Shown in pieces: positions 1 to 64,000 of a stretch of 64,000 nucleotides of DNA. The notes below the pieces were generated by a model. The model was not told where the DNA came from. It was given only the letters and a program-made list of their open reading frames with translations, and made no database searches. How positions within the stretch are numbered: position 1 is the stretch's first letter; each line of letters begins with the position of its first letter. The position numbers were made by a program, and so were the translations under genes. The stretch spans positions 310,001 through 374,000 of the forward strand of contig NW_021832430.1 of assembly GCF_006345805.1 (NCBI RefSeq), written 5' to 3'. The DNA comes from Octopus sinensis. Lineage: Eukaryota.

Positions 1-1418
1 ATTACATTATAAAATCTGATGTTAATATCAATTATTGCAAAGGTATAAGATTCTAATTTTGTTATAAAATTTAGATATTTTAATCAAGACTCAATTTTAT
101 TAACCTCATAATTGATTGATGTTTTTACTAAGCTATTTTTACTTACAAATCATTAAATCGATCCACTGTCTGAAATGTTTATAGACTCTAATAATAGGTA
201 TTTGACGAAATTAGGTAAAACCAATCTAAGTAATAATTCAATTATATGTGTTTCCAAAAGTTTTTATATGATAGGGATTGTCGGCAAACTATTTGGAGCT
301 TTTATTATCAAAATTATTTCACGTTTGAAAAAAATTATTACTTTTAGGATCTAAACATATAATACTAAAATTAGAATTTATTAAATATCATTAATTTGGA
401 AATCTAATTTTATACATACTTGAGCAGTTGATCATGTACTTAATACAAAACATTTAACAATTTATTACTAACGGTCACCCATAATTAACTAAATAAATTA
501 ATTTGGTGATCTCAACCATCTTTGTAGTAACTACACTCTGTTTTGGAACCCAACCAGCGATAATTGTCGTCCAAAGAGTTCTCAATAAATATCAATTTTT
601 TAGCAAGTTGAAGCCAGTAATTATAATATAAAATTAAAGTCTATAGAACATCTGGACTATGTTTTTTTAATGTGTATTATAAAAATCTTTTGTAAATTGT
701 CGAGACATATTTTATAGCAATTTTGTTGTGAATAAATTGATATTTATTAGATAAATCAACAGAAAATAGCTAATAATGCCCTCAAATTCTATCTTTTTGT
801 TAAATAGGACTTGCTGGGAATAATTTTTATATTAGTTAAATTAAAATTTGACTTTGTGAAACCTTTGACTTCGAAAAAAGAGAAATTTGGTATAATATCT
901 ATAGTGTTTATATAAGCTGAAATTTATAGAAATTAAAAAATATGAAAAAATTATAAATTATAAACAAGGTAATTTATAAAATTATAATTTTTAAATATAA
1001 GTGTATTTAATTAAACTATCCAAATTACTAATTATCTGGCTTTATAGATAAGATGGACAATGACCCGGATCGAATATTGAACTTAAATTTAATTAACAAA
1101 TAAATGTGACATACAGAAGAGAAGCTGAAATTAGAGAATTAGAACAACGAAATTAATTATCAAGAACCGAAAAAATAATAAGTTATTATTATGTTTTTTT
1201 GATCTTTGAAGCACTTTCGAGAAATAAGTGACAAATAGTTATTGTCGTAAGTTATAATGTCTAGGCCCGTTCTAAGTGTCCGGAGTGATAAATCGGATTT
1301 ATCACTCCAAATCATCTAAATTCTTTGTTTAAAATCTGAAATTCTTAATGATTACTTTTGTTAATTCAATAATTTTTTAAATTATTAAAATTTGAAAAAA
1401 GTAACTCAGTTAAAAAGA

Positions 1419-1860
1419 ACTCGATCGGGGAGATGGCAAAAGGCCTGACGGGATGACAATATTCCCGTACTCGTCGGGGAAGGCCCTTGTATGGGATGTC
1501 ACCGTTGTGGATACCTTTTCGAAATCGAGGATCCATTCTTCTGCGGCAAACCCTTGTTCGGCTGCAAACCACGCCGAAAAGATGAAAATACACAAATATT
1601 CTTCGCTCGCGGACCGCTACCGCGTTACGGCAATCGCCCTGGAGACCGCTGGAGTTGCAGGAAAGGAGACTGACTCCTTCCTCAAAGAGGTCGGGCAGTC
1701 CATCGGGAGAAGGCTCAAGGACTCGAGAGAGAGCCTCTGGTTCCGCCAGCGCATCGGCCTGGCCATTGTCCGGGGCAACGCACACTGCGTCCTCGCCGCT
1801 GGAACTTAACGATTTTCGGTGTTATTTGTCTAAAAAAATGAACGAGTTAAAAAAAAAAAA
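1419..1860 (+). mobile_element. 5'-truncated CRE-like retrotransposon (RLE domain only) nested in the Ginger element
   Basis: LDRGDGKRPDGMTIFPYSSGKALVWDVT...ETAG...RIGLAIVRGNAHCVL, followed by an A-rich tail. Near-identical to the reverse complement of 22060-22480. Confidence 0.9.
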
Positions 1861-2364
1861 GTTAAAAAAAACGCGGAAATTAAACAAAGAAATTTTCATC
1901 AATCAGGTGATTGAGCGTCATAGTAACGAACATAAAAATGTAAGATTACTCTATGCGAATTTTTTTTCACAATTAACCTCAATTAATTCAATTCAAATCC
2001 TTTAGTTTTATAACTATTTGTTGATTGCTAAAAAGACTATAAAATATAGATATTGACTAAATCGAAAACCGAAACTAAACATAAAAATAGATAATAAAAT
2101 TTACAAACATTGTCCCAAACAGTCTCGTATAATATAAATTCAGTTTTCAACAGAGTCTGTATTCAACCGCTACATATGATTCTGTGCAAACTCTTCCGGT
2201 CCTTATTTATGTGACGAAAAGGGTTTAGACGAGATGACCTTCTTCCAGTATAGAAGCAACGTCTCCTATGTCGAATAAAACAAAGCAAAAGTTCACTTAT
2301 ATTATGAAACAATTTTTAAAGAAACATTACAAATTGATTGAATATAAAATGAAAATGTAATTTT

Positions 2365-3681
2365 TTAAAAGTTAATTTTTTTAATCATTGACTTTGGAAT
2401 TGTCTTCCTTTCACCAGATGTGCAATTCTCAACGAGAACGGAATGCAGAGAAACTTCTTCCACTACTAGAAATAGTTCCTTGCTAAAAAAACTAGTGAGT
2501 GGATATTTTCTTGCTTTTATATTTTTATCGAAATCAATTTTAATTGTAACATTATCTCCAATTGTGATATCTTTTTTTCGAAAATTTTTATTTGCGTCTT
2601 CTGTAACTTTTCTTTTATACTTTTCATTATGAGTTTTTACTTCTGTAACTGCGCCTCCACATGGCAAAATATTAAAACCCGATATTCCGTAAAATAGACT
2701 GAGTAAATAAAAAGAGACTAACCAAAATGGTGACTTTCCAGTTGCGCGATGACAAGTTATGTTGTATTTATACACCACCTTCTGTAGAATTTCTCTCCAC
2801 CTTATAGATTCTGTTGCGAACAAAGTCTTCCCCAACCAACGTTTGAGAGTTTGGTTATATCTTTCTATTTGTCCTTGAGATTGTGGGTGCCTTGGTCATC
2901 CATATATCGGAGTTATTTTCCAATCATCAAAAAGTTTTGAAACTTCTTTGTTGCGGAATTCCTTTCCATTGTCCGAATGAAAATAAATTGGAGGACCGAC
3001 AGTCTGGAATAAACTCTCAATTGCATTATAGATGCTTTGTGATGTTTTATTCTCTAACGCGAATGACCATGCAAACTTTGTGTATGCATCGATGACAGTA
3101 AGTATCCATTTAAAATTGTCATTATTTGCAGAATACCGCCTTAGAACTATACAGTCGGCGATAAAGCTTTCGTATTTTTTTTCCACAGAAATCATTCTGA
3201 TATTTTCACAAGTACTTAAAGAGTTAAATGATTGGCACGGTATGCATTTTGATACAAAATCACGAATTATACATTGTTTAATTTCAATATATTTTTGAGA
3301 AATTAGATAACACATTTTATTGAACCCAGGATGTCCTTCATTATGTTCATCACAAAGAATAGATTGAATCCTTTCATGTTCAAAAGGACATATAACAATT
3401 TTACGTGTTCCTGATTTGGAATAAGAGAATAATTGATCGTCTGCAAAATGAAGAGTTTTACACTTTCTTCGAATTGTTCGCTTTTTGGTTTCTGTCATTC
3501 CAGGTTCATATTTTTTAGACAATAGATATAGTAAAATAGAATCATATTCTCCTTTGCTATTGATGTGTATCGAGCGCACCATGAACAGTTTAAAAAACGT
3601 GAAACTGTTAAATAAAAATTTAAACTTTTTAATATAAAAATCTGGAAAAAATATAGACATTTTATCCCCAATTCGACCCAT
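2365..3681 (-). pseudogene. Ginger2 integrase/transposase (HHCC zinc domain + rve DDE core), one premature stop, one 24-nt intron
   Basis: HNEGH...CIPC zinc motif, WILTVIDAYTKFAW, HSDNGKEF, then G*PRHPQSQGQIERYNQTLK in the same frame (TGA at the 2896 ORF end). Candidate intron 2699-2722 (GTTAGT...CTCAG) restores KSPFCLFYG. Confidence 0.85.
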
Positions 3682-3913
3682 TTCCTATCTAATTCAACAA
3701 AAATAAAATTTCAATTTTTTTGCCTACCAGAAAAACATGCGGGTACATTTTACCAATAATTTCATCCGTATCCCCGTATAGGACGTTATTTAACCAAAAT
3801 TAGGCGACACAAATAAAATTTATTCCCAAAATCATAATGATTTGGAGTGATAAATCCAATTTATCACTCCGGACACTTAGAACTGGCCCGGACGCTATAA
3901 CTTACGACAGTTA

Positions 3914-4277
3914 TTAACTAACTAAATTCCCGGCCTCGTAAATGGAAACACAGTTTCCACGTACTATAGCCAAGGAAATCCTTTCGAGAAGCCACTTGGA
4001 CTCGCGTGGGTCTCCCCGTTTATGGGAGATCATGCGGCCAAGCTTTTTCAGAAAGGAAAGAGACTTTTCGCCGATGACGCCGGAAGTCTCGACGGCGATG
4101 GGAGTGAACAGATACCGTTCAGAGAGCTCCTTGTACTTTCCAATCTTCATCTTCTCGGTTTTGCGAGAGACTGAGCCAGCCTCGACAGCTGAAGAAGGAA
4201 GGTTGAGCTCCGAGAAAGTGTCTGAACACGTCGCATCCCATAACAGAGACTTACCGAACTCAAACGGGAATTTTTAA
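3914..4277 (-). mobile_element. CRE-like 3' fragment (RLE); its 3' UTR is displaced by the Ginger insertion
   Basis: FPFEFGKSLLWDATC...PIAVETSG...WLLERISLAIVRGNC. Stop codon abuts the Ginger TSD; the continuing UTR and A-run lie left of 1242 (about 1190-1242). Confidence 0.85.
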
Positions 4278-5109
4278 ATTAATTATGTTTATTTTTAAAA
4301 TTTTTAAAAGAAATTCCAAAAAGACTAAAATTTTTCGAAAAGCTTGACTTGATTTTTTTTGGATTATAAACAGTGGAACGAGAAGATATGTTGAATTATC
4401 CTTCAGGTGAAAGTCTATTTTATATTTAAAAAAGGATTCATACTTGTAAATATGTCTTTAAATTCAAAAAGTTTATCTTTCACGTTCATTTATATCAATT
4501 TTTGTGCGGATATTATTCAAGAGGATTTCAAAAAGTACTTGATCGTATGTTTACACAACAATTATGACTTTTTCGGTATTAAATCAATTTTTCTTGGTGA
4601 ACCAATATTGATACAAAAATAGAGCTTCCGAAATAAAGTAGAAGTAATGGTAAACTTTCCAGGTATCAAAATCTAATTAGTATTGTTTGAGCACCATTGA
4701 TTAAAAAATACGCTAACTTTCAAAAAAGCCAAATTCGAACTGTTTAGACAGCATGACAAATTTACATTAATAGTAGATGAACTTTCGCTTTAAACAGTTT
4801 TTTTATAAACAAGCATCGATTAAAACGCTACTGAGAAAAGGAATAAACAACGATCTTCTGAATAGGAAAATGGTATTGTCAAACAACTTTGTTTAAGAAA
4901 TTTCTTATTTAACTAAAATGATGCTTTAAAACATAGTTTAAACAATTTTCCACTCCAATGAATTGATAATGGGTTTTCCGCCAATTATCAACAATTCGAC
5001 CAATTGAATTTTGAAGATTTCTAATGTAATTAGCTAATTGAGATCTTGAGATTCGACCAATTGAATTGCGTAATTTATTTTAATTGAAGATTGCCAATGT
5101 AGTCAGATT

Positions 5110-6715
5110 TTTTTCACATCTCAATACGTTAAGAAAGGTACTTGTTCTGGTGATGCTGGACCTTTTATAAGAGCCTGCGAAGGAATTCCTGTCTTTGAGC
5201 CACCGTGAGTTCAGGGTGTCAGATCTACCACTGATACTGTCTGGGGACATAGGTGGCGTTGTGCTACGTAGCGAAGATTCGAGAAAATTGTGGGAATCGA
5301 TATGTCGAGAGCTTTTGACACAATTCGCTGAGGGAAACTTTCATTCTCCGAACACAAGATTTTCCCGTTTGCTTCATCCGAAGGGTCCTCGCAAGATTGA
5401 TTTGCCACTTCAGCCAACTGACTGGTTGCCGTAATGAATTCCTCTTGAGACGTATGGATTCCATGCCTATGTTCCACCACAATTGCCTCCAATGTCTTCT
5501 TCATGACAAGTCCCTGAATGTACGTTCTTGTCGGGCCTTCAACGGATAACTTCTCCATATAGGCTTTGTAACACGTTGAAACCACCCCGTCCCACGTCAG
5601 CACAATCGGAATAATTCGGACTGGTGCCCCGTAAAGCATCTTTAGTTCTCCAGCCAGCAAATCGTACTTATGCAATTTCTCAACTTCGGTTTGTTTGAGT
5701 CTCTCCTGCGATGTAATCTCCATCTCAATTATGGTGATCTCATTCTTCAATCTGTCATAGATAAAGATATCTGGCTTATTGAACTGAACTTGCGTATCAG
5801 TCAATATTGGCGTATCTACTCTTATCTCAACATTTCGAGCCGATAAACTAGACTGTACTGAGTGAGACTTTAGTTTCCCAGTTTTCTTTATTCCAAACTG
5901 TCTGCATACGTGCAAATGGATGCATCTAAAAACCTCATTGTGCCTTCTCACATAGTCACTGTTTAGCATTCTGTTGCACCGTGTAGCCATGTGGTCTACT
6001 GTCTTCTTAGCTTTTTTGCAATGATCACACAGCGCACCACGCGCAGAAGAAAAAAACAAATTTATATCTTGCAAGAGGCAATACAAAGCTTCACTCCTTA
6101 GTGTATTGTTCCCTTTGTACAGCCACTCGCTAGACATTTTGAGGTCGGAGTTAGAGTCTTCTTTAAACCTGAATAGGACAGAATGGAGTGACTTGTTTTT
6201 TATTTTGTTGGAAAAATATTGTACATAAGCCTCTTTCAGGGATTTGTCAGTGATAGATTGTTTATCAGTCAATCCATATTTAGAGGCAAGAAATCCTGCG
6301 ATTGTCGCCATATGCGGTTTTTCTTTTTTAATAACCCGCAGGATCCCCGACCTTCTGAGACAGATAGCCGACTTCTTCTCCAAGGTTTCCAGAAAATGAA
6401 GCAGCATTAGTTCACTTTTAAAAGCAATTGATGTCAACCCCCTTCCCATGCTCTTTCTTGAGAGGTATAGCCGCTCTTTATTGGCTGGCTTCAGGTGTAT
6501 TTTCAGTGTTGTAAGTAATCTTCGTATTTGGAGATCAATATCGTCAAATTCGAAAGGTTCAATATTGATTAGCCCAATGTAGTAATTATATAAAGACAGG
6601 GCATACTCGTTGATTGTTTTGAAGAGGTTCACTGAGTTTAGTTTAGTCCTTGCTAATCCAGCTGAGAAGCAAAAGTAAGTTGTCTTTAAATTCTTTAAAT
6701 TCATATGGATAATTT
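5110..6715 (-). mobile_element. 5'-truncated R4/Dong-like non-LTR retrotransposon (post-RT region, CCHC, RLE); ORF 5211-6704
   Basis: KLNSVNLFKTINEYA, RLYLSRKSMGRGL, CDHC...TVDHMATRC...YVRRHN, KPDIFIYD...IIEMEIT, KYDLLA, IPIVLTWDG. RT core absent. Confidence 0.85.
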
Positions 6716-6732
6716 ATCCATTTAAAATGGTT

Positions 6733-7722
6733 TGATGAAAACCAACCAATAACTACAAGTTAATTAATTAAAAGCTTCAAGTGCGGGAAGCCGACGCGAT
6801 CGAGAAAGAATTAGAGCGAGAAAGAATTACATTACGTGCCCTCTGAGTTATCATCGGCGGTCGTAAAGTGGCACTCGCTAGGACTGGAAATCCCAGAGGA
6901 TCAGCATAAGCAATTTGTTTGGGACGAAGTCCGCCTACAATCCCGAATCCAATCTTTACGTACATCTTTCGACCAACACCGCTTGGCCTGCTTTGAGACG
7001 GCATGTCGCCCTCACAGCGGAGCCTGGCTAAATGCCACTCCACTGCCGAGCATTGGGAACCTTCTGGACTGCGAGTCCGTACGCACTGGAATCTGTTTAC
7101 GTCTCGGTCTTCGCCTATGCGAGCCACATGTCTGCCGCTGTGGCGCGAAAATCTGTCGCTTTGGATTGCACGCTCTATCGTGCAGACGCAGTGCTGGCCG
7201 CATCCCGCGTCACGCCGCTCTTAACGACCTTATCAGGAGAGCCCTGGAAGTCGCCGGAATCCCCTCCCTGCTTGAACCCACTGGGATCGATCGGGGGGAC
7301 GGAAAAAGGCCTGACGGGATAACTGTGTTTCCTTTCAACAGGGGGAAGCCTCTCACCTGGGATGCCACGTGTGTGGACTCTTTCTCGCCTCAGAACCTGC
7401 TGATGTCGGCCTCCGCTCCTGGATCTATTGTCACAACCGCGGAATGCAAAAAGATGCGGAAGTACTCCTCACTTACGGAGAAGTTCCAATTCCTTCCATT
7501 CGCGGTTGAGACTTCCGGTTCCTTGGGCAGTAAGGCAATCAGCTTCGTTCAGGAGATCGGATCCCGCATGTCTGCCATCACAGGCGACGCCCGCGAATCG
7601 AGATGGTTTTTCGAGCGGATATCCCTTGCGATAGTACGCTCTAATTCTTTCTTGATCGCGTCGGCTTCCCGCACTTGAAGCTTTTAATTAATTAACTTGT
7701 AGTTATTGGTTGGTTTTCATCA
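6733..7722 (+). mobile_element. 5'-truncated CRE-like retrotransposon capped by an inverted copy of its own 3' end; 13-14-bp TSD
   Basis: ORF 6836-7678 has CCHC and RPDG/WD/ETSG RLE motifs. 6733-6818 is the reverse complement of 7637-7722 (86 bp, 1 mismatch). ATCCATTTAAAATG occurs at 6716-6729 and 7722-7735. Confidence 0.93.
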
Positions 7723-7741
7723 TCCATTTAAAATGAACTAG

Positions 7742-7975
7742 GACATACATCCAGTGGGTTGTGCTGTAGAGAACGCTGGAGAGTATGCTCACTAAACACA
7801 GACACGGAGTGAAAGTTGACAACGAAAAGTAGGCTTCTGCCGTCAATCAACTTGCGAGCTGGAATATCGCGAGGAAACTCAGCTGACAAAAACCTTGACG
7901 CAGAAATGAAAAATGAAAGCAAGTTTGTGGCAAAACTCTTCGTCCAAGCGAGAAAGAGAAATCACTGATGATCTG
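7742..7975 (+). mobile_element. Degenerate R4-like 3' fragment
   Basis: Translates TYIQWVVL*RTLESMLTKHRHGVKVDNEK*ASAVNQLA, homologous to TYIQGLVMKKTLEAIVVEHRHG in the 5211-6704 ORF. Confidence 0.7.
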
Positions 7976-7979
7976 GATT

Positions 7980-8230
7980 CTCATTAAACTGTTTCCCCGG
8001 ATGATGGCAATCGAGAACCGTTGCATTAGCCAGTTCGCCTCCCGAGGATCATGGGTGCGCATTGAGATTTTGGCTCCGAGCTTGCGAAGAAACTTTTCTG
8101 TTTTTGGACCGAGAGCACCCGACGTCTCCGCCGCGATCGGCACCACGGAAAACTTCTCCGAGAGGGCAGAATATTTTAAAAGCTTTAAATCTTCAGCCTG
8201 AAGTAGGTTTTCTGGTGTCAAGATCAAGAG
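7980..8230 (-). mobile_element. CRE-like RLE fragment
   Basis: AEDLKLLKYSAL...PIAAETSGALGP...WLMQRFSIAIIRGNS. Confidence 0.8.
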
Positions 8231-8607
8231 GATTTTTCCCCATTATTTTGCGTTTTAAAGGATCGGAACAGCGATTGAATTTATTTCACGGACGTTTTTT
8301 ATTTTAAGGAGTAATGGTTAGATTGTGATTTACGTGTATTATTTGTTTACTATAACATTAACTTTTTTTAACATTTGTATGTAAAGCAAATAAATGGCAT
8401 TCAATTCCTCTAGGATCACATGATTTTTATTTTTTAGGTAGGCAATCTTTACCTTTGTAGGTTTTCCAAATACGAGAGTAACTACCTTTACCCGAATCTT
8501 TGTTTGATTAACATAATTCTCGGATCTAACTGAAAAATTAATCAAAATGATTATTTTACTAAAAAAAACTATTTGGTAGTATTTTCATTAATTCTACTAA
8601 ATCAGGA

Positions 8608-9987
8608 TTATTGCTCAAAAAGAGAATAAAGAAATGAGCGAGCTCGCTTGGTCAAATCAGCGTCCCCAACCGTCCGCACCTTCGAGAAAAGAAAATTGCC
8701 ATCCGCTCTCTTGTCGACAATATCCCTCAATGTGGAAGAACTCATCACAAGATGACAACGCGGACCACTCAACTTCAACTTCTCAGAATCCAAATGAAAC
8801 TGAGGATTGTCCGACCGAAAGTCAATAGTCCACGTAACATTCACATCTTTGATCACTTACCCTCACAAACCATCGAATTTAATCGAAAACCGTCCCTTCA
8901 CTGAAGAAACCCCCTTGGCTGTGACCAATCCGTTCACTTGGTGGAGGAGAGCCTTCACGGAACTCTACATTTGACCTCCCCAAACACCAACTGTCTTTGC
9001 GATCTGTCCTCTGGCACGTACAGTCGCCTCAGCACTTCCCGTGAACAGATTAGGCATCAGCGGTGTCGACGTGTCGTCTACAAATATGGAAAAAGGAAAC
9101 CTCTAAGGGTATAGTACTCCAACTTTGAGCTATCGTCTAACACCAAGTCCTCGGCCAAACAGAAATTTCCTGTGAAGTCACGGGGGTCCTTGAGAACGAT
9201 TTTGACGAGGGCATCGGCCATCAAGTCGGGGGAGCAAGCATGTGTGATAAAATGCTTCCCAAAAATATGCTCAGTCGTGTTAGTGTCTATGACTGAGGAC
9301 TTTTCGAGGAGGGCAAACCATATTTCGACCAAAGGGAATTGACTGCCACTCCCTTCTCCCTAAACAACCCCGACAGACCACTCGTGAGGAGTGACTGGCC
9401 ATACTTAGTCAAAGCAAAGACTGAAAATGTCAGCACTGATTTACGTGAGTTTCCTCCGAACCACTTCGGGTCAGTGTCCATAGGCGGGGATATGTTGACT
9501 ACGTGGGCTCCTTTTCCATTTCTTTCCAAGTATTTGATTGTCTCCCTTATACTACGGGGAGTCAGTAAACAGAATACCAGTTGTATGGTCCGAGCATGTT
9601 GATGTTGTACATTAAATTAAAACTGGTCAAATCTAGGTCGGAGAGTGCTCGCAGTTTGGTGGATGCGCAGGAATTGACGAGGATGTCGAGCGAGTCAAAC
9701 TTTTTAAGTGCAGTGGCCAAGGCGTCCTGGATTAGCTGAGGACGACGCACGTCGAGGAAACAGGCGATGGCTCTCTCGGCTCCGCAGAAGTGGTTGACTA
9801 GAATTTTTAGTTGGATCAAACTTTCTTGGGCAACTGAGAATATTGTTCCTTCGAGGAATCGGTGGGGACTTATTGTCTTGCCTGTGATGATTACGTTGGC
9901 CCCATTTTGGGCTAATTTGAGTGCGATTGCCTTGCCAATTCCACGAGTAGAGCCTGTGATGAGTGCTGTCTTGCCCGAAAGACTCAT
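8608..9987 (-). CDS. HSDL2: HSDL2-like short-chain dehydrogenase with C-terminal SCP2 domain; about 7 micro-introns of 23-27 nt
   Basis: MSLSGKTALITGSTRGIGKAIALKLAQNGANVIITGKT...H..LEGTIFSVAQE, LDILVN, NISPP, AVNSLW, DFTGNF, SCP2-like tail. GT-AG introns (e.g. 9798-9821, 9421-9444) join the frames. Confidence 0.85.
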
Positions 9988-10719
9988 CACCACTCAATAG
10001 TTTTATTAATAATTAAAATAAAGATAAAAGAGACTAAAATATTAAACATAATAATATTTCGGATTCGGTTAACTCATACTTAATTTGCCTATTAGCATGC
10101 GGAAATAGAGGGGAGAGCCTCTAAGAGTGTAGAACCTCTAAGTGTTAAACCTCAAGGCGGTTTCTTCAATGAAGGAGTCGGTTTGCGATTATTTACATTG
10201 ATTAATTCCGCATACATGTCCCTTTTTACTCCTTTCCGTCTCGCATGAAAGTAGTTAATTTCCTAATTGTTTGTTAAATCTAAGTTTCTGCAACTTTTTG
10301 ATGCTGAAACCGGGTTTTTGACATCAAAGATAAAGCAACAGAAAAACTTCATCACAGGTTTAATATTTTTAGTTTCTTAGGTATTCATGGATGCTGCTTT
10401 TTTGTGTTAATTAAACTAATAAAATTTGTTTTAATTCATAAAAGTGGTTATAGGTACCATGCGTATTTAAATAATTTAATGAATATTTTAAATGTTGCAA
10501 CCTAGTGAGTGATTCCAGTTTTTAAATGCTTGAATTTGCATCCAATCCATCTGTTATTTATGATCCATATATTTTATTAGAGTATAATTTGCGAGAAAAA
10601 AAATAATCAAAAAAATTAATTATTTGTGCGTAAGGCCATTATGGCATCTAGAAGTTCGTCAAATGCGTTGTTCAACTTGCTTACTTGTCTTCTCCAGAGA
10701 AATTCGAAAAAAAATTGTT

Positions 10720-11480
10720 TTAATTGTTTCTACCAGCAAAGTATGTTTCCATAAAGTAACGCGCGGCACCTCTCTGTACTTTATCGCGCTTTTTTGCACT
10801 TCCCACATCCTCTTCACAGTCTGAGTATGTGCGTGTGTCGTGGGATTGATAAAATTTCTTTAAAATTGAGAACCCTTCGGATTCGTTAACAAAAATCTGG
10901 AATTTAGAGGATTCGAGAAATTTTCTTAGAGAAAATGGCAGATTGGTCTGCCAAAAACGGCCTGCCGCCCTGTGCGATCTTGTGTGGGCTCGTGGGAAGA
11001 CCACCGAGCGAGGATGAGGTCCCTGGTTGAGTGCATCGGGATCACGTGACATTTGTTCGGTTTTTAGCGTGGTCTTGGTGATTTAATAAATAAATTGGAG
11101 AATTTATTAGATATAATTGACAGATTCGAAAAAATGGCAGATTCGAGAGACTTTATTTTATTTTTAAGAGACATCTGCATTGATCGGCCAGATTAGTAAT
11201 ATGTCTTGTTTTCTAAAATAGATTCTGTGGCATGGATGAGAAGGTTTTGTATTTCGTGGAGGAATTGAAGTCCTCTCATCACCAAACGGTCTTCGAGCGG
11301 AAGGATACAGGATTGCCAATGAGGATGGGAGTGTGGGCTAAGCAGCCAATTATTGTGTGAAGGCGTGAGTTATTAATTCTTCGGAGTTTTTGGAGATTTG
11401 ATAAAGACAGGTTCCATAACCATGCCGAACTCCGTAGTTCATTGATGTTCCGACAAATTGTCTGTAGACCAGAACGAGAA
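10720..11480 (-). mobile_element. Probable degenerate Jockey/I-like LINE 3' region
   Basis: TICRNINE...SLSNLQKLRRINNSRLHTIIGCLAHTP resembles the post-RT region of the 44228-44800 LINE. Frameshifted; identity of ORF 10720-11052 uncertain. Confidence 0.45.
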
Positions 11481-11609
11481 AATTAATAAGTTAATAGAAA
11501 AATGATTTTAGTAATTCAACACCATTTTTATAAAAAACTGGATTTTTTTAAATAAAAGTCACTTTAAATTTAGTAAAAAAATAATTAAAAATTCCGATTT
11601 ATTTGCATT

Positions 11610-12782
11610 TTAACTGTTTTTGTTTATTTTATTAAAACGTAAAGTTTCATGTGAAATTTCTGATGGCATTTTAAATTTTTTCTTATATAAAAATGTAAAT
11701 TTTGAAACTATCACTGGAATTGGGAATGATATGATTAATATTCCAGAAAGAGAGCAGAAACCTGCCACAATTTTTCCATAAACTCCCAATGGTCGCTTAT
11801 CTCCATATCCAACAGTTGTCATTGTAATAATAGCCCACCAAAATGCATCCGGAATGCTTAAAAAGTTACTATTGACATTGGTTAATTCTGCGTAATAAAT
11901 TAACGACGAATAAAAGAGAATTGTGATCATAAAATAAACCAGCATTAGCGTCAAACAATCAAGTGAATAAAAAATAGCTTTTCCCAGTATTTCTAGACCA
12001 GTTAAATTATTTGATAACTTAAATATTCGAATTATTTGGATTATTAAACAAATCTGGTTAATTGTGTACAATATACTGTGTTTGATTAATCCATGAGCAT
12101 ATATAACTTCAAATATAGTTTGTATGTATAACGGTGAAATGCTTAAAATGTCAACTATAAATTTTCCAGAAAAACATTCTGAAATAATTTTATAAATCAA
12201 AAATAAGCGAATGATCATTTCAATTGTAAAATATGTTGTAAACAGAACTTCAATTGCAAAAATATAATTAATTTTGGAAAGACTTTCTATCCTTATATCA
12301 TTGTGTGGATAAGTGCGCAAACATAAATTTGCAATGGAAAGCAAAATTAAAAGATTTGAAAATATTTGAATAATCTTTCCACTCATAGATAAATCAGGAA
12401 ACTTTAAAGTTATCCATATAAATCTCAAAAAAAAATTTTCTGGGATATTTATTTCTTTCGGAACGTAATATGGACCAATTCCTTCGTCAGCATACATATT
12501 TTCGATCGACCGACGATCAATTTCAAAAAATTCTACTTCTCTTGTAAATATGTCTATATCGACGTTTCCTGGTTTTTTTAGGTTTCCCTCATTTTGGTAA
12601 TAATTTATAATTCCTTCAAAACTGTCTCGATGTCGGTCAAAAAAATATTCGTTTCTAGTCTTATCAAAATATTCATTTAATTTCAAAGGATTTCCCAATA
12701 ATGTTTTTGGAAATTTTTTAAAGTAACATTTGTCAAGTTCGAATTTTCGTCCACTGATATTAATAGAGATTATATCTAGCAT
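11610..12782 (-). CDS. Intronless Shaker/Kv1-like K+ channel alpha subunit with charge-depleted S4
   Basis: T1 domain (NISGRKFE, FPKTLLG, EYFFDRHR), six TM segments, pore FWWAIITMTTVGYGD, S6 PIPVIVS. Single 390-aa ORF. Confidence 0.93.
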   Translation of the reverse strand: MLDIISINISGRKFELDKCYFKKFPKTLLGNPLKLNEYFDKTRNEYFFDRHRDSFEGIINYYQNEGNLKKPGNVDIDIFTREVEFFEIDRRSIENMYADEGIGPYYVPKEINIPENFFLRFIWITLKFPDLSMSGKIIQIFSNLLILLSIANLCLRTYPHNDIRIESLSKINYIFAIEVLFTTYFTIEMIIRLFLIYKIISECFSGKFIVDILSISPLYIQTIFEVIYAHGLIKHSILYTINQICLIIQIIRIFKLSNNLTGLEILGKAIFYSLDCLTLMLVYFMITILFYSSLIYYAELTNVNSNFLSIPDAFWWAIITMTTVGYGDKRPLGVYGKIVAGFCSLSGILIISFPIPVIVSKFTFLYKKKFKMPSEISHETLRFNKINKNS

Positions 12783-13129
12783 TCTTTATTATATTTAATA
12801 AAAGCTAACAATTTATAGCTTTTATTATTTGATTGATGCTTCATATGTATTAGCGTCAAAACGCTATAGTAACTGTCAATCAATAATTAATAACCCTAAA
12901 GTCAACATATTTACCAAGGAGATAGATAATACTCAATTGGTTTCCAGATATTGATTTCAAAAACTGGATATGCCTTAATGAGTAAAAAATTAAACTTTAT
13001 TAAAACAAAACAAAATTTAATTAAGGTTACACCATTTAATTGAAATTTTTCATTCCTTATTGTTGGAAATTTTTCTCCTCATTTAGGGGAAGAATTTGCT
13101 ACTAGCTCCTCATTCTCTATCTTTCTGTC

Positions 13130-13520
13130 AGATATAGTTGTTATATGTACCATAGCTTTAATTTAATTGAAATGCCCCGAAAGCATGGCAGTTCCAAAAT
13201 TGCTCAGAAGTGTATTCATCACCAGATACTCTCATCCCATGCTTGTGTTCAATCAACATACTTTCAAGAGTCTTTTTCAGTATACAAGATTGAATATAAG
13301 TTCTTGTTGCTTTTCAATGGTAATTTTTAAAGTATCTCGAGATATTTCCATTCTATGGCAAAACAACCGGAATAGTTTTTACCTTTGCTTCAAAGAGTAT
13401 CGAAATTTTATTTCCCAGTAGATCATATTTATGAAATTTTTTGATTTCGACTTGTTTGAGACGATCTTATGATGTAATGCCCGCTTTGATTAAAGTTATT
13501 TCCTTCATTATTTTGTGGTA
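13130..13520 (-). mobile_element. Degenerate R4-like RLE/3' fragment
   Basis: GITS*DRLKQVEIKKFHKYDLL...IPVVL...TRTYIQSCILKKTLESMLIEHKHG. Confidence 0.75.
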
Positions 13521-13793
13521 AACAAAAATATAAGGTTTATTGTAAAAGACATTTAAAAATAGCTTGAATATAGTTTTAAAATAAGCTAAAAATATATTTA
13601 CTCGGGTTTTTGATAAATTTTTAAAATGTTTTGGAACTGAATATTTGGAAGTGACTTAACTAAATAAGAAATCCAATTAGCAAATATTGAGTCGATATAA
13701 AAAATATGATTCTAATTGGCCAATTCTTCTTTGTAATTTATGAAGCTTTTCGTTGCATATTTCTGTGAGATGGCGATTCTATTTTAACTAAGA

Positions 13794-15301
13794 CAGCGGT
13801 TCTCAACCGTGGTCCCTAGGAATTTTGAAAAAATAAAAATATATTAAAGTTAAAAATAATTGTGTAATTAAGTATAAATCAAAAACATTGATATTAACCT
13901 GATTTTATCAGCGTGGTTTATCATTCTAATGCAGCGGTTCTCAACCGTGGTCCCCAGAAAATTTTTAGTGGTCCCCAGGAATTTTCGAAAAATAAAAATA
14001 TATTAAAGTTAAAACTAATTGTACAATTAAGTATAAATCAAAAACATTGAAATTAATCTGATTTGATTAGCGTGGTTTATCATTCTAGTTATGGTTAACA
14101 AGAATCGTCGTCTTTGGTCGGATCACGTACAATTTGGATTCACTAAATTCATTGCCCCAAACTCAATTTTCAGCAGAGCTTGATTGAACTTCAATGTAAT
14201 CAGTCTGCTCAGATTATTTTCAAATGTACTTCATTATTAGATTTTTGGTATTCTCATTAATAATTACTTTTTATTGTTAGGTGTCAGATGGCGAAAGAAT
14301 TCCCCATTTTGAGTAAAACTGCATTGGAATCAATACTTGCATTCCCCACTACTTATCACTGTGAAATGGCGATGTCGTGTCTGACTTTTCTAAAAACAAA
14401 ATATAGAAATAGACTACGGGTACAAGATGATATGCGAGTAGCTTTGTCGAACATAGAGCCTGATATAAGTAAAATTATTCTGAGCAAACAAGATCAGAAA
14501 TCTCACTAAATTACTATTAAATTTTCTGTTATTTTCATAATGTTCATGTTATTTTTATAATAAATATTCGAACATGTCTAAACCTGGCCCTGACGAGGCC
14601 AAAAATTGTGCGCTAATACCAAAAAATGTTTATTTTATTTAAGGTGGTTCCCACAAAATTTTATAGTGCAAAAGTGGTCCCCAGTCTAAAAAAGGTTGAG
14701 AACCGCTGTTCTAATGGTTAAAAAGAATTGTCGTCTTTGGTCCGATTCCTACTTTCAATTTGGATTTACAAATAAATAATAAATTTGGATTTACTAAATT
14801 CATTGCCTTTAATAATGAAATAAAGGCAAAACGCATGATTTTCCATAGAATTTTGGGAAACAATTCACTGAAGCCTTCTAATTTTCTTCTTAGTTTGATA
14901 ATCAAACACCTGGAAAATCTCAAGACAAAATTTGATGATTACTTTCTTGTTGAAGATCCAATTCCAAACTATATCGTTCAACCTTTCTTGACTTTATTTA
15001 AAGAATATCAGCAACTTAATTTTCAGCAGAGCTTGATTGAACTTTAATGTAAACAGTCCGCTCAGACTATTTTCAAATGTACTTCATTATTGGATTTTTA
15101 GTATTTTCTCAGATTATTTTCAAATGTGCTTCATTATTGAATTACTTCTTATTTTTAGGTGTCAGATGGCGATAGAATTCCCAACTTTGAGCAAAACTGA
15201 ATTGAAATCAAAACTTGCATTCCCAGCTACTTATCACCGTGAAATTGCAAAATTTTATAGTGCAAAAGTAGTCCCAGTCTAAAAAAGGTTGAGAACTGCT
15301 G
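13794..15301 (+). mobile_element. Non-autonomous hAT/Buster element (outer copy)
   Basis: TIR CAGCGGTTCTCAACC at 13794 and GGTTGAGAACTGCTG ending 15301. Flanks AACTAAGA/GACTGAGA (6/8, nnnTAnnn). Internal Buster transposase remnants. Confidence 0.8.
13932..14708 (+). mobile_element. Non-autonomous hAT/Buster element (inner copy) with perfect 8-bp TSD
   Basis: TIR CAGCGGTTCTCAACC...GGTTGAGAACCGCTG; TSD TTCTAATG at 13924-13931 and 14709-14716. ORF 14288-14509 is the hAT C-terminal dimerization region (FPTTYHCE...KTKYRNRL). Confidence 0.92.
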
Positions 15302-15500
15302 GACTGAGATGATATTTGGAGGGATGGCAGGTCCTAAAGGTCCATAATTACGAAGAAAATACTATATTTAATAAATTGATAAATTAAAAATAGTTTAGTT
15401 TATTCGTTAATTATATTGTAATAATTTCAATTTTTTATCAATAAAAGTAGAATATCTTGTTTACTTTTTTTGTTTGTCCCTGTTTCATTGAGTGTTTCCA

Positions 15501-16336
15501 ATGAATATCCAGTTAATATCTCTCTTCATTGTCACAGGTTTGTCAATGCTGTAACCACAGTGTGTTCGAGATGTGATTTTCACTTTTATAGTCACCAAGA
15601 CAATAACGAATATAAAGGAAAGTGCTATCGCCTGTTTAGGACATTCAAAGATTGGTACAACGCCAGAGACCACTGCAAGACTATGGGCGGATCACTTGTC
15701 CTTAAACCCTTTTCAATTATTAGCTTACCATCCAATCAGCAGACAAATCAGAATTTATCACCAATCTTTTAATCGATACCCCTATCTTTGAAATATACGA
15801 AATATACACTGGAGGACACTGGAATGGCTTCAGATGGAATTGGAATGGTGAAGGTAGTCATTGATATTGATCATAGCCGTGCTCGGGTCATTCAAGAATT
15901 GGGGGGATTCTGGTCAAATGAGGTCAGGGGATTGTATTTGCCTCAAGAAAAATATGAATTGGCGATGGGACGATTGCAATTGTCAGTACTTCACGAGTGC
16001 CTCAGGCTTTATTTGCGAGACTTGTTTAGTTCATTTTTGACAAATTTGTAGCCGCCCTTCCGGAAATTCCCAGAGAAAGTAAATCAATTGGCGGTTTATT
16101 TTAGGGCAAATTGTGCCTATTGTGATCGGGATACTTTTTGGATTTTTCATAGCTGTGTTCCTTATTGCAATTGCTGTCAGACTGTTTGATTGAGTGATTG
16201 GTCATCCTTTAGATTAGTTCAGAGATATCCGAGGAGGAGACTCCCCTGTGTAATTCCATCTCTTACAGAAAGCCCTGCTTTTGCTGACTACAAGGACTCC
16301 CCACCCTCTTACAGTGAGGTCATCAAAATATATTAA
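15501..16336 (+). CDS. Type-I membrane C-type lectin-domain protein, 6 micro-introns
   Basis: Spliced product: signal peptide MNIQLISLFIVT, CTLD (KCYRLF..WYNARDHCKTMGGSL, WNGFRWNW, CICL..WRWDDCNC..GFICE), TM segment, tail ending DSPPSYSEVIKIY*. Confidence 0.8.
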
Positions 16337-17949
16337 TCATTTATTAACTTTATTAATATTTGTTCTTTTCTTATGTATCTATCTCTACGGTTTGTTGTCA
16401 GTTACACAAAACCACTGGATCTGATATGAAGATTCCAATCGTCGCTGTTATTTAATTTTTTGAAATATATTTATTAATTTTAATGGTTTTTTCATGTGAT
16501 TTTACGAGAATAATTCATATAAAAAGACAAATTGCGCTTTAATGGACATCAAAGTTGTTTATTTACGCGAAATTAAAACCAAGATTAATTTTAAAAAATA
16601 CAAAGACAAGACCGAAGAACTAAAATGGAAATTTCAGAAAAATTTCCACAATTTCCGCACCAACTTGGTACATAATAAAAATAAAATAATTTTAGAAAAG
16701 ATTAAGTGGCAAATTATGCAGAAACACTAAACAATACGACAGTCTGAGTCAACAAATCGACGACGACACTTACTTACTATTCTCTAATTATGAAAATACA
16801 ACTTAATATAAACTTAAAATGTGTTAATTAAACAAACTACTTGCGTACTGAATGAGATATAGAGTGTCGATAAAATTAGATACTTGATAAGCAAGCACGT
16901 TTAATCATTCAAATCAACTCAATAGGCTTAGACAAGATATTCGGAGTGTCTCACTGTTCGAAAAAGTTTGTTTGAATTTTAGAATATACTGACATTTTTC
17001 ATTGTCAAGAACGTGAAATAAACATAATATTTTCCAACTGAGTACGTGAAACCAGAGTCCAAAAACTAAATAACATGCGGCAACAAGAACTAACTCAGAT
17101 CGGTTGATATGTTGTTGAGACAGTCACTTATTTATCCTGACTATCATGGAGGAAAGCAGAAACTAATAAGAAACTGGCAGCAATTACAGCCGATTCCATA
17201 GATCCAGATTTCGGAAAGAAAAAGAGTTTGCCTTTTGGGGATAAGAAGTGGCTGAATTCATATTTTACTGAGCTATAACATAATTATAGATAGAGAGGCT
17301 TTTTTTTATTTAACCCAATTTGATTTTAAAAGAAATGCTGTAATTTTTAGTTTTAATATGTTTGAATGTTTTATTATTTAGTTCTTATTTAAATAAAATA
17401 AATTAATATATTAACATTATGTGGTACGAAATATTACCAAGTTTAAGCATTGTGGCAATTTTTATGAATGCCCCTCCACTTGTATCTATGGTTCAGAACA
17501 TGATTCTTTACAAAGGACACGTTCGTTTTTTTGCAGATTAATAATTTTTAGAAATATACAAGAAACTGGGAACATGCTCCTCAGGATATGCAGAGCTTCA
17601 TTCGGGACCGAAGATTAACAGGGAATGAGTATATTTGCAACGTGGGCTTTTGTTTATTTTAATTTTTTATAGGGAATTTATTCCTTCGATGATTAATTTT
17701 CTCAATTTTAACTAACTAAAATTTAATAAATGAAAATAATATTTCTTTGCTCCTTATAGACCTATTTAGATGGGGAAAATTGATCCTTGTCTTTTGTTAT
17801 TAATTTGCATGACGATTTAGGGTTATCCTCCAGTTATACTTTATTAGACTTTTTTTCTTTTTAGAGTGAAATGGATAATCCATTTTTATTATCCACGAAC
17901 GACTGGATATGTCTTTGTTTCTTTTTTATTCCAAGGTAGTCGAGGTGAC

Positions 17950-18500
17950 TCTTGTAGTACGTCCCAGGTAGGAAAGTATCTTAACTTCTGGCTTGTTTAT
18001 AATTCCCAGTTCGCTTGCTAACAGCGTATTTGTTCATTTTGTCAACTTAGACCTATTTCACGCCACTCTGAAACGTCAATTCTATTGTAGAACAAATCAT
18101 CAGGTGTATATTGCTCGGTGATTATTTTGACTATTTCTTTGCATAGGGTATCATGGATTGAGGTGAATTTTTAAAAAGAAATGATATAACCTGTTAAATC
18201 CAGATGCTTTCCAGTTTGGGAGCCCTTTGACGACATCTAAGATTGCTTCTTTTGTCAGGCCAATAGACATTATCGGAGCCTGTCACTCTTGTTTTCACTG
18301 GGAACTGAAAGTACTTTTTTTCTTGCTTTGTTCAAATGTTCTTTAAAAAGGAAAATATTCATCCACTTCAAAGTTAAGCGTATAATTTCTCACTCTTCAA
18401 ACACATTCTTATAAAACCCTCTTCTATTGAGTTCAAAACACCAGTTGTCTTTACTATTTTCTTTTTCGATTCATTAATGTGTATTTTTTTAATGAATCGT
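17950..18500 (-). mobile_element. Highly degenerate R4-like RT N-terminal remnant
   Basis: LTKEAILDVVKGLPNWKASGFNRLYHFFLK matches the LPNWKAPGxDG motif preceding RT; many stops. Confidence 0.5.
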
Positions 18501-18790
18501 ATCTCCTTCCAAATTTTTTAAAAATCATTTAATAAAGCATATATCTAGTCGGTCGTGCTCCATGAAGAGCATGCAAGTGATTAATAAACACGAATTATCC
18601 TTTCTAAGCTACCAAGAAAAAAGCCTGATGAAGCAAAACTTGAAGATATCTCCAAATAGTCCATGCAAATTGATAACCGAGACAAGGAAGATTCAAAATT
18701 ATATTACTAGTTTCATTTGAAATTAATAATGTTTAGTTCGATATTTATAATTATAAGATATATATTTATAAATAAATTTTAATTAATCAA

Positions 18791-20316
18791 ATGGGACAAT
18801 ATTGTGGTGGAGGTAAATAATATTATTTAAATTGCAAGATGAAATTGGAGCTCTTGTATTCGACATTGGAAGCTACACTTCCAAGGCAGGCTACGCCGGG
18901 GATGAATTTCCTTGTGTATTTAACTATCCCGATGGTTCCAGGTCGACTATCGGAGTTTATTGACCTTGGACGCCGACGGAGAAAAGAAGCCAAAATGCAT
19001 ATATGGGAATAACTTTCTCACTGCGCCCGTTCCCAACCGAGAAGTCATCTCCTTCCACGACAAAGAAGGCCTAAGTTCATCCACTAAACAACCTTTCAGT
19101 CAACAACTGGGACTGTTTTGAAATCATGATTGATCACATATACTCCAATGGCCTATCCGCGAACCCCTCCGAACATCCCGTGCTTCTCTCAGAACCATCT
19201 GTAATGCCTCCTCAACGTGAGCCCAGGGAATCCTTCGAACTCAGAGGGAAAAACAACTCGAAATTATGTTTGAGACCTTTAATGTCCCTGCCCTCAATTT
19301 GCGGCCTTCTGCAGTTCTTTGCGCGTATTGTCTGTTTTATACTGGTCAGATTTGCCAACGGAAAACCCACAGCGTTGGTTGTAGAGAGTGGGCATTTTCT
19401 GACTTCCGTGACCCCAGTCCTCGATGGTTATGCAATTCATAATGGTTAACCACGTGATTGTCACTCGAGTAGCTGTGCGTAGATCTACGGTGGCCGGGCA
19501 TTTCCTAATGGAAAGGTGCGACATGTTACTTAAAAATGCAAAATTTAATATTTCTGACTGTATTTTGATCGAATCGAAGGAATGTGTTCCCGAAGGAAGG
19601 TTACCAAAGTTCACAAAGCGGAATATCCCTGACTTGACCGAGTCGTACACGGCCTATTTACAAAATGTGCTTTTTTCTTGTTTATGAGCAGAATTTTTTG
19701 AAGGACATGGCAACTTCGATCATCCGTTTCCATGAATATAACACAAAGGATGTGTAATATTTTTAACCTTACATTTAAGTAACCTTGATAGACTCCCGGG
19801 AATCACCTACGAGTTTCCCAACGGATATTCCCATACTTTTGTGAATGAAAGGTACAAATTAGCCGACTCCTTCATTGACGCGGTTTGGGAGCCTTGAGTT
19901 TATGTCTAGTCAGGTATCGTGAACATGATACTTTCGACTTCGACACAAACCGATGTTGATATTCGACCGGCGAGATTAAATTTTTTGAGATTCTAGGCTC
20001 TTTTTTCAAACGTGGTATTGGCTGGAGGGAATATGTTGTATGGAGGGTTGTCAGAGCGAATTATCAAGGAGTTGAGTATGCGGACTTCTTCGGTTGATTC
20101 CAAGTTATGATTAGTTTAGAATATTCGAATAAAAATAAACCCCCCAACCAACATTGCAGAAAAGAGATTTATTCATTGTAGTGCATGGATTGGGGGCTCT
20201 ATTCTGGCATCTTTGGTTCTGTCATTTCCTATATGGCGTAGGGCTCATTTCACAGCCTTTGGACGTCCAAGAAAAATTATGAAGAAGTCGGAAATTCAGT
20301 TTTGGACAAAATGTGA
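18791..20316 (+). CDS. ACTL6A: Actin-related protein ACTL6/BAF53 (Arp4), about 12 micro-introns including a GC-AG intron
   Basis: GG|[48 protein letters not shown]|[22 protein letters not shown]|GSF..W.SK..YEE.G. Confidence 0.88.
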
Positions 20317-20429
20317 TTTGCTTTTTTTGTTCGTTTTTTGTGTTTTTTTATTAAAATTTGTATTGTCCCTTCTTGAATTTGATTTAGTTTGTCACGCTAA
20401 GACAAGTAAATTTTCTTTCTAATGAAAGT

Positions 20430-20600
20430 ACTTGTCATATCTCAAACTTTCCACTTAGTTTCAGGAGTGAAGAATCGGCCGTTCTGACGAGCATTTCATA
20501 TCCTGAACGACAGACCTGCTTTCACTGAAAAAGAATATAGTCATCCCATCTACGCATTTTCATTCGCAACTATTGAGTTTAGTGGGTTCTAATATCGACA
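20430..20600 (-). mobile_element. Degenerate CRE-like RLE remnant
   Basis: LEPTKLNSCE*KCVDGMTIFFFSESRSVVQD resembles LEPxGLxRxDGKRPDGMTIFPFxxGKxLVWD. Confidence 0.5.
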
Positions 20601-20837
20601 GGGGACCAGCGACAATTGTCGAAGGATTTTGGACGCTTCCATGTAGTATAAGGTTCAATGGGTCTATAAATATATTTTAATATGACCTGAATGTATTAAT
20701 TGACTTATAACGAACTTAAAGACTAAATATCTTTGGAAACGATGTAATACATCTACCAACTTCTAATAGATACACAACATTAAAGACACAATGACATTTA
20801 CTTTTTTTTTTATAAATTACACTATGATCCTAGTCGT

Positions 20838-21145
20838 CATATTCAATCTGTTGTTTTAAAAAGAACTCTAGAAAGCATGGTAGTTGAACACAGACATGGA
20901 GTGAGAGTATCTGCCGAAGAATACGCCTCTGCTGCTTACCAGCTTGCAGAAATGGCATGCTGCCGTGACACGCCGGTGAAAGATATGAGACAAATAGAAA
21001 ATCTATCTGGCTGGGAGATGGAGAGTGTGGAGGAACTGGTTGCAAGCTCTTCTCCTAAAAGGAGGAAAGAGATTCCAATAATCGGGACTGAGAATCTAAA
21101 TTAAATAGTCTAGCTTAAGTTAAATTTTGTTTCTTTTAATAATAG
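20838..21145 (+). mobile_element. 308-bp R4-like 3' fragment with 13-bp TSD
   Basis: IQSVVLKRTLESMVVEHRHGV; TGATCCTAGTCGT at 20825-20837 and 21146-21158. Confidence 0.85.
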
Positions 21146-22020
21146 TGATCCTAGTCGTTTGTTTTTTTTCAAAAAAGTTTCCAAAAAATGCATATGTGCG
21201 AATAAAGATGGAGAAATAATTACAGCTGTGAATTACAAATACGAAAATGATAACCCTAGGACAATACAATCAAGTCGGGCTATAAAATTGTGATTTAAAA
21301 ATTCGTTTGGCGCTCTTCACTTATGCACTGTAACATACTTTTTCAATTATCAATTCATATTTACATTAAAAAACGTTCATACTAATTGAAAAATTAAACA
21401 AATTCGTTGTTGCCGTTAGATAAGTTTGATTCAAAAAATTGTCAGCTAGCTATTCTGGTTTGCGTCTGATATGGATCGTCTACTTGTTTTGCTGACTCAT
21501 TTTTTAAGAGACGGTTTCAAATCTTCATATTCAAACCACCATTAGAATCCGTAAATTAGGAAAGGTTCGATCCCAGTTGAAAATTTTAAATATAAATAAA
21601 AATTTCCGAATCTAGAGAAAGGCCTGTCTATTTTACCAACTCCGTTGCTTTTTTCCTTTAGGGTCCAATATCGCTTCTGAAGATACTTTCTATTTATTTT
21701 TAACTAAATATATTATTTAATCGCTTATCTAATTTTCTTATTTTTACTAATCCATATTATTGAGCTTTTTACTAAATAAAGGAAACAGCCACCACGAGAC
21801 TCCAGAGGAACCTGACAAGGATACAGACGCAGTATTCCGGCCCATGAATCTGGCGGAAGGAGGCGGATCGATAGCAAAGCGAAGGAAGTTGGAACCAAAA
21901 TTCTCATGATAAGATATTTTCTCCACTTCAATGAATTTACTAATTTGGATTTTTTAGTCTATTTTTTCACACTATTTTTTTAATCAGAGGAATTTAATTC
22001 AAAATGAAGGGGTTATTTGA

Positions 22021-23758
22021 TATTTTTTTTTGAATTGTTATTCATTTTATTACCAAAAACAACTAACACCGAAAATCGTTAAGTTCCAGCGGCGAGGACG
22101 CAGTGTGCGTTGCCCCGAACAATGGCCAGGCCGATGCGCTGGCGGAACCAGAGGCCCTCTCTCGAGTCCTTGAGCCTCCTCCCGATGGACTTCCCGACCT
22201 CTTTGAGGAACGAGTCAGTCTCCTTTCCTGCAACTCCAGCGGTCTCCAGGGCGATTGCCGTAACGCGGTAGCGGTCTGCGAGCGAAGAATATTTGTGTAT
22301 TTTGATCTTTTCGGCGTGGTTTGCAGCCGAACAAGGGTTTGCCGCAGAAGAATGGATCCTCGATTTCGAAAAGGTATCCACAACGGTGACATCCCATACG
22401 AGGGCCTTCCCCGACGAGTACGGGAATATTGTCATCCCGTCAGGCCTTTTGCCATCTCCCCGATCGAGTCCGACCGGTTCGAGGAGGCACGAATGGCCCG
22501 CCATTTCGAGGCCGGCCTTCACGATTTCATTGAGGGCCTTGTGTCTGTGTTCCCTGCCTGCGCTCCTCTTGCAGGAAAGTGGGTGCAGTCCCTTTTCGTC
22601 AACGTTCTCACCGCATCTGCAGCGGTGTTTTGCACAAACATCCAGGCCGAGACGGTGAGCCACTCCGATGCGTATGGCAGCATCGTCTAGCAACGTCCCG
22701 ATGCTGGAGAGAGGAAGAGCATTCAGCCAGCTGCCAGAGTGAGGGGCGGATGCCGCACGAAGGCATGCCAGGCGGTGTTGATCAAGGGTTGCAGAGAGCT
22801 CAGACACACGCGCTCGGCATGCAATAGAGTCCCAGGCACGTTGGGAGGAGAAATCTTCGGGCCTCTCAGAAAAGGAGCGATCCCAGGTAGTGAGCCCATC
22901 CGAAAAAGCACCATCCAGGCAAGATCCGAAAGATTTGAGTAGGATCTCAGAGGCCAGGTTGTTGCACATCGAAAGGGAGGATAGATATGCCGGAAGTGCC
23001 ACATCGGATGCAGTGCGGATTCCCGCACCTCCGAATCTCAATGGGAGCGAGCATTGGGCCCATCCAGGACCATCGAGGTGTACATTGAGGACGGATTCGG
23101 CAGTCTTTTTCAGGATTACGTCGTATGCGGCGAGTAGGTCCATATGCAGGAAGCAGGGATTGCTCCTGAGGGTGAAAATGAGTTTCGGCATATAAATGCT
23201 GTTCTTCAAAAGGAAAAAGGCAGTGTGCGAGTCCAAGATAGAAAGATTTGTTGAAAGTCTTTGGAAGTGTTCGGCTTTGGCGGAAAGCATGCATTGGAGC
23301 TTCGTGTCGGACAGGGATCCCCCGAGAAAGGTGACATCATCGATTGGGGTAACGTTCGCACAAGGCAGGGTTGCTCTGAGGCGGGCCACAGCGGATCGGA
23401 AGTCGGCCTCCGAACACGAGACATTAATGATCTCGGTCTTCTTCGCGTTGACCGAGAGGCCGAGGGTAGCCAGTGCTGGTACGATGTGTTCGACATCCCG
23501 AATAACGTGGTCAGCATGGCCACCCAATGTGGCATCATCAAGATACCACAGATTGAATTGAGGGACAGCAAGGCGAGCTGCCTCATCGATTGTCATCGCG
23601 AAGAGGAGTGGCCCTAGCGGATCACCCTGTTGCACGCCGGTCTCCGAACGGATGATCTCATTCCCGTATACAAGACTGCTCTCCGAGCCGTAGGCAAGCG
23701 AGACAAGATTGAAAAGACAATTCAAGACAATTCAAAATGAAGGGAAGGGACAATTCAA
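22021..23758 (-). mobile_element. 5'-truncated CRE-like retrotransposon (RT, CCHC, RLE; open 548-aa ORF 22079-23725), A-tail, 25-bp TSD
   Basis: GVQQGDPLGPLLF, WYLDD, CRCG..H.LSC..RH..LN, RPDG, ETAG. T9 run at 22023-22031. AATTCAAAATGAAGGGGTTATTTGA at 21996-22020 and 23759-23783. Confidence 0.95.
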
Positions 23759-23783
23759 AATTCAAAATGAAGGGGTTATTTGA

Positions 23784-23960
23784 TTAGTTTGGTTATTGGC
23801 ATATGGCAAGGGAATTATTTTTGACTATAGCCAACGAGATTCGCTTAGCTCTCTGGTGCTTGATAAGTCGCCGGTAACCCTTTCCGTAAGTGATCCGATG
23901 TGTTGTAGCAGGCCACGAGTGGAAGCCCCCTGTATTCCAGACGTCTTGAATGCTAGGGGG
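23784..23960 (-). mobile_element. Older CRE-like 3' end (same family as 50640-51975) whose 3' UTR received the 22021-23758 insertion
   Basis: KRISLAIVKNNSLAICQ*; DNA similar to 50690-50850. Confidence 0.7.
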
Positions 23961-23984
23961 GGTAACTGACACAAATATAACTAT

Positions 23985-24100
23985 CTTCTTGGAGTGAAGG
24001 CCTGTCAGTTGATTTCTTTTGTGGGTTATTGTTTTAGACTCTAGAAAGACCAAAGGGTTGTTTTAGCGTATCTCTTTAACAATTGTAAGCAGAAATTGTA
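23985..24100. repeat. Dispersed ~110-bp repeat, second copy at about 29060-29180
   Basis: GGAGTGAAGGCCTGT..TTGATTTCTTTTGT...TGTTTTAGCGTAT..TTTAACAATT shared. Origin unresolved; a pogo-like TIR start (CAGTCAAACCTC) lies at about 24200. Confidence 0.6.
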
Positions 24101-24339
24101 TTCAATTCAAAGCCCCTAAAAGTATTCGCTTTTCTTGTCTATTAATTTTCTTTAATGTTGTTTCAGAAAGAAAAAATAGGAATACAAAAATATAGTATTC
24201 AGTCAAACCTCTATTGCTCGCTACATTTTTTAAAAAGGATTTTTCATTATTACAAAAAACCTTTGGTTGAACTAACAGTAAACAATACGAACAGACTATG
24301 TTAAATTTCATTTTCCTTAACCACATAACTTGTTTTCGT

Positions 24340-24655
24340 TCTCTGGGATGACCACCTTTCCTTTTCAGAGAGGAAAGTGTCTGGTTTGGGACGTCACGTG
24401 CGTGAACTCCTTTCCCAATCGGAATATCAAATTGAGTATCGAAAATCCGGGAGCCCCGTCTGAACGTGCTGAGAAGAGAAAGAGTGAGAAATACGCTGGA
24501 ATTGGGAATGGCAGAGTGTTTGTCCCCCTTGCTGTTGAGACTTTAGGAATACAGGAGCCTACTCCTGCGAATTGGCTCACTAATCGAAAGGGTTACCAGC
24601 GACCCGTCTGAGCACCGGTATTTAACAGGACGAATAGGCATAGTCAGAGGCAATA
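24340..24655 (+). mobile_element. CRE-like RLE fragment
   Basis: GMTTFPFQRGKCLVWDVTC...AEKRKSEKY...VPLAVET; small internal deletions relative to 50690-50920. Confidence 0.85.
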
Positions 24656-25269
24656 AATTAAAAAAAAGTTCTCTCGGTTTCGCGTTAGATAAAAAAAAGT
24701 CGTCAAATTTATCTATAACGAAAAAAGGGAAACAGTGAAATTAATAAAAATCTGCCAATAAGTCTAAGTTGAAATTTCTTTGTATTTAGCTTCGATTCAG
24801 CAATCGCTTTATTGTTCAGATATATCAGTTTGTTGACTGTATCGAGTAATGCAGAATCTTGAGTACATCCAAAATGACAGATTTGGTTTAGTTTGGGTCT
24901 GTTTGCTTATCAGAATCTGAGTCACTGTCATTATCCTCAGAAGCTGAGACCGTCTGGTATTGCTCGACTAAGGATGATTCCAATCTTTGGAATTTCCAGT
25001 ACGTAGTTTCAAGTCTAAGTTGAGCAATTCTTTTTCTGTAATTGGATCATTGACTAGTCTATTTATGAGGGATATGAACAGTAAATTGTTTTCAGGGTTG
25101 TCTTTTGTATCATATATTTTGACTTTAATGCCACACTTATTAAACCAGAGGGAGATTGTCTTTGATTTCACATCTATCCAAGCTGTGCTAATTCATCAGA
25201 TAGCATCTAAGAGAGAAATTTTTCAATTTTAACTCCTTATTCATTAAATCAATTGATTCAATTTATTGA

Positions 25270-25560
25270 GAATGCCCTAAAATCCAACATCAACATTCAA
25301 CGGCGTTGTTATGCGAATTACAAAAGAGCTTCCTCGGACGACTACCGTCTCACGCCTCATTAAACCACTACGCACATAAAATGGACATCTCGATCTCCCC
25401 CTTTTGTCCCATTTGGTGTGCTCACGAACACATAACTGCCCATCTATACCGCTGTCCTGGTCTTCTTTCGCTCGGCAAAAAATTGTCATTCATTCCCCGG
25501 AGGTCCTATTGGGAGCAACCTGGGAGGGCGCTGTTGTTTCTGCAAGCTGCTGGTCTCATA
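25270..25560 (-). mobile_element. Highly degenerate CRE-like RLE remnant
   Basis: AERKK..., YVFV, VVVRGSSFVI pieces across frames. Confidence 0.4.
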
Positions 25561-25729
25561 ATCTAATGTAAGATCGGGGTTACACAACAACAACTAATGT
25601 GAGGTAGGTTGGCCATCTCATGTAAAACTCATTCGAATGGTGTTTTAACTAAAAGATCAGGTTGCATAGTTTCTTTATGAAAATGATATTGAAGATGCAG
25701 AATTGTTCAAAATGATAACTTTATTGTCA

Positions 25730-26070
25730 AAGTTGTCTATTTGATTGAAATTTTCGAGCGGATACCACCGAATCGTAGAGATAACATTGCACAACTAAGT
25801 TTGTCTCCAGAGAAGTTAACATTGAGTAATTTCTTGACAGACTTCCAGATAATAAAATCCAGGTCAGACAACAAGTCGAATTCCAAGAAATACGGGGATG
25901 AACGGAGTCCTGTGTGTGTATTCTGCGGAAGCACAAGAGGCATCCCAAGCCAGCAACTTTCTGCGGCGACTGACTCCGAGTCCATAGGAGATTCGGTAAC
26001 TGGTTGGAGAATCTCTTGGACAAGGGTGCTCGTGGCATGTGTAGAAGAAAAATTTTGTTCTAAGATTTAA
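25730..26070 (-). mobile_element. Rearranged CRE-like fragment (thumb region)
   Basis: 25980-26050 is near-identical to 49520-49590; joined to an LRSSPYF...LRFGGI segment that normally lies upstream. Confidence 0.7.
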
Positions 26071-26579
26071 ACATAATTTGCAGCCGTCATAATCCCATCA
26101 ATAAAAACGAGCCGGCTTACTCCTTTAGACAAAATACAGCCACCGGCTAGAACACTTCCACCCCTAAATTTATCGCGGGTATAATGTTCGCCAAACAAAA
26201 TCTTTCACCGTAAAAATATCTAACACTATTTCTTTTATTTGATGAAAATAACTTGAATTTTGTTTTATTGGAGAAAATAATTTTGCTTAGTAAGTTTCTG
26301 ACCCTTGGGTTTGAACCTCTTTAAGAAGTGCTGCTGTATGGTCCTTATGAAACCTGGAGGTCTTTGTGTCCCCGAGCTGTGTCCAAAGAAAGGACGCCTT
26401 TTTCAAAAGAGTAGTCACATTAGAGTAGGTTTAAAAGTACGTGGAAGACAGTGCAACGATGATTCAAGAGGTTGACCTAGAAAGCTCGACAGAAATAAGC
26501 GATGATCTATTAACTGAAACAGAATTTTAAAAAATCTAGATTTATAATAAATTTTCTACAATTAATTGTCTTTTTCCGC

Positions 26580-26740
26580 GAGAATTCCTGGCCTCAGCCT
26601 AGTGTCTCGAAACTCAAAAAAGACTATCACTTTTTCGACATGTTTTGCGTTCACTTTCGCCTCTATAACGGAGGCATCTTTTGATTCCTTCCACTGGAAC
26701 TGGCGTGCCAATACGAATGACTGAAACACTAAATTGATTA
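26580..26740 (-). mobile_element. Degenerate CRE-like RLE remnant
   Basis: ASVIEAKVNAKH...FLSFETLG resembles AAxxAExxKxxKY...FxPxAFETxG. Confidence 0.4.
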
Positions 26741-27389
26741 TCGCTTTATTCTAGGACAGGAACAAAAGCACAGAATCTTTCAAACTTGTTATTTTTTTAC
26801 CTTTTTACAACGTGATTGAGCGATTCATGCAGTGGCAACGTGTTCAATTAGTCCGTTATTTTTGTATTTATATTTTGAATTTGCGCAAAATATAAATGTT
26901 TTTCTTGGTCTTGATAATCTGCACGATACTGCCTTCAGTCTATTTAGAGACCGAAGTTAATGTATTGCTTTTATGGTTTTCTAGTTATAGAAGGCCTTCG
27001 ACAAAGTAAAGGACGCTTTTGGTAATGATGTCACAAAAGGTAGTATGTAATAAATATTCAGGAAATCAAAAATTCAACATCGGTTTCCTAATTCCGACAC
27101 TGACAGTAGTCCTAATGGTTGCCTATTTTGACTGAATTAATTTAATATTGGTTGTTTCCTTTTAAAATTCTCATTTGTTTAATTTATGTCAGCTTTCTTT
27201 AGCATCTTTAATTTTAAAACATGGTTATTCCAATCATGTATAGCTTTTCAGCAAATTTATTTTGAAACCTAAACCAGAATTTGACAAAAATATTTATTTC
27301 TGATGTTGATTTTCTAGACCATTTTTATATGCTGCTAAAAAGATAACACGAATTTTGAATGCGAAATTCTAAGAAAACCTAATTATCAT

Positions 27390-28890
27390 GTCAGAATGCG
27401 GTATTCAGCAGGGTTTGTCCTCTTTGTTGACCATATTAGACTGAACGTATCGTCCAGTGTTAACTTTTGGTACTTGGATGACTTTACGATTAGTGAACAC
27501 ACCGAAGTCGTTATGAAAGACATAAACAAAATCACTTCCAGTTTTTCAAAGAGCTGACTATCTCTAAACAGCGGCAAATGCAAACCCGCCGATATTTGTA
27601 TTGTCCCCGCCGCTCTCTGCCACACATTCTTATCTCTTTGCAGCCTGATTGATGGGTTAAGGATTACGTCTACCAGCGATCTAGATATCTTAAGTTCTCT
27701 CATTTCCGCCGATGGCATAGTAAAAGCCTTATCGTCTAAATGGGCCGAAACCAAACTCCTTACTTATCGGATCCGTAAGCTTGGCTCACATCTGGCGTTT
27801 TTCCTATTAAAGAACTTTTTTTCGGTCCCAGACTGACCTACATTCTCTGATCTTCCCTGTTTTGTTGCCGCTGATTCATTATCAAGAATCGACAATCTCG
27901 TCCACGAATTCTTAACATTCCATTTCAATTCAAGGATCACTGATGACGGTTTTACTCATGCCAGCCTACTCACATGTTTCAGGGGGATCGGGATCCACTC
28001 ATTTACAAACCTGCTCGTGCCTTGCCATCTTTCTTCCACGTCGGCTTCCAAGAATTCCCTCGAACTTAACGAGTTTTCGGACTACACTCTGCTTCCTGTG
28101 CTTGGTGCCTACTTGGCCTTGATTTTCTTGCGATTCCTTCAGTCCAAAGGGGCTGGAACGAAATCTGCCTAAATAAATTACGCAAATTTCGTTCAAAGTC
28201 AGAAAAACTCCAACTGGCCTCACGAAACTGCGCTTGTCAGCCGCATACGGGAGACTGGCTCAAAACACTCCCTATCCTCACCACGAGATTAATACTGGAT
28301 GATGAGTCCTTACGAATGTGTATCTGTTTACGCTTGGGCTTTAACATCTGTTAATCCCACCCTTACCGGTGTGGGTCCACAATTTTGTCTAACGGCTTGC
28401 ACACATTGTTGTTTAAGAAGAGTGCCAGTAGAATTCCTAGCCACACTCAACTTGATAGCGCTGTCAGGAGGAGTCTAGAGTCGGCTGGTTTCCCTTACAC
28501 TCCAGAGCGTTGCCTTTTCCGGAGCGACGGCAAGCGTTCCAACGAGATGACGACCCTTTCTTTCTGAGAAGAAGACGTCATCTGCGTCGACTCTTTTTCG
28601 GCAATGATGCTACTCAAGACTTGCAGCAACCCAGGCTCCGGCAGTGGTCAGGAGGAAAAAAAGAGGACAAAATACCTGTGTATTCTGAACTCTTTTGAGT
28701 TTGCTTCTTTGCCTTCAAAACCTCAGGAATTGTCGCCAAGGCCGCGACTCAATTCCTCACTGACATTAGTAAGAGAATCTCCTCGAAAACAAACGACCTT
28801 AGAGAGACGAGCTAGCTGTTTCAGCAAATCTCGGTCGCCGTGCTTCGCGGAAACTGCCATTCAATACGCAGCGTAGCGTCGTTGAGCTGA
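27390..28890 (+). mobile_element. Degenerate CRE-like retrotransposon (RT to RLE)
   Basis: CGIQQG, FWYLDD, GKCK, SHTQLDSAVRRSLESAGFP, RSDGKRS, across many frameshifts. Confidence 0.75.
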
Positions 28891-29219
28891 TCCCTAGGCT
28901 CTTGACTACTTTTTCAGCCACTTATTCTAGCTAGCATCTAAATTTGATATCGCATTGATTTGATTAAAAATCAAATTCTAAGAAAATTTTTAATTCTGGT
29001 AAAAAAATTTTTCTAGTCAACGAAATAAATTATTATTAACAGACAAAAATATAACCATTTTCTCGGAGTGAAGGCCTGTGAATTGATTTCTTTTGTCGTT
29101 TATTGTCTCAAAAAGAACTTGAGACTCCAGAGAGACCAGGGGATTGTTTTAGCGTATTTTTTAACAATTATACGCGGAAATTACATTGCGCATGTTTGAC
29201 ATTGCTGATCTTAACAGGA

Positions 29220-29560
29220 ATATTCTACAAAAGTATCCCTTTAAAAAGTGCTTGTCAAAAAGCTGAATTTAAAAAATGGCCTTATGTTTACGTATTTTGG
29301 GTGGAAAAATGTTACACAACAAACAATTGCCAATTGTTTTAAGCATGCCAAATGGATTACTTGTGAAAATCAAATGCGAGAAACATATATAAAAATTAAT
29401 AATTACGATAAAATGATTGTAACGCTTAAAATTCTTGATTCGATAAAACAAACGGAATTTATTAATCATAGTTATACTGAAATGAATGAAATTATAGAAT
29501 TTCTCATTAATTATTATTTATTAATAAGCACACCGCAAAATAACGTTAGTAAAGTTATCT
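29220..29560 (+). mobile_element. pogo/Tigger transposase C-terminal remnant
   Basis: GWKNVTQQTIANCFKHAKW matches the pogo AWxxVTxxTIxNCF motif. Confidence 0.6.
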
Positions 29561-29579
29561 CGCTTGAGCCACCCTCTCC

Positions 29580-29960
29580 TGGATGAGTTTTGTTAATTGC
29601 TTTCAAGTCTCTCTGTTCCTCGATAATTCCTTCAGGTGCTCGATATCGTCTGCTGATTTCAACTCTTTTCCAATCAAAGTTAGGTCTTGATGCAGAATGG
29701 TTGCTAGAGTAATTCGTGGTCTTCCTCGGAAGGTCGTTCCCGGATGAGGAGCGTAGTGGTGTTCCATTGCATTGCGAGATTTGCAGGATTTTTCCTGTCC
29801 ATTCTTAGAATGTGACCGAATAAGCCCCATCTATTACTTCTTATTTCTTCGTCCAACGGATATACATTGTACTTGGAGTAGAGATGCTGGTTTGATATGC
29901 GTTTTGGCCAAAAGATTCTTATGATGTATTTCAGCTGTATTCTATGAATATCTCATAGAG
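29580..29960 (-). mobile_element. RTE-like LINE 3' remnant
   Basis: RGRPRITLATILHQDL...ELKSADDIEHLKELSRNRE; upstream PLDEEIRSNRWG. Confidence 0.6.
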
Positions 29961-30054
29961 GAGTCAAAAAATAATTAATATTTTATCGAATAATTGCGTT
30001 GATTTAGTTTCAAATATTTTAATTTAATATATAAAAAATTTAAAAGGAGAAATA

Positions 30055-30370
30055 TTGACTTTACTAATGATTAGACTAAAAAATGGATGTCTGCAGGAGA
30101 CCAAAGTACAAACTGGATTGGATGAGTTACATGGGGACTACAGGCTTATTTTACTGCCATCGACATCAAGGCACTATGGACAGGGGTTTGCCGTACACAG
30201 GAAGCTTACACGTGGGATATTTCGGTGCTGGAGTGTTCCCGATAGAATCAGTGTCCTTCAAATCGTTTCAAGTGCCGTACGTGTGGAAATATAACTATTA
30301 TGTTTCTACGGAAGTTGCCGATAATAATAATAATGGACTAAAAAATAGCAGAGTTCTTCAAAATAGCTAA
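30055..30370 (+). mobile_element. RTE-like AP-endonuclease remnant
   Basis: CLQETK, HYGQGFAV, DRISVLQI; homologous to 44960-45530. Confidence 0.7.
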
Positions 30371-30504
30371 TTAAGTGTCAAGTGTCAGTTAATCTTAGTT
30401 TGTGGTTTTAATAAAATGAAGTTAATCTTAGTTGAAGGTTAATGTAACAGGCTGCCCATAGGTATCGCGTGGCCCATGTGACAGCATACTGTTTCTAAAT
30501 ACCT

Positions 30505-31853
30505 GCGCAGCAAAAATTACTCTTTGGAAGTTTCTCTATAAAATAACATAATTTAATTTATTAAGTGAGAATCTTTGTGACAGGGATCGCCAAGTTTTCT
30601 TTCAAGTTAGCGACCGGGATCTCAAAGAAACGCATATACATATACCTTTGTGCGAAATTAAAATGAGTTCGATTTCAAAATTAAAAACACAAATAGACCT
30701 GTCAAGTTCAAGAATTTGGTTAAATGCCTTATAACTGGGCAGTTGATCATGCGATGCAAAGTGCTTTAAAATGCTATAAAATAAATTAACTTATTAATTA
30801 AGCAGATGATGAAAAATTTGCCAATCTACGTTTTTAAAAAATTAAAATCTTCGTTCCGAATATTCGCATATATTCTGATTTTACGCGAATATTTGAATGT
30901 TGTCTTTGACTATGTTAATAATTCTGCACTTAATCTATTGTATTAAATAAGATAAATAATATTTTATTTAGCAGCCAACGTCGGTTCTGACATTAATGTA
31001 TTTATTTGGCAGTTTTATAAATATAGAATGCTTTCGGTGATATACAAAAATTCTTTGATAATTCCTTTAAAAAAGGTTATGTTTGCAATAAATATTCAAG
31101 GAAATCAAAATTCCAACATTTGTTTTTTAATTCCGACATTCACAGTGATGCTGGTCGTGGCATATTTGTAACATCATTTACTTAGTATTGTCTCATTTCG
31201 GTTTCTAACTTTCGCTTGTTTAATTTATGTCAGTTTTTCTTGGCGTTTTAAGCTTTAAATATAATTATTCTTATCTGTTGTGTCTTTTAGTTAATAATTG
31301 AATAAATGATGTATTTTTTTGTTGGAAAACTCTGTTGGATGTCCGTTTTCAAAAGTGAACATAAATAATAATAAAGACAAAAAAGAAGCATTTATCATAT
31401 GAAATAATTTGGGAAGCAACATTACTGTTGTGCTTAAAACCAATAATCCTTCGATCGGAGCTATGAAGATTTTCAACACGTTATGCAACATAAAATCTAT
31501 CAAAAATGCACAAGTTTCTTGCCGACAGTCTGAAGAGTTTCTACTGAATTTCAAAATCAAAAAGATGTGGAACTATCATTATTCACGGATACAGCTCAAT
31601 GATGTACCTTGGCATCATGGTGCTAAAGTTGGGACAAGAACATCAATATTTTACAAAAAAATCTATTGATATTCGGAATCCTGATTAGCTAACTGTAACA
31701 CACACTTTTGAATAAATAATTAATATTTCTACGTAAATTGTTCTAAACTCGCTGTCAATTGGTGGGCAAGTGTGTTAATAATTGTTCTAATTCTCTTATA
31801 AGTGGTTAAGTGTTTTTCAAAATCTGTAATTGCACTCTATTCAAGTTCGTTTT
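30505..31853. repeat. ~1.35-kb dispersed repeat (uninterrupted copy), possibly a decayed hAT-like transposase on the - strand
   Basis: Aligns at high identity with 53322-53372, 53567-54577 and 58708-58990; partial third copy near 27050-27220. Weak RRWL and DWQIF..LFYS..SHDQLPS motifs. Confidence 0.8.
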
Positions 31854-32239
31854 AAGGGCTTGTGTTCGATTTCAACAAGCTACCTGTGCCCAAAAGCTCG
31901 GATTGGACTGTCAGATATTAGAGTTATTACGATTCTGCTAATCTGCGACTTGACAACGGCAAATCCATACGTAACTAATTTGGACACCAATATTGTCCTA
32001 CAATTGAAGGTGGCGGTCTTAATCTCTATAATCTTCTTGCGCTCCTACGTTATATGTCGGGCTGATGTGTGCGTCATTTTTTGAATCCTCTACCATTAAC
32101 TATCCTGGACACCCGATACAGACCTACTTTGGGAGGTGGTAGGCCTCATTACGGTCATGTGTCATAGGCTTTGCTTAGAAGGGCGGGCAGATGATTAATG
32201 CAGAATTTGTGAACTCCCTAATTGACTAACGCTGGCCCG

Positions 32240-34020
32240 AGACAGACGATGCAAACTTTGTCGGCTTCAGGAGCTGGGTAAATGTTTGGTCGACCTCAAG
32301 CTGATTTAATCAGTAAGCTCAAAAGATCTATTAATGATGTGACCAAAGTAAAAAAGATGCCAGGTTTTTATTTGATTTGGTGGCTCTCCTAAAAGAGGGA
32401 AGCAGTCACCAAATAAATCAAATGTAACCAGGATTACTCTGGTTAATGCCCGCTCTCCTCAAAAGCGGATGAATTTATTTATCGTTTATTTTCTTTTAAA
32501 GCACAGTTCGGATGAATTTATTTATCGTTAACGAGACGAAAATCAAGAGTCTGAGAGTACAGTGCGACCTCGAATTTTGGAAAACTAAGTAGCTGGGAAA
32601 CTTTCTTTTTGTAGAAAACTTTGCTTTGGAGAAATATTTTTGCCATTCCTGTAAAATACGACGATTTTCAGTAAAATAAAACCCCTATTGGAAATGTTCC
32701 TCAAGCATGGAAGAGGACAATTTTTTGCATGATTTCGAAGAAAAGAAAACCGAGTTCTGATTCTGCAAATTAAAGACAAATCGGTACTTTTGCATTTCAT
32801 CCTGCACGAAAATAGCCACTAAATGAATTAATGAAAATTTTTATGAATATTAAATCGAAAATTTAAAAAATTGAACTATGCCGATTTTGTAAATTTTATT
32901 TTTAAAAAAATTTGAATTTTTAACCGGCTTGTGGAGATGAATGATACAGTTGTCATGCGAAAATTTGCAAAACTGAAGGACTATGAACTTCCCCGTACTG
33001 AAATGGAGTCAGTTGCCTTCCTTCAAGAGGTTGGAATCTTTCCCAAAGAAAAAAATGTCAAAACAGACATTTTATGACCCTTCTCCAACAGCGGGAGAAT
33101 ACAACATGGGTGTGCCATAAAAGTGGGTGTCGAACATATAGTTCAAGTGAGCCATTTAGACAACTCCTTCGATGAGCTAATAGATGCCATTGTCAAATTT
33201 TGTCCCCCGAATATCACGCTTCGTAGTAACAGCTGACCTTTTTTGTTGTAATAAAGATTTTTTCACTGAGGGAATGATGATAAGCATCTTTATTAACCAA
33301 CAACTGTGTCTTTTTAGACAGGTGGTCGTTAATAGCTCAGATTTAATTTTGTCGGTATTGTTTTGACACCACTAAGCCTATAAAAAATTCAAATTTTTTT
33401 AAAAATAAAATTTATAAAATCGGCATAGTTCAATTTTTTAAATTTTCGATCTAATATTCATAAACATTTGCATTAATTCATTAAAGTGGCTATTTTCGTG
33501 CAGGATGAAATGCAAAAGTACCGACAAATCAGCCTTAAATATTCTATCCAAAAAATCATGGAAAAAATTGTTTTTAAAAATTGTCAACTTATATTGAAGA
33601 TAAAGAGTATTTTTTGCAAGAGCAATGGGAATTTTGGAGTAACAAAAATGCTGAAAATTGTTTTTCAGGGATAAAGGAGGCTATACTTACAGCACAAAGG
33701 AAAAAAGAATATCTTACAACCGCATGTCTAGACATGTCAAAAGCATTTGATAGCGCCTGCCATGCCTGGCTATTACGAACTTTATATAATTTTAACGTTG
33801 GAAAGACAGCCCTAGTTTGGATAAGGAGCCTCCTCTCGTGAAGAGGATCGTTTGTACGGGTCGGAAATTAATTGTTCCAAAGAATTTTGTCCAAGAGAGG
33901 AGTTCCACGTGGATCTGTCATCAGTCCACTTTTATTTAATTGTGTGATATATGAAATTCCTCAAGTGGATCATCCTAACTAGAGATGACTATTTACGCAG
34001 GTGATATTTCTATTTTACAG
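32240..34020 (+). mobile_element. Degenerate Jockey/I-like LINE (ORF2 start and RT) interrupted by a Merlin element
   Basis: ITLVNARS...FIVNETK, then ISKKRKPSSDSAN-RQISL..IMEKIV, CLDMSKAFD, GVPRGSVISPLLFN, YAGDI. Confidence 0.8.
32783..33522 (+). mobile_element. Non-autonomous Merlin (ISXO2/IS1595-like) DNA transposon, ~150-bp TIRs, 8-bp TSD
   Basis: Ends GGTACTTTTGCATTTCATCC / GGATGAAATGCAAAAGTACC; TSD GACAAATC at 32775-32782 and 33523-33530. Internal AFLQEVGIFPKEKKC..H.M.L...WVCHKSGCR zinc-ribbon remnant; DDE core missing. Confidence 0.88.
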
Positions 34021-34563
34021 ATTGAACTACTTAAACTATTTTGTATTTTTAAAAAATGGATTGAACAAGTGTGCTATATAATTCGGCTGTGCTAACTTTT
34101 AATTATATCTATTTTCATTAAAAAAATTTAGTCAATTGAGAAGTTTTGTTACGAAATTTGTAACTTAATAAATTGAAGTTCCGTTTGAAAGACCAAGTCA
34201 TAAAATTTAACAAAAAAATTTTACTTGACGCAAGTTTTGGTAATAATTACATGGGAAGGCGTATCGGCGATCAAGAATTTTTCTAGTTTTTGATAAATCG
34301 AATAACGGAATTTTTGAAATTGACACTAATAAAACAACAGACAGAGCAGACATCCCGATCCCCCAGTATTTATGATTTCTGTCAAATCTTTATAGAAATA
34401 ATATCGTTATGTAATTACGGGAACTAAAACATAAAAGTCAGCACATAAACATAATTTTTCATAAAACATTAAATCAACCCAAATGACTACAAACCCAAAA
34501 CAACACCCACAATAAAAAACCAAAACATATTATTAATGAGACAAAACAGACAGAAATGAACAC

Positions 34564-35573
34564 TCAGTTTATATAAACCTGCCTTTGAAGATCCTTATTT
34601 GGTTTATGCGGTTCATTAATAACCTATCCAATATACCACCAATCACACCTCTTCAGTCTTCCCTCCAAATAACACTCTCCACTGTTCAGGGATGTTACAT
34701 TTCGCACCAAATGTGACCTGAGTGCAATATTCCGGCGACCACTGGAATGGCAACAACCCTTCCTCTGACAAATACAGTCATCACGTCATACCCTTAGAAA
34801 AGCCCGCCGAACAATGTTGGGTTGCCACCCTCGCATTGCTGTCATACACAATCGAGGCTGTGCACTTTACATCCTTCTAATTCACATAATAAAATCTACC
34901 TCATTTACAAATTCAACACAAGAAGCTTTTTCATTGTTTTTAAACTAGAAAATAATTTATTTAAATATTAATAATTTTAAATTAATATAAAATACTTTAA
35001 TGTTGGTAGAAACATTCTTCGGTTGAATCGACGTGGTGATCTCCAACTCAATGTCAGAGATGTCGGAAACATCAAAGTCATCAGAGGAAAACTCATCTCT
35101 ATACAACATCAAATCGTTACACCCAACTTTTGCCGTTTTTTGAGTCTATAAGCCTCCGGAACAACATATTCTCCCTCCTCTCTCCTATTTGATGGTGTAA
35201 ATACGAGTCCATCGAGCTTAAATATATCCTCGAAGTCACCTTAGTGTCGTCATCTTGTCTTTTTTGTCTCATTTGAGTATTCTTTGGCATTTGATTCGTA
35301 GGTGGAGGTCTTTGAGTGGCCACACGGACTACTTTTGTAGGCACCTGCTCTGTTTGAAGTTCGCTTGTGGGCTTGGCCTTCTTTTTTCCGTATTCTTGCC
35401 ATTGTGTCTTATCAAATTAGAGGAACTTGGCATACAGTGCCCTCTCTTATGGCGGATATGGCTTTGGAAACCATCTGCTGATTGTTGTTAAGGGAGTTAA
35501 TTGCTGTTGCTTCTGTACATCCAGTTTGTTTCATTACTTGTTTTACTTGTTCGGAGAAAGCAGAGCTGTCCAT
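34564..35573 (-). CDS. Small UBAP2/lingerer-like UBA-domain protein, about 7 short introns
   Basis: EQVKQVMKQTGCTEATAINSLNNNQQMVSKAISAIREG|TQWQEYGKKK resembles the UBAP2L UBA plus W..VGKKK motif. GT-AG introns of 23-28 nt (one about 53 nt) give a continuous frame to TGA at 34564. Confidence 0.6.
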
Positions 35574-36499
35574 TTGTCAGTCAAAGTCTATTTTGGGTAT
35601 TAATAAAGGTATGTATTCTAATATATAACTACAACACAAAGCAATGTTACACGTTTTAGATAATCTATTTATTTGTAAATTAAAAATATATTTTTACAAA
35701 CGAATTCTTTTAGAATTATCGAGAGTAGTGAATATATTGTATATTTCAGAAAGTTTTGCAGGAACCACTACAAGTAGTTTTTTTGAAAAAAGGTCTAATT
35801 TTCCAGAAATTTCTACGTGGATTTGTTGATCTTTCCAAGTTTTAAAATAATGATTTTGAATATCTTTTTGAGCCAGACACATTGATTTTTACAACTTCTT
35901 CATTTTTAAGCTCTGGAATAGAGTTTTGTTAAAGGGTAAATGTTCATTTCCTTTATGTGAATTGAATTGTCGAATTATTAATTTTTGAATAACTTAATCG
36001 AAATACCATCGAGATAAGTACTACTTTCACTTTAGAGCAAAATATACGTTCAATTACAAAAAGTTGAACAAGAATCAGATCATCCGCCGGTCTCTCAAAA
36101 CAGCAGGCTTCCACTACTCCATTGTATTAAGTATTAGTTTCCTTTTTATTTCTTTAAGAGTAAACCTGGCTTTTCTAAAGCACAAATAGATTCAATGTAA
36201 AATTTATTTTTCTATGACCAATTTTTTTCTTGCCATTAAAAACATTCAAAAGCAATTAAAAAGATATAGCATTGAAATATTTAATAGGCCTAAATTCTAA
36301 TCATAAGATGTTTTCAATACATTATGCATACGGGAAATCAAATTATACTTATCCTGGTTACAACACCTTTTTTACTTTGCTTTTAGAAATCGTTGTTTAT
36401 TGAATTAGAAATAGGATAAATTTTTTTAAGGTAATGTCTGATTTTGAAGATATTTATGAATTCTTAACAAGCAACTTTAATCATATATTCGCTGTCTAG

Positions 36500-37012
36500 T
36501 TTTTTGACATCTGTCTTAAGGTTAATCGCGGATCTTCTATCTATTTGCACAAATTTTCGACGTGTAACTCTGATAATATCAACTTCTGACCACATCTGTG
36601 TAGATTCGAAAAAGATTTCCACTTCGGATCCAAGTATAAGGAGTCTGTTACACGCAATTGAACGAACAGCAAGCAGTTTCCAAATGCAAAACTATTTGTT
36701 AACGTCAGTGGATTTCCTTCAGTACTAAAACCAGTTGGGTTAGATCGTGGTGATGGAAAAAGTCCTGGCAAGTCTACATTTTTCCCATTCCTAGATGGGA
36801 TTTGCCCTCATATGGGATGTAAACCCGTGCCGACTCGTTTTCCTCATCATCGCTCATAGAGTTTGCTTCTTGCCCTGGATCTATCTCCGCTCTTGTTAAA
36901 GCTAAAAAATCGCAAAGAATGCTTCCTCAGTCGACAATTGTTGCTTCGACCCCCAGGCTTTCAAAACCAGTGGAGTAATTAACCCAAAAGCTCTCAAACT
37001 CCTCCTAAATTG
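36500..37012 (+). mobile_element. Degenerate CRE-like CCHC/RLE remnant
   Basis: GFPSVLKPVGLDRGDGKSPG, KTSGVINPKALKLL; an additional small piece at about 36070-36125. Confidence 0.7.
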
Positions 37013-37876
37013 GCACGTGAAAAATGGGTCTACTGGTTTTAACTAAAGATACTTTGTCAAAAATCAAAAAATACAAAGAATCCCAGAATTTGGATGAAGT
37101 TTTCGACAAGAAGGAGAGATATAAAGTCAAACAACATGCAGAAACCTTTTCTTTTGCTGATGGAAAAGCTTATATACGAAGAAATGGCCTAAAACTACGA
37201 TTTTTTTGTATTGAAGACGCAGAACTAAAATTACTAATGATTGAAGTATTGGTTGTATCATCTAAAAATAGTCCGAGCATAATTCTAATCATTTTGGAAG
37301 AGATCGAATGATTAGTCATCTGAAGACAAGGATCTATGGTGTTAGTCGTTCTGAAATATTGCAAGTTATCAATAACTGCGTCTTTTGTCAGGTAAAAACA
37401 TTAAAATTTATTTATAGTCCAAAAAATTAATGAAAAACAAACGGAAATGTAAATTCGACGAAAAGGTTGTTTATCACGTGTTATAATGCGGATTAAGGTG
37501 GGGGATAATGTTCTATTACGGCAAGATATTGATGCTAAAAATAGAAATTATCCATTATATGATCAAATTGATACGAAAAAATATAAAGTTATTGCCAAAG
37601 AAAATATAAATTTTGATATTCAAGATGAAGAAGGATTTGTCGTAAAAGGGACAAATATCGCGAGACTTTATAAAATTGAGTAATGTTTTTGTTTATAAAA
37701 AATAAGGCTTGTGTTAAAATAAGGGTTAAGGATATTTTGGGGTTAGGGATAGGGATAAGGTTAGGGATAAGGTTAGGGTTAGGGATAAGGTTGGGGTTAG
37801 GGATAAGGTTAGGGTTAGGGAGAAGGTTGAAGTTAGGTTAGCTTTTGGGATAAAGTTGAGATTTTATCACGCGACA
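37011..37876 (+). mobile_element. Internally deleted Ginger-like element (HHCC and C-terminus retained, rve core lost), two 26-nt introns
   Basis: Splicing 37246-37271 and 37392-37417 gives SEHNSNHFGRDRM...CVFCQ. RIKVGDNVLL matches ITIGDNVTI of the first Ginger. Right end TTTTATCACGCGACA; left end degenerate. Confidence 0.72.
37741..37838 (+). repeat. Telomere-like hexamer array (GGTTAG interspersed with GGATAA/GGATAG)
   Basis: About 16 in-phase hexamers, partly as an 18-nt GGTTAGGGTTAGGGATAA unit. Confidence 0.9.
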
Positions 37877-38453
37877 AAAATAAAAATGTATTTTTATCAC
37901 GGAATAATACTTTTTGTGTTTTTTTATGTAATTTTTATTTAAAAAAATATAAATAGTTTTAATTTTTTTCGACTGGTAATCCAAATAGCAATTAAATATT
38001 TAAAGTTCAACGGCGTTAATAACGAATGTTGGAGTATGTTGGTTTTGTACAAGAAAGAAATTTCAGTAAATTGGAATCTATCTGCATTTTAGGGTTAAAC
38101 TTTAACTATTTAATAATTTTAGATATAGATAAAGCGATTTAGTCGATTTTTAGGGCGGTCCAAGGAGATGCCGGGTGCCCAGCAAAAACCGGTGACACAG
38201 AATACTATAATGATGTACTGTCTGTTCAAAAAAAACGTGACACTTGAAAATGTATGTTTATTTAAATGTTTGTGATTTTTTGTTAAAAATTTTCAAGGAA
38301 AACTAAATTTTAAATTCCTTTATATACACAATTCAATTTTTATTTTTGTCACGATCGGCTAAATTTCCAAAGTAACAACGTATTCCAAATAATCTTTGTT
38401 TAAAAAATTAGTATTCCTTGGAAATTTTTAAAAATAAATCACAAAAATTTTTT

Positions 38454-38723
38454 TCAATTTATATCAATGTATGTAAAGAAGAAGAACTGATGGCGATCCT
38501 GTTTCCCCTCACTATTGCTTGGGACACGTTCTGGAGGAGCCATCTCGTCTCCAGAGGATTGTGTGTTCTCAAGGTCTTGAGACGTCCAATACACTTGAGG
38601 AAGCACAATCACAAAAATTAAAAACAAAATAAGGAAAGATAAATATTGTGCCAAAGCACTAAAAATCATTTTATTTAAAACAAGAGTTAGAATACAAAAT
38701 ATTTTATACACGAAATCGATCAT
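38454..38723 (-). CDS. Possible small single-pass membrane protein
   Basis: Hydrophobic stretch followed by a GC-richer hydrophilic tail; no recognised homology. Confidence 0.25.
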   Translation of the reverse strand: MIDFVYKIFCILTLVLNKMIFSALAQYLSFLILFLIFVIVLPQVYWTSQDLENTQSSGDEMAPPERVPSNSEGKQDRHQFFFFTYIDIN

Positions 38724-39082
38724 TTACTCATTTAAATAAATGTGTGCAACCCCTTATTGGGGCGACCCTAGATGCCCCAAAAAGAGGTTAGACTGTAATA
38801 ATAAATAATGAAAATATTTAATTCAATAAAAAATGTATTGTTTTCTGTGAAGCCGCAAAATAATTAGAAGAAATTTAAAAAAGAAAGAAATTCACTTAAT
38901 GGGCTTTAATATTTTTGAAACAACGTAGAAAACTAGAAATTTGTGTTTTTTTTTATTTATTAAGCTTACTTAAATTAAGCACATTTATAAAAATGCCCTA
39001 ACTATAAACTAATAGTAGGCGGTTCATATTAAAATTCATAGATCCATAAATAATCAAAATATTATATCTGTAAATGATGTAT

Positions 39083-40291
39083 CTACGGCTGGGAACTGTC
39101 CGTACTGGCAAAATCTAGTAAATACTTTGAGCACAAAAACCTTCGTTAGATTCAGAGCAAAGCTTGACGTATTCCCCAAACACTATTATTTCACATTAAA
39201 TAATTACAAATATCCTTTATTTGTAAGCCAAACGATTTGATAACAAACACAGCGTGCACAATGAGGATCACTCTGAAGAGCAGTGCCATTACAACAAGAA
39301 TTACGTATGAAATATAAATATACTTGGTCCCAGGAACATTGTAGTAAGCCACCTACATCTCAAAAATGAGCAAATCATACAGCTGCGTATATTAGATACC
39401 CGAACTCGAGGTAGGCGAGTGAAAACAAGACATATAAACATTTTCTACTCTCAAATCGAATCTAATTCCAAATTAAATCCCTTAAAGTAAAAAACAGCTA
39501 AAAATCCAGACAAGTAGACGCCAAAGTTTATTATAAGGCCAGCACTGATCGCAGTGATCGAGAACAGTCTATTCTGGTCTGATATGTCGTACATGAGGAC
39601 GAGGACATTAAGCTAAAACTCTAAAATTATTGAAACCGTCAACTGTAAGTCCATATTGAGAAGTGAATTAAAGGAATCGAGAATTTGGTAGGCTTCTATT
39701 GATTAGTAAAGACAAAACAACTTATTCGCTCTTTCATTGCTCCAATCGTGGTAAAGGCGAACTTGCCAAATTTCCGCGGAATCCAAACTGCCATCACGAT
39801 TATGAAAGGTCCCAGCAATGCACAGGAGATTAACCTTCCCAGATTATAAGCAGCTTGTTGTAATCAAGGTTAGTTACCGTCCGTGCTGTTGGGGATGATG
39901 TAGTGTATTATAACATAGATTATGACAACCAGGACTGATAATGCAAGGGCGTATAATTCGAATTTCCGTTCACGGAATATTCCGTTGACTGAATAGAAGA
40001 GGGTAAATACTTTATGTAAATATTATAAAAAACTACCGAGGTTGATAACGAGCATAACGGCGAGCCGGATGTCATTTTTGTTTTCTATTGTTGGTGACTT
40101 TAAACTGAGAATATGTACAATTCGGAATAACGCGACGACGAGAGCTCCGGAATTGCAAATAAAGTTGAACGCTAGAAAGGCCCATTCGTGCCTTTTTATC
40201 GTCCGGATTGCTCGAAACTATTTTTAGTTGTTTTCTATGTAAATACTTTGCCGAAAATATAAATTGCTTCAGACTTGTAAAATAAATCCAT
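39083..40291 (-). CDS. Multipass membrane protein of unknown function, about 9 short introns
   Basis: By-eye splicing gives MDLFYK...RHEWAFLAF...GIFRERKFELYAL...IRFESRKCL...VIKSFGLQIKD with about 8 hydrophobic segments. Pattern loosely recalls UPF0658-like proteins (unverified). Confidence 0.65.
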
Positions 40292-40630
40292 AAATTAGGA
40301 CACGATATTGAAATAACAAACGTATTTAAATCTTTTATTGATTAGCTAAATTGAAATAATTTTATTTTATATTTTAAATAACAAAAATAAATTTATTTTT
40401 CTGAAAAATTATTCAGAATTTGTCAATGTGGCCTAACATCACATGAACCTTTAACATTAACACCGGACTGCTATCAATATAATAATTAAAAAAAACTTGA
40501 AATGCTATCTTTTAGCAAAAAAACGTTATCCTAAGGTTAAATCTGTATAATCAAATTATTATTATATTAATTAAAAAATATTTTAATATACATTTAAAAT
40601 AATATTTAATACGCAATTTATATCTTCGTA

Positions 40631-41202
40631 ATGAACCCTACAATGCGTCGCCTTTTACGTGACCTTGCAAGGTAATGTGAAATCTTTAATAAATAATAGA
40701 ATCGAAAACGATTTTAAACAAGATATAAGTGCGACGCCAACGGAACAAGATTTCTACGTTTGGGACGCCATTATTTGTGGGTAAAAACAACATAGACAAA
40801 TTTAGACCAAAAGATACTGCATTTGTCAACGGAATATTCAAATTGAAACTGACATTTACTTCAGAATACCCCAACAAACCCCCCAAAGTCAAGTTTGTCA
40901 CAAAAATGTTTCACCCTAACGGTACAGCTGTTGAGTCAGTTTTAGTTTATGCCGACGGGAACATTTGTTTGGATATTTTAAATTCAAAGTGGAGTCCTAC
41001 TTTTGACGTGGGGGCTATTTTGACGTCTATTCAGTCTCTCCTGGACGACCCCTTTATTCAAAGTCCAGCCAATTATCAGGCAGCGACTCTTTATACACAG
41101 AACAAGAGGGAGTACAACAAAATAGTCTCTGAGCTGATTGAGTCTAACCTCACTCCATGCGAAGAAGAGTCTGAAAACGAGGATGAACAAGTCGACTCCT
41201 AA
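40631..41202 (+). CDS. UBE2A: RAD6/UBE2A-type ubiquitin-conjugating enzyme E2, introns of 28, 25 and 24 nt
   Basis: [24 protein letters not shown]|[33 protein letters not shown], acidic tail. Introns 40672-40699, 40781-40805, 40922-40945. Confidence 0.92.
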
Positions 41203-41353
41203 AAATGATTTTTATTAATTAATTTTTAATGAATTAACAAATTTCCATGAAACTTTAGTTTTTAATTATAAAAAATAAGAAATAATGAAATTATTTTTGT
41301 AATATAAAATATTTTTTGTAATAATTGTATCCATAACAATTATTACTAAAGAA

Positions 41354-43119
41354 ATGAGCGTCTCTAAAGAAAACTATACTTTACGTCAAGCTGAGAAATT
41401 TGCCAAAGCCAAATCGTTTTTGCAAAAAAGTTCATCAAAAAATGGAGCAAACTTGTAATCTAAATTACTTGCAAACATGACTAGATACGATCACTTATCT
41501 GCAATTGTCACCAAAGTTCTCCACGAAAGAATTGACGATGCCGTTGACCTTCTTGAAGATTTGAGCAGAAAAATCAAGAAAAGCAAATTCCGACCTGAGA
41601 CCGATTCAATCATTGATAAAATTGATCGATCGAGTGAAGTTGCTCTGGCAGAAGTGCAGTTGCCACTCTTTAAGGCTTGAAAAATACGTTATTTTAGGAA
41701 GATGACGAGGTTGAGCCCGATGAAGATTCCGAATCCATTTTGAACAACCTGATGGAGTCTTTCTACTACTTTGAACAAATCGGAGTTGGCTTTGGGCGGG
41801 AAGAATCTACAAAAATTTGTTTAGCCATGAAAAAACTGACGGAAGAATATCCTCTCCGATCGGCAACTTTTTGGGGGAAAATATTTGGTCTGGAACAAAA
41901 CTATTACATTGCCGAAGCCGAGTTTAAGGAAGGTGAAGAAGAAGAGGAAGAAGTATTATTTTTTTACGTTTATACAGGAATTCGAATTGGAAAGTGTTAG
42001 GGCTGAAGAAAACGAGGAAAACTCCGAAGGTGCCCACGTCTAGTTATTTTGTAGAAGAAAAGGCGGAAGATGAGCCTCCAAAGTCTCAATATAAACCTCT
42101 ACCAAAACCTCCGGCAGAGTTACCCAGGACGGGGGTCAACAAAAAAACATATTTTGTCTGCAATGACCGTATTTCTCATATTTTCCATTTATTTGTTAAG
42201 CTGGAAAAAGGTGGTCCAAACTACCGAATGTGACCCCTGAACAAATCCAAATTTCACGCAAAATACAAAAATATTTCAGTGGAACTCTCAACAGCCCGGT
42301 CGTTTCATATCCTGAGTTCCCTGGGAATGAGGCTGAGTATCTCCGAGCCCAAATAGCACGGATCACTGCAGGAACAATGATCTCTCCGCTCGGATTTTAC
42401 CATTTTGAAGAGGAGGAAGAGGAAGAGGAAGAAACTGGAGGTATCTTAAAGTCTAATTTGAATTAAGCACGTGAAAATTTTATCGAGAATCAAGACTTTG
42501 AGGGGATCCCTGCAATTGAACTGATCGACAAGACGATGGCAAACTGGGTCCATCATGTTTCTCATATCCTTCCTCAGGTTGGAATAATGTCTAAATCCTA
42601 AGGGGAGGACCGTTTGGTGGAATCCTGTTCAAAAGGCGGAAGAAAATGATGACGAGGAAAATGAAGAAGAGGAGGCAGAGGAAATTGAAGAGCAAGAACC
42701 GGAAGTCGGACCCCCCATATTGACCCCGTTATCTGAAGATGCTGATATTGATATGATGCAAGCGTGGTCCTCAAGATTGCATGTCAACTTTTTACCTCAG
42801 TTTTCGATTGCTTCAATCCATTCCAATCTTTGGCCCGGTGCTGTCAGCTATGGGGCAGGAAAGTATTCAATTTGATTATTATTCCAGAAAATTTGGAAAT
42901 ATATACATTGGATATGGACATAAATACTCATCTCAGAATTATTCCCCGCCTCCTCTACCACCAATTATGGAAGAGTTCCAGATAGGACCTGAAATTAGTG
43001 AAATCGAAGACCCAACAGTAGAAGAAGAAGCCGCTTTCCGTGCCGCTCAGCAAGAAGCAGAAGAAGCAATTGATGAACTTGAGGAAGAGGAGGAAGAAGA
43101 AGAGGAGGACGAAGACTAA
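41354..43119 (+). CDS. RSPH4A: Radial spoke head protein RSPH4/6-like, 8 introns of 23-32 nt
   Basis: NL|[71 protein letters not shown], acidic tail. Confidence 0.92.
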
Positions 43120-44227
43120 TTTAATAGTTAACTATTCTAATGAAATTGTTCTTTCTAAAATAACCAAATTAATAATTCGTCTTCATAAAGGAAAACAGTA
43201 ATATTTAGGTATTTTAAAACTTACCATAACAGTCTTCTTTGTCCTTACTATGTGACACGATGACTTGTGTCCTTCTGAGATAACGGTTTTTTCCTCTACA
43301 TGTGCAAGTAGGTGCTGATATCTATTTTCGTGCTTTCTAAAGTCTTTCAAAAACAGATTTGATATCTTCTCTGATAATTTTCAATATTCACATTGAAAAG
43401 TCAAAATTTTACTACAGAATATGAAATGTATTAATTGTGTGTCACTTGTACTCCATTGAATTAAAAATAATTTTATATTATAAAAGACATTATTCAATTC
43501 CAATTCGTTATAAGTGATTATTTTGTTAAATCATCATCCTCTTCGTGCGAAACTGTAAGTAGAAGAATGCTGTAAAAATTATGTCTATTTTTAAGCTTGA
43601 TTAACAAAAATTTTGACCAGATGTGTCTACCTGACGATCTGTTTGAGATAGCAGATGTAAATATTTAAATTGCTCAAATACATTTTTTAATGAAACTACA
43701 AATATTTAGATATTGTTAGAAAATAAAGTATTGTAAATTTCTCTTTTTTCTATTGGTTTATCAAGAGCAATTGTTGGCTGAACTATTTTAATAATTTCAT
43801 CTTCCGAATCCATATAAGCGAACTAAATTAATTTAGAAAACAACAAATAACTGATATTGATGAATGATTCAATAAAAAAATTAATGATAGAATAATAAGT
43901 TTCATTGTAATTTTGCCGCATTTATCGAAATAAAAAGCAAATAGTGTGCGTATAGATAAATCAATATTATCATAGCATTTTATAAAAATAAAAAAATTTT
44001 GAATGAAATTTTTCGTCAAGTGTCCACTTGATTCACTTCTCTTTCCTTTGGCAATTAATGAAATTGTTTGCTCAGTGAAACCGAACTTCTGATATCTTGA
44101 TGATACCACGATTGTAAAGGCCGTGGAGAAAAGTCTTTTACGTCATGTCACATGTCGTTTATGTACTGCGAAAACTTGGATTTAATATAAATATAATCTT
44201 AGCGGCTGAGATTCTTTTCAGTTGAGT

Positions 44228-44800
44228 TTATTTTGGAGGGTGATTGTTGAGGATATTGTTTGCGGTTAGTGCGTTCAAGGAAGATTTAGTTATTAGTTCT
44301 TTTATTTCCGATAGTTTTTGTTGGAGAATGAGCTTAGGATACGGCAGTAGTAGAGTGCTGGTGTGTTTTTGATGTTCCTGACAGGGGTTGGTGTTGTCGT
44401 GAGATTGTGACTTGGGTGGTTTTTGATCATACTCGCAGAGGCAAAGAATTGGGTTCCATAGATGTCGAAATGGTCTGCAAGTTTGATCATGTTGGTTTCC
44501 TGATGCATATGGTCGGTTGGAGTAGACTTTATACAACTAGTAATGATTTTGAGTGCTTGGTTTTGGATTGATTGTAACTTCTGAAGGAGTTTTTTTGACA
44601 GCGGAGGCGCCCGTGATGGACTTGCGTAGTACAATGTTGGAAGAATGTATTGTTTGTATAGGATTATGAAGCATTCCTTGTTTTGTCCAGTCTGTTCCAG
44701 TGAGTGAGCGGAGGGCATTCATTTTGCATTTCCATTTGTGAATCAGGTTTTCAATGTGTTGGCGAAATGATAAAGAGGTATTGTACGTTATCACGACTAT
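44228..44800 (-). mobile_element. Jockey/I-like LINE post-RT fragment
   Basis: LSFRQHIENL...NALRSLTGTDW, LYKQYILPTLYYAS, LQSIQNQALKIIT, LHQET-type motif. Confidence 0.8.
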
Positions 44801-44959
44801 TTTGACTGTTTTTGTGTGGGGAATTTGAATATTTTTAGTTCTGATTGTCGGAGTGAAATTGTGTTAGAGTGATCGAGTTATACAGGGTATCAATGAATGA
44901 TTTTCGGTTGAGGTTGGTGACGCATCTCAAATTGCACTAATGTCTTTTTCACTCTTTTC

Positions 44960-47900
44960 AATTTCTCTGTTCACGCTAGCATCCTTCAACGTTTGGGAGC
45001 TGAAGTCGTCGGTCAAAAGGAGGTCACTCTGCTAGGATCTGAAAAGATACAACATCACTATCTGCTGCCTGCAAGAAACCAAATTCAAAAAAAGACTTAA
45101 CGAACAAAATGCTGACCATGAGCTTATCTTGCTTCTTTCGAACTGTCACAACTACGAAATGGGGTTCGCGGTGGATATCAAAGTTCGGGAATATATAAAA
45201 AGAATATAGAAAGTGAATGACAGAATCTGCGTAATTCAATTGGAAACTGGATCTAAACCGACAATTACAATTATAAATGTATATGCGGCTACTTCTCCAA
45301 AAGTCTCTAAAAACCGAACGGAACTGGATGACTTTTACAGTTCACTATGTACGACCCTTATGGAAATATCCACGAGCTATCAACTTTACATAAGTAGAGA
45401 TTGGAACGCGAAGATCGGAAAAGGAACCAAAGAACTGAGCTTCATGGTTACCCATGGGAGAGGTCGAAGGAACATGTCTGGGGCAACTATGGCCAACTTC
45501 GTGATCAATAAACAATTATTTTATTTTTTTTGACACGTCAATTTTTTTTAAATGGAAAAGAAATCATCAAAAAAAAACTAGCTACTATGAACTGGCTCGC
45601 AGGATTGAAAAACAATTCCCGCGTAAAACAAGGCCCGTTGGTTCCAAGATACAAGGGAAACCAGCTCTTTCCAGAGCTTTCTGAATTAGATTGTTGATTT
45701 CGGTGTGCCGAGGAAATCGGCCGGCGCTCATTCGACAAGACAGAGGATGTAGCCCAAAGGCGTCAACTTTATCCCCACAACGACATGGGTGAGGTCTGCA
45801 AACAGGGAGTCCAAGGCGATTACAGATACCCAGACGGAGTGAATCCCTATCGAGGACAGTATCCAAAAGCGGAGAAGGGAGAACATTCAGCCAGGAGCCT
45901 GAGTATGGCTGACAGGCGGATCGGAAACAAGCCAGTCTGTGTTGGTCGAGGAGTGGTTCCAAGTCAGTTGAAGATCGACGGCAAAGAATTTTGTCCCAGT
46001 CTCGCTGAGAAAAGACATCGGAAGGGACTTCAGAGAAATTACGTTTCCAAAAAGCGAGGGCCGAATTAATATCAGAGTCCAACGATGATTCAGTAGTTTT
46101 TTCCAGAATCTTTTGGACAAGAAGATATGATCCAGACGCCGAAGAAAGAAAGGCAGGAAGAGCCAAATCCATACTAGAACGGAGGCCCAGACCCCCGTGA
46201 CTCACAAGAAGTTTAGCCTGACACCAGGCAATATCGTCGAAATGCACATTGAGAATTTTCTCCGCAGACCTCCGAACCAAGGAATCATAAGATTCCAGCA
46301 TTTGGGTTGCATAAAAACAAGGTGAGCTCCTCAGGATATAAACAATTTTTGGGATCAAAAGATAGTTCTTGAGGATGTAAAATGAAGGATGAGGATCAAT
46401 GACAGAAAGTTTTTCACAGAGATGCGATAAGATTTTTCTTGGCAAGGAGGATTCGAGTAGCTGAGTCGGCGAGAATCGGTGACCTCAGAATTTCCAGATC
46501 AGACAGAGGTGTCTGCCTCAACTCAGGAAGGAGTTTGCAAAAAAGAGAGAAAGAGTTCTTAAACAGGGATGGCTCAACAGAGAGATTGACAATCTCGGAC
46601 TTGCTGGAATTAATAACCAGACCAATGTCGGATAAAGCCGGAATTAGTCTGGCTAAGTCCTTTAGCAAAACATCAGGCGGACCGTCCAGGGTGCAATCGT
46701 CGAGATACCAAAGATTAAGGGGCGATTCATTAACGCGGGCAATGGCATCCACTGCAAGAGCGAACAGTAATGGGCCCAAAAGATCACCCTGTTGGACGCC
46801 ACAGGACGAAGAAATGAAAGAATTACCGGTGATTAAAAGTGATGGAAGCGAGTACGAAAGCGAAATAAAGGGAAGTAAGTGTGGAACACGGTCTTGACAG
46901 ACCTCCAACATATGACCACGGTCCAGAGAATTGAAAGCATTAGTTACATCCAGTTTCAATAAGGCAAGGGGAATATTGAAACGAGTAGAACCGTGAATAA
47001 AACAACGACAGGCATGGACAGAAGACTCGCAACCGCCAGGAACACCCACACCCAACTGAATGGGCTGCAGTTGCTCGCCAATAGAAGGAATAACGGACTT
47101 GCAACAGACTTTCGCAAATAAACGGCGAAAGACATTTCCAACATCAATAGGCCTGATACCGCCATCTTTCCTGCCCAAGGCCGTAAGATTCGCGGAAAAG
47201 AACAAAATTCTAGCATGGTCAGAAATTTTGCCGCTCAGGAATAAATTGCACAAGTTAGTGCAAGCATTCAAGAGGCGATTCCCGGTATCCCCATTGGCGG
47301 AAATTCAGTCTCTCAAATGAATAGGGCGGAGACCGTCGATACCTCCACTACTGTTACCCCTAAAGGAGTTTAAGGCGTCCAAAAGTTGTTTGGAAGAAAC
47401 AGAAAAGGGAAAACAGGGCGGTTGGGCCACATCAAAAGTTACTGGTTTTCCAATAGGGTGCTTTTCCTTGAGAATGCGAACAACATCGGGGGTGATTGTA
47501 CGGACAGAATCAGAAGATGACAAGAGACGAACAGCCGCGCTGACATCATGCGACATTAAGCAGGAGTTAATCCGAGACCGTAAACGTTTAGAACCGTCCT
47601 TCGACGAGGGCTTAGCGGTAGAAGGTAAATGAGAGGGAGACGGAGCGAAAGAGCCATTCATAAACTGACTCATATTCTTTTTCAAAAGAGAAACAAAGGA
47701 GGCACCGGCAACGGGGCGACGAGCAGGGGAGCCCAACGCAAAAGTTGGGAAAAGGAATAAACGATTCCAATTATGAATGGATGGATCGGAAATGACAGAC
47801 TCAATTAAAGAAGAAAGGTTTAGGGCCACCGAAATACGGGCTGTTGAATATTTAATCACTGTTGAAAATGATATGAAGCAGCGTTTCAAATATTTGTGCG

Positions 47901-48085
47901 AACTAGTTATTTATTTGGAACATGGCATTCCAACACGCTGCGAGGAATATCACGACCTGGAATGGATAGCGCAGAAACTCAGATGGACATTCAATCAAAA
48001 TATATAACCAAATTGACTACATTCTATGCCGACAATCACAGAAAGCTTTACTCTGTGACGCCAGAACATATGGAGGAATACTTTG
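44960..48085 (+). mobile_element. RTE-like AP-endonuclease fragment split by the CRE at 45527-47906
   Basis: Left piece CLQETK...NVYAAT...DWNAKIG...NFVINKQLF; right piece IWNMAFQH..RNITTW...NQIDYILCR...DARTYGG resumes at 47907. Confidence 0.8.
45527..47906 (-). mobile_element. 5'-truncated, frameshifted CRE-like retrotransposon with in-frame loss of the RLE core
   Basis: SSGGIDGLRP, KDGGIRPI, LDVTNAFN, GVQQGDLLGP, WYLDD, CCHC, then LEPTGL joined directly to VLRGNC. T-run at 45523-45531; TTATTT(T)ATTT on both flanks. Confidence 0.92.
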
Positions 48086-48500
48086 CACCTTGACAATGCC
48101 TCTTAGTGCCAAGTTGACACTCAGAGATTAGACTGTATATTTCCGCATACTCAGCAATTTTCTCATTTACACACTTTGTGACGAGTTTATAAAGGCACGG
48201 CATACAGATAATTGATCTGAAATCACTGGCTTCAGTGGAATTATCCTTTTTCGGAATAAGATAAGTTATTCCGGTATAAAACCAACTCTGGGGTTGACTG
48301 GTTCCAATAATGATATTTCTGATCTCCTCAAATAGAAATTTATGTAGAGAGTCCAAATTTTTGATGAAGAAGTTGTAAACTCAATCGCAGCCAAAAGCTT
48401 TCCAGTTGGGAAAAATTCGACGATCTTTAAAATGAAGGTGTCATTAACATCAGGTTCGAGATATTCGGCACCAGTGACTCTTCTATTCACACCCAATTGA
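48085..48500 (-). mobile_element. R4-like RT N-terminal fragment
   Basis: WFYTGITYLIPKK...FRSIICMPCLYKLVTKC...Q.GTKRHCQGAK. Confidence 0.8.
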
Positions 48501-48536
48501 TACTCACTTATATCTCTTTTTTTCCATACATTAGTC

Positions 48537-48580
48537 CAGGGTCTCCCAAAGTGGGCGATAAAAAATTTTAAGGGCGCGAT
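48537..48580 (+). repeat. Orphan hAT-type left end
   Basis: CAGGGTCTCCCAAAGTGGGCG preceded by CATTAGTC (nnnTAnnn). Confidence 0.5.
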
Positions 48581-48648
48581 GAAAATTATTTATAAATATT
48601 TTTTCTCCTCTTAATACAGTTATTTCTTCAGAATAAAACTGATATTAG

Positions 48649-50026
48649 TAATTTTCAAAATGTCAATTTGAATCTGTTATTTAGTATTTAATTAATAGCA
48701 GAGGATAAGATGGAATGGCAATTCCCACGCAAGATGGCTATTGATATGCGTTGGAAAAGCCATGTCCGTTCCCGATGATCATTTCTTCTTCTGCTTGCCA
48801 AATCCCCCAGTTTAATAAGGAATTTTTTAGTTCTGGGGCCGAGGACTCCCGATGTCTCCACTGCGATCGGGGCAAAGATATGGCGGTGAGATAATGCACT
48901 GTATTTCTTGATTTTTAGCGTTTCGGCCAGGTTGGCTGCGGAGCCCGGCTCTGAAGCTGACGTCAAGATGTTCTCGACGGAGAAGGTATCCGTGCAAGTA
49001 GCGTCCCAGATGAGAGACTTGCCATTCTCAAATGGGAAGGTCGTTAGACCATCAGGACGTTTACCATCCTCCCGAGCCAGCCCGACCGGTTCCAGCTGTG
49101 AAGGGAATCCGGCAGTTTCCAGAGTCCGCTTGACTATGTCGTTCAGAGCAGTATGTCGAGGGAAGCGTCCGGAACTTCTTTGGCACGATAACGGGTGCAA
49201 TCCAAAGGGGTCCACGGTCGATCCACAGCGACACCGGTGTTCCCGGCAGACGTTCAGTCCTAGGCGCAGTGATATGCCGATCCTCAGGCAATCATCGTCC
49301 AATAAGGTTCCAATAGAACCCATTGGGATAGCGGTCAACCAAGCCCCCGAATATGGTTGTGAGGCAGCCAATAAGCAAGCCAAGCGATGTTGGTTAAGCT
49401 TAGACTTGAGGTTGTTCAACTTCTGGTCGCAGAGGATCCTGTCCCATTCGACCTGTGCGTGCGGATTCTGAGGGAGCTCAAGAGACAACCCAAGCCAGCG
49501 GCTTTTTGCGACGACTAACTCTGTGTCCAAAGAAGATTCGGAAAAGGGTTGGAGAATCTCTTGGACAAGGGTGCTCGTGGCATGTGTGGAGGAAAGGAAT
49601 GCTGGCAAAGAAAGGTCAGTGGCTGAGCGCGCACCGATGCCGCCATGTCTGATAGGGAGTATTGCCTGTTCCCAGCCAAGATCGTCGAATGGTGCATTAC
49701 ATATTGATTCGAGGCAAGTCCTAAGAGCATGGTCGAATCTGGAAAGACTCTCGGGATTGGCAAAGCATGGTGCGCTTCTGAGGGTAAACAGTAGTTTAGG
49801 AATGGCGAAACAGTTCCTCAATAAGAACAGGGCCGAATGGGAATTGATGCTACCAAGATTACAGGACATTGACGCAAGGTTTGATGTTTTTCTGATAAGG
49901 TAGAAACAACACCGGAGTGAAAAATCGGGGAACCCAGAATCTTGAGATTTCCGGGCGAAGTGACATGGATGTTAGGAAGTAATGACTCGACAGAACAATG
50001 GGCAACAGAGAAACGGTGAACATCAT
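48649..50026 (-). mobile_element. 5'-truncated CRE-like retrotransposon (open ORF 48688-49869), probable 12-bp TSD
   Basis: Thumb, CCHC, RPDG, ETSG, RISIAILRGN motifs. AACTGATATTAG (48637-48648) versus AACTGATGTTAG (50027-50038). Confidence 0.9.
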
Positions 50027-50559
50027 AACTGATGTTAGAATTATTATTTGTTTATTAAGTTTTTGAAATCCGGAATAAGTAAAGTCGAAGAAGTTCGTAA
50101 AAGCTGACTCAAGTGATTATCCGTGAGTTTGTTACGATATTTTTTATTCAAATCATTTTACTAAATATTGATTCGCATAAATATGTAGATCCAAACATTG
50201 ATATATTCATATATGCATTGTGTGTTATATTTTTGAATTTGTCTTGAGGAATTAATTCGTAAAAATTAATAATGGACGCATTTTTGAACAATGCCGCCAG
50301 TTCTATATCTGTTGTAAATTAATGAGTTCTAGTTGAAACTTTGCAGGCGCATCCTTAATTTCCACGCTGAATGGAGTTGCAAATATTTTCATTAAAGGAA
50401 GGAATTCTTTAAAATTCTAAAAATTAAATTTATATAAATGTACCCCAAAACGTGCTTCAAATTGATTAATGAAATCACCAATTATGGATATGTTTAACCT
50501 TAAGAATGAATAATTAAATTTAAACATTATTAAAAAATTAAAAAAGTTAGTTACTCTAG

Positions 50560-50603
50560 AGGGGCCGCAAAAAAATCCTGGGGGCCGCATTTGAGAACCG
50601 CTG
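50560..50603 (+). repeat. Orphan hAT/Buster right end
   Basis: GGGGCCGC...TTGAGAACCGCTG followed by CCCTACAG (nnnTAnnn); same terminal motif as the 13.8-15.3 kb elements. Confidence 0.6.
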
Positions 50604-50639
50604 CCCTACAGACTAATCTTAAGGATTTAATTTCAGTCA

Positions 50640-51975
50640 ATATTTTAATCATTTCTTTTATTAAAAAAAACCAAGAGAAAAATGGTCATTGGCAGATAGC
50701 CAGAGTATTGCCTCTGACTATGGCTATAGATATTCGTTCGGTTAAATACCGGTGCTTAGACGGGTCGCCGGTAACCCTTTCGATTAGTGAGCCAATCCGC
50801 TGGAGTAGGGTCCGAGTAGAAGGCCCCTGTATTCCTGACGTCTCAACAGCCAGGGGGACAAACACTCTGCCATTCCCAATTCCAGCGTATTTCTCACCTC
50901 TCCTCTTCTCAGCCCGTTCAGACGGGGTCGGTCCACACGCCGCAGCGGAATTGGTGTTTTGCATAAACGGGTAGACCGAGTCGTAGACAGACTCCAATTC
51001 TTACGGATTCATCATTAAGAAGGCAGCCAGTTGTATTACAAGGGTAACAATTTAGCCAAGCGCCGCTTACGGGCTGGCTACCCGCTTGTAAACAAGCCAA
51101 CCTTATCTGGTCCATGGTTTCCTTTAGCCTTGAAAACGTATTGGCGTGGACTTTCGACGTCCACTCCGATTGGCAGGTCACATCAGACGGCAATGGCAGT
51201 CCCAGCTTTTCCCATACGGCGACGCAATCATCCACAGCAAATGAATTCCTCTGTTCATTTATTTGAGAAAGAACAGTGTCGATCATATTTCTGGAAGAGA
51301 GTACTGAGGAAAAATATGCCCGTGCGCTGAGTCTGACGGGGTGATCAAGCCGATCCCTCCAAGGGAAACTGGGAGAGTCGCCTGTCTCCACGACTGCGTA
51401 TCGAAGCTGACGTTCAGGATGTCCTCAGTGCAAGCTCTCATGTGCTTGGAATAGTCTTCGACTAGTACTGGGCAGTCCTCAAAACGTATGTTAACTTTGG
51501 AATAGATAGACAGTTCCTCAATAAGAAGAGCCCAATGTGGCTATCCACACAACGTAATTTTTCAGAGAGAAAGGAAAATTCCGAAATTTTAGCCTTCATA
51601 ACACTTTGATACCACTTTCAAAAATAGGAGATCCAAGAAAAATCAAGTCTTCTTTGAGGGGAAGGTGCATCCAGGTAGCAGTTTGTCGAATTCGGTCATC
51701 CACTTCCGAAAGGAAAGTTCGTCCGTGTTGACATTCACAATTTTACATTTGCCGCAGTTAAATTCAAACCTCAGCGCTCCGAAATTAAACACAAAAGACT
51801 TCAGCGTTTCCAAGATGCCTTCGGGGGTTCCTCCAATTACTCCATCATCCAAATACCACATGTTAAGGTCAGTTTTACACGATCTCGTTGTTTGGTGGAT
51901 TGCGAGGGAGAATAAGAGAGGACCTAGAGGGTCACCTTGTTGAACTCCATTGGTAGAATCAAGTATGGTATCATT
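50640..51975 (-). mobile_element. Degenerate CRE-like retrotransposon with deletion of the CCHC-RPDG region
   Basis: GVQQGDPLGPLLF, WYLDD, QATLPVSLGGIG, RCGVWTDP joined to PSERAEK, VPLAVETSG, RISIAIVRGN. Confidence 0.88.
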
Positions 51976-52036
51976 TGTTATTTAAATTATTTAATTATGT
52001 TTCAATATTTAAATTAAAAAAGTAGCTTAGATAATA

Positions 52037-53040
52037 ATGCAAAAATTAGTTCACAGTGAAAAGAATGATTTACATTTTAGACTGGAAACACTCTGCTCGT
52101 TGATAGACGAATGCAATATATTTGAGATAAAATTCCTTTACGAGTACATATCTGAAATTATGTCGCATGAATATAAAATTATAAACTATTTGTCATCTTT
52201 GGCAACTTCCGAATACAATAAACTCGAACCTAAAAATAATGACAAGAAATACATTTGTTCAAAACTAATTGTTTCTCTCCCATTTCTCTCACATGCAGAA
52301 TTCAATAAAAATATAGAAAAACTTTTTGAATTGACTCGTATGGTTTTAAGCACTGAAAAAAAAGACATGGATACTAATTTGAAATTGTTGTATATAATTT
52401 GGACAAGACACCCAGCTATTCCTTTTTCTTTGAAATTACCGATTATCAATTTATTCCAATCTAGTGAAAATTCAAGACAAACAAGTGAATATATTTACTG
52501 TTTGTTAAAAAAATTAAATTTTAAGTAGAAAATAACAATTCGATCATCAGAAAAAATCTCTGTGACGCCGATAAAAATTCGAACGTGAAATATTCCAGCT
52601 AAAAGTACATAATAATTAAATAAGTAAAATAGGTAAATTGGAAAAATACGAGTATCGTTATTTTCAGGACATTCAAAGAAATATGCGAATTTAAAGCTAA
52701 ACTTGCACTTGAACACATTGAGCTATTTCATTTTCTTGAAGAATCACACTCAAATGTAAAATCAGTTCAATGTCTAATTTCAAAAATAAACAAACATTGG
52801 GAAATGGTGACTAAAACGGATATTTTTTGTAAATTTGTGATGCAGAATGATCATGATTTTTTACTATTAGAAAGTTTTCGTAGTTCTTGCAAGGAAGCAT
52901 TATTATCACGTGAAAACATGGAAAGACTGCAATTTCAACCTTCAAACATTTGTGCAAATTGCGGGCAATATGGACATTATTTTTTTCAATGTGAGCTTCC
53001 TTATCATCACAAGGGATTCAAAAATATTAATAATTTATAA
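52037..53040 (+). CDS. Miniature ZCCHC14/ZCCHC2-like protein (N-terminal domain, PX-like segment, CCHC knuckle)
   Basis: FEIKFL, SKLIVSLPFL, RHPAIPF, VNWKNTSIVIFRTFKEICEF, CANCGQYGHYFFQC. Splicing in 52500-52630 not resolved. Confidence 0.65.
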
Positions 53041-53372
53041 TCAAAAATTAACTATCTTGTTGTCTCGTGCAAATTTTAGCTTCAGTTAGTTGCAATGTAT
53101 GACTTTTAAATCCTAATCACTTCAATGTTGTTTAAAAAATAGTTGACCACCTTGCAACAAGGCATGCAAGGATGCTAAACTGCAAACTATCTTTAGAGAA
53201 AAAACCAAGTAATTGTTTTGAAAGTTAAATCAAATTAAAAATAGTAAAAACTCATTCTATCTAATCAGTTAAATATTTTTGGACACGAAAATAAAAACAT
53301 GTCCATAGTAAAAAAAAACAAAAATTACTCTTTGGAAAGTTCTCTATAAAATAACATAATTTAATTTATTAA

Positions 53373-53566
53373 AATGGAAAAGTTAAAAAAACAAGTTAAG
53401 TTAGGAATGTACAGAGGAGAAATTCCGGGGGGCTAAAGCACGCACCCTCCTGCGGAAAGTACCGCATGCGTGTTGCCACGGAGAATGGCGATGGATATCC
53501 GCTTCAATAGCCACGAAACCTCGCGTGGCTCTTTCGTCCTGATGGATATCCGCTGCAATAGCCACG
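53373..53566 (-). mobile_element. 194-bp CRE-like 3' end with 15-bp TSD
   Basis: KEPREVSWLLKRISIAILRGNTHAVL. AATTTAATT(T/C)ATTAA at 53358-53372 and 53567-53581; empty site at 30550-30564. Confidence 0.9.
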
Positions 53567-55430
53567 AATTTAATTCATTAAGTGAGAATCTTTGTGACAG
53601 GGATCACCAAATTTAATTTCAAGTTCTCAAATCGGAGAAATCTCAAAGAAACGCATATACATCTACCTTTGTGCAAAATTAAAATGAGTTCGATTTCAAA
53701 ATTAAAAACACAAATAGACCTGTCAAGTTCAAGAATTTGGTTAAATGCCTTATAACTGGGCAGTTGATCATGCGATGCAAAGTGCTTTAAAATGCTATAA
53801 AATAAATTAACTTATTAAGTAAGCAGATGATGAAAAATTTACCAATCTACGTTTTTAAAAAATTAAAATCTTTGTTCCGAATATTCGCATATATTCTGAT
53901 TTTACGCAAATATTTACATGCTGTCTTTGACTTTGTTAATAATTATGCACTTAATCTATTGTATTAAATAATATTTTATTTAGCAGCCAACGTCGGTTCT
54001 GACATTAATGTATTTATTTGGCAGTTTTATAAATATAGAATGCCTTCGATGATATACAAAAATTCTTCGATAATTCCTTTAAAAGAGGTTATGTTTGCAA
54101 TAAATATTTAAGGAAATCAAAATTCCAACATTTGTTTTTTAATTCCGGCATTGACAGTAATACTGGTGGTGGCATATTTGTAACATCATTTACTTAATAT
54201 TGTCTCATTTCGGTTTCTAACTTTCGTTTATTTAATTTATGTCAGTTTTTCTTAGCGTTTTTAAGCTTTAAATAAAGTTACTCTTATCCGTTCTGTCTTT
54301 TAGTTAATAATTGAATAAATGATGTATTTTTTTGTTGGAAACTTTTTTCGATGTCCATTTTCAAAAGTGAACATAAATAATAATAAAGATAAAAAAAGAA
54401 AATTTATAATATAAAACAATTTGGGAAGCGACATTACTGTTGTGCTTAAAACCAATAATTTTTCGATCGGAGCTATGAAGATTTACAACACGTAATGCAA
54501 CATAAAATCGATCAAAAAGGCACAAATTTCTCGCCGACAATCAGAAGAGTTTACTGAATTTCAAAATCAAAAAGATGTGCAAAACTTTTTAAATAAATTA
54601 GAAGAAACCAAACTTTTTAGGGAAGGCCATTCTCTAAAAAATAAGAAATTCGGGCCAGTAACGATAATTCTAAAGGATGACCCAAATTGGATGAAAATTG
54701 AAGGACTTGAAGACTTCCCGAAAGGAAAAATGAAAGGAAAATGACTTTCAAAAGCCTTTAGAAAAGGAGAGTGAGACTGCCTATCATTAAAATTGTAACT
54801 TCTGATCACGGAGAAGCTTAATCGTTTGTATTTTTAGTTCTAAAGATCGGCTTTTCGAATGTAAAGGCGCAAAGGTACAAAAAATCGGAAGTCTAGTGCT
54901 ATCAATGCAAGGGTTTGGGACATAGCACGCTTTTGTAAAAATCAGGAGAAATGTCTATTTTGTTCGACACATATGCTGGAACAGACTGCAAGGACTAACA
55001 TGAAAAAATGTGTCAACTGCAGTTTTCGACACACTTGGCAAATTATCGGGCTGTATGAAAGCCAAAGAAGATTCAAAGGTTAAAAATAAGAAAATATTGG
55101 CGTGAAAACTGTTAAAAGAAGCTTCGGAGAATGCCAAGATCAACCAAAAAGATATAAAAAAATTCAGCCTTGAAGCCATAAGCAGGATGGAACGTTCCAA
55201 GATTTAGAAAAACAGCTGAAGTTGGAATACAAACAGAAGAAACGGCTATACAGACTTTGTCGACTTCAGAAGCCGGGTTAATGACGAGTCAACCTCGAAC
55301 TGATTTAATCAGTAAGCTCGAATGGTCTATTAAAGATGTTACAATAACTAAAAAAGATGTCACGTTTTACTTGGTTTGGTGGCTCTCCTAAAAAAGGGAA
55401 GCAGCAATTAAATAAATCAAATGTAACAAT

Positions 55431-58400
55431 AAAGCTAAATTGCACGTTGTTGCTGTTGTGGTGCACTTTTTTCTTTTTCTTTTCATTGTTATTTGCTATC
55501 CAATAATCCATTGTTGCTTCCCTTTCTCTTTTTTGTTTTTCTTTTCCTCTTTCTCTTTCTTTCTATCTCACCAATAATCCATTTATTGCTAATTCTAATT
55601 TTCCATATCTATGTCTGTCTGTTCTGTTTGCAATATCCGTAATAATCGGAAAAAGACCATCCGTTGTGACCGTTGTTATGCCTTTTTCCATTTATCCTGC
55701 ATCAAGCTTTCTAAGAAATCTGCCTCTTCCCTTTCCCGATGGGTTTGCTCTGCTTGCTCTTCTTTCCCCCGTCATATTTCGCTCCTGCCATCTGTACCGG
55801 GTCCTCTGATTTTACTAATCCTATCCCTTCGCCGGACCCCTTCCTGCTTAATCCAGAGTCTGTCTTAAGACTCGCTCGTGATTACCGGGCGTCCTATCGT
55901 ATTCCTATAAGAATTCCTCGTTCTGCCCGTTTTTCCGCGGCGAAGGCTCTGTCTGCTTTGATCGAGTCAGTCATTTGTGTTCAGTCCATTCCGAATTGGA
56001 ACCGTTTGTTTTGCTTCGCCATATTTGCCCTGGGCTCCCCAGTTCAAGGCTTGGGCTCGGTAAAATCCCTTTCCTCTTCCATCAAGGAAAATATTAATAA
56101 GTTCATGGAGGATTCCTTCATTCTGCCTCCTCTTCTGGGCAAGTCCCATGAACCAACTACTCTTAAAGATAATCGTATTCGTTTACGCAAACGTGTCAAT
56201 TCCTGCCTTATGGCGCATGATGTCGGCTCTGCGGTCCGTATTCTTTCGTCTTCCGATTCCGTCCGTTCGATAACCCCGGATGTCCTCAAAATTCTCAGCG
56301 CCAAGCACCCGGCTGGCGATGTCCCTGCCTTTTGTGCCCGGACCCCTGAGGAGGTCTCGATCGCCTCTTCATCTGTCCAACAACTTTTGTTCGCTTTGAA
56401 ATCTTTCAGGGGGAACAGTAGTGGTGGTGTTGACGGTCTCCGTCCCATTCACTTAATGGACCTCATCTCCAATACTGCTGAGGCTGGAAACCGTCTTTCT
56501 CAATCCATTGCCAAGCTTTGTAACCTATTTCTCCGTGGGGACATATCCGAGCATGCCAGACTGCTCTTCTTCTCTGCGAACCTGTCTGCTTTGGGGAAGA
56601 AAGACGGCGGCATCAGACCTATTGCCGTCGGGAACGTTTTTTGTCGCTTGTTTGCAAAGGTCGGATGCAAGCTTGTAATTCCTTCTATTAGCGACGAACT
56701 CCAGCCTATTCAGTTGGGTGTGGGGGTACCTGGTGGGTGCGAGGCCTCGGTCCACGCTGCCCGGTGTTTCATTGAATCGGCTCGTCTCTCAGAGCGGCCC
56801 CAGTTATTATTAAAATTGGATGTGAAGAACGCTTTCAATTCGCTCAATAGAAAGCATCTTCTTGAGGTTTGCAAGGCCAGAATTCCTTCTCTGCTGCCCT
56901 TCATTTTTCTTTCTTATGGTAACCCGAGCCTCTTGGTTGCTGGCGATTCTTTCATTTCGTCTTCCTGTGGCGTACAGCAAGGCGATCCTTTGGGTCCTTT
57001 ATTATTTGCCCTCTCGGTGGACTTTGTCGCCCGCAGGATTGCGTCCCCTCTTAATATTTGGTATTTGGACGACTGTACTATTGGTGGTCCGCCCGACATT
57101 TTGCTAAACGACTTGCAATCTCTACTCCCGGCGTTGTCATCTATTGGTCTTGAAATCAATTCTCTAAAATCTGAAATCGTTAATCTTAACGTCGAAGACC
57201 TCACCTTCGAAGACCTTTTTGCCCAGTTTCGTGGCCTCTTGCCCGATCTGAGGCAGACCTCTCATTCTGAACTTGAAATCCTGGGTGCCCCGATCCACCA
57301 CCAATCGGTCTCTCGTATTCTCGATTCCAAGAGAAATGCTCTTGCTTCTCTTTGTGATAAACTTGTGGACATCGATCCCCATCCCGCTTTTTTTATCCTC
57401 AAAAACTTTCTTTTGATTCGAGGATCAATTATGTCCTAAGGAGTTCCTGTTGCTTCTCTGTTCCCTCTGCTTTGGAGTCTTTTGACGCTCTGGTGCGTTC
57501 TTCAGCCGAGATTATTTTTAACGTCAAGTTCGATGATGTCGGTTGGCGTCAGGCCAAACTTCCTGTTCCTTTTGGTGGGCTTGGGCTCCGCTCGGCTCTC
57601 GACATTTCTCTTCCCGCTTTCCTTTCATCGTCTTCAGGATTGTATCTTCTTGTCCATAAGATTCTTGAAAAATCGCCGGATCTCGTTTGGACTCTGATAT
57701 TAATTCTGCACTTTTGCTTTGGAAGGAAAAAGGGCTTGAGTTCCCTTCTGATAGGTCCCTCCAACGTGAATGGGATAAAATTCTTAGTAAGCATCATGCG
57801 GACTCGTTGGAGGCTCTCCTGAACCAGCACAGACTGGCTTGTTACCGTGCCAGCCGCCAACCGCATTCTGGCTCTTGGCTTAACTGCCTTCCTTCGACCC
57901 ATTTGGACACCTGTCTTGACTCCGACGCCCTCCGTTTTGGCATTTGCCTCCGCCTCGGACTTCCGATCTGTAGTCCCCACCCCTGCCGGTGCGGATCTAC
58001 TATGGACGTATACGGGCTCCATGCCCTCTCCTGCAAGAAAAGCGCGGGTCGTATTCCACGCCATTCGGCGATTAACAGAATCATTCTCGACTCACTCGAA
58101 AAGGCCGGCTACCCTTCTGTCCTTGAGCCTAAGGGTCTCGACCGTGGTGTCGGGAAAAGGCCGGACGGCTCTACGTTGTTCTCGTTTTATTCTGGGAGAC
58201 CTTTGGTCTGGGATTCCACTTGTGTGGATACCTTCTCAAAGTCTTTCATCAACGAATCGGCCTCTCTTGCTGGGTCTCGTGCTAATAAGGCTGAGCTTTC
58301 GAAGTGCCGGAAATATCAGTCTTTGACGGATGACTTTTGGTTTTGGCCAATCGTTGTCGAGACTTCCGGCGTCTTTGGCTCCGGGACCCTCACTTCCCTA

Positions 58401-58582
58401 AAGAAATTGGGACATCTTTGTTCTTCGCGGTCCAAGGACCCTAGGGAATTTACTTTCCTCATTCAGAGGATCCTGCTGGCTGTCATGCGTGGCAACAGCT
58501 GTTCCCTCCGTCTCGCTGGGAGAATTTATTAGTTTGTTGACTTTCCTTTTTTATTATTCACATTAAATAAGTAAAAAAAAAA
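55431..58582 (+). mobile_element. Apparently full-length CRE-like retrotransposon with PHD finger, A13 tail and 12-bp TSD
   Basis: AAATGTAACAAT at 55419-55430 and 58583-58594; A-run 58573-58585; pyrimidine-rich 5' UTR; empty-site paralog at about 32420. Confidence 0.93.
55611..58532 (+). pseudogene. PHD-RT-CCHC-RLE polyprotein broken by three frameshifts (about 55770, 57420, 57680)
   Basis: C4HC3 PHD (CSVC...CDRC...FHLSC...WVCSAC), RT motifs (KDGGIRPI, LDVKNAFN, QQGDPLGP, WYLDD), CRCG..H.LSC..RH, RPDG, WDSTC, VETSG. Confidence 0.9.
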
Positions 58583-59149
58583 AAATGTAACAATTATTAC
58601 CCTGGTTAATTCCTGCTCTCTTCGAAAGCGGGAAGCTAAGCTGATAGATCTTATCAGCACAGTTCAGATAAATGTATTTATCATTAACAAAACAAAAATG
58701 AAAGTCTGGAACTATCATTATTCATAGATACAGCTCAATGGTATCCTTTGGCATCATGGTGTCTAAGCTGGGATAGAAACATTAATATTTTACAAAAAAT
58801 CTATTGATATTCGGAATCCTGATTAGCTAACTGTAACACACACTTTTAATAAATAGTTAATTTTTCTACGTAAATTCTTCTAAACTCGCCGTCAATTGGT
58901 GGTCAAGTGTGTTAATATTTGTTCTAATTCTCTTATAAGTGGTTAGGTGTTTTTAAAAATTTGTAATTGCACTTTATTCAAGGTCGTTTTTTATTTAACC
59001 GAAAATCACAAACGGTTGATTAAATAAATTAATTAGGCCATCCAGACAACCCGAAGGAAGGTCGTCAGCTTTCCTATGTGATATTTAACAATTTTTTAAT
59101 TATTAATTTATTATCTTACATCTTAAGTACACGTTACAAGGTTCAATTG

Positions 59150-59270
59150 TTTGCATGATTTCGAAGAAAAGAAAACCGAGTTCTGATTTCGCAAATTACA
59201 GACTAATCAGCCTTATATATTCATGGAAATCATGGAAAAAATTGTTTTTGAAGATTATCAATTGCAATTT
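59150..59270 (+). mobile_element. LINE RT fragment, empty-site paralog of the Merlin insertion
   Basis: Matches 32725-32782 joined to 33523-33590 (GCAAATTACAGACTAATCAGCCTTA). Confidence 0.75.
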
Positions 59271-59810
59271 TAAATGCTAGATTTGATCATCTTAAGTGTT
59301 AATTTTTTTAATATAAATGCTAGATTTTGTGATTTTTTAGAGCTAAAAATTTTTTCAAGTGCTAGAAAAAACTTGCCCTAGTCATTACAGTTGTGATAAA
59401 CTTCATTTTCAAAATAAAACCCAATTCATCGAAAATAACAGATACCTAAAATCAGCCTTTCTATTCAAAGGAACACAACGTGCTCCGCAAAGATACTGAT
59501 GCTAAGTATGTACTCAAATCGTCTTTCAAAATTTTTAGATCTTGTTTTTTTGATAACTTACTCACTAAAAATTGATTTATCTTTACAAAATTATCAAAAT
59601 TAGTTAATAATCAACATATTAGACACACACGGAGAACAAATCTACTTTCAATTAATCGGAAGTAATCCGAATAATATGTTGTTCGTTTTCTTCCTGAAAC
59701 AAAATTTCAAATTCTGTATATACTCATCACCGGAAAGCTTATATATAATTATTTGATATCCCTCCACGATTGTGTTAATTAAATATATTATATTAGTAAT
59801 AGAGGATGTA

Positions 59811-62800
59811 TTATTTATTAAAATAAGAAATAACATCAGCCCAACAACGAGAAGGCATTCGAATCTCCAATTCAAAAAGACTAGTATTTTCCTCTACAAA
59901 AATAAAAAAACCCCAAACTATTGACATCATTGCGTTTCATTTTTTCCTCAAAATAAAAAATTGAAATAGAACCTGGACATAATTCGCCAACTGAGAGCAA
60001 TTAAGTTCAATCGACACAATACGCGTATTCTCATCATTGAGATAGCAACAGGCTATCAAAGTCGGATAGAGCACATCAATGAGGCGAAAATCAGAAAAAT
60101 ATTTAAAAGGCAGATTGCAAAGCTGTTGGAGAATGGTCGGAGATTTTCCGGACTGTATTATTTCCTAAGAACTCAACCCACATAAATCAGCCTGGTTGGT
60201 GTTATTAAGACTGGCAAATTGACCGATCAAAAGTATTATCGAATGCAGCAAATCATCGGAGGAGGAATTGGCACAACAGAATTGCATTAAATTACTTACA
60301 ATATATCTGAATTGAAGCCAAACTATATCGTCACTCACAGCAGACTGTATATGACAACACATTAAGCAACCTGTAAACTAGCAATGTCCAAAACAGCATA
60401 GCTATTCAAGAAACTAAACGAGAGGAGAGACAATTCAAAAATGTCGTTTGAAATTGACTGGAGGGTGAACTCGTTATGTTCATATTCCAACAAAGTTCTG
60501 TGCAAAAGATCAATTGACTCAAATCCTCGGGTCAAACGAAACACAACAGAAAAGTCCGTTCGGCGCCGAAATGTCCCTGCTGGTCTCGACCAAGTCACAA
60601 GGGCAGAAAGAAGATCGAGAGAGGCTTTCAAAAAACTGAAGCAATTTTTTATATCCTCGACCATTCTGAGTGTACAGGAAATATACTGAGGAACCGACAA
60701 ATTTATCAAATAACTAAAATATAATATTGCAAGAAACGTGAAAATGGTGATTCCGTGTGATATTACAGCATTATCCACGTTACCTACAGACGATTTGAAG
60801 ACAAATGCCAATATTTTGAGACCAAAAATGCAGCAGGAGTCTTCTGTAATGGCCAATGTGCTACACTCCTCGGAGTGATACCACTAAAAATGTTATTCAC
60901 AATTTTACTGAAAATTTTTGAAGAAGCAAATGAATTATGGCCATCAGTTCAGTAGACATGAAAACTGTTAAACCACTTTCTGGAATATTTTCTAATGCGA
61001 GGTAAATTATTTGAAGACATAATGACTCAAGTCTAAAATCATTAATTTTTATAAAAAATATGAAAAATTAAAAACGTAATACTTTGACGATAAAAGGGAA
61101 CGAAAATAAATCATTGTATGTTCTTTCGTTAGCGAATGAAATAATATTTTAAACCCTCCGTAACCATTAAAAAGTTTTCCAAAATGATCCTTCAATTTAG
61201 CCGTATTCTAAAAATTAAAATAATTGATCACATTAATCACACGAACAAGCTCGTTAAAATTCCTCTCTAACCCAGTAGCATCATCAGATGCAGAACTAGC
61301 ACACCTTTTCTGAATACTCTTAAGATTAAAGGCCAATCTAAATAATTCAGTAGGAAGAAGTCTGACCTGTATTCAACAGATTTTTTATCGCCGAACACCC
61401 GTCCAGGAATACTTCCACCGGATAAGGGCGTCGAGCTAACAAAGCGTTCAACAATTAAAAAACCCCTCAATATAGTTTTGTAGAAGGTCGGAATATTTAT
61501 TTTCAATAAGATCTTTGTGTGTTTTCACAGCATCGTCTACCAACAATTCTTGAATACTTTTTTCATCGGCGTCACCGATAATCTCTGCCCGGTCAATAAC
61601 ATCACTGTGTTTCTCGTCCAAATGGTCAAGCAAATACACTTCCGAAGAGATCTGCTTACAGAATGACACATCATACCACAGTGTTGCATACAGTGCACAT
61701 TCTCCAACACGGTTTGTATACTTTGGACTCACTTTGAATACTAGAAAGTTGATTAGCCCTGTTTGTGCGGACTAAGTTCGTGTGTCGAGACTTTCGCTCA
61801 TTTTCCTAAGCTTGAATCAGCCAAAATACCTTCGCCTCGATTTTCTCACGAAGAGCCACCAGTTTTTGTTCCTTCTCTGCATTTAAAACAGCCATTCGTA
61901 GTTCATGACCTCTATTTAAATAGTAATAAACATAATCACTACTACACACAAATCTTATATAACCCTTTTAGGGTAAAAAAATAACGTGCAAAAACAATTT
62001 TTTACTTTTCTTTAGAGCGTTGTGACTCTTTGTATTCGATTTTTCTTTTTCTGCATTCTTCCTGGAATCGCGATTGCCGTTGCTGTTTTCGCTCTTGTCG
62101 TGTCTTAAGCTTCGAAATTCGCTGGGTCTCCTGTTCTTCCCGACGGGCAGTGACAGCTGCCAATTTTTCGGTATGTTCGTCTTGTCGTCTCTGCCTTTCC
62201 TCTTGCATGTCACGCAATCTGAGCTCTGAAACAGACATTTTCTGGTTCAAATCAAAACGCCTGTTCTCAATGTCAAGACTGTTCATAAAAGCAACTTCGT
62301 CAATCTTTAAATTGAATGTAATGACCCACTTTTTCGTCTTCTTCTCGTGCCTTGTCGACTATTTTCTGCAATTCCCGGTGACGCTTTTCTTCCGCGTTCT
62401 TCATTTTACGTTCCAAGGCTTCTCGCTGGTCCTCGGCTAACCTTTTTTTGTAAGACCTGACTAAAGCTATCTTTTATAGTCCCCCTTTTCAAATACCTTC
62501 TGTCTAAGAATTTTGATCGTTTCCCGCCTTTCAGCCAAAATCTTTTCCCTGTATTTTGCTGCTCTCTCAAATTTCTCGTCTAATTTACTCAGCAATGTTT
62601 GTCTGTAAATTAATAACTTCAGAAAAGTAACTCTTCGGTGTCGTCCTCGTCGCATGTGGTGGGTGTGGAAGCACATGAAGCAGACTGGAAGTATTCAATC
62701 TCAGCAGATAGTTGCAAATCGTGCTGGTTAAGGGACTTGAGGGTGAGTTCGTTCATAGACTCTAGCTTAGACCCCAACTCATCCTCATATCCGTACATTT

Positions 62801-63050
62801 CTCTCATCACCTTCAAATATCAAATCCGATCTCACTTCCAAAAGATTGTTTGTTTTGGTTACAGTATTTTCAGCCGAACTTGCTTGATCCTTTACACAAG
62901 TTGTTTCCACCAATTCGTCAGTCTTCGGGGGGTCCTCGGTAGAATGAGGTGTCGGTGGAGCGATTTGAGGACTAAATTAATAAAATCAGCTTTACTAGAA
63001 TGGAATATAACACCATATATAATACGGGACGAAACATACGGGGACTAGAT
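59811..63050 (-). CDS. SCAPER: SCAPER-like protein, multi-exon with micro-introns (5' end uncertain)
   Basis: Coiled coil AFMNSLDIENRRFD...EERQRRQ, zinc-finger ISSEVYLLDH, C-terminal TILQQLCNLPFKYFSDFRLIDVLYPTLIACCY and RMPSRCWADVISYFNK*. Confidence 0.85.
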
Positions 63051-64000
63051 TATGAACAGCTCTACTCAATACAATCATCACTAATAAAAACCGGTCGTTA
63101 GGAAATTTACATCGAATAATGTTTTGTAATGAAAATATCGACCTTTTAAGTATTGACAGAATATCCTATAAATGTGATTTTCAAATATGTCAACTTTGCT
63201 GAAAATTAAATCGTTTGTTGACTGGGTATGGGTAATCACCTCTTTTAATAATTCTTCAAGTTTTGATAATAAATGACTGTTATTATTTTGGATGGGGGAC
63301 GTCATTGAAGTTAACACATCATGTTATTTAGAAACATAGTTTATTTAAACTAATAATTAATTATATTTAGATTATTAATTGTCTATATTAATCAAAAATT
63401 CAAGTGTTATCCAAAAAAGATTAAGGCCTTAAAACCTACAGTGCCAAAGTATTTTTACAACAATAGTAAATAAAGCAATCGTTTGCAGGAAAATTCTCCT
63501 TTCTGTGACAAGTTTTATTAGACATGTACTCAGAAAAACCAGGTTAGTAGATCGAGCATATTAACTAAGTTCAGGCCAAATAATCTTAGATAAACATGTC
63601 ACATTTTCAAACAAACTATAACTATAATAAATGTTGTAAACAAGCATTAAATGAATTGAATATTATAATAAACGTTTAAAACATAAAATTATAAAAAATC
63701 GTATCTTGCAATCGTCTTAGGGTTTATTCCACTTAGCTACAAATAATATGCCCACAAAACTACTTTTCATCGTCTGAGATATGGTAGTGTTCATAGAAAG
63801 AGTTTTCTTGGACAATTTAATTACTTTCCGATGATCATAACCTCATCTTAACAAATTCTAAAAATCAAACCAATAGTTTTCGATGATTTCACAAAATGAA
63901 GACCGTCATTTAGATTCCAACACGAATCATCAAAAATCGGCAATGATTCTAACAGAAATGGACTCTCTTAAGACAATACCAGGCTCCTGGTCGTATGAAA

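Follow-up and report, generated by a model that had tools for sequence, protein, structure and literature searches.

An insertion of about 1 kb in the genome of Octopus sinensis combines a 5'-truncated copy of an R2-like LINE with an inverted copy of that element's own last 86 nt, and a single target-site duplication brackets both. With moderate confidence, we attribute this composite to one retrotransposition event in which both nicked ends of the target primed reverse transcription. The insertion lies in a 64-kb stretch of record VCDQ01001009.1 (assembly GCA_006345805.1), hereafter called the window, whose base 1 is base 310,001 of the record; coordinates refer to the window unless another locus is named (Table 1).

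The 86-nt inverted repeat described in the initial annotation is present, with 85 of 86 bases matching between the left arm (6733-6818) and the right arm (7637-7722). The sole mismatch, G6802 against T7653, is on the sense strand a CG on the left where the right arm has TG. Because two other copies, L091 and L089 (described below), both carry C at the position of T7653, the right arm must have undergone a CpG-to-TpG change, and the arms were identical at birth. The right arm is the genuine 3' end of the element: given the position of the stop codon and a 3' UTR of just 44 nt, the arm consists of 42 nt of coding sequence followed by the 3' UTR. Its terminus, ...ATCA, also ends the independent L091 copy, which has different flanks.

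Arm and body together are bracketed by an exact 14-nt direct repeat, ATCCATTTAAAATG. Since A7722 doubles as the last base of the element, the unambiguous target-site duplication measures 13 nt; from base composition, the chance of an exact match of 13-14 nt at a fixed place is about 1e-8. Three extra bases, GTT (AAC on the sense strand of the arm), separate the left duplication from the arm and are not present at the right junction. The left junction (CATCA-AAC) is indeed no copy of the right one (CATCA-TCC), as had been pointed out before, and no copy of the target-site duplication lies between the inverted arm and the body. For these two reasons, a single insertion event would be the simplest reading of the sequence. 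GTT is also the reverse complement of AAC at 7736-7738, the first three bases past the right duplication, a match with a chance of 1 in 64. We considered microhomology, hairpin (P-nucleotide) addition and copying of the right flank as origins of GTT, none of which accounts for it.

At the inner joint, the arm ends in a stutter. The stutter had been described as 13 nt long; it is real, but its unit measures 16 nt with one mismatch (15/16; GATCGAGAAAGAATTA at 6798-6813 and GAGCGAGAAAGAATTA at 6814-6829). A tandem ATTAC-ATTAC (6826-6835) directly after it marks the joint, and past the stutter the arm sequence departs from that of the element's 3' region. In line with the hairpin potential noted earlier, a sense RNA of the whole unit is predicted to close an 86-bp stem containing a single G.U pair. 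The 3' region itself folds no better than shuffled sequence (z = -0.43), so we do not claim a structured 3' UTR.

Table 1. Coordinates of the insertion and of the adjoining host palindrome in the window.
Feature	Position	Strand	Remarks
Flanking 8+1+8 palindrome ATGGATAA-T-TTATCCAT	6705-6721		Host sequence; overlaps first 6 nt of the duplication
Left target-site duplication (A)TCCATTTAAAATG	6716-6729		Exact 14-nt repeat of 7722-7735
Extra nucleotides GTT	6730-6732		G6730 outside the target
Inverted arm	6733-6818	-	Reverse complement of the element's last 86 nt; starts at 3' terminus ...ATCA
16-nt stutter, inner joint	6814-6829	-	6819-6829 re-copy AGAAAGAATTA after a 16-nt back-slip
5'-truncated LINE body	6830-7722	+	Exact start between 6830 and ~6842
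Intact 280-codon frame	6836-7678	+	Linker, CCHC zinc knuckle, restriction-like endonuclease
Right arm, genuine 3' end	7637-7722	+	Stop codon 7676-7678; 3' UTR 7679-7722; T7653 derived
Right target-site duplication	7722-7735		Exact 14-nt repeat of 6716-6729

The insertion is young, and its 280-codon frame, which is open from 6815 and lacks an ATG start, has not been interrupted. The 280-aa ORF aligns with hundreds of animal and metagenomic proteins. The protein database contains no protein of the same family (best match 57% identical), a scan of IMG/VR gave no match, and a sequence search of the PDB with a relative as query reached E ~0.7 only. Pfam returned nothing informative for this ORF, for the 497-aa ORF of the host element or for a 126-aa ORF. 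An AlphaFold model built from the alignment (pLDDT 88.9) was matched by Foldseek to R2 proteins in the PDB, which took the top seven places with E-values of 3e-5 to 2e-3. Across 26 sequences, C100, C102, H112 and C116, R125-H126, K157-R158-P159-D160 and D176/T178 are invariant or nearly so, and correspond to a CCHC knuckle, an RH pair, a KRPD motif and a D-x-T motif, in keeping with a PD-(D/E)XK endonuclease fold. The window copy itself is truncated and contains no RT; in its relatives within the window, RVT_1 immediately precedes this C-terminal domain (22079-23725 on the minus strand; 55739-57439, then 57687-58532). From the invariant motifs, the upstream RVT_1 of the relatives and the match of the modeled fold to R2, we conclude that the body is the C-terminal part of an R2-like LINE, with its predicted linker, zinc knuckle and restriction-like endonuclease. 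This agrees with the initial classification as a 5'-truncated non-LTR retrotransposon of the restriction-like-endonuclease type. The copy also bears the hallmarks of TPRT, namely 5' truncation, a defined 3' end (...ATCA) common to L091, a target-site duplication and the lack of LTRs.

The founding members of the CRE clade (CRE1, CRE2, SLACS and CZAR) insert site-specifically into spliced-leader RNA genes. The body had been labeled CRE at the outset; no such targeting is apparent here, as the window copy sits between other LINE fragments on both sides and its clade relatives are dispersed over unrelated sites. The published annotation of O. vulgaris names Dong-R4, Hero and R2 among the recently inserting families, and the term 'CRE' is absent from its main text.

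The window is AT-rich and densely packed with retroelement fragments, and 13 of its segments belong to the R2-like LINE clade. One of them (22022-23758, minus strand) is a 5'-truncated LINE with both RT and endonuclease, framed by exact 26-nt direct repeats (21996-22021 and 23759-23784) that form a long target-site duplication for this clade; a partial copy at 1420-1857 is 92% identical to it. The 497-aa ORF at 5211-6704 (minus strand) belongs to a different endonuclease-type LINE and carries a gene annotation in the assembly. Leaving aside O. sinensis paralogues and unnamed proteins from metagenomes and read assemblies, it is closest (42-47% identity) to proteins annotated as 'reverse transcriptase', from the microsporidia Vairimorpha apis and Hamiltosporidium and, in one case, from Papilio xuthus. 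We found no paralogous empty site for the insertion; the paralogues of the host element are just 52-64% identical at the protein level. Elsewhere, the window contains a single-exon ORF resembling a voltage-gated K+ channel (11610-12782, minus strand; BTB_2 and Ion_trans), an integrase (rve) fragment of an LTR retroelement (2896-3681, minus strand) and an interstitial tract of degenerate TTAGGG-like repeats (37725-37849; GGTTAGGGATAAGG units at spacings of 12 and 18 nt). The regions 30550-32782 and 53567-59208 have blocks in common (79-100% identity, in partly different order) and represent a paralogous repeat or a segmental duplication, with a near-full-length LINE (55739-58532) between the common blocks of the latter. 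The element at 32781-33524 measures 744 bp; its terminal inverted repeats, ~150 bp long, are 94-100% identical, and it is accompanied by a short duplication (ACAAAT). A paralogous site without it is uninterrupted at ~59195-59215, which identifies the 744-bp element as a MITE-like DNA transposon insertion.

Our search for related copies covered nine further O. sinensis loci totaling 195 kb, or 259 kb with the window. The window contains no second copy of the family. One such copy, 97% identical, was found at 15078-15789 of locus L091 (VCDQ01000515.1, ~126,942-127,653). Its direct part (15291-15789) corresponds to the window copy from 7213 to the 3' end and is abutted on the left by an inverted part (15078-15290) that is the reverse complement of window positions 7031-7245, the two parts overlapping by 33 nt. 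The inverted part therefore carries 180 nt that are absent from the direct part and that cannot have been copied from the first cDNA; it requires a second priming on RNA (twin priming), and snap-back of the cDNA cannot have produced it. Judging from the arrangement of its parts, this copy shows that the 3'-OH of the second strand can prime reverse transcription on RNA of this family. The breakpoints lie close together in element coordinates, as they do in L1 inversions (PMC11702581). After its 3' end, ...ATTATCA, comes what is probably a degenerate duplication (21-23 nt), and the L091 copy lacks 11 nt, GGTTGGTTTTC, found in the 3' UTR of the window copy. A further locus, L089, provided a plain 5'-truncated copy from a related subfamily (89% identity).

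Inverted 5' parts occur in 2 of the ~33 clade copies in these 259 kb, both from one family, and an inverted 3' terminus in none of the ~31 others. Minus-strand self-BLAST of 80 metagenomic loci with relatives revealed no inverted 3' end upstream of a body; the candidates in L004 and L083 were explained by diverged neighbors or by unrelated repeats in the flanks. The two Tara Oceans contigs bearing the closest proteins likewise have no inverted termini. Within the window, three arrangements were considered as second examples and set aside. The pieces at 23790-23960 and 24345-24655 are diverged (71% and 84% identical to a reference copy), have unrelated DNA between them and are independent, those at 1236-1315 and 3837-3916 lie tail to tail 2.5 kb apart, and 32781-33524 is the MITE-like element. 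Tail-to-tail pairs at L092 (18263-18367 and 18999-19102) and in the window (1243-1315 and 3837-3909) each oppose a longer LINE copy to a short, 3'-UTR-only fragment of the same family; the partners lie 0.6-2.5 kb apart in opposite orientation, their arms are 86-92% identical, and an origin at a single site is impossible for them.

The structure of the window copy can be laid out as a sequence of steps, should both nicks have served as primers. The endonuclease would nick both strands, with 13-14 bp between the nicks, and each end would be left with a 3' overhang. The bottom-strand 3'-OH would prime ordinary TPRT at the 3' end of the RNA and yield a cDNA of ~890 nt, the 5'-truncated body. The top-strand 3'-OH would gain three extra nucleotides and then prime at the 3' end of an element RNA, either a second molecule or the same one used again, which is possible given that these enzymes displace strands. 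This second cDNA would stall at 86 nt, slip back by 16 nt and re-copy 11 nt, after which an A/T-rich micro-repeat (ATTA/ATTAC) would be the point of its joining to the first cDNA's 3' end. Fill-in would then leave the element, with both of its 3' ends facing outward, within a single target-site duplication. Because the left arm is antisense on the top-strand left flank, either the top-strand 3'-OH was extended on a sense template, inward from the 3' terminus of the element, or the first cDNA was continued on an antisense template. We infer that the left arm was templated by RNA and primed at the top-strand nick; a snap-back that ran to the 5' end of the first cDNA would yield an identical product with cDNA as the template.

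The initial annotation had proposed a symmetric dual TPRT. Its dual part is plausible in light of the twin-priming-type inversion in the same family; its symmetry finds no support, and snap-back gives the same topology. Priming from both nicks is favored by the outer end of the 86-nt arm, which coincides exactly with the canonical 3' terminus (...ATCA) and adjoins three extra bases. In R2 PRINT work, a junction of genomic DNA to the 3' end of the template marks TPRT, and snap-back junctions are internal (PMC11371274); by this criterion, the left junction speaks for TPRT and against snap-back. Priming from both nicks is favored further by the single perfect 13-14-nt duplication around a composite whose arms were identical at birth. 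In addition, the duplications of 13-14 nt in the window copy and ~21-23 nt in L091 imply long 3' overhangs, as with L1 inversions, and L1 5' inversions are accompanied by duplications of 10-20 bp (PMC4245944, PMC11702581). Against it, just one copy with the exact structure of the window copy was found in the 259 kb of O. sinensis and the 80 metagenomic relatives. The top-strand primer (...AAAATG) also lacks pairing to the RNA 3' end, so that three untemplated bases are needed.

A serious rival, and the one to which we give most weight, though less than to priming from both nicks, is cDNA snap-back after a single TPRT. The 3' end of the ~890-nt cDNA would fold onto itself at a TAATTCTTTCT site ~810 nt away, where abortive restarts would leave the stutter; synthesis would then copy the cDNA to its 5' end, add AAC and jump to the top-strand overhang, where the product would be sealed. 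This route requires only one RNA and one priming event. It needs an inverted part nested in the direct part, as in the window copy, and the reiterated TAAT / TAATTCTTTCT at the joint resembles unstable priming at a landing site. Snap-back is, moreover, an established class of 5' junction for insertions made by R2 proteins in human cells, in which reverse-complemented transgene cDNA is fused between the upstream target and the insert (PMC11371274; PMC11331408). The window copy is alike in its R2-like enzyme and in its nested, reverse-complemented piece between the upstream target and a 5'-truncated insert. It differs in that the inverted piece ends exactly at the 3' terminus of the element, plus three extra bases. 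We know of no reason why snap-back should stop at this point. Synthesis would have to halt no more than ~1 nt from the boundary between cDNA and primer despite a template that continues covalently into target DNA, and the continuation observed is AAC, not TCC. The 3' end of the cDNA (...CACGTAATG) also has no clear base-pairing to the landing site, and priming from the second nick is demonstrably used by the same family, as L091 attests.

Other rivals invoke two events, the target palindrome or the unit as a whole. Two separate insertions of this family at one site, facing in opposite directions, the one an extremely 5'-truncated copy of ~97 nt and the other placed right at the junction without a duplication of its own, would be a quite improbable origin. 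Very short 5'-truncated fragments of the clade do exist (a 73-nt 3' UTR piece at 1243-1315), such elements crowd the region (13 segments in 64 kb), endonuclease-type LINEs can have site preferences, and the left copy of the duplication would remain a target. Yet there is no duplication between arm and body. The one perfect duplication brackets both, at odds with two insertions each having its own, which the initial annotation had named as the outcome that would speak against it. The identity of the arms at birth also counts against two insertions, it is improbable that a second event would abut so exactly, with no target bases lost or gained, and the other opposite-orientation pairs (23790-23960 and 24345-24655; 1243-1315 and 3837-3909) are diverged and apart. 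A fold-back at the DNA level seems more improbable still. Here, the 3' end of the top strand (...CATTTAAAATG) would mis-anneal, by way of the palindrome, to the right target copy on the sense strand, and a polymerase would copy the 3' end of the element inward, as in inverted duplications that arise by replication or repair. CATTT-A-AAATG would permit such mis-pairing, which would also predict the G at 6730, the base that lengthens the palindrome at the left junction. The expected junction is, however, ...AAAATG-GA-TGATG and the observed one ...AAAATG-GTT-TGATG; single-stranded sense DNA would be required before the left end was sealed; and such palindromes are common. We rate equally low the idea that the 1-kb unit is a propagating, non-autonomous terminal-inverted-repeat derivative or an artefact of PacBio assembly. 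Inverted termini, a duplication and an RNA that folds into an 86-bp stem give it a transposon-like appearance. However, neither a second copy of the unit nor of its joint occurs in the 259 kb of O. sinensis, and its ORF is a truncated LINE frame and no transposase. The likeness to the terminal inverted repeats of DNA transposons, drawn at first, is formal only. Missed adapters give rise to palindromes with zero spacer. The present unit differs from these: its 86-nt arm comes with a precise duplication, and it lies 315 kb into a contig of 509 kb, so that an assembly artefact is unlikely.

The palindromic target had been stressed at the outset; we do not accept it as the cause of the structure. 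The 8+1+8 palindrome next to the insertion is present as first reported. For the target, given as CCATTT-A-AAATGG, only the core stands: since G6730 is an added base and not target-derived, the site rebuilt from the two flanks has only CATTT-A-AAATG. Palindromes of this 5+1+5 form number 145 in the 64-kb window (2.3 per kb), whereas the rarer 8+1+8 form occurs six times. Around the palindrome center at 6724, the top nick lies 5.5 nt to the right and the bottom nick 7.5-8.5 nt to the left. The cut is thus asymmetric, and a symmetric dimer acting on a palindromic site is not supported. The L091 target is an A/T-rich tract with no evident palindrome.

Among known systems, priming from both nicks is closest to L1 twin priming, in which the second-strand 3'-OH primes reverse transcription (Ostertag & Kazazian 2001, as cited in PMC11702581 and PMC4245944). 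The window copy has in common with it the inverted and direct pieces within one duplication of ~10-20 bp and the micro-repeat at the joint; L091, with its 33-nt overlap at the inversion point, fits the pattern fully. By contrast, the inverted piece of the window copy is the 3'-terminal 86 nt, nested in the direct piece, and not the 5'-adjacent part of the RNA; a second priming at the RNA 3' terminus accounts for the duplication of these last 86 nt. The window copy works like an extreme form of twin priming in which the second priming occurs at the 3' end of the RNA. The element classes also differ: the window element is an R2-like endonuclease-type LINE and L1 is of the APE type, and in cell assays 5' inversions are nearly confined to L1 (PMC4245944). 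The concept had been presented as lacking precedent, but L1 insertions built from two oppositely oriented reverse-transcription products on different templates have been documented (Mendez-Dorantes et al. 2024 preprint, PMC11702581). There too, each of the two opposite DNA ends gains a reverse-transcribed extension before ligation, and the joint shows microhomology or untemplated bases. Those events are somatic or from cell culture and involve two different RNAs, whereas in the window copy both pieces are the 3' end of the same element, fixed in a germline genome and in a different class of LINE. Penelope-like elements with inverted 5' partial copies have a superficially similar inverted-repeat architecture. 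They encode a GIY-YIG endonuclease, in place of the R2-type PD-(D/E)XK domain and CCHC knuckle found here, and, unlike in these elements, the inverted structure is rare in the octopus clade. A classical inversion and a copy with a 'double 3' end' within one octopus endonuclease-type family are new in detail, not in kind.

How R2-like LINEs complete integration, in particular how the second strand is nicked and primed, is actively studied, as the enzymes are under development for gene insertion, and outside L1, few natural copies bear a record of second-nick priming. Together, L091 and the window copy suggest that the second nick, given long 3' overhangs, can prime reverse transcription in the R2-like class too. 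In R2, the second nick is made by a second protein subunit (PMC13486585). That the protein of this octopus family, loaded with RNA, can start genuine TPRT at both nicks of one staggered break is a possibility that we raise tentatively. The practical consequence is modest, an 86-bp inverted repeat and a predicted stem in a sense transcript. If TPRT from both nicks is true, the family would recurrently make copies with two outward-facing 3' ends besides ordinary twin-priming inversions, and it would give rise to hairpin RNAs and to long inverted repeats of retroelement origin. The window copy would then also be natural evidence that the subunit behind the second nick of R2-like elements can be bound to RNA and active as a reverse transcriptase.

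Follow-up and report, generated by a model that had tools for sequence, protein, structure and literature searches.

Malik, Burke and Eickbush reportedly described in 1999 a CRE clade of retrotransposons carrying an N-terminal C2H2 zinc finger. The trypanosomatid elements CRE1, CRE2, SLACS and CZAR are LINEs with a restriction-like endonuclease (RLE) and one or two ORFs, inserting site-specifically into spliced-leader genes (PMC3636483). In Cre-1_BM of Bombyx mori and related lepidopteran elements, one ORF of some 900-990 aa encodes a helical N-terminal domain (RIPKGAR...W..L..F) and a CCHC knuckle followed by the RLE. R2 carries a ZF and a Myb domain at its own N-terminus and has the 28S rDNA as its own target. 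PHD fingers are known from LINEs of the CR1/L2 lineage, either within ORF1 or, in elements with one ORF, at its N-terminus (Metcalfe & Casane 2014, PMC4120745); the original prediction had correctly named them for ORF1 of some APE-type LINEs.

The window analysed here, a stretch of 64,000 nucleotides of Octopus sinensis DNA, contains a non-LTR retrotransposon with an N-terminal PHD finger. It is probably a structurally complete member of the CRE-II lineage that inserted very recently and has an R2-like domain order, and its PHD finger would act as a basic N-terminal contact module rather than as a canonical H3-mark reader. The window belongs to contig VCDQ01001009.1 of assembly GCA_006345805.1. 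The element, its ends and its insertion site comprise the following features:

55431-58582, plus strand: whole non-LTR retrotransposon, 3,152 bp, bounded by a target-site duplication (TSD) and a short A tail
55419-55430, unstranded: left TSD copy, AAATGTAACAAT, exact 12-bp repeat of 58583-58594
58583-58594, unstranded: right TSD copy, AAATGTAACAAT, exact 12-bp match to the left copy
55431-55610, plus strand: 5' UTR, 180 nt, 74% pyrimidine, 53% T
58533-58572, plus strand: 3' UTR, 40 nt, with ATTAAA at 58562-58567
58573-58585, plus strand: A13 run, the poly(A) tail, whose final 3 A overlap the right TSD
32341-32560, plus strand: paralog of the host repeat, serving as proxy of the empty site; the joined flanks align across the insertion point

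Between positions 55000 and 59000 the sequence AAATGTAACAAT occurs exactly twice, at the two ends of the element. The host-repeat paralog, although diverged, is unbroken at the junction and contains a single AAATCAAATGTAAC (at 32415); the element at 55431-58582 is therefore a true insertion. No terminal repeats, neither LTRs nor TIRs, were found in it. A 12-bp TSD and an A13 tail had been proposed, and both are present, but they share 3 A, and the boundary can be read either as A10 followed by a TSD of 12 bp or as A13 followed by one of 9 bp. The pyrimidine-rich 5' UTR of 180 nt was likewise confirmed. It contains no direct repeats, and its predicted folding is no better than that of shuffled sequences (z = -0.63), leaving no meaning for the small TGCAC...GTGCA inverted repeat noticed at its start.

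A TSD of 9-12 bp, a tail of 10-13 A and a paralogous empty site are the footprints of target-primed reverse transcription (TPRT), by which the element would have entered the dispersed repeat. The C-terminal RLE presumably set nicks staggered by 9-12 bp, giving rise to the duplication. Since the TSD begins with AAA, nicking would leave a T-rich 3' end on the bottom strand, which may have annealed to the poly(A) tail.

The coding region consists of four segments, separated by three short intervals in which the frame changes:

55611-55778, plus strand: ORF segment 1, start codon at 55611, contains the PHD finger
55620-55757, plus strand: PHD finger, C4HC3 (Pfam PF00628, 37.1 bits with a cut-off of 24, E=3e-9)
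55757-55800, plus strand: frameshift interval 1 (-1), with a C5 run at 55766; frame change seen in tblastn of intact homologs
55799-57417, plus strand: ORF segment 2, helical N-terminal domain and reverse transcriptase (RT)
55898-56035, plus strand: helical N-terminal domain (RIPxxxR...W...F), by alignment with relatives
56597-57286, plus strand: RT, Pfam match PF00078 (RVT_1), E=3e-17
57062-57073, plus strand: RT motif YLDD
57406-57421, plus strand: frameshift interval 2 (-1), overlapping T4 at 57411-57414, with A5 (57401-57405) and T7 (57388-57394) close upstream; tblastn of intact homologs
57421-57674, plus strand: ORF segment 3, thumb/linker region, free of stops, 44-52% identity to the homologs P0002, P0003 and P0009
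57675-57690, plus strand: frameshift interval 3 (-1), with an A5 run closely upstream at 57668; tblastn of intact homologs
57687-58532, plus strand: ORF segment 4, linker, CCHC and RLE, stop codon TAG at 58530-58532
57984-58034, plus strand: CCHC knuckle, spacing C-x-C-x9-H-x3-C
58059-58316, plus strand: PD-(D/E)XK RLE motifs, RH..N at 58059-58076, EP at 58125-58130, RPD at 58155-58169, WDxT at 58206-58232 and K..Y at 58302-58316

According to tblastn of intact homologs, these segments form one ORF colinear with intact relatives of 890-990 aa. Three single-base losses had been suspected as the sole interruptions of the frame, and this is what we found: there are three frame breaks, all of them -1 and each with a homopolymer within or directly abutting its interval, and not one stop in 960 codons. 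Because single-base losses at homopolymers are typical of residual errors in long-read assemblies, the three frameshifts may be such errors and the genomic copy could be intact. Alternatively, the shifts would be real mutations in a dead relic whose lineage has died out in this genome, making the PHD finger irrelevant here. The breaks themselves would fit this, as would the protein database, in which no other copy exceeding 70% identity to the RT of the element was found. The perfect TSD, the pure A tail, the lack of stops and the retention of all invariant catalytic residues argue against it, and even if the copy in the window is dead, selection maintains the architecture in its relatives. 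We judge the relic to fall a little short of an even chance.

All four domains of the original prediction (PHD, RT, CCHC and RLE) were recovered by Pfam matches and invariant columns. The family-invariant columns of the CCHC and RLE region are kept without exception (C100, C102, H112, C116, R125, H126, N130, E147, P148, R158, D160, W175, D176, T178 and K206). A search for an APE domain gave no Exo_endo_phos match in Pfam, RVT_1 being found instead. A single ORF in which the RT is followed by CCHC and PD-(D/E)XK, and which lacks an APE, is the arrangement of the RLE-type, R2-group elements. In this respect the element differs from the PHD-bearing CR1/L2 LINEs, which use an APE endonuclease and belong to the Jockey superfamily, whereas the element is an RLE retrotransposon of the CRE group; an N-terminal PHD finger of about 50 aa, of putative role in those LINEs, and dispersed occurrence are common to both.

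The AlphaFold2 model of P0002, the closest intact homolog (pLDDT 90.3, pTM 0.85), matches R2 TPRT complexes from end to end, with E-values of 1e-16 to 1e-18 and TM scores of 0.52-0.57 over 770-950 columns. The single polyprotein is an R2-like machine: a flexible linker joins its basic PHD to the helical N-terminal domain, behind which come the RT, the thumb/linker, the CCHC and the PD-(D/E)XK. With R2 (R2Bm and R2Tg; solved TPRT complexes 8gh6, 9nl3, 9nl2 and 8ibz) it shares the C-terminal CCHC and PD-(D/E)XK and, as far as the models tell, the overall architecture and presumably the mechanism, but the two RTs are only weakly similar (E ~1e-7 to 1e-10).

For the clade placement, RTs of the reference set in supplement S5B of PMC5678591 were compared by blastp and phmmer. 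The closest reference was Repbase Cre-1_BM (LINE/CRE-II), 41-42% identical along 350-423 aa with E-values of about 1e-92 to 1e-106, followed by SLACS, CRE1, CRE2, CZAR and Cre-1_HM (1e-14 to 1e-20). R2, R8 and Utopia were weaker, at 1e-7 to 1e-12 (R2Bm 9e-7, R8 5e-12, Utopia 3e-7), and HERO (1e-4), Dong (3e-4), NeSL (0.1) and R4 (0.25) weakest. The label "CRE-like" holds, because the RT is closest to Cre-1_BM and next to the trypanosomatid CRE, SLACS and CZAR, well ahead of R2, HERO, R4 and NeSL. The RT is nearer to Cre-1_BM than to any other RLE clade, the next best E-value being 1e-20. In a neighbor-joining tree (80 sequences, 427 columns) the element and all its homologs group with Cre-1_BM, apart from the trypanosomatid CRE elements and R2, with deep bootstraps below 50; the subclade of the element in the window has a bootstrap of 83. 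By RT similarity, the element is best placed in CRE-II, the branch of the CRE group that occurs in metazoans and is of Cre-1_BM type. Pfam, RT comparison, colinearity, RLE motifs and models together uphold the original view of a compact, full-length, CRE-like retrotransposon that has an RLE and begins with a PHD finger.

Three other assignments were rejected. The CRE clade proper (CRE1/CRE2/SLACS/CZAR) supplies the next RT matches after CRE-II and is RLE-type as well, but the RT identity is merely 23-29%, and the element lies in a dispersed repeat and bears a C4HC3 PHD in place of a C2H2 finger. The R2 clade was discarded on the E-values of R2Bm (9e-7) and R8 (5e-12) compared to 1e-92 for Cre-1_BM, there being no rDNA at the insertion site, and HERO, R4-Dong and NeSL-Utopia on RT E-values of 3e-7 (Utopia) or worse.

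Like Cre-1_BM and its lepidopteran relatives, the element has one ORF with the helical N-terminal domain, CCHC and RLE, and it shares with them the RT motifs GGIRPIAVG, PxQLGVG..GGCEA.VHA, LDxKNAFN, QQGDPLGP and WYLDD. The difference lies at the N-terminus. Homologs clustering with Cre-1_BM, that is, sister CRE-II lineages, have a single C2H2 finger (C-P-x-C-x3-R-x-F-K-G-x-R-G-L-x-I-H-x4-H) where the element has its PHD, a pattern read from those clustering homologs. The expectation that related RLE lineages carry a C2H2 finger at this position is thereby borne out.

The finger of the element has the ligand set, the spacing and the predicted fold of a PHD and scores above the Pfam gathering threshold. 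In the PDB, its sequence matches the PHDs of UHRF1 (the best match), PHF12, WSTF and BPTF. Residues 1-50 of the AlphaFold2 model have a pLDDT of 88-96, and Foldseek superimposed the predicted fold on solved PHDs (including 5yc3, 5y20, 5c13 and 3kqi) with an rmsd of 1.1-1.9 A. The eight zinc ligands are invariant across 16 diverged relatives (22-41% overall identity). With a threshold of E<=1e-10, an exhaustive profile search found the PHD in 500 clusters; of the 150 best, the majority cover the PHD as well as the downstream domain. PHD and RT are also combined in the Diaphorina citri protein KAI5728591.1, and in two relatives seemingly without PHD the finger is encoded ahead of the start that had been called, in the same frame. 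The invariant ligands and the hundreds of PHD-bearing clusters rule out a chance fusion. The architecture is thus not rare, and the PHD in place of the usual C2H2 is, judged from these sequences, a feature common to hundreds of relatives. We found no description in print of a PHD-for-C2H2 swap in CRE-type elements. In our tree, the nodes bearing on monophyly of the PHD type and on the direction of the swap have bootstraps below 50.

The PHD had been suggested to read histone tails. It would then tether the retrotransposition complex to a chromatin state, and targets would be chosen epigenetically and not by sequence. The finger is a bona fide PHD whose closest solved relatives are H3 readers (UHRF1, BPTF, TAF3, ALFIN and Pygo), insertions of the element are dispersed, and a general targeting role of LINE PHDs was suggested by Metcalfe & Casane (PMC4120745). 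The net charge speaks against it: the PHD in the window has +9 and the family of 97 members a median of about +5 to +6, with values of 0 or below in 2 of 97, compared to -8 for the UHRF1 PHD. The Trp of the H3K4me3 cage is located two residues before the His, and no conserved aromatic residue is present at this position (His-2) in the PHD family alignment. As features of H3-tail readers we used those of PMC3214078, namely an Asp after Cys3, which binds H3R2 and is highly conserved among H3-binding PHDs, an aromatic cage (for K4me3) or acidic pocket (for K4me0) and an acidic face. At the family level these are lacking: 13 of 86 members carry the Asp, His-2 is unconserved, loop 1 is almost always charged +2 to +5 and the median charge is +6. 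The copy in the window keeps the Asp after Cys3 (the position of UHRF1 D334), so that this copy might still bind H3; it also keeps a Trp two residues before Cys7. In VIN3, the PHD has lost H3 binding through its basic surface (PMC9640981). The claim of a chromatin-state reader is thus unsupported, and we regard H3-tail reading as distinctly improbable.

Since the PHD is conserved, strongly basic and devoid of conserved H3-binding residues, we infer that it serves the element as a contact module at the N-terminus, for a ligand of negative charge. Candidates could be the DNA of the target, the RNA of the element itself or the surface of the nucleosome, bound irrespective of sequence. A similar case is the PHD superdomain of VIN3/VEL, where the VIN3 PHD has a basic surface, does not bind the H3 tail and binds DNA and RNA weakly (PMC9640981). 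The likeness is confined to the conserved positive PHD surface; VIN3/VEL are unrelated plant Polycomb accessory proteins with a tripartite superdomain, and no homology is claimed past the PHD fold.

Alternatively, the PHD might mainly be an adaptor to proteins or the nucleosome surface and bind nucleic acids only incidentally. It could, for example, place an arginine anchor on the acidic patch of H2A-H2B, bind a host factor of chromatin or replication, or serve nuclear import. The conserved basic loop (N-x-R-K) and the flexible linker (pLDDT <55, residues 51-70) would suit such a tethered module. Some PHDs bind non-histone peptides (e.g. PHF2-VRK1 and Pygo-BCL9, both among the fold matches), and for the basic PHD superdomain of VIN3 a contact with the acidic patch has been proposed (PMC9640981). 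By sequence data alone, an adaptor looks the same as a nucleic-acid binder; we consider it fairly unlikely. It is also unlikely that the basic PHD is a true chromatin-targeting module, e.g. by non-canonical binding of the nucleosome surface or histones, steering the R2-like RLE enzyme by chromatin context rather than DNA sequence. If true, this would be a natural case in which an R2-like TPRT machine has exchanged its targeting module at the N-terminus, C2H2 for PHD, and with it the logic of its targeting.

Site-specific insertion into spliced-leader (mini-exon) genes was not seen for the copy in the window or for copies of a sister family. The former sits inside another dispersed repeat, whose paralog at 32341-32560 is uninterrupted, and the five sister-family copies (97-99% identical) have unrelated flanks, one of them with an 18-bp TSD. 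With two clear TSDs in all, these six insertions are dispersed and not site-specific, as had been predicted.

The N-terminal PHD finger of the element is real and belongs to its lineage. It was recognized by Pfam in the first of the four coding segments (PF00628, E=3e-9, 37.1 bits against a cut-off of 24) and exhibits the pattern C-x2-C-x11-C-x2-C-x4-H-x2-C-x15-C-x2-C, with a Trp in its usual place two positions ahead of Cys7. The best sequence matches in the PDB are the PHD of UHRF1 (E=2.7e-6), followed by those of PHF12, WSTF, BPTF and DPF3. A model of the N-terminal 155 residues is confident for residues 1-50 (pLDDT 88-96), and the modelled finger superposes on solved PHD fingers (AL3 5yc3, AL1 5y20, TAF3 5c13, PHF2 3kqi) with 1.1-1.9 A over 47-53 residues. 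Residues 51-70 form a low-confidence linker to the helical domain, which is marked by the motif RIPxxxR...A..L...W..L..F.

The reverse transcriptase was detected in segment 2 (RVT_1, E=3e-17), while the C-terminal 281 aa gave neither a Pfam nor a PDB sequence match. In an alignment of the endonuclease region with 24 full-length relatives, every invariant residue of the C-terminal region is kept in the element:

57984-58034, + strand: CCHC knuckle (C100, C102, H112, C116)
C-terminal region, + strand: invariant RLE residues R125-H126..N130, E147-P148, R158-(P)-D160, W175-D176-x-T178 and K206

The C-terminus has the CCHC plus PD-(D/E)XK arrangement typical of RLE LINEs. For P0002, the intact homolog nearest to the element, AlphaFold2 produced a model from a 56-sequence alignment (pLDDT 90.3, pTM 0.85) that matches the R2 cryo-EM structures 9nl3, 8gh6, 9nl2 and 8ibz, all of them initiating target-primed reverse transcription, over 770-950 columns (E 1e-16 to 1e-18, TM 0.52-0.57), with LINE-1 ORF2p next. 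The element protein is thus an R2-like enzyme over its entire length; the tie of its RLE to R2 is one of fold, by way of the homolog model, and not of sequence matches in the PDB.

For clade placement the RT was compared with the RLE LINE alignment of Mahbub et al. 2017 (PMC5678591, file S5B).

Scores of reference elements against the RT of the element
Cre-1_BM (Bombyx mori, RepeatMasker class LINE/CRE-II): E 1e-92 to 1e-106, 41-42% identity over 350-423 aa
SLACS: E 1e-19
CRE2, CRE1, Cre-1_HM, CZAR: E about 1e-14
R8: E 5e-12
Utopia: E 3e-7
R2Bm: E 9e-7
HERO, Dong: E 1e-4 to 3e-4
NeSL, R4: E above 0.1

Cre-1_BM scores by far the best, so the earlier designation as CRE-like was correct and can be made more precise: the element belongs to CRE-II, the metazoan branch of CRE. 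Membership in HERO, R4/Dong, NeSL/Utopia or R2 is ruled out by the pairwise scores. A tree built by neighbour joining from 80 sequences and 427 columns, with 100 bootstraps, groups all homologs with Cre-1_BM and separates them from trypanosomatid CRE and R2; the deep nodes, including any that would make the PHD-type elements monophyletic, lack support. Among molluscs, CRE-type LINEs are reported to be nearly exclusive to cephalopods, in whose genomes the clade has already been annotated (PMC10294476).

The closest intact relatives of the element, which lie on metagenomic contigs, and many others possess the N-terminal PHD, too. Its eight zinc ligands are invariant in 16 of 16 N-termini at an overall identity of only 22-41%. 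P0005 and P0007, two close relatives seemingly devoid of the finger, encode it as well, in frame and immediately ahead of the called start codon. At their loci (L010 and L009, respectively) the automatic gene calls take as their start an internal Met located after the PHD, and database proteins of the PHD-type CRE-II family therefore under-report it. An exhaustive HMM profile search with PHD and helical domain against 1.84 billion cluster representatives yielded 4,618 matches with an E-value of 1e-3 or lower, among them 500 at or below 1e-10 and 64 at or below 1e-30; the majority of the best 150 cover both domains alike. A few matches in several stretches stemmed from ordinary host proteins with multiple PHDs (ORC3-, bromodomain- and NSD-like) and were excluded from the family. 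The original prediction had considered that the PHD might be absent from other full-length copies; it is present there, with PHD and RT found together by Pfam e.g. in KAI5728591.1 of Diaphorina citri (1010 aa). Among known sequences this architecture is also a common one.

Instead of the PHD, relatives clustering with Cre-1_BM, which are mostly lepidopteran, carry one C2H2 finger, C-P-x-C-x3-R-x-F-K-G-x-R-G-L-x-I-H-x4-H, whose distance to the shared RIPKGAR domain downstream is the same; in one relative, P0032, the two fingers occur together. The replacement of one finger by the other and their joint occurrence indicate that the N-terminal finger is an exchangeable module within CRE-II. Some PHD-type relatives exhibit an additional C-terminal ubiquitin C-terminal hydrolase domain (USP/UCH) after the endonuclease (PF00443, E down to 1.6e-57), namely P0148 (1436 aa), P0161 (1395 aa) and P0165 (1256 aa), found on metagenomic contigs 4.6-5.6 kb in length. 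The extra domain is reminiscent of Ulp1 in NeSL elements, a protease that differs from it in family and in position within the protein.

PHD fingers that bind H3 depend for this on the terminal Asp of strand beta1, and an aromatic cage with a conserved Trp is needed for K4me3 recognition (PMC3214078). We surveyed charge and residues in 97 family PHDs followed by the CRE-II N-terminal motif, 86 of which were parsed for the Asp. It was found in 13 of these 86, the commonest residue at this position being Ser. The residue two before His, which we take to be the site of the K4me3-cage Trp, shows no conservation. Between Cys2 and Cys3, the loop (consensus N-x-R-K) is almost always charged +2 to +5, and the net charge of the whole finger has a median of +6, with two of the 97 at or below 0. 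For the PHD of the window the value is +9, compared to -8 for the aligned segment of UHRF1, whose PHD is acidic (pI 5.1, PMC3214078). These values do not support the earlier proposal that the element selects its targets by chromatin state through the PHD, which remains as the less likely reading. In VIN3, a positively charged PHD face abolished binding of the H3 tail, and binding of DNA and RNA by this domain was weak and non-specific (PMC9640981). From the basic charge, the non-conserved H3-binding residues and the VIN3 precedent we infer that the PHD probably contacts a negatively charged ligand, candidates being target DNA, the acidic patch of the nucleosome and the element RNA. The finger would act like the N-terminal finger of R2-type enzymes, without sequence specificity. 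For the window copy itself, canonical H3 binding is conceivable, as it retains the H3-binding Asp.

The element is an insertion of 3,152 bp (55431-58582, + strand) inside 55419-58594, situated in an AT-rich part of a different dispersed repeat. A 566-aa ORF was located on contig VCDQ01001009.1 of GCA_006345805.1, the Octopus sinensis assembly, of which the window would cover about 310001-374000; the best matches among named proteins likewise belong to O. sinensis. AAATGTAACAAT brackets it exactly at 55419 and 58583 and has no third occurrence in 55000-59000. A run of 13 A (58573-58585) precedes the right copy, and ATTAAA lies at 58562, 5 nt upstream of this run. The 12-bp duplication and A13 tail noted originally are thus both present, but the last three A of the run are common to them, leaving a duplication of 9-12 bp and a tail of 10-13 A. 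A paralog of the flanks at 32341-32560 (79-92% identical) aligns through the joined flanks without a break and contains a single AAATCAAATGTAAC at 32415. It is as good as the equivalent of an empty site, showing that the element is a genuine insertion and that the duplication arose upon insertion. Neither direct repeats in the 5' UTR of the element nor tandem repeats within 44-64 kb of the window were found. The TGCAC...GTGCA inverted repeat at the 5' end, to which the original prediction had drawn attention, was rejected as a chance feature, the folding of the 5' UTR being unremarkable (-10.7 kcal/mol compared to -9.0 +/- 2.6 for shuffles, z = -0.63).

A sister PHD-type family from sample ERZ26859072, the P0006 cluster (170 members), was inspected at five loci (L004-L008). 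The copies are 97-99% identical and L004 has an intact ORF of 1046 aa, for which reason the family is young and probably active. The flanks of the five copies are unrelated. One copy exhibits a clear 18-bp duplication (CTTTCTAACTTTCTAACT), the others being ambiguous, and one adjoins (TAA)n with a tail of A25. These data agree with a dispersed, non-site-specific insertion of the PHD-type lineage, in contrast to the site-specific trypanosomatid CRE and R2. So few copies fall far short of what a target logo, or any link to chromatin, would require. The 5' UTR of the sister family comprises about 690 nt with a 125-bp tandem duplication (L004 1261-1510).

With four intact homologs (P0002, P0003, P0004 and P0009; 891-985 aa) as tblastn queries, the element resolved into four colinear coding segments in frames 1, 3, 2 and 1. 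Together they comprise 960 codons and contain no stop codon. As originally predicted, three single-base losses separate them, and a homopolymer of at least 4 bases lies within or abuts every break interval:

55757-55800, + strand: frameshift 1 (-1), C5 at 55766 inside the interval
57406-57421, + strand: frameshift 2 (-1), T4 at 57411 inside, A5 at 57401 and T7 at 57388 just upstream
57675-57690, + strand: frameshift 3 (-1), A5 at 57668 just upstream

Apart from these three homopolymer losses of the same sign the element is undamaged, its duplication being perfect and its A tail pure. This state fits an extremely young copy whose frame was broken by slippage mutations. It fits leftover deletion errors of a long-read assembly as well. 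The CpG observed/expected ratio of 0.92 gives no sign of methylation-driven decay. The G+C content is 0.49 compared to about 0.35 in the flanks, and the coding strand is T/C-rich throughout, in UTRs and ORF alike (ORF 60% pyrimidine; skews at 56-58 kb: AT -0.27, GC -0.11).

Apart from its finger, this is a young CRE-II LINE of the ordinary kind. PHD fingers are known from ORF1 or the N-terminus of APE-type CR1/L2 LINEs, for which functional studies are said to be absent (PMC4120745), and RLE LINEs now join these as PHD carriers. Searches of the full-text literature did not reveal any account of a PHD in CRE or other RLE LINEs; Repbase Reports and Dfam lay outside this search, and Repbase/Dfam may already hold PHD-type CRE consensus sequences. 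The N-terminal PHD module is a widespread, apparently undescribed alternative. R2 and its kin are the main current model of target-primed reverse transcription, and here a whole R2-like lineage carries a conserved, strongly basic PHD where the C2H2 finger otherwise sits. RLE-type LINEs are being engineered for transgene insertion, with the N-terminal DNA-binding module setting the destination (PMC13580325). PHD-type and C2H2-type CRE-II elements form a natural comparison pair for the part of this finger in target choice, and the intact sister copies provide material for a retrotransposition assay.

At least 10 further, diverged CRE-II fragments with 33-63% aa identity to the element are present in the window:

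1414-1803, + strand: CRE-II fragment
3923-4270, - strand: CRE-II fragment
6836-7672, + strand: CRE-II fragment, endonuclease
7988-8200, - strand: CRE-II fragment
22085-23716, - strand: CRE-II fragment
24345-24551, + strand: CRE-II fragment
27414-28702, + strand: CRE-II fragment
45630-47889, - strand: CRE-II fragment
48709-50012, - strand: CRE-II fragment
50695-51963, - strand: CRE-II fragment

Three of them are crowded at 45.6-52 kb, and several finish with short A-rich tails. No second PHD copy was found in the window, the other fragments being 5'-truncated or decayed and older. Further ORFs were detected as follows:

2896-3681, - strand: integrase ORF (rve and Integrase_H2C2)
5211-6704, - strand: 497-aa ORF without Pfam match, adjoining the CRE-II endonuclease fragment
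9562-9993, - strand: short-chain dehydrogenase fragment (adh_short, E=5.5e-18)
11610-12782, - strand: 390-aa ORF of a Kv-type potassium channel (BTB_2 and Ion_trans), apparently single exon
40729-41202, + strand: uninterrupted 157-aa ORF of a ubiquitin-conjugating enzyme (UQ_con, E=1.8e-35)

The integrase indicates an LTR retrotransposon. The UQ_con ORF could have arisen as a retrocopy or represent a gene without introns, and the Kv-type ORF may represent a real host gene amid this transposon-rich stretch.
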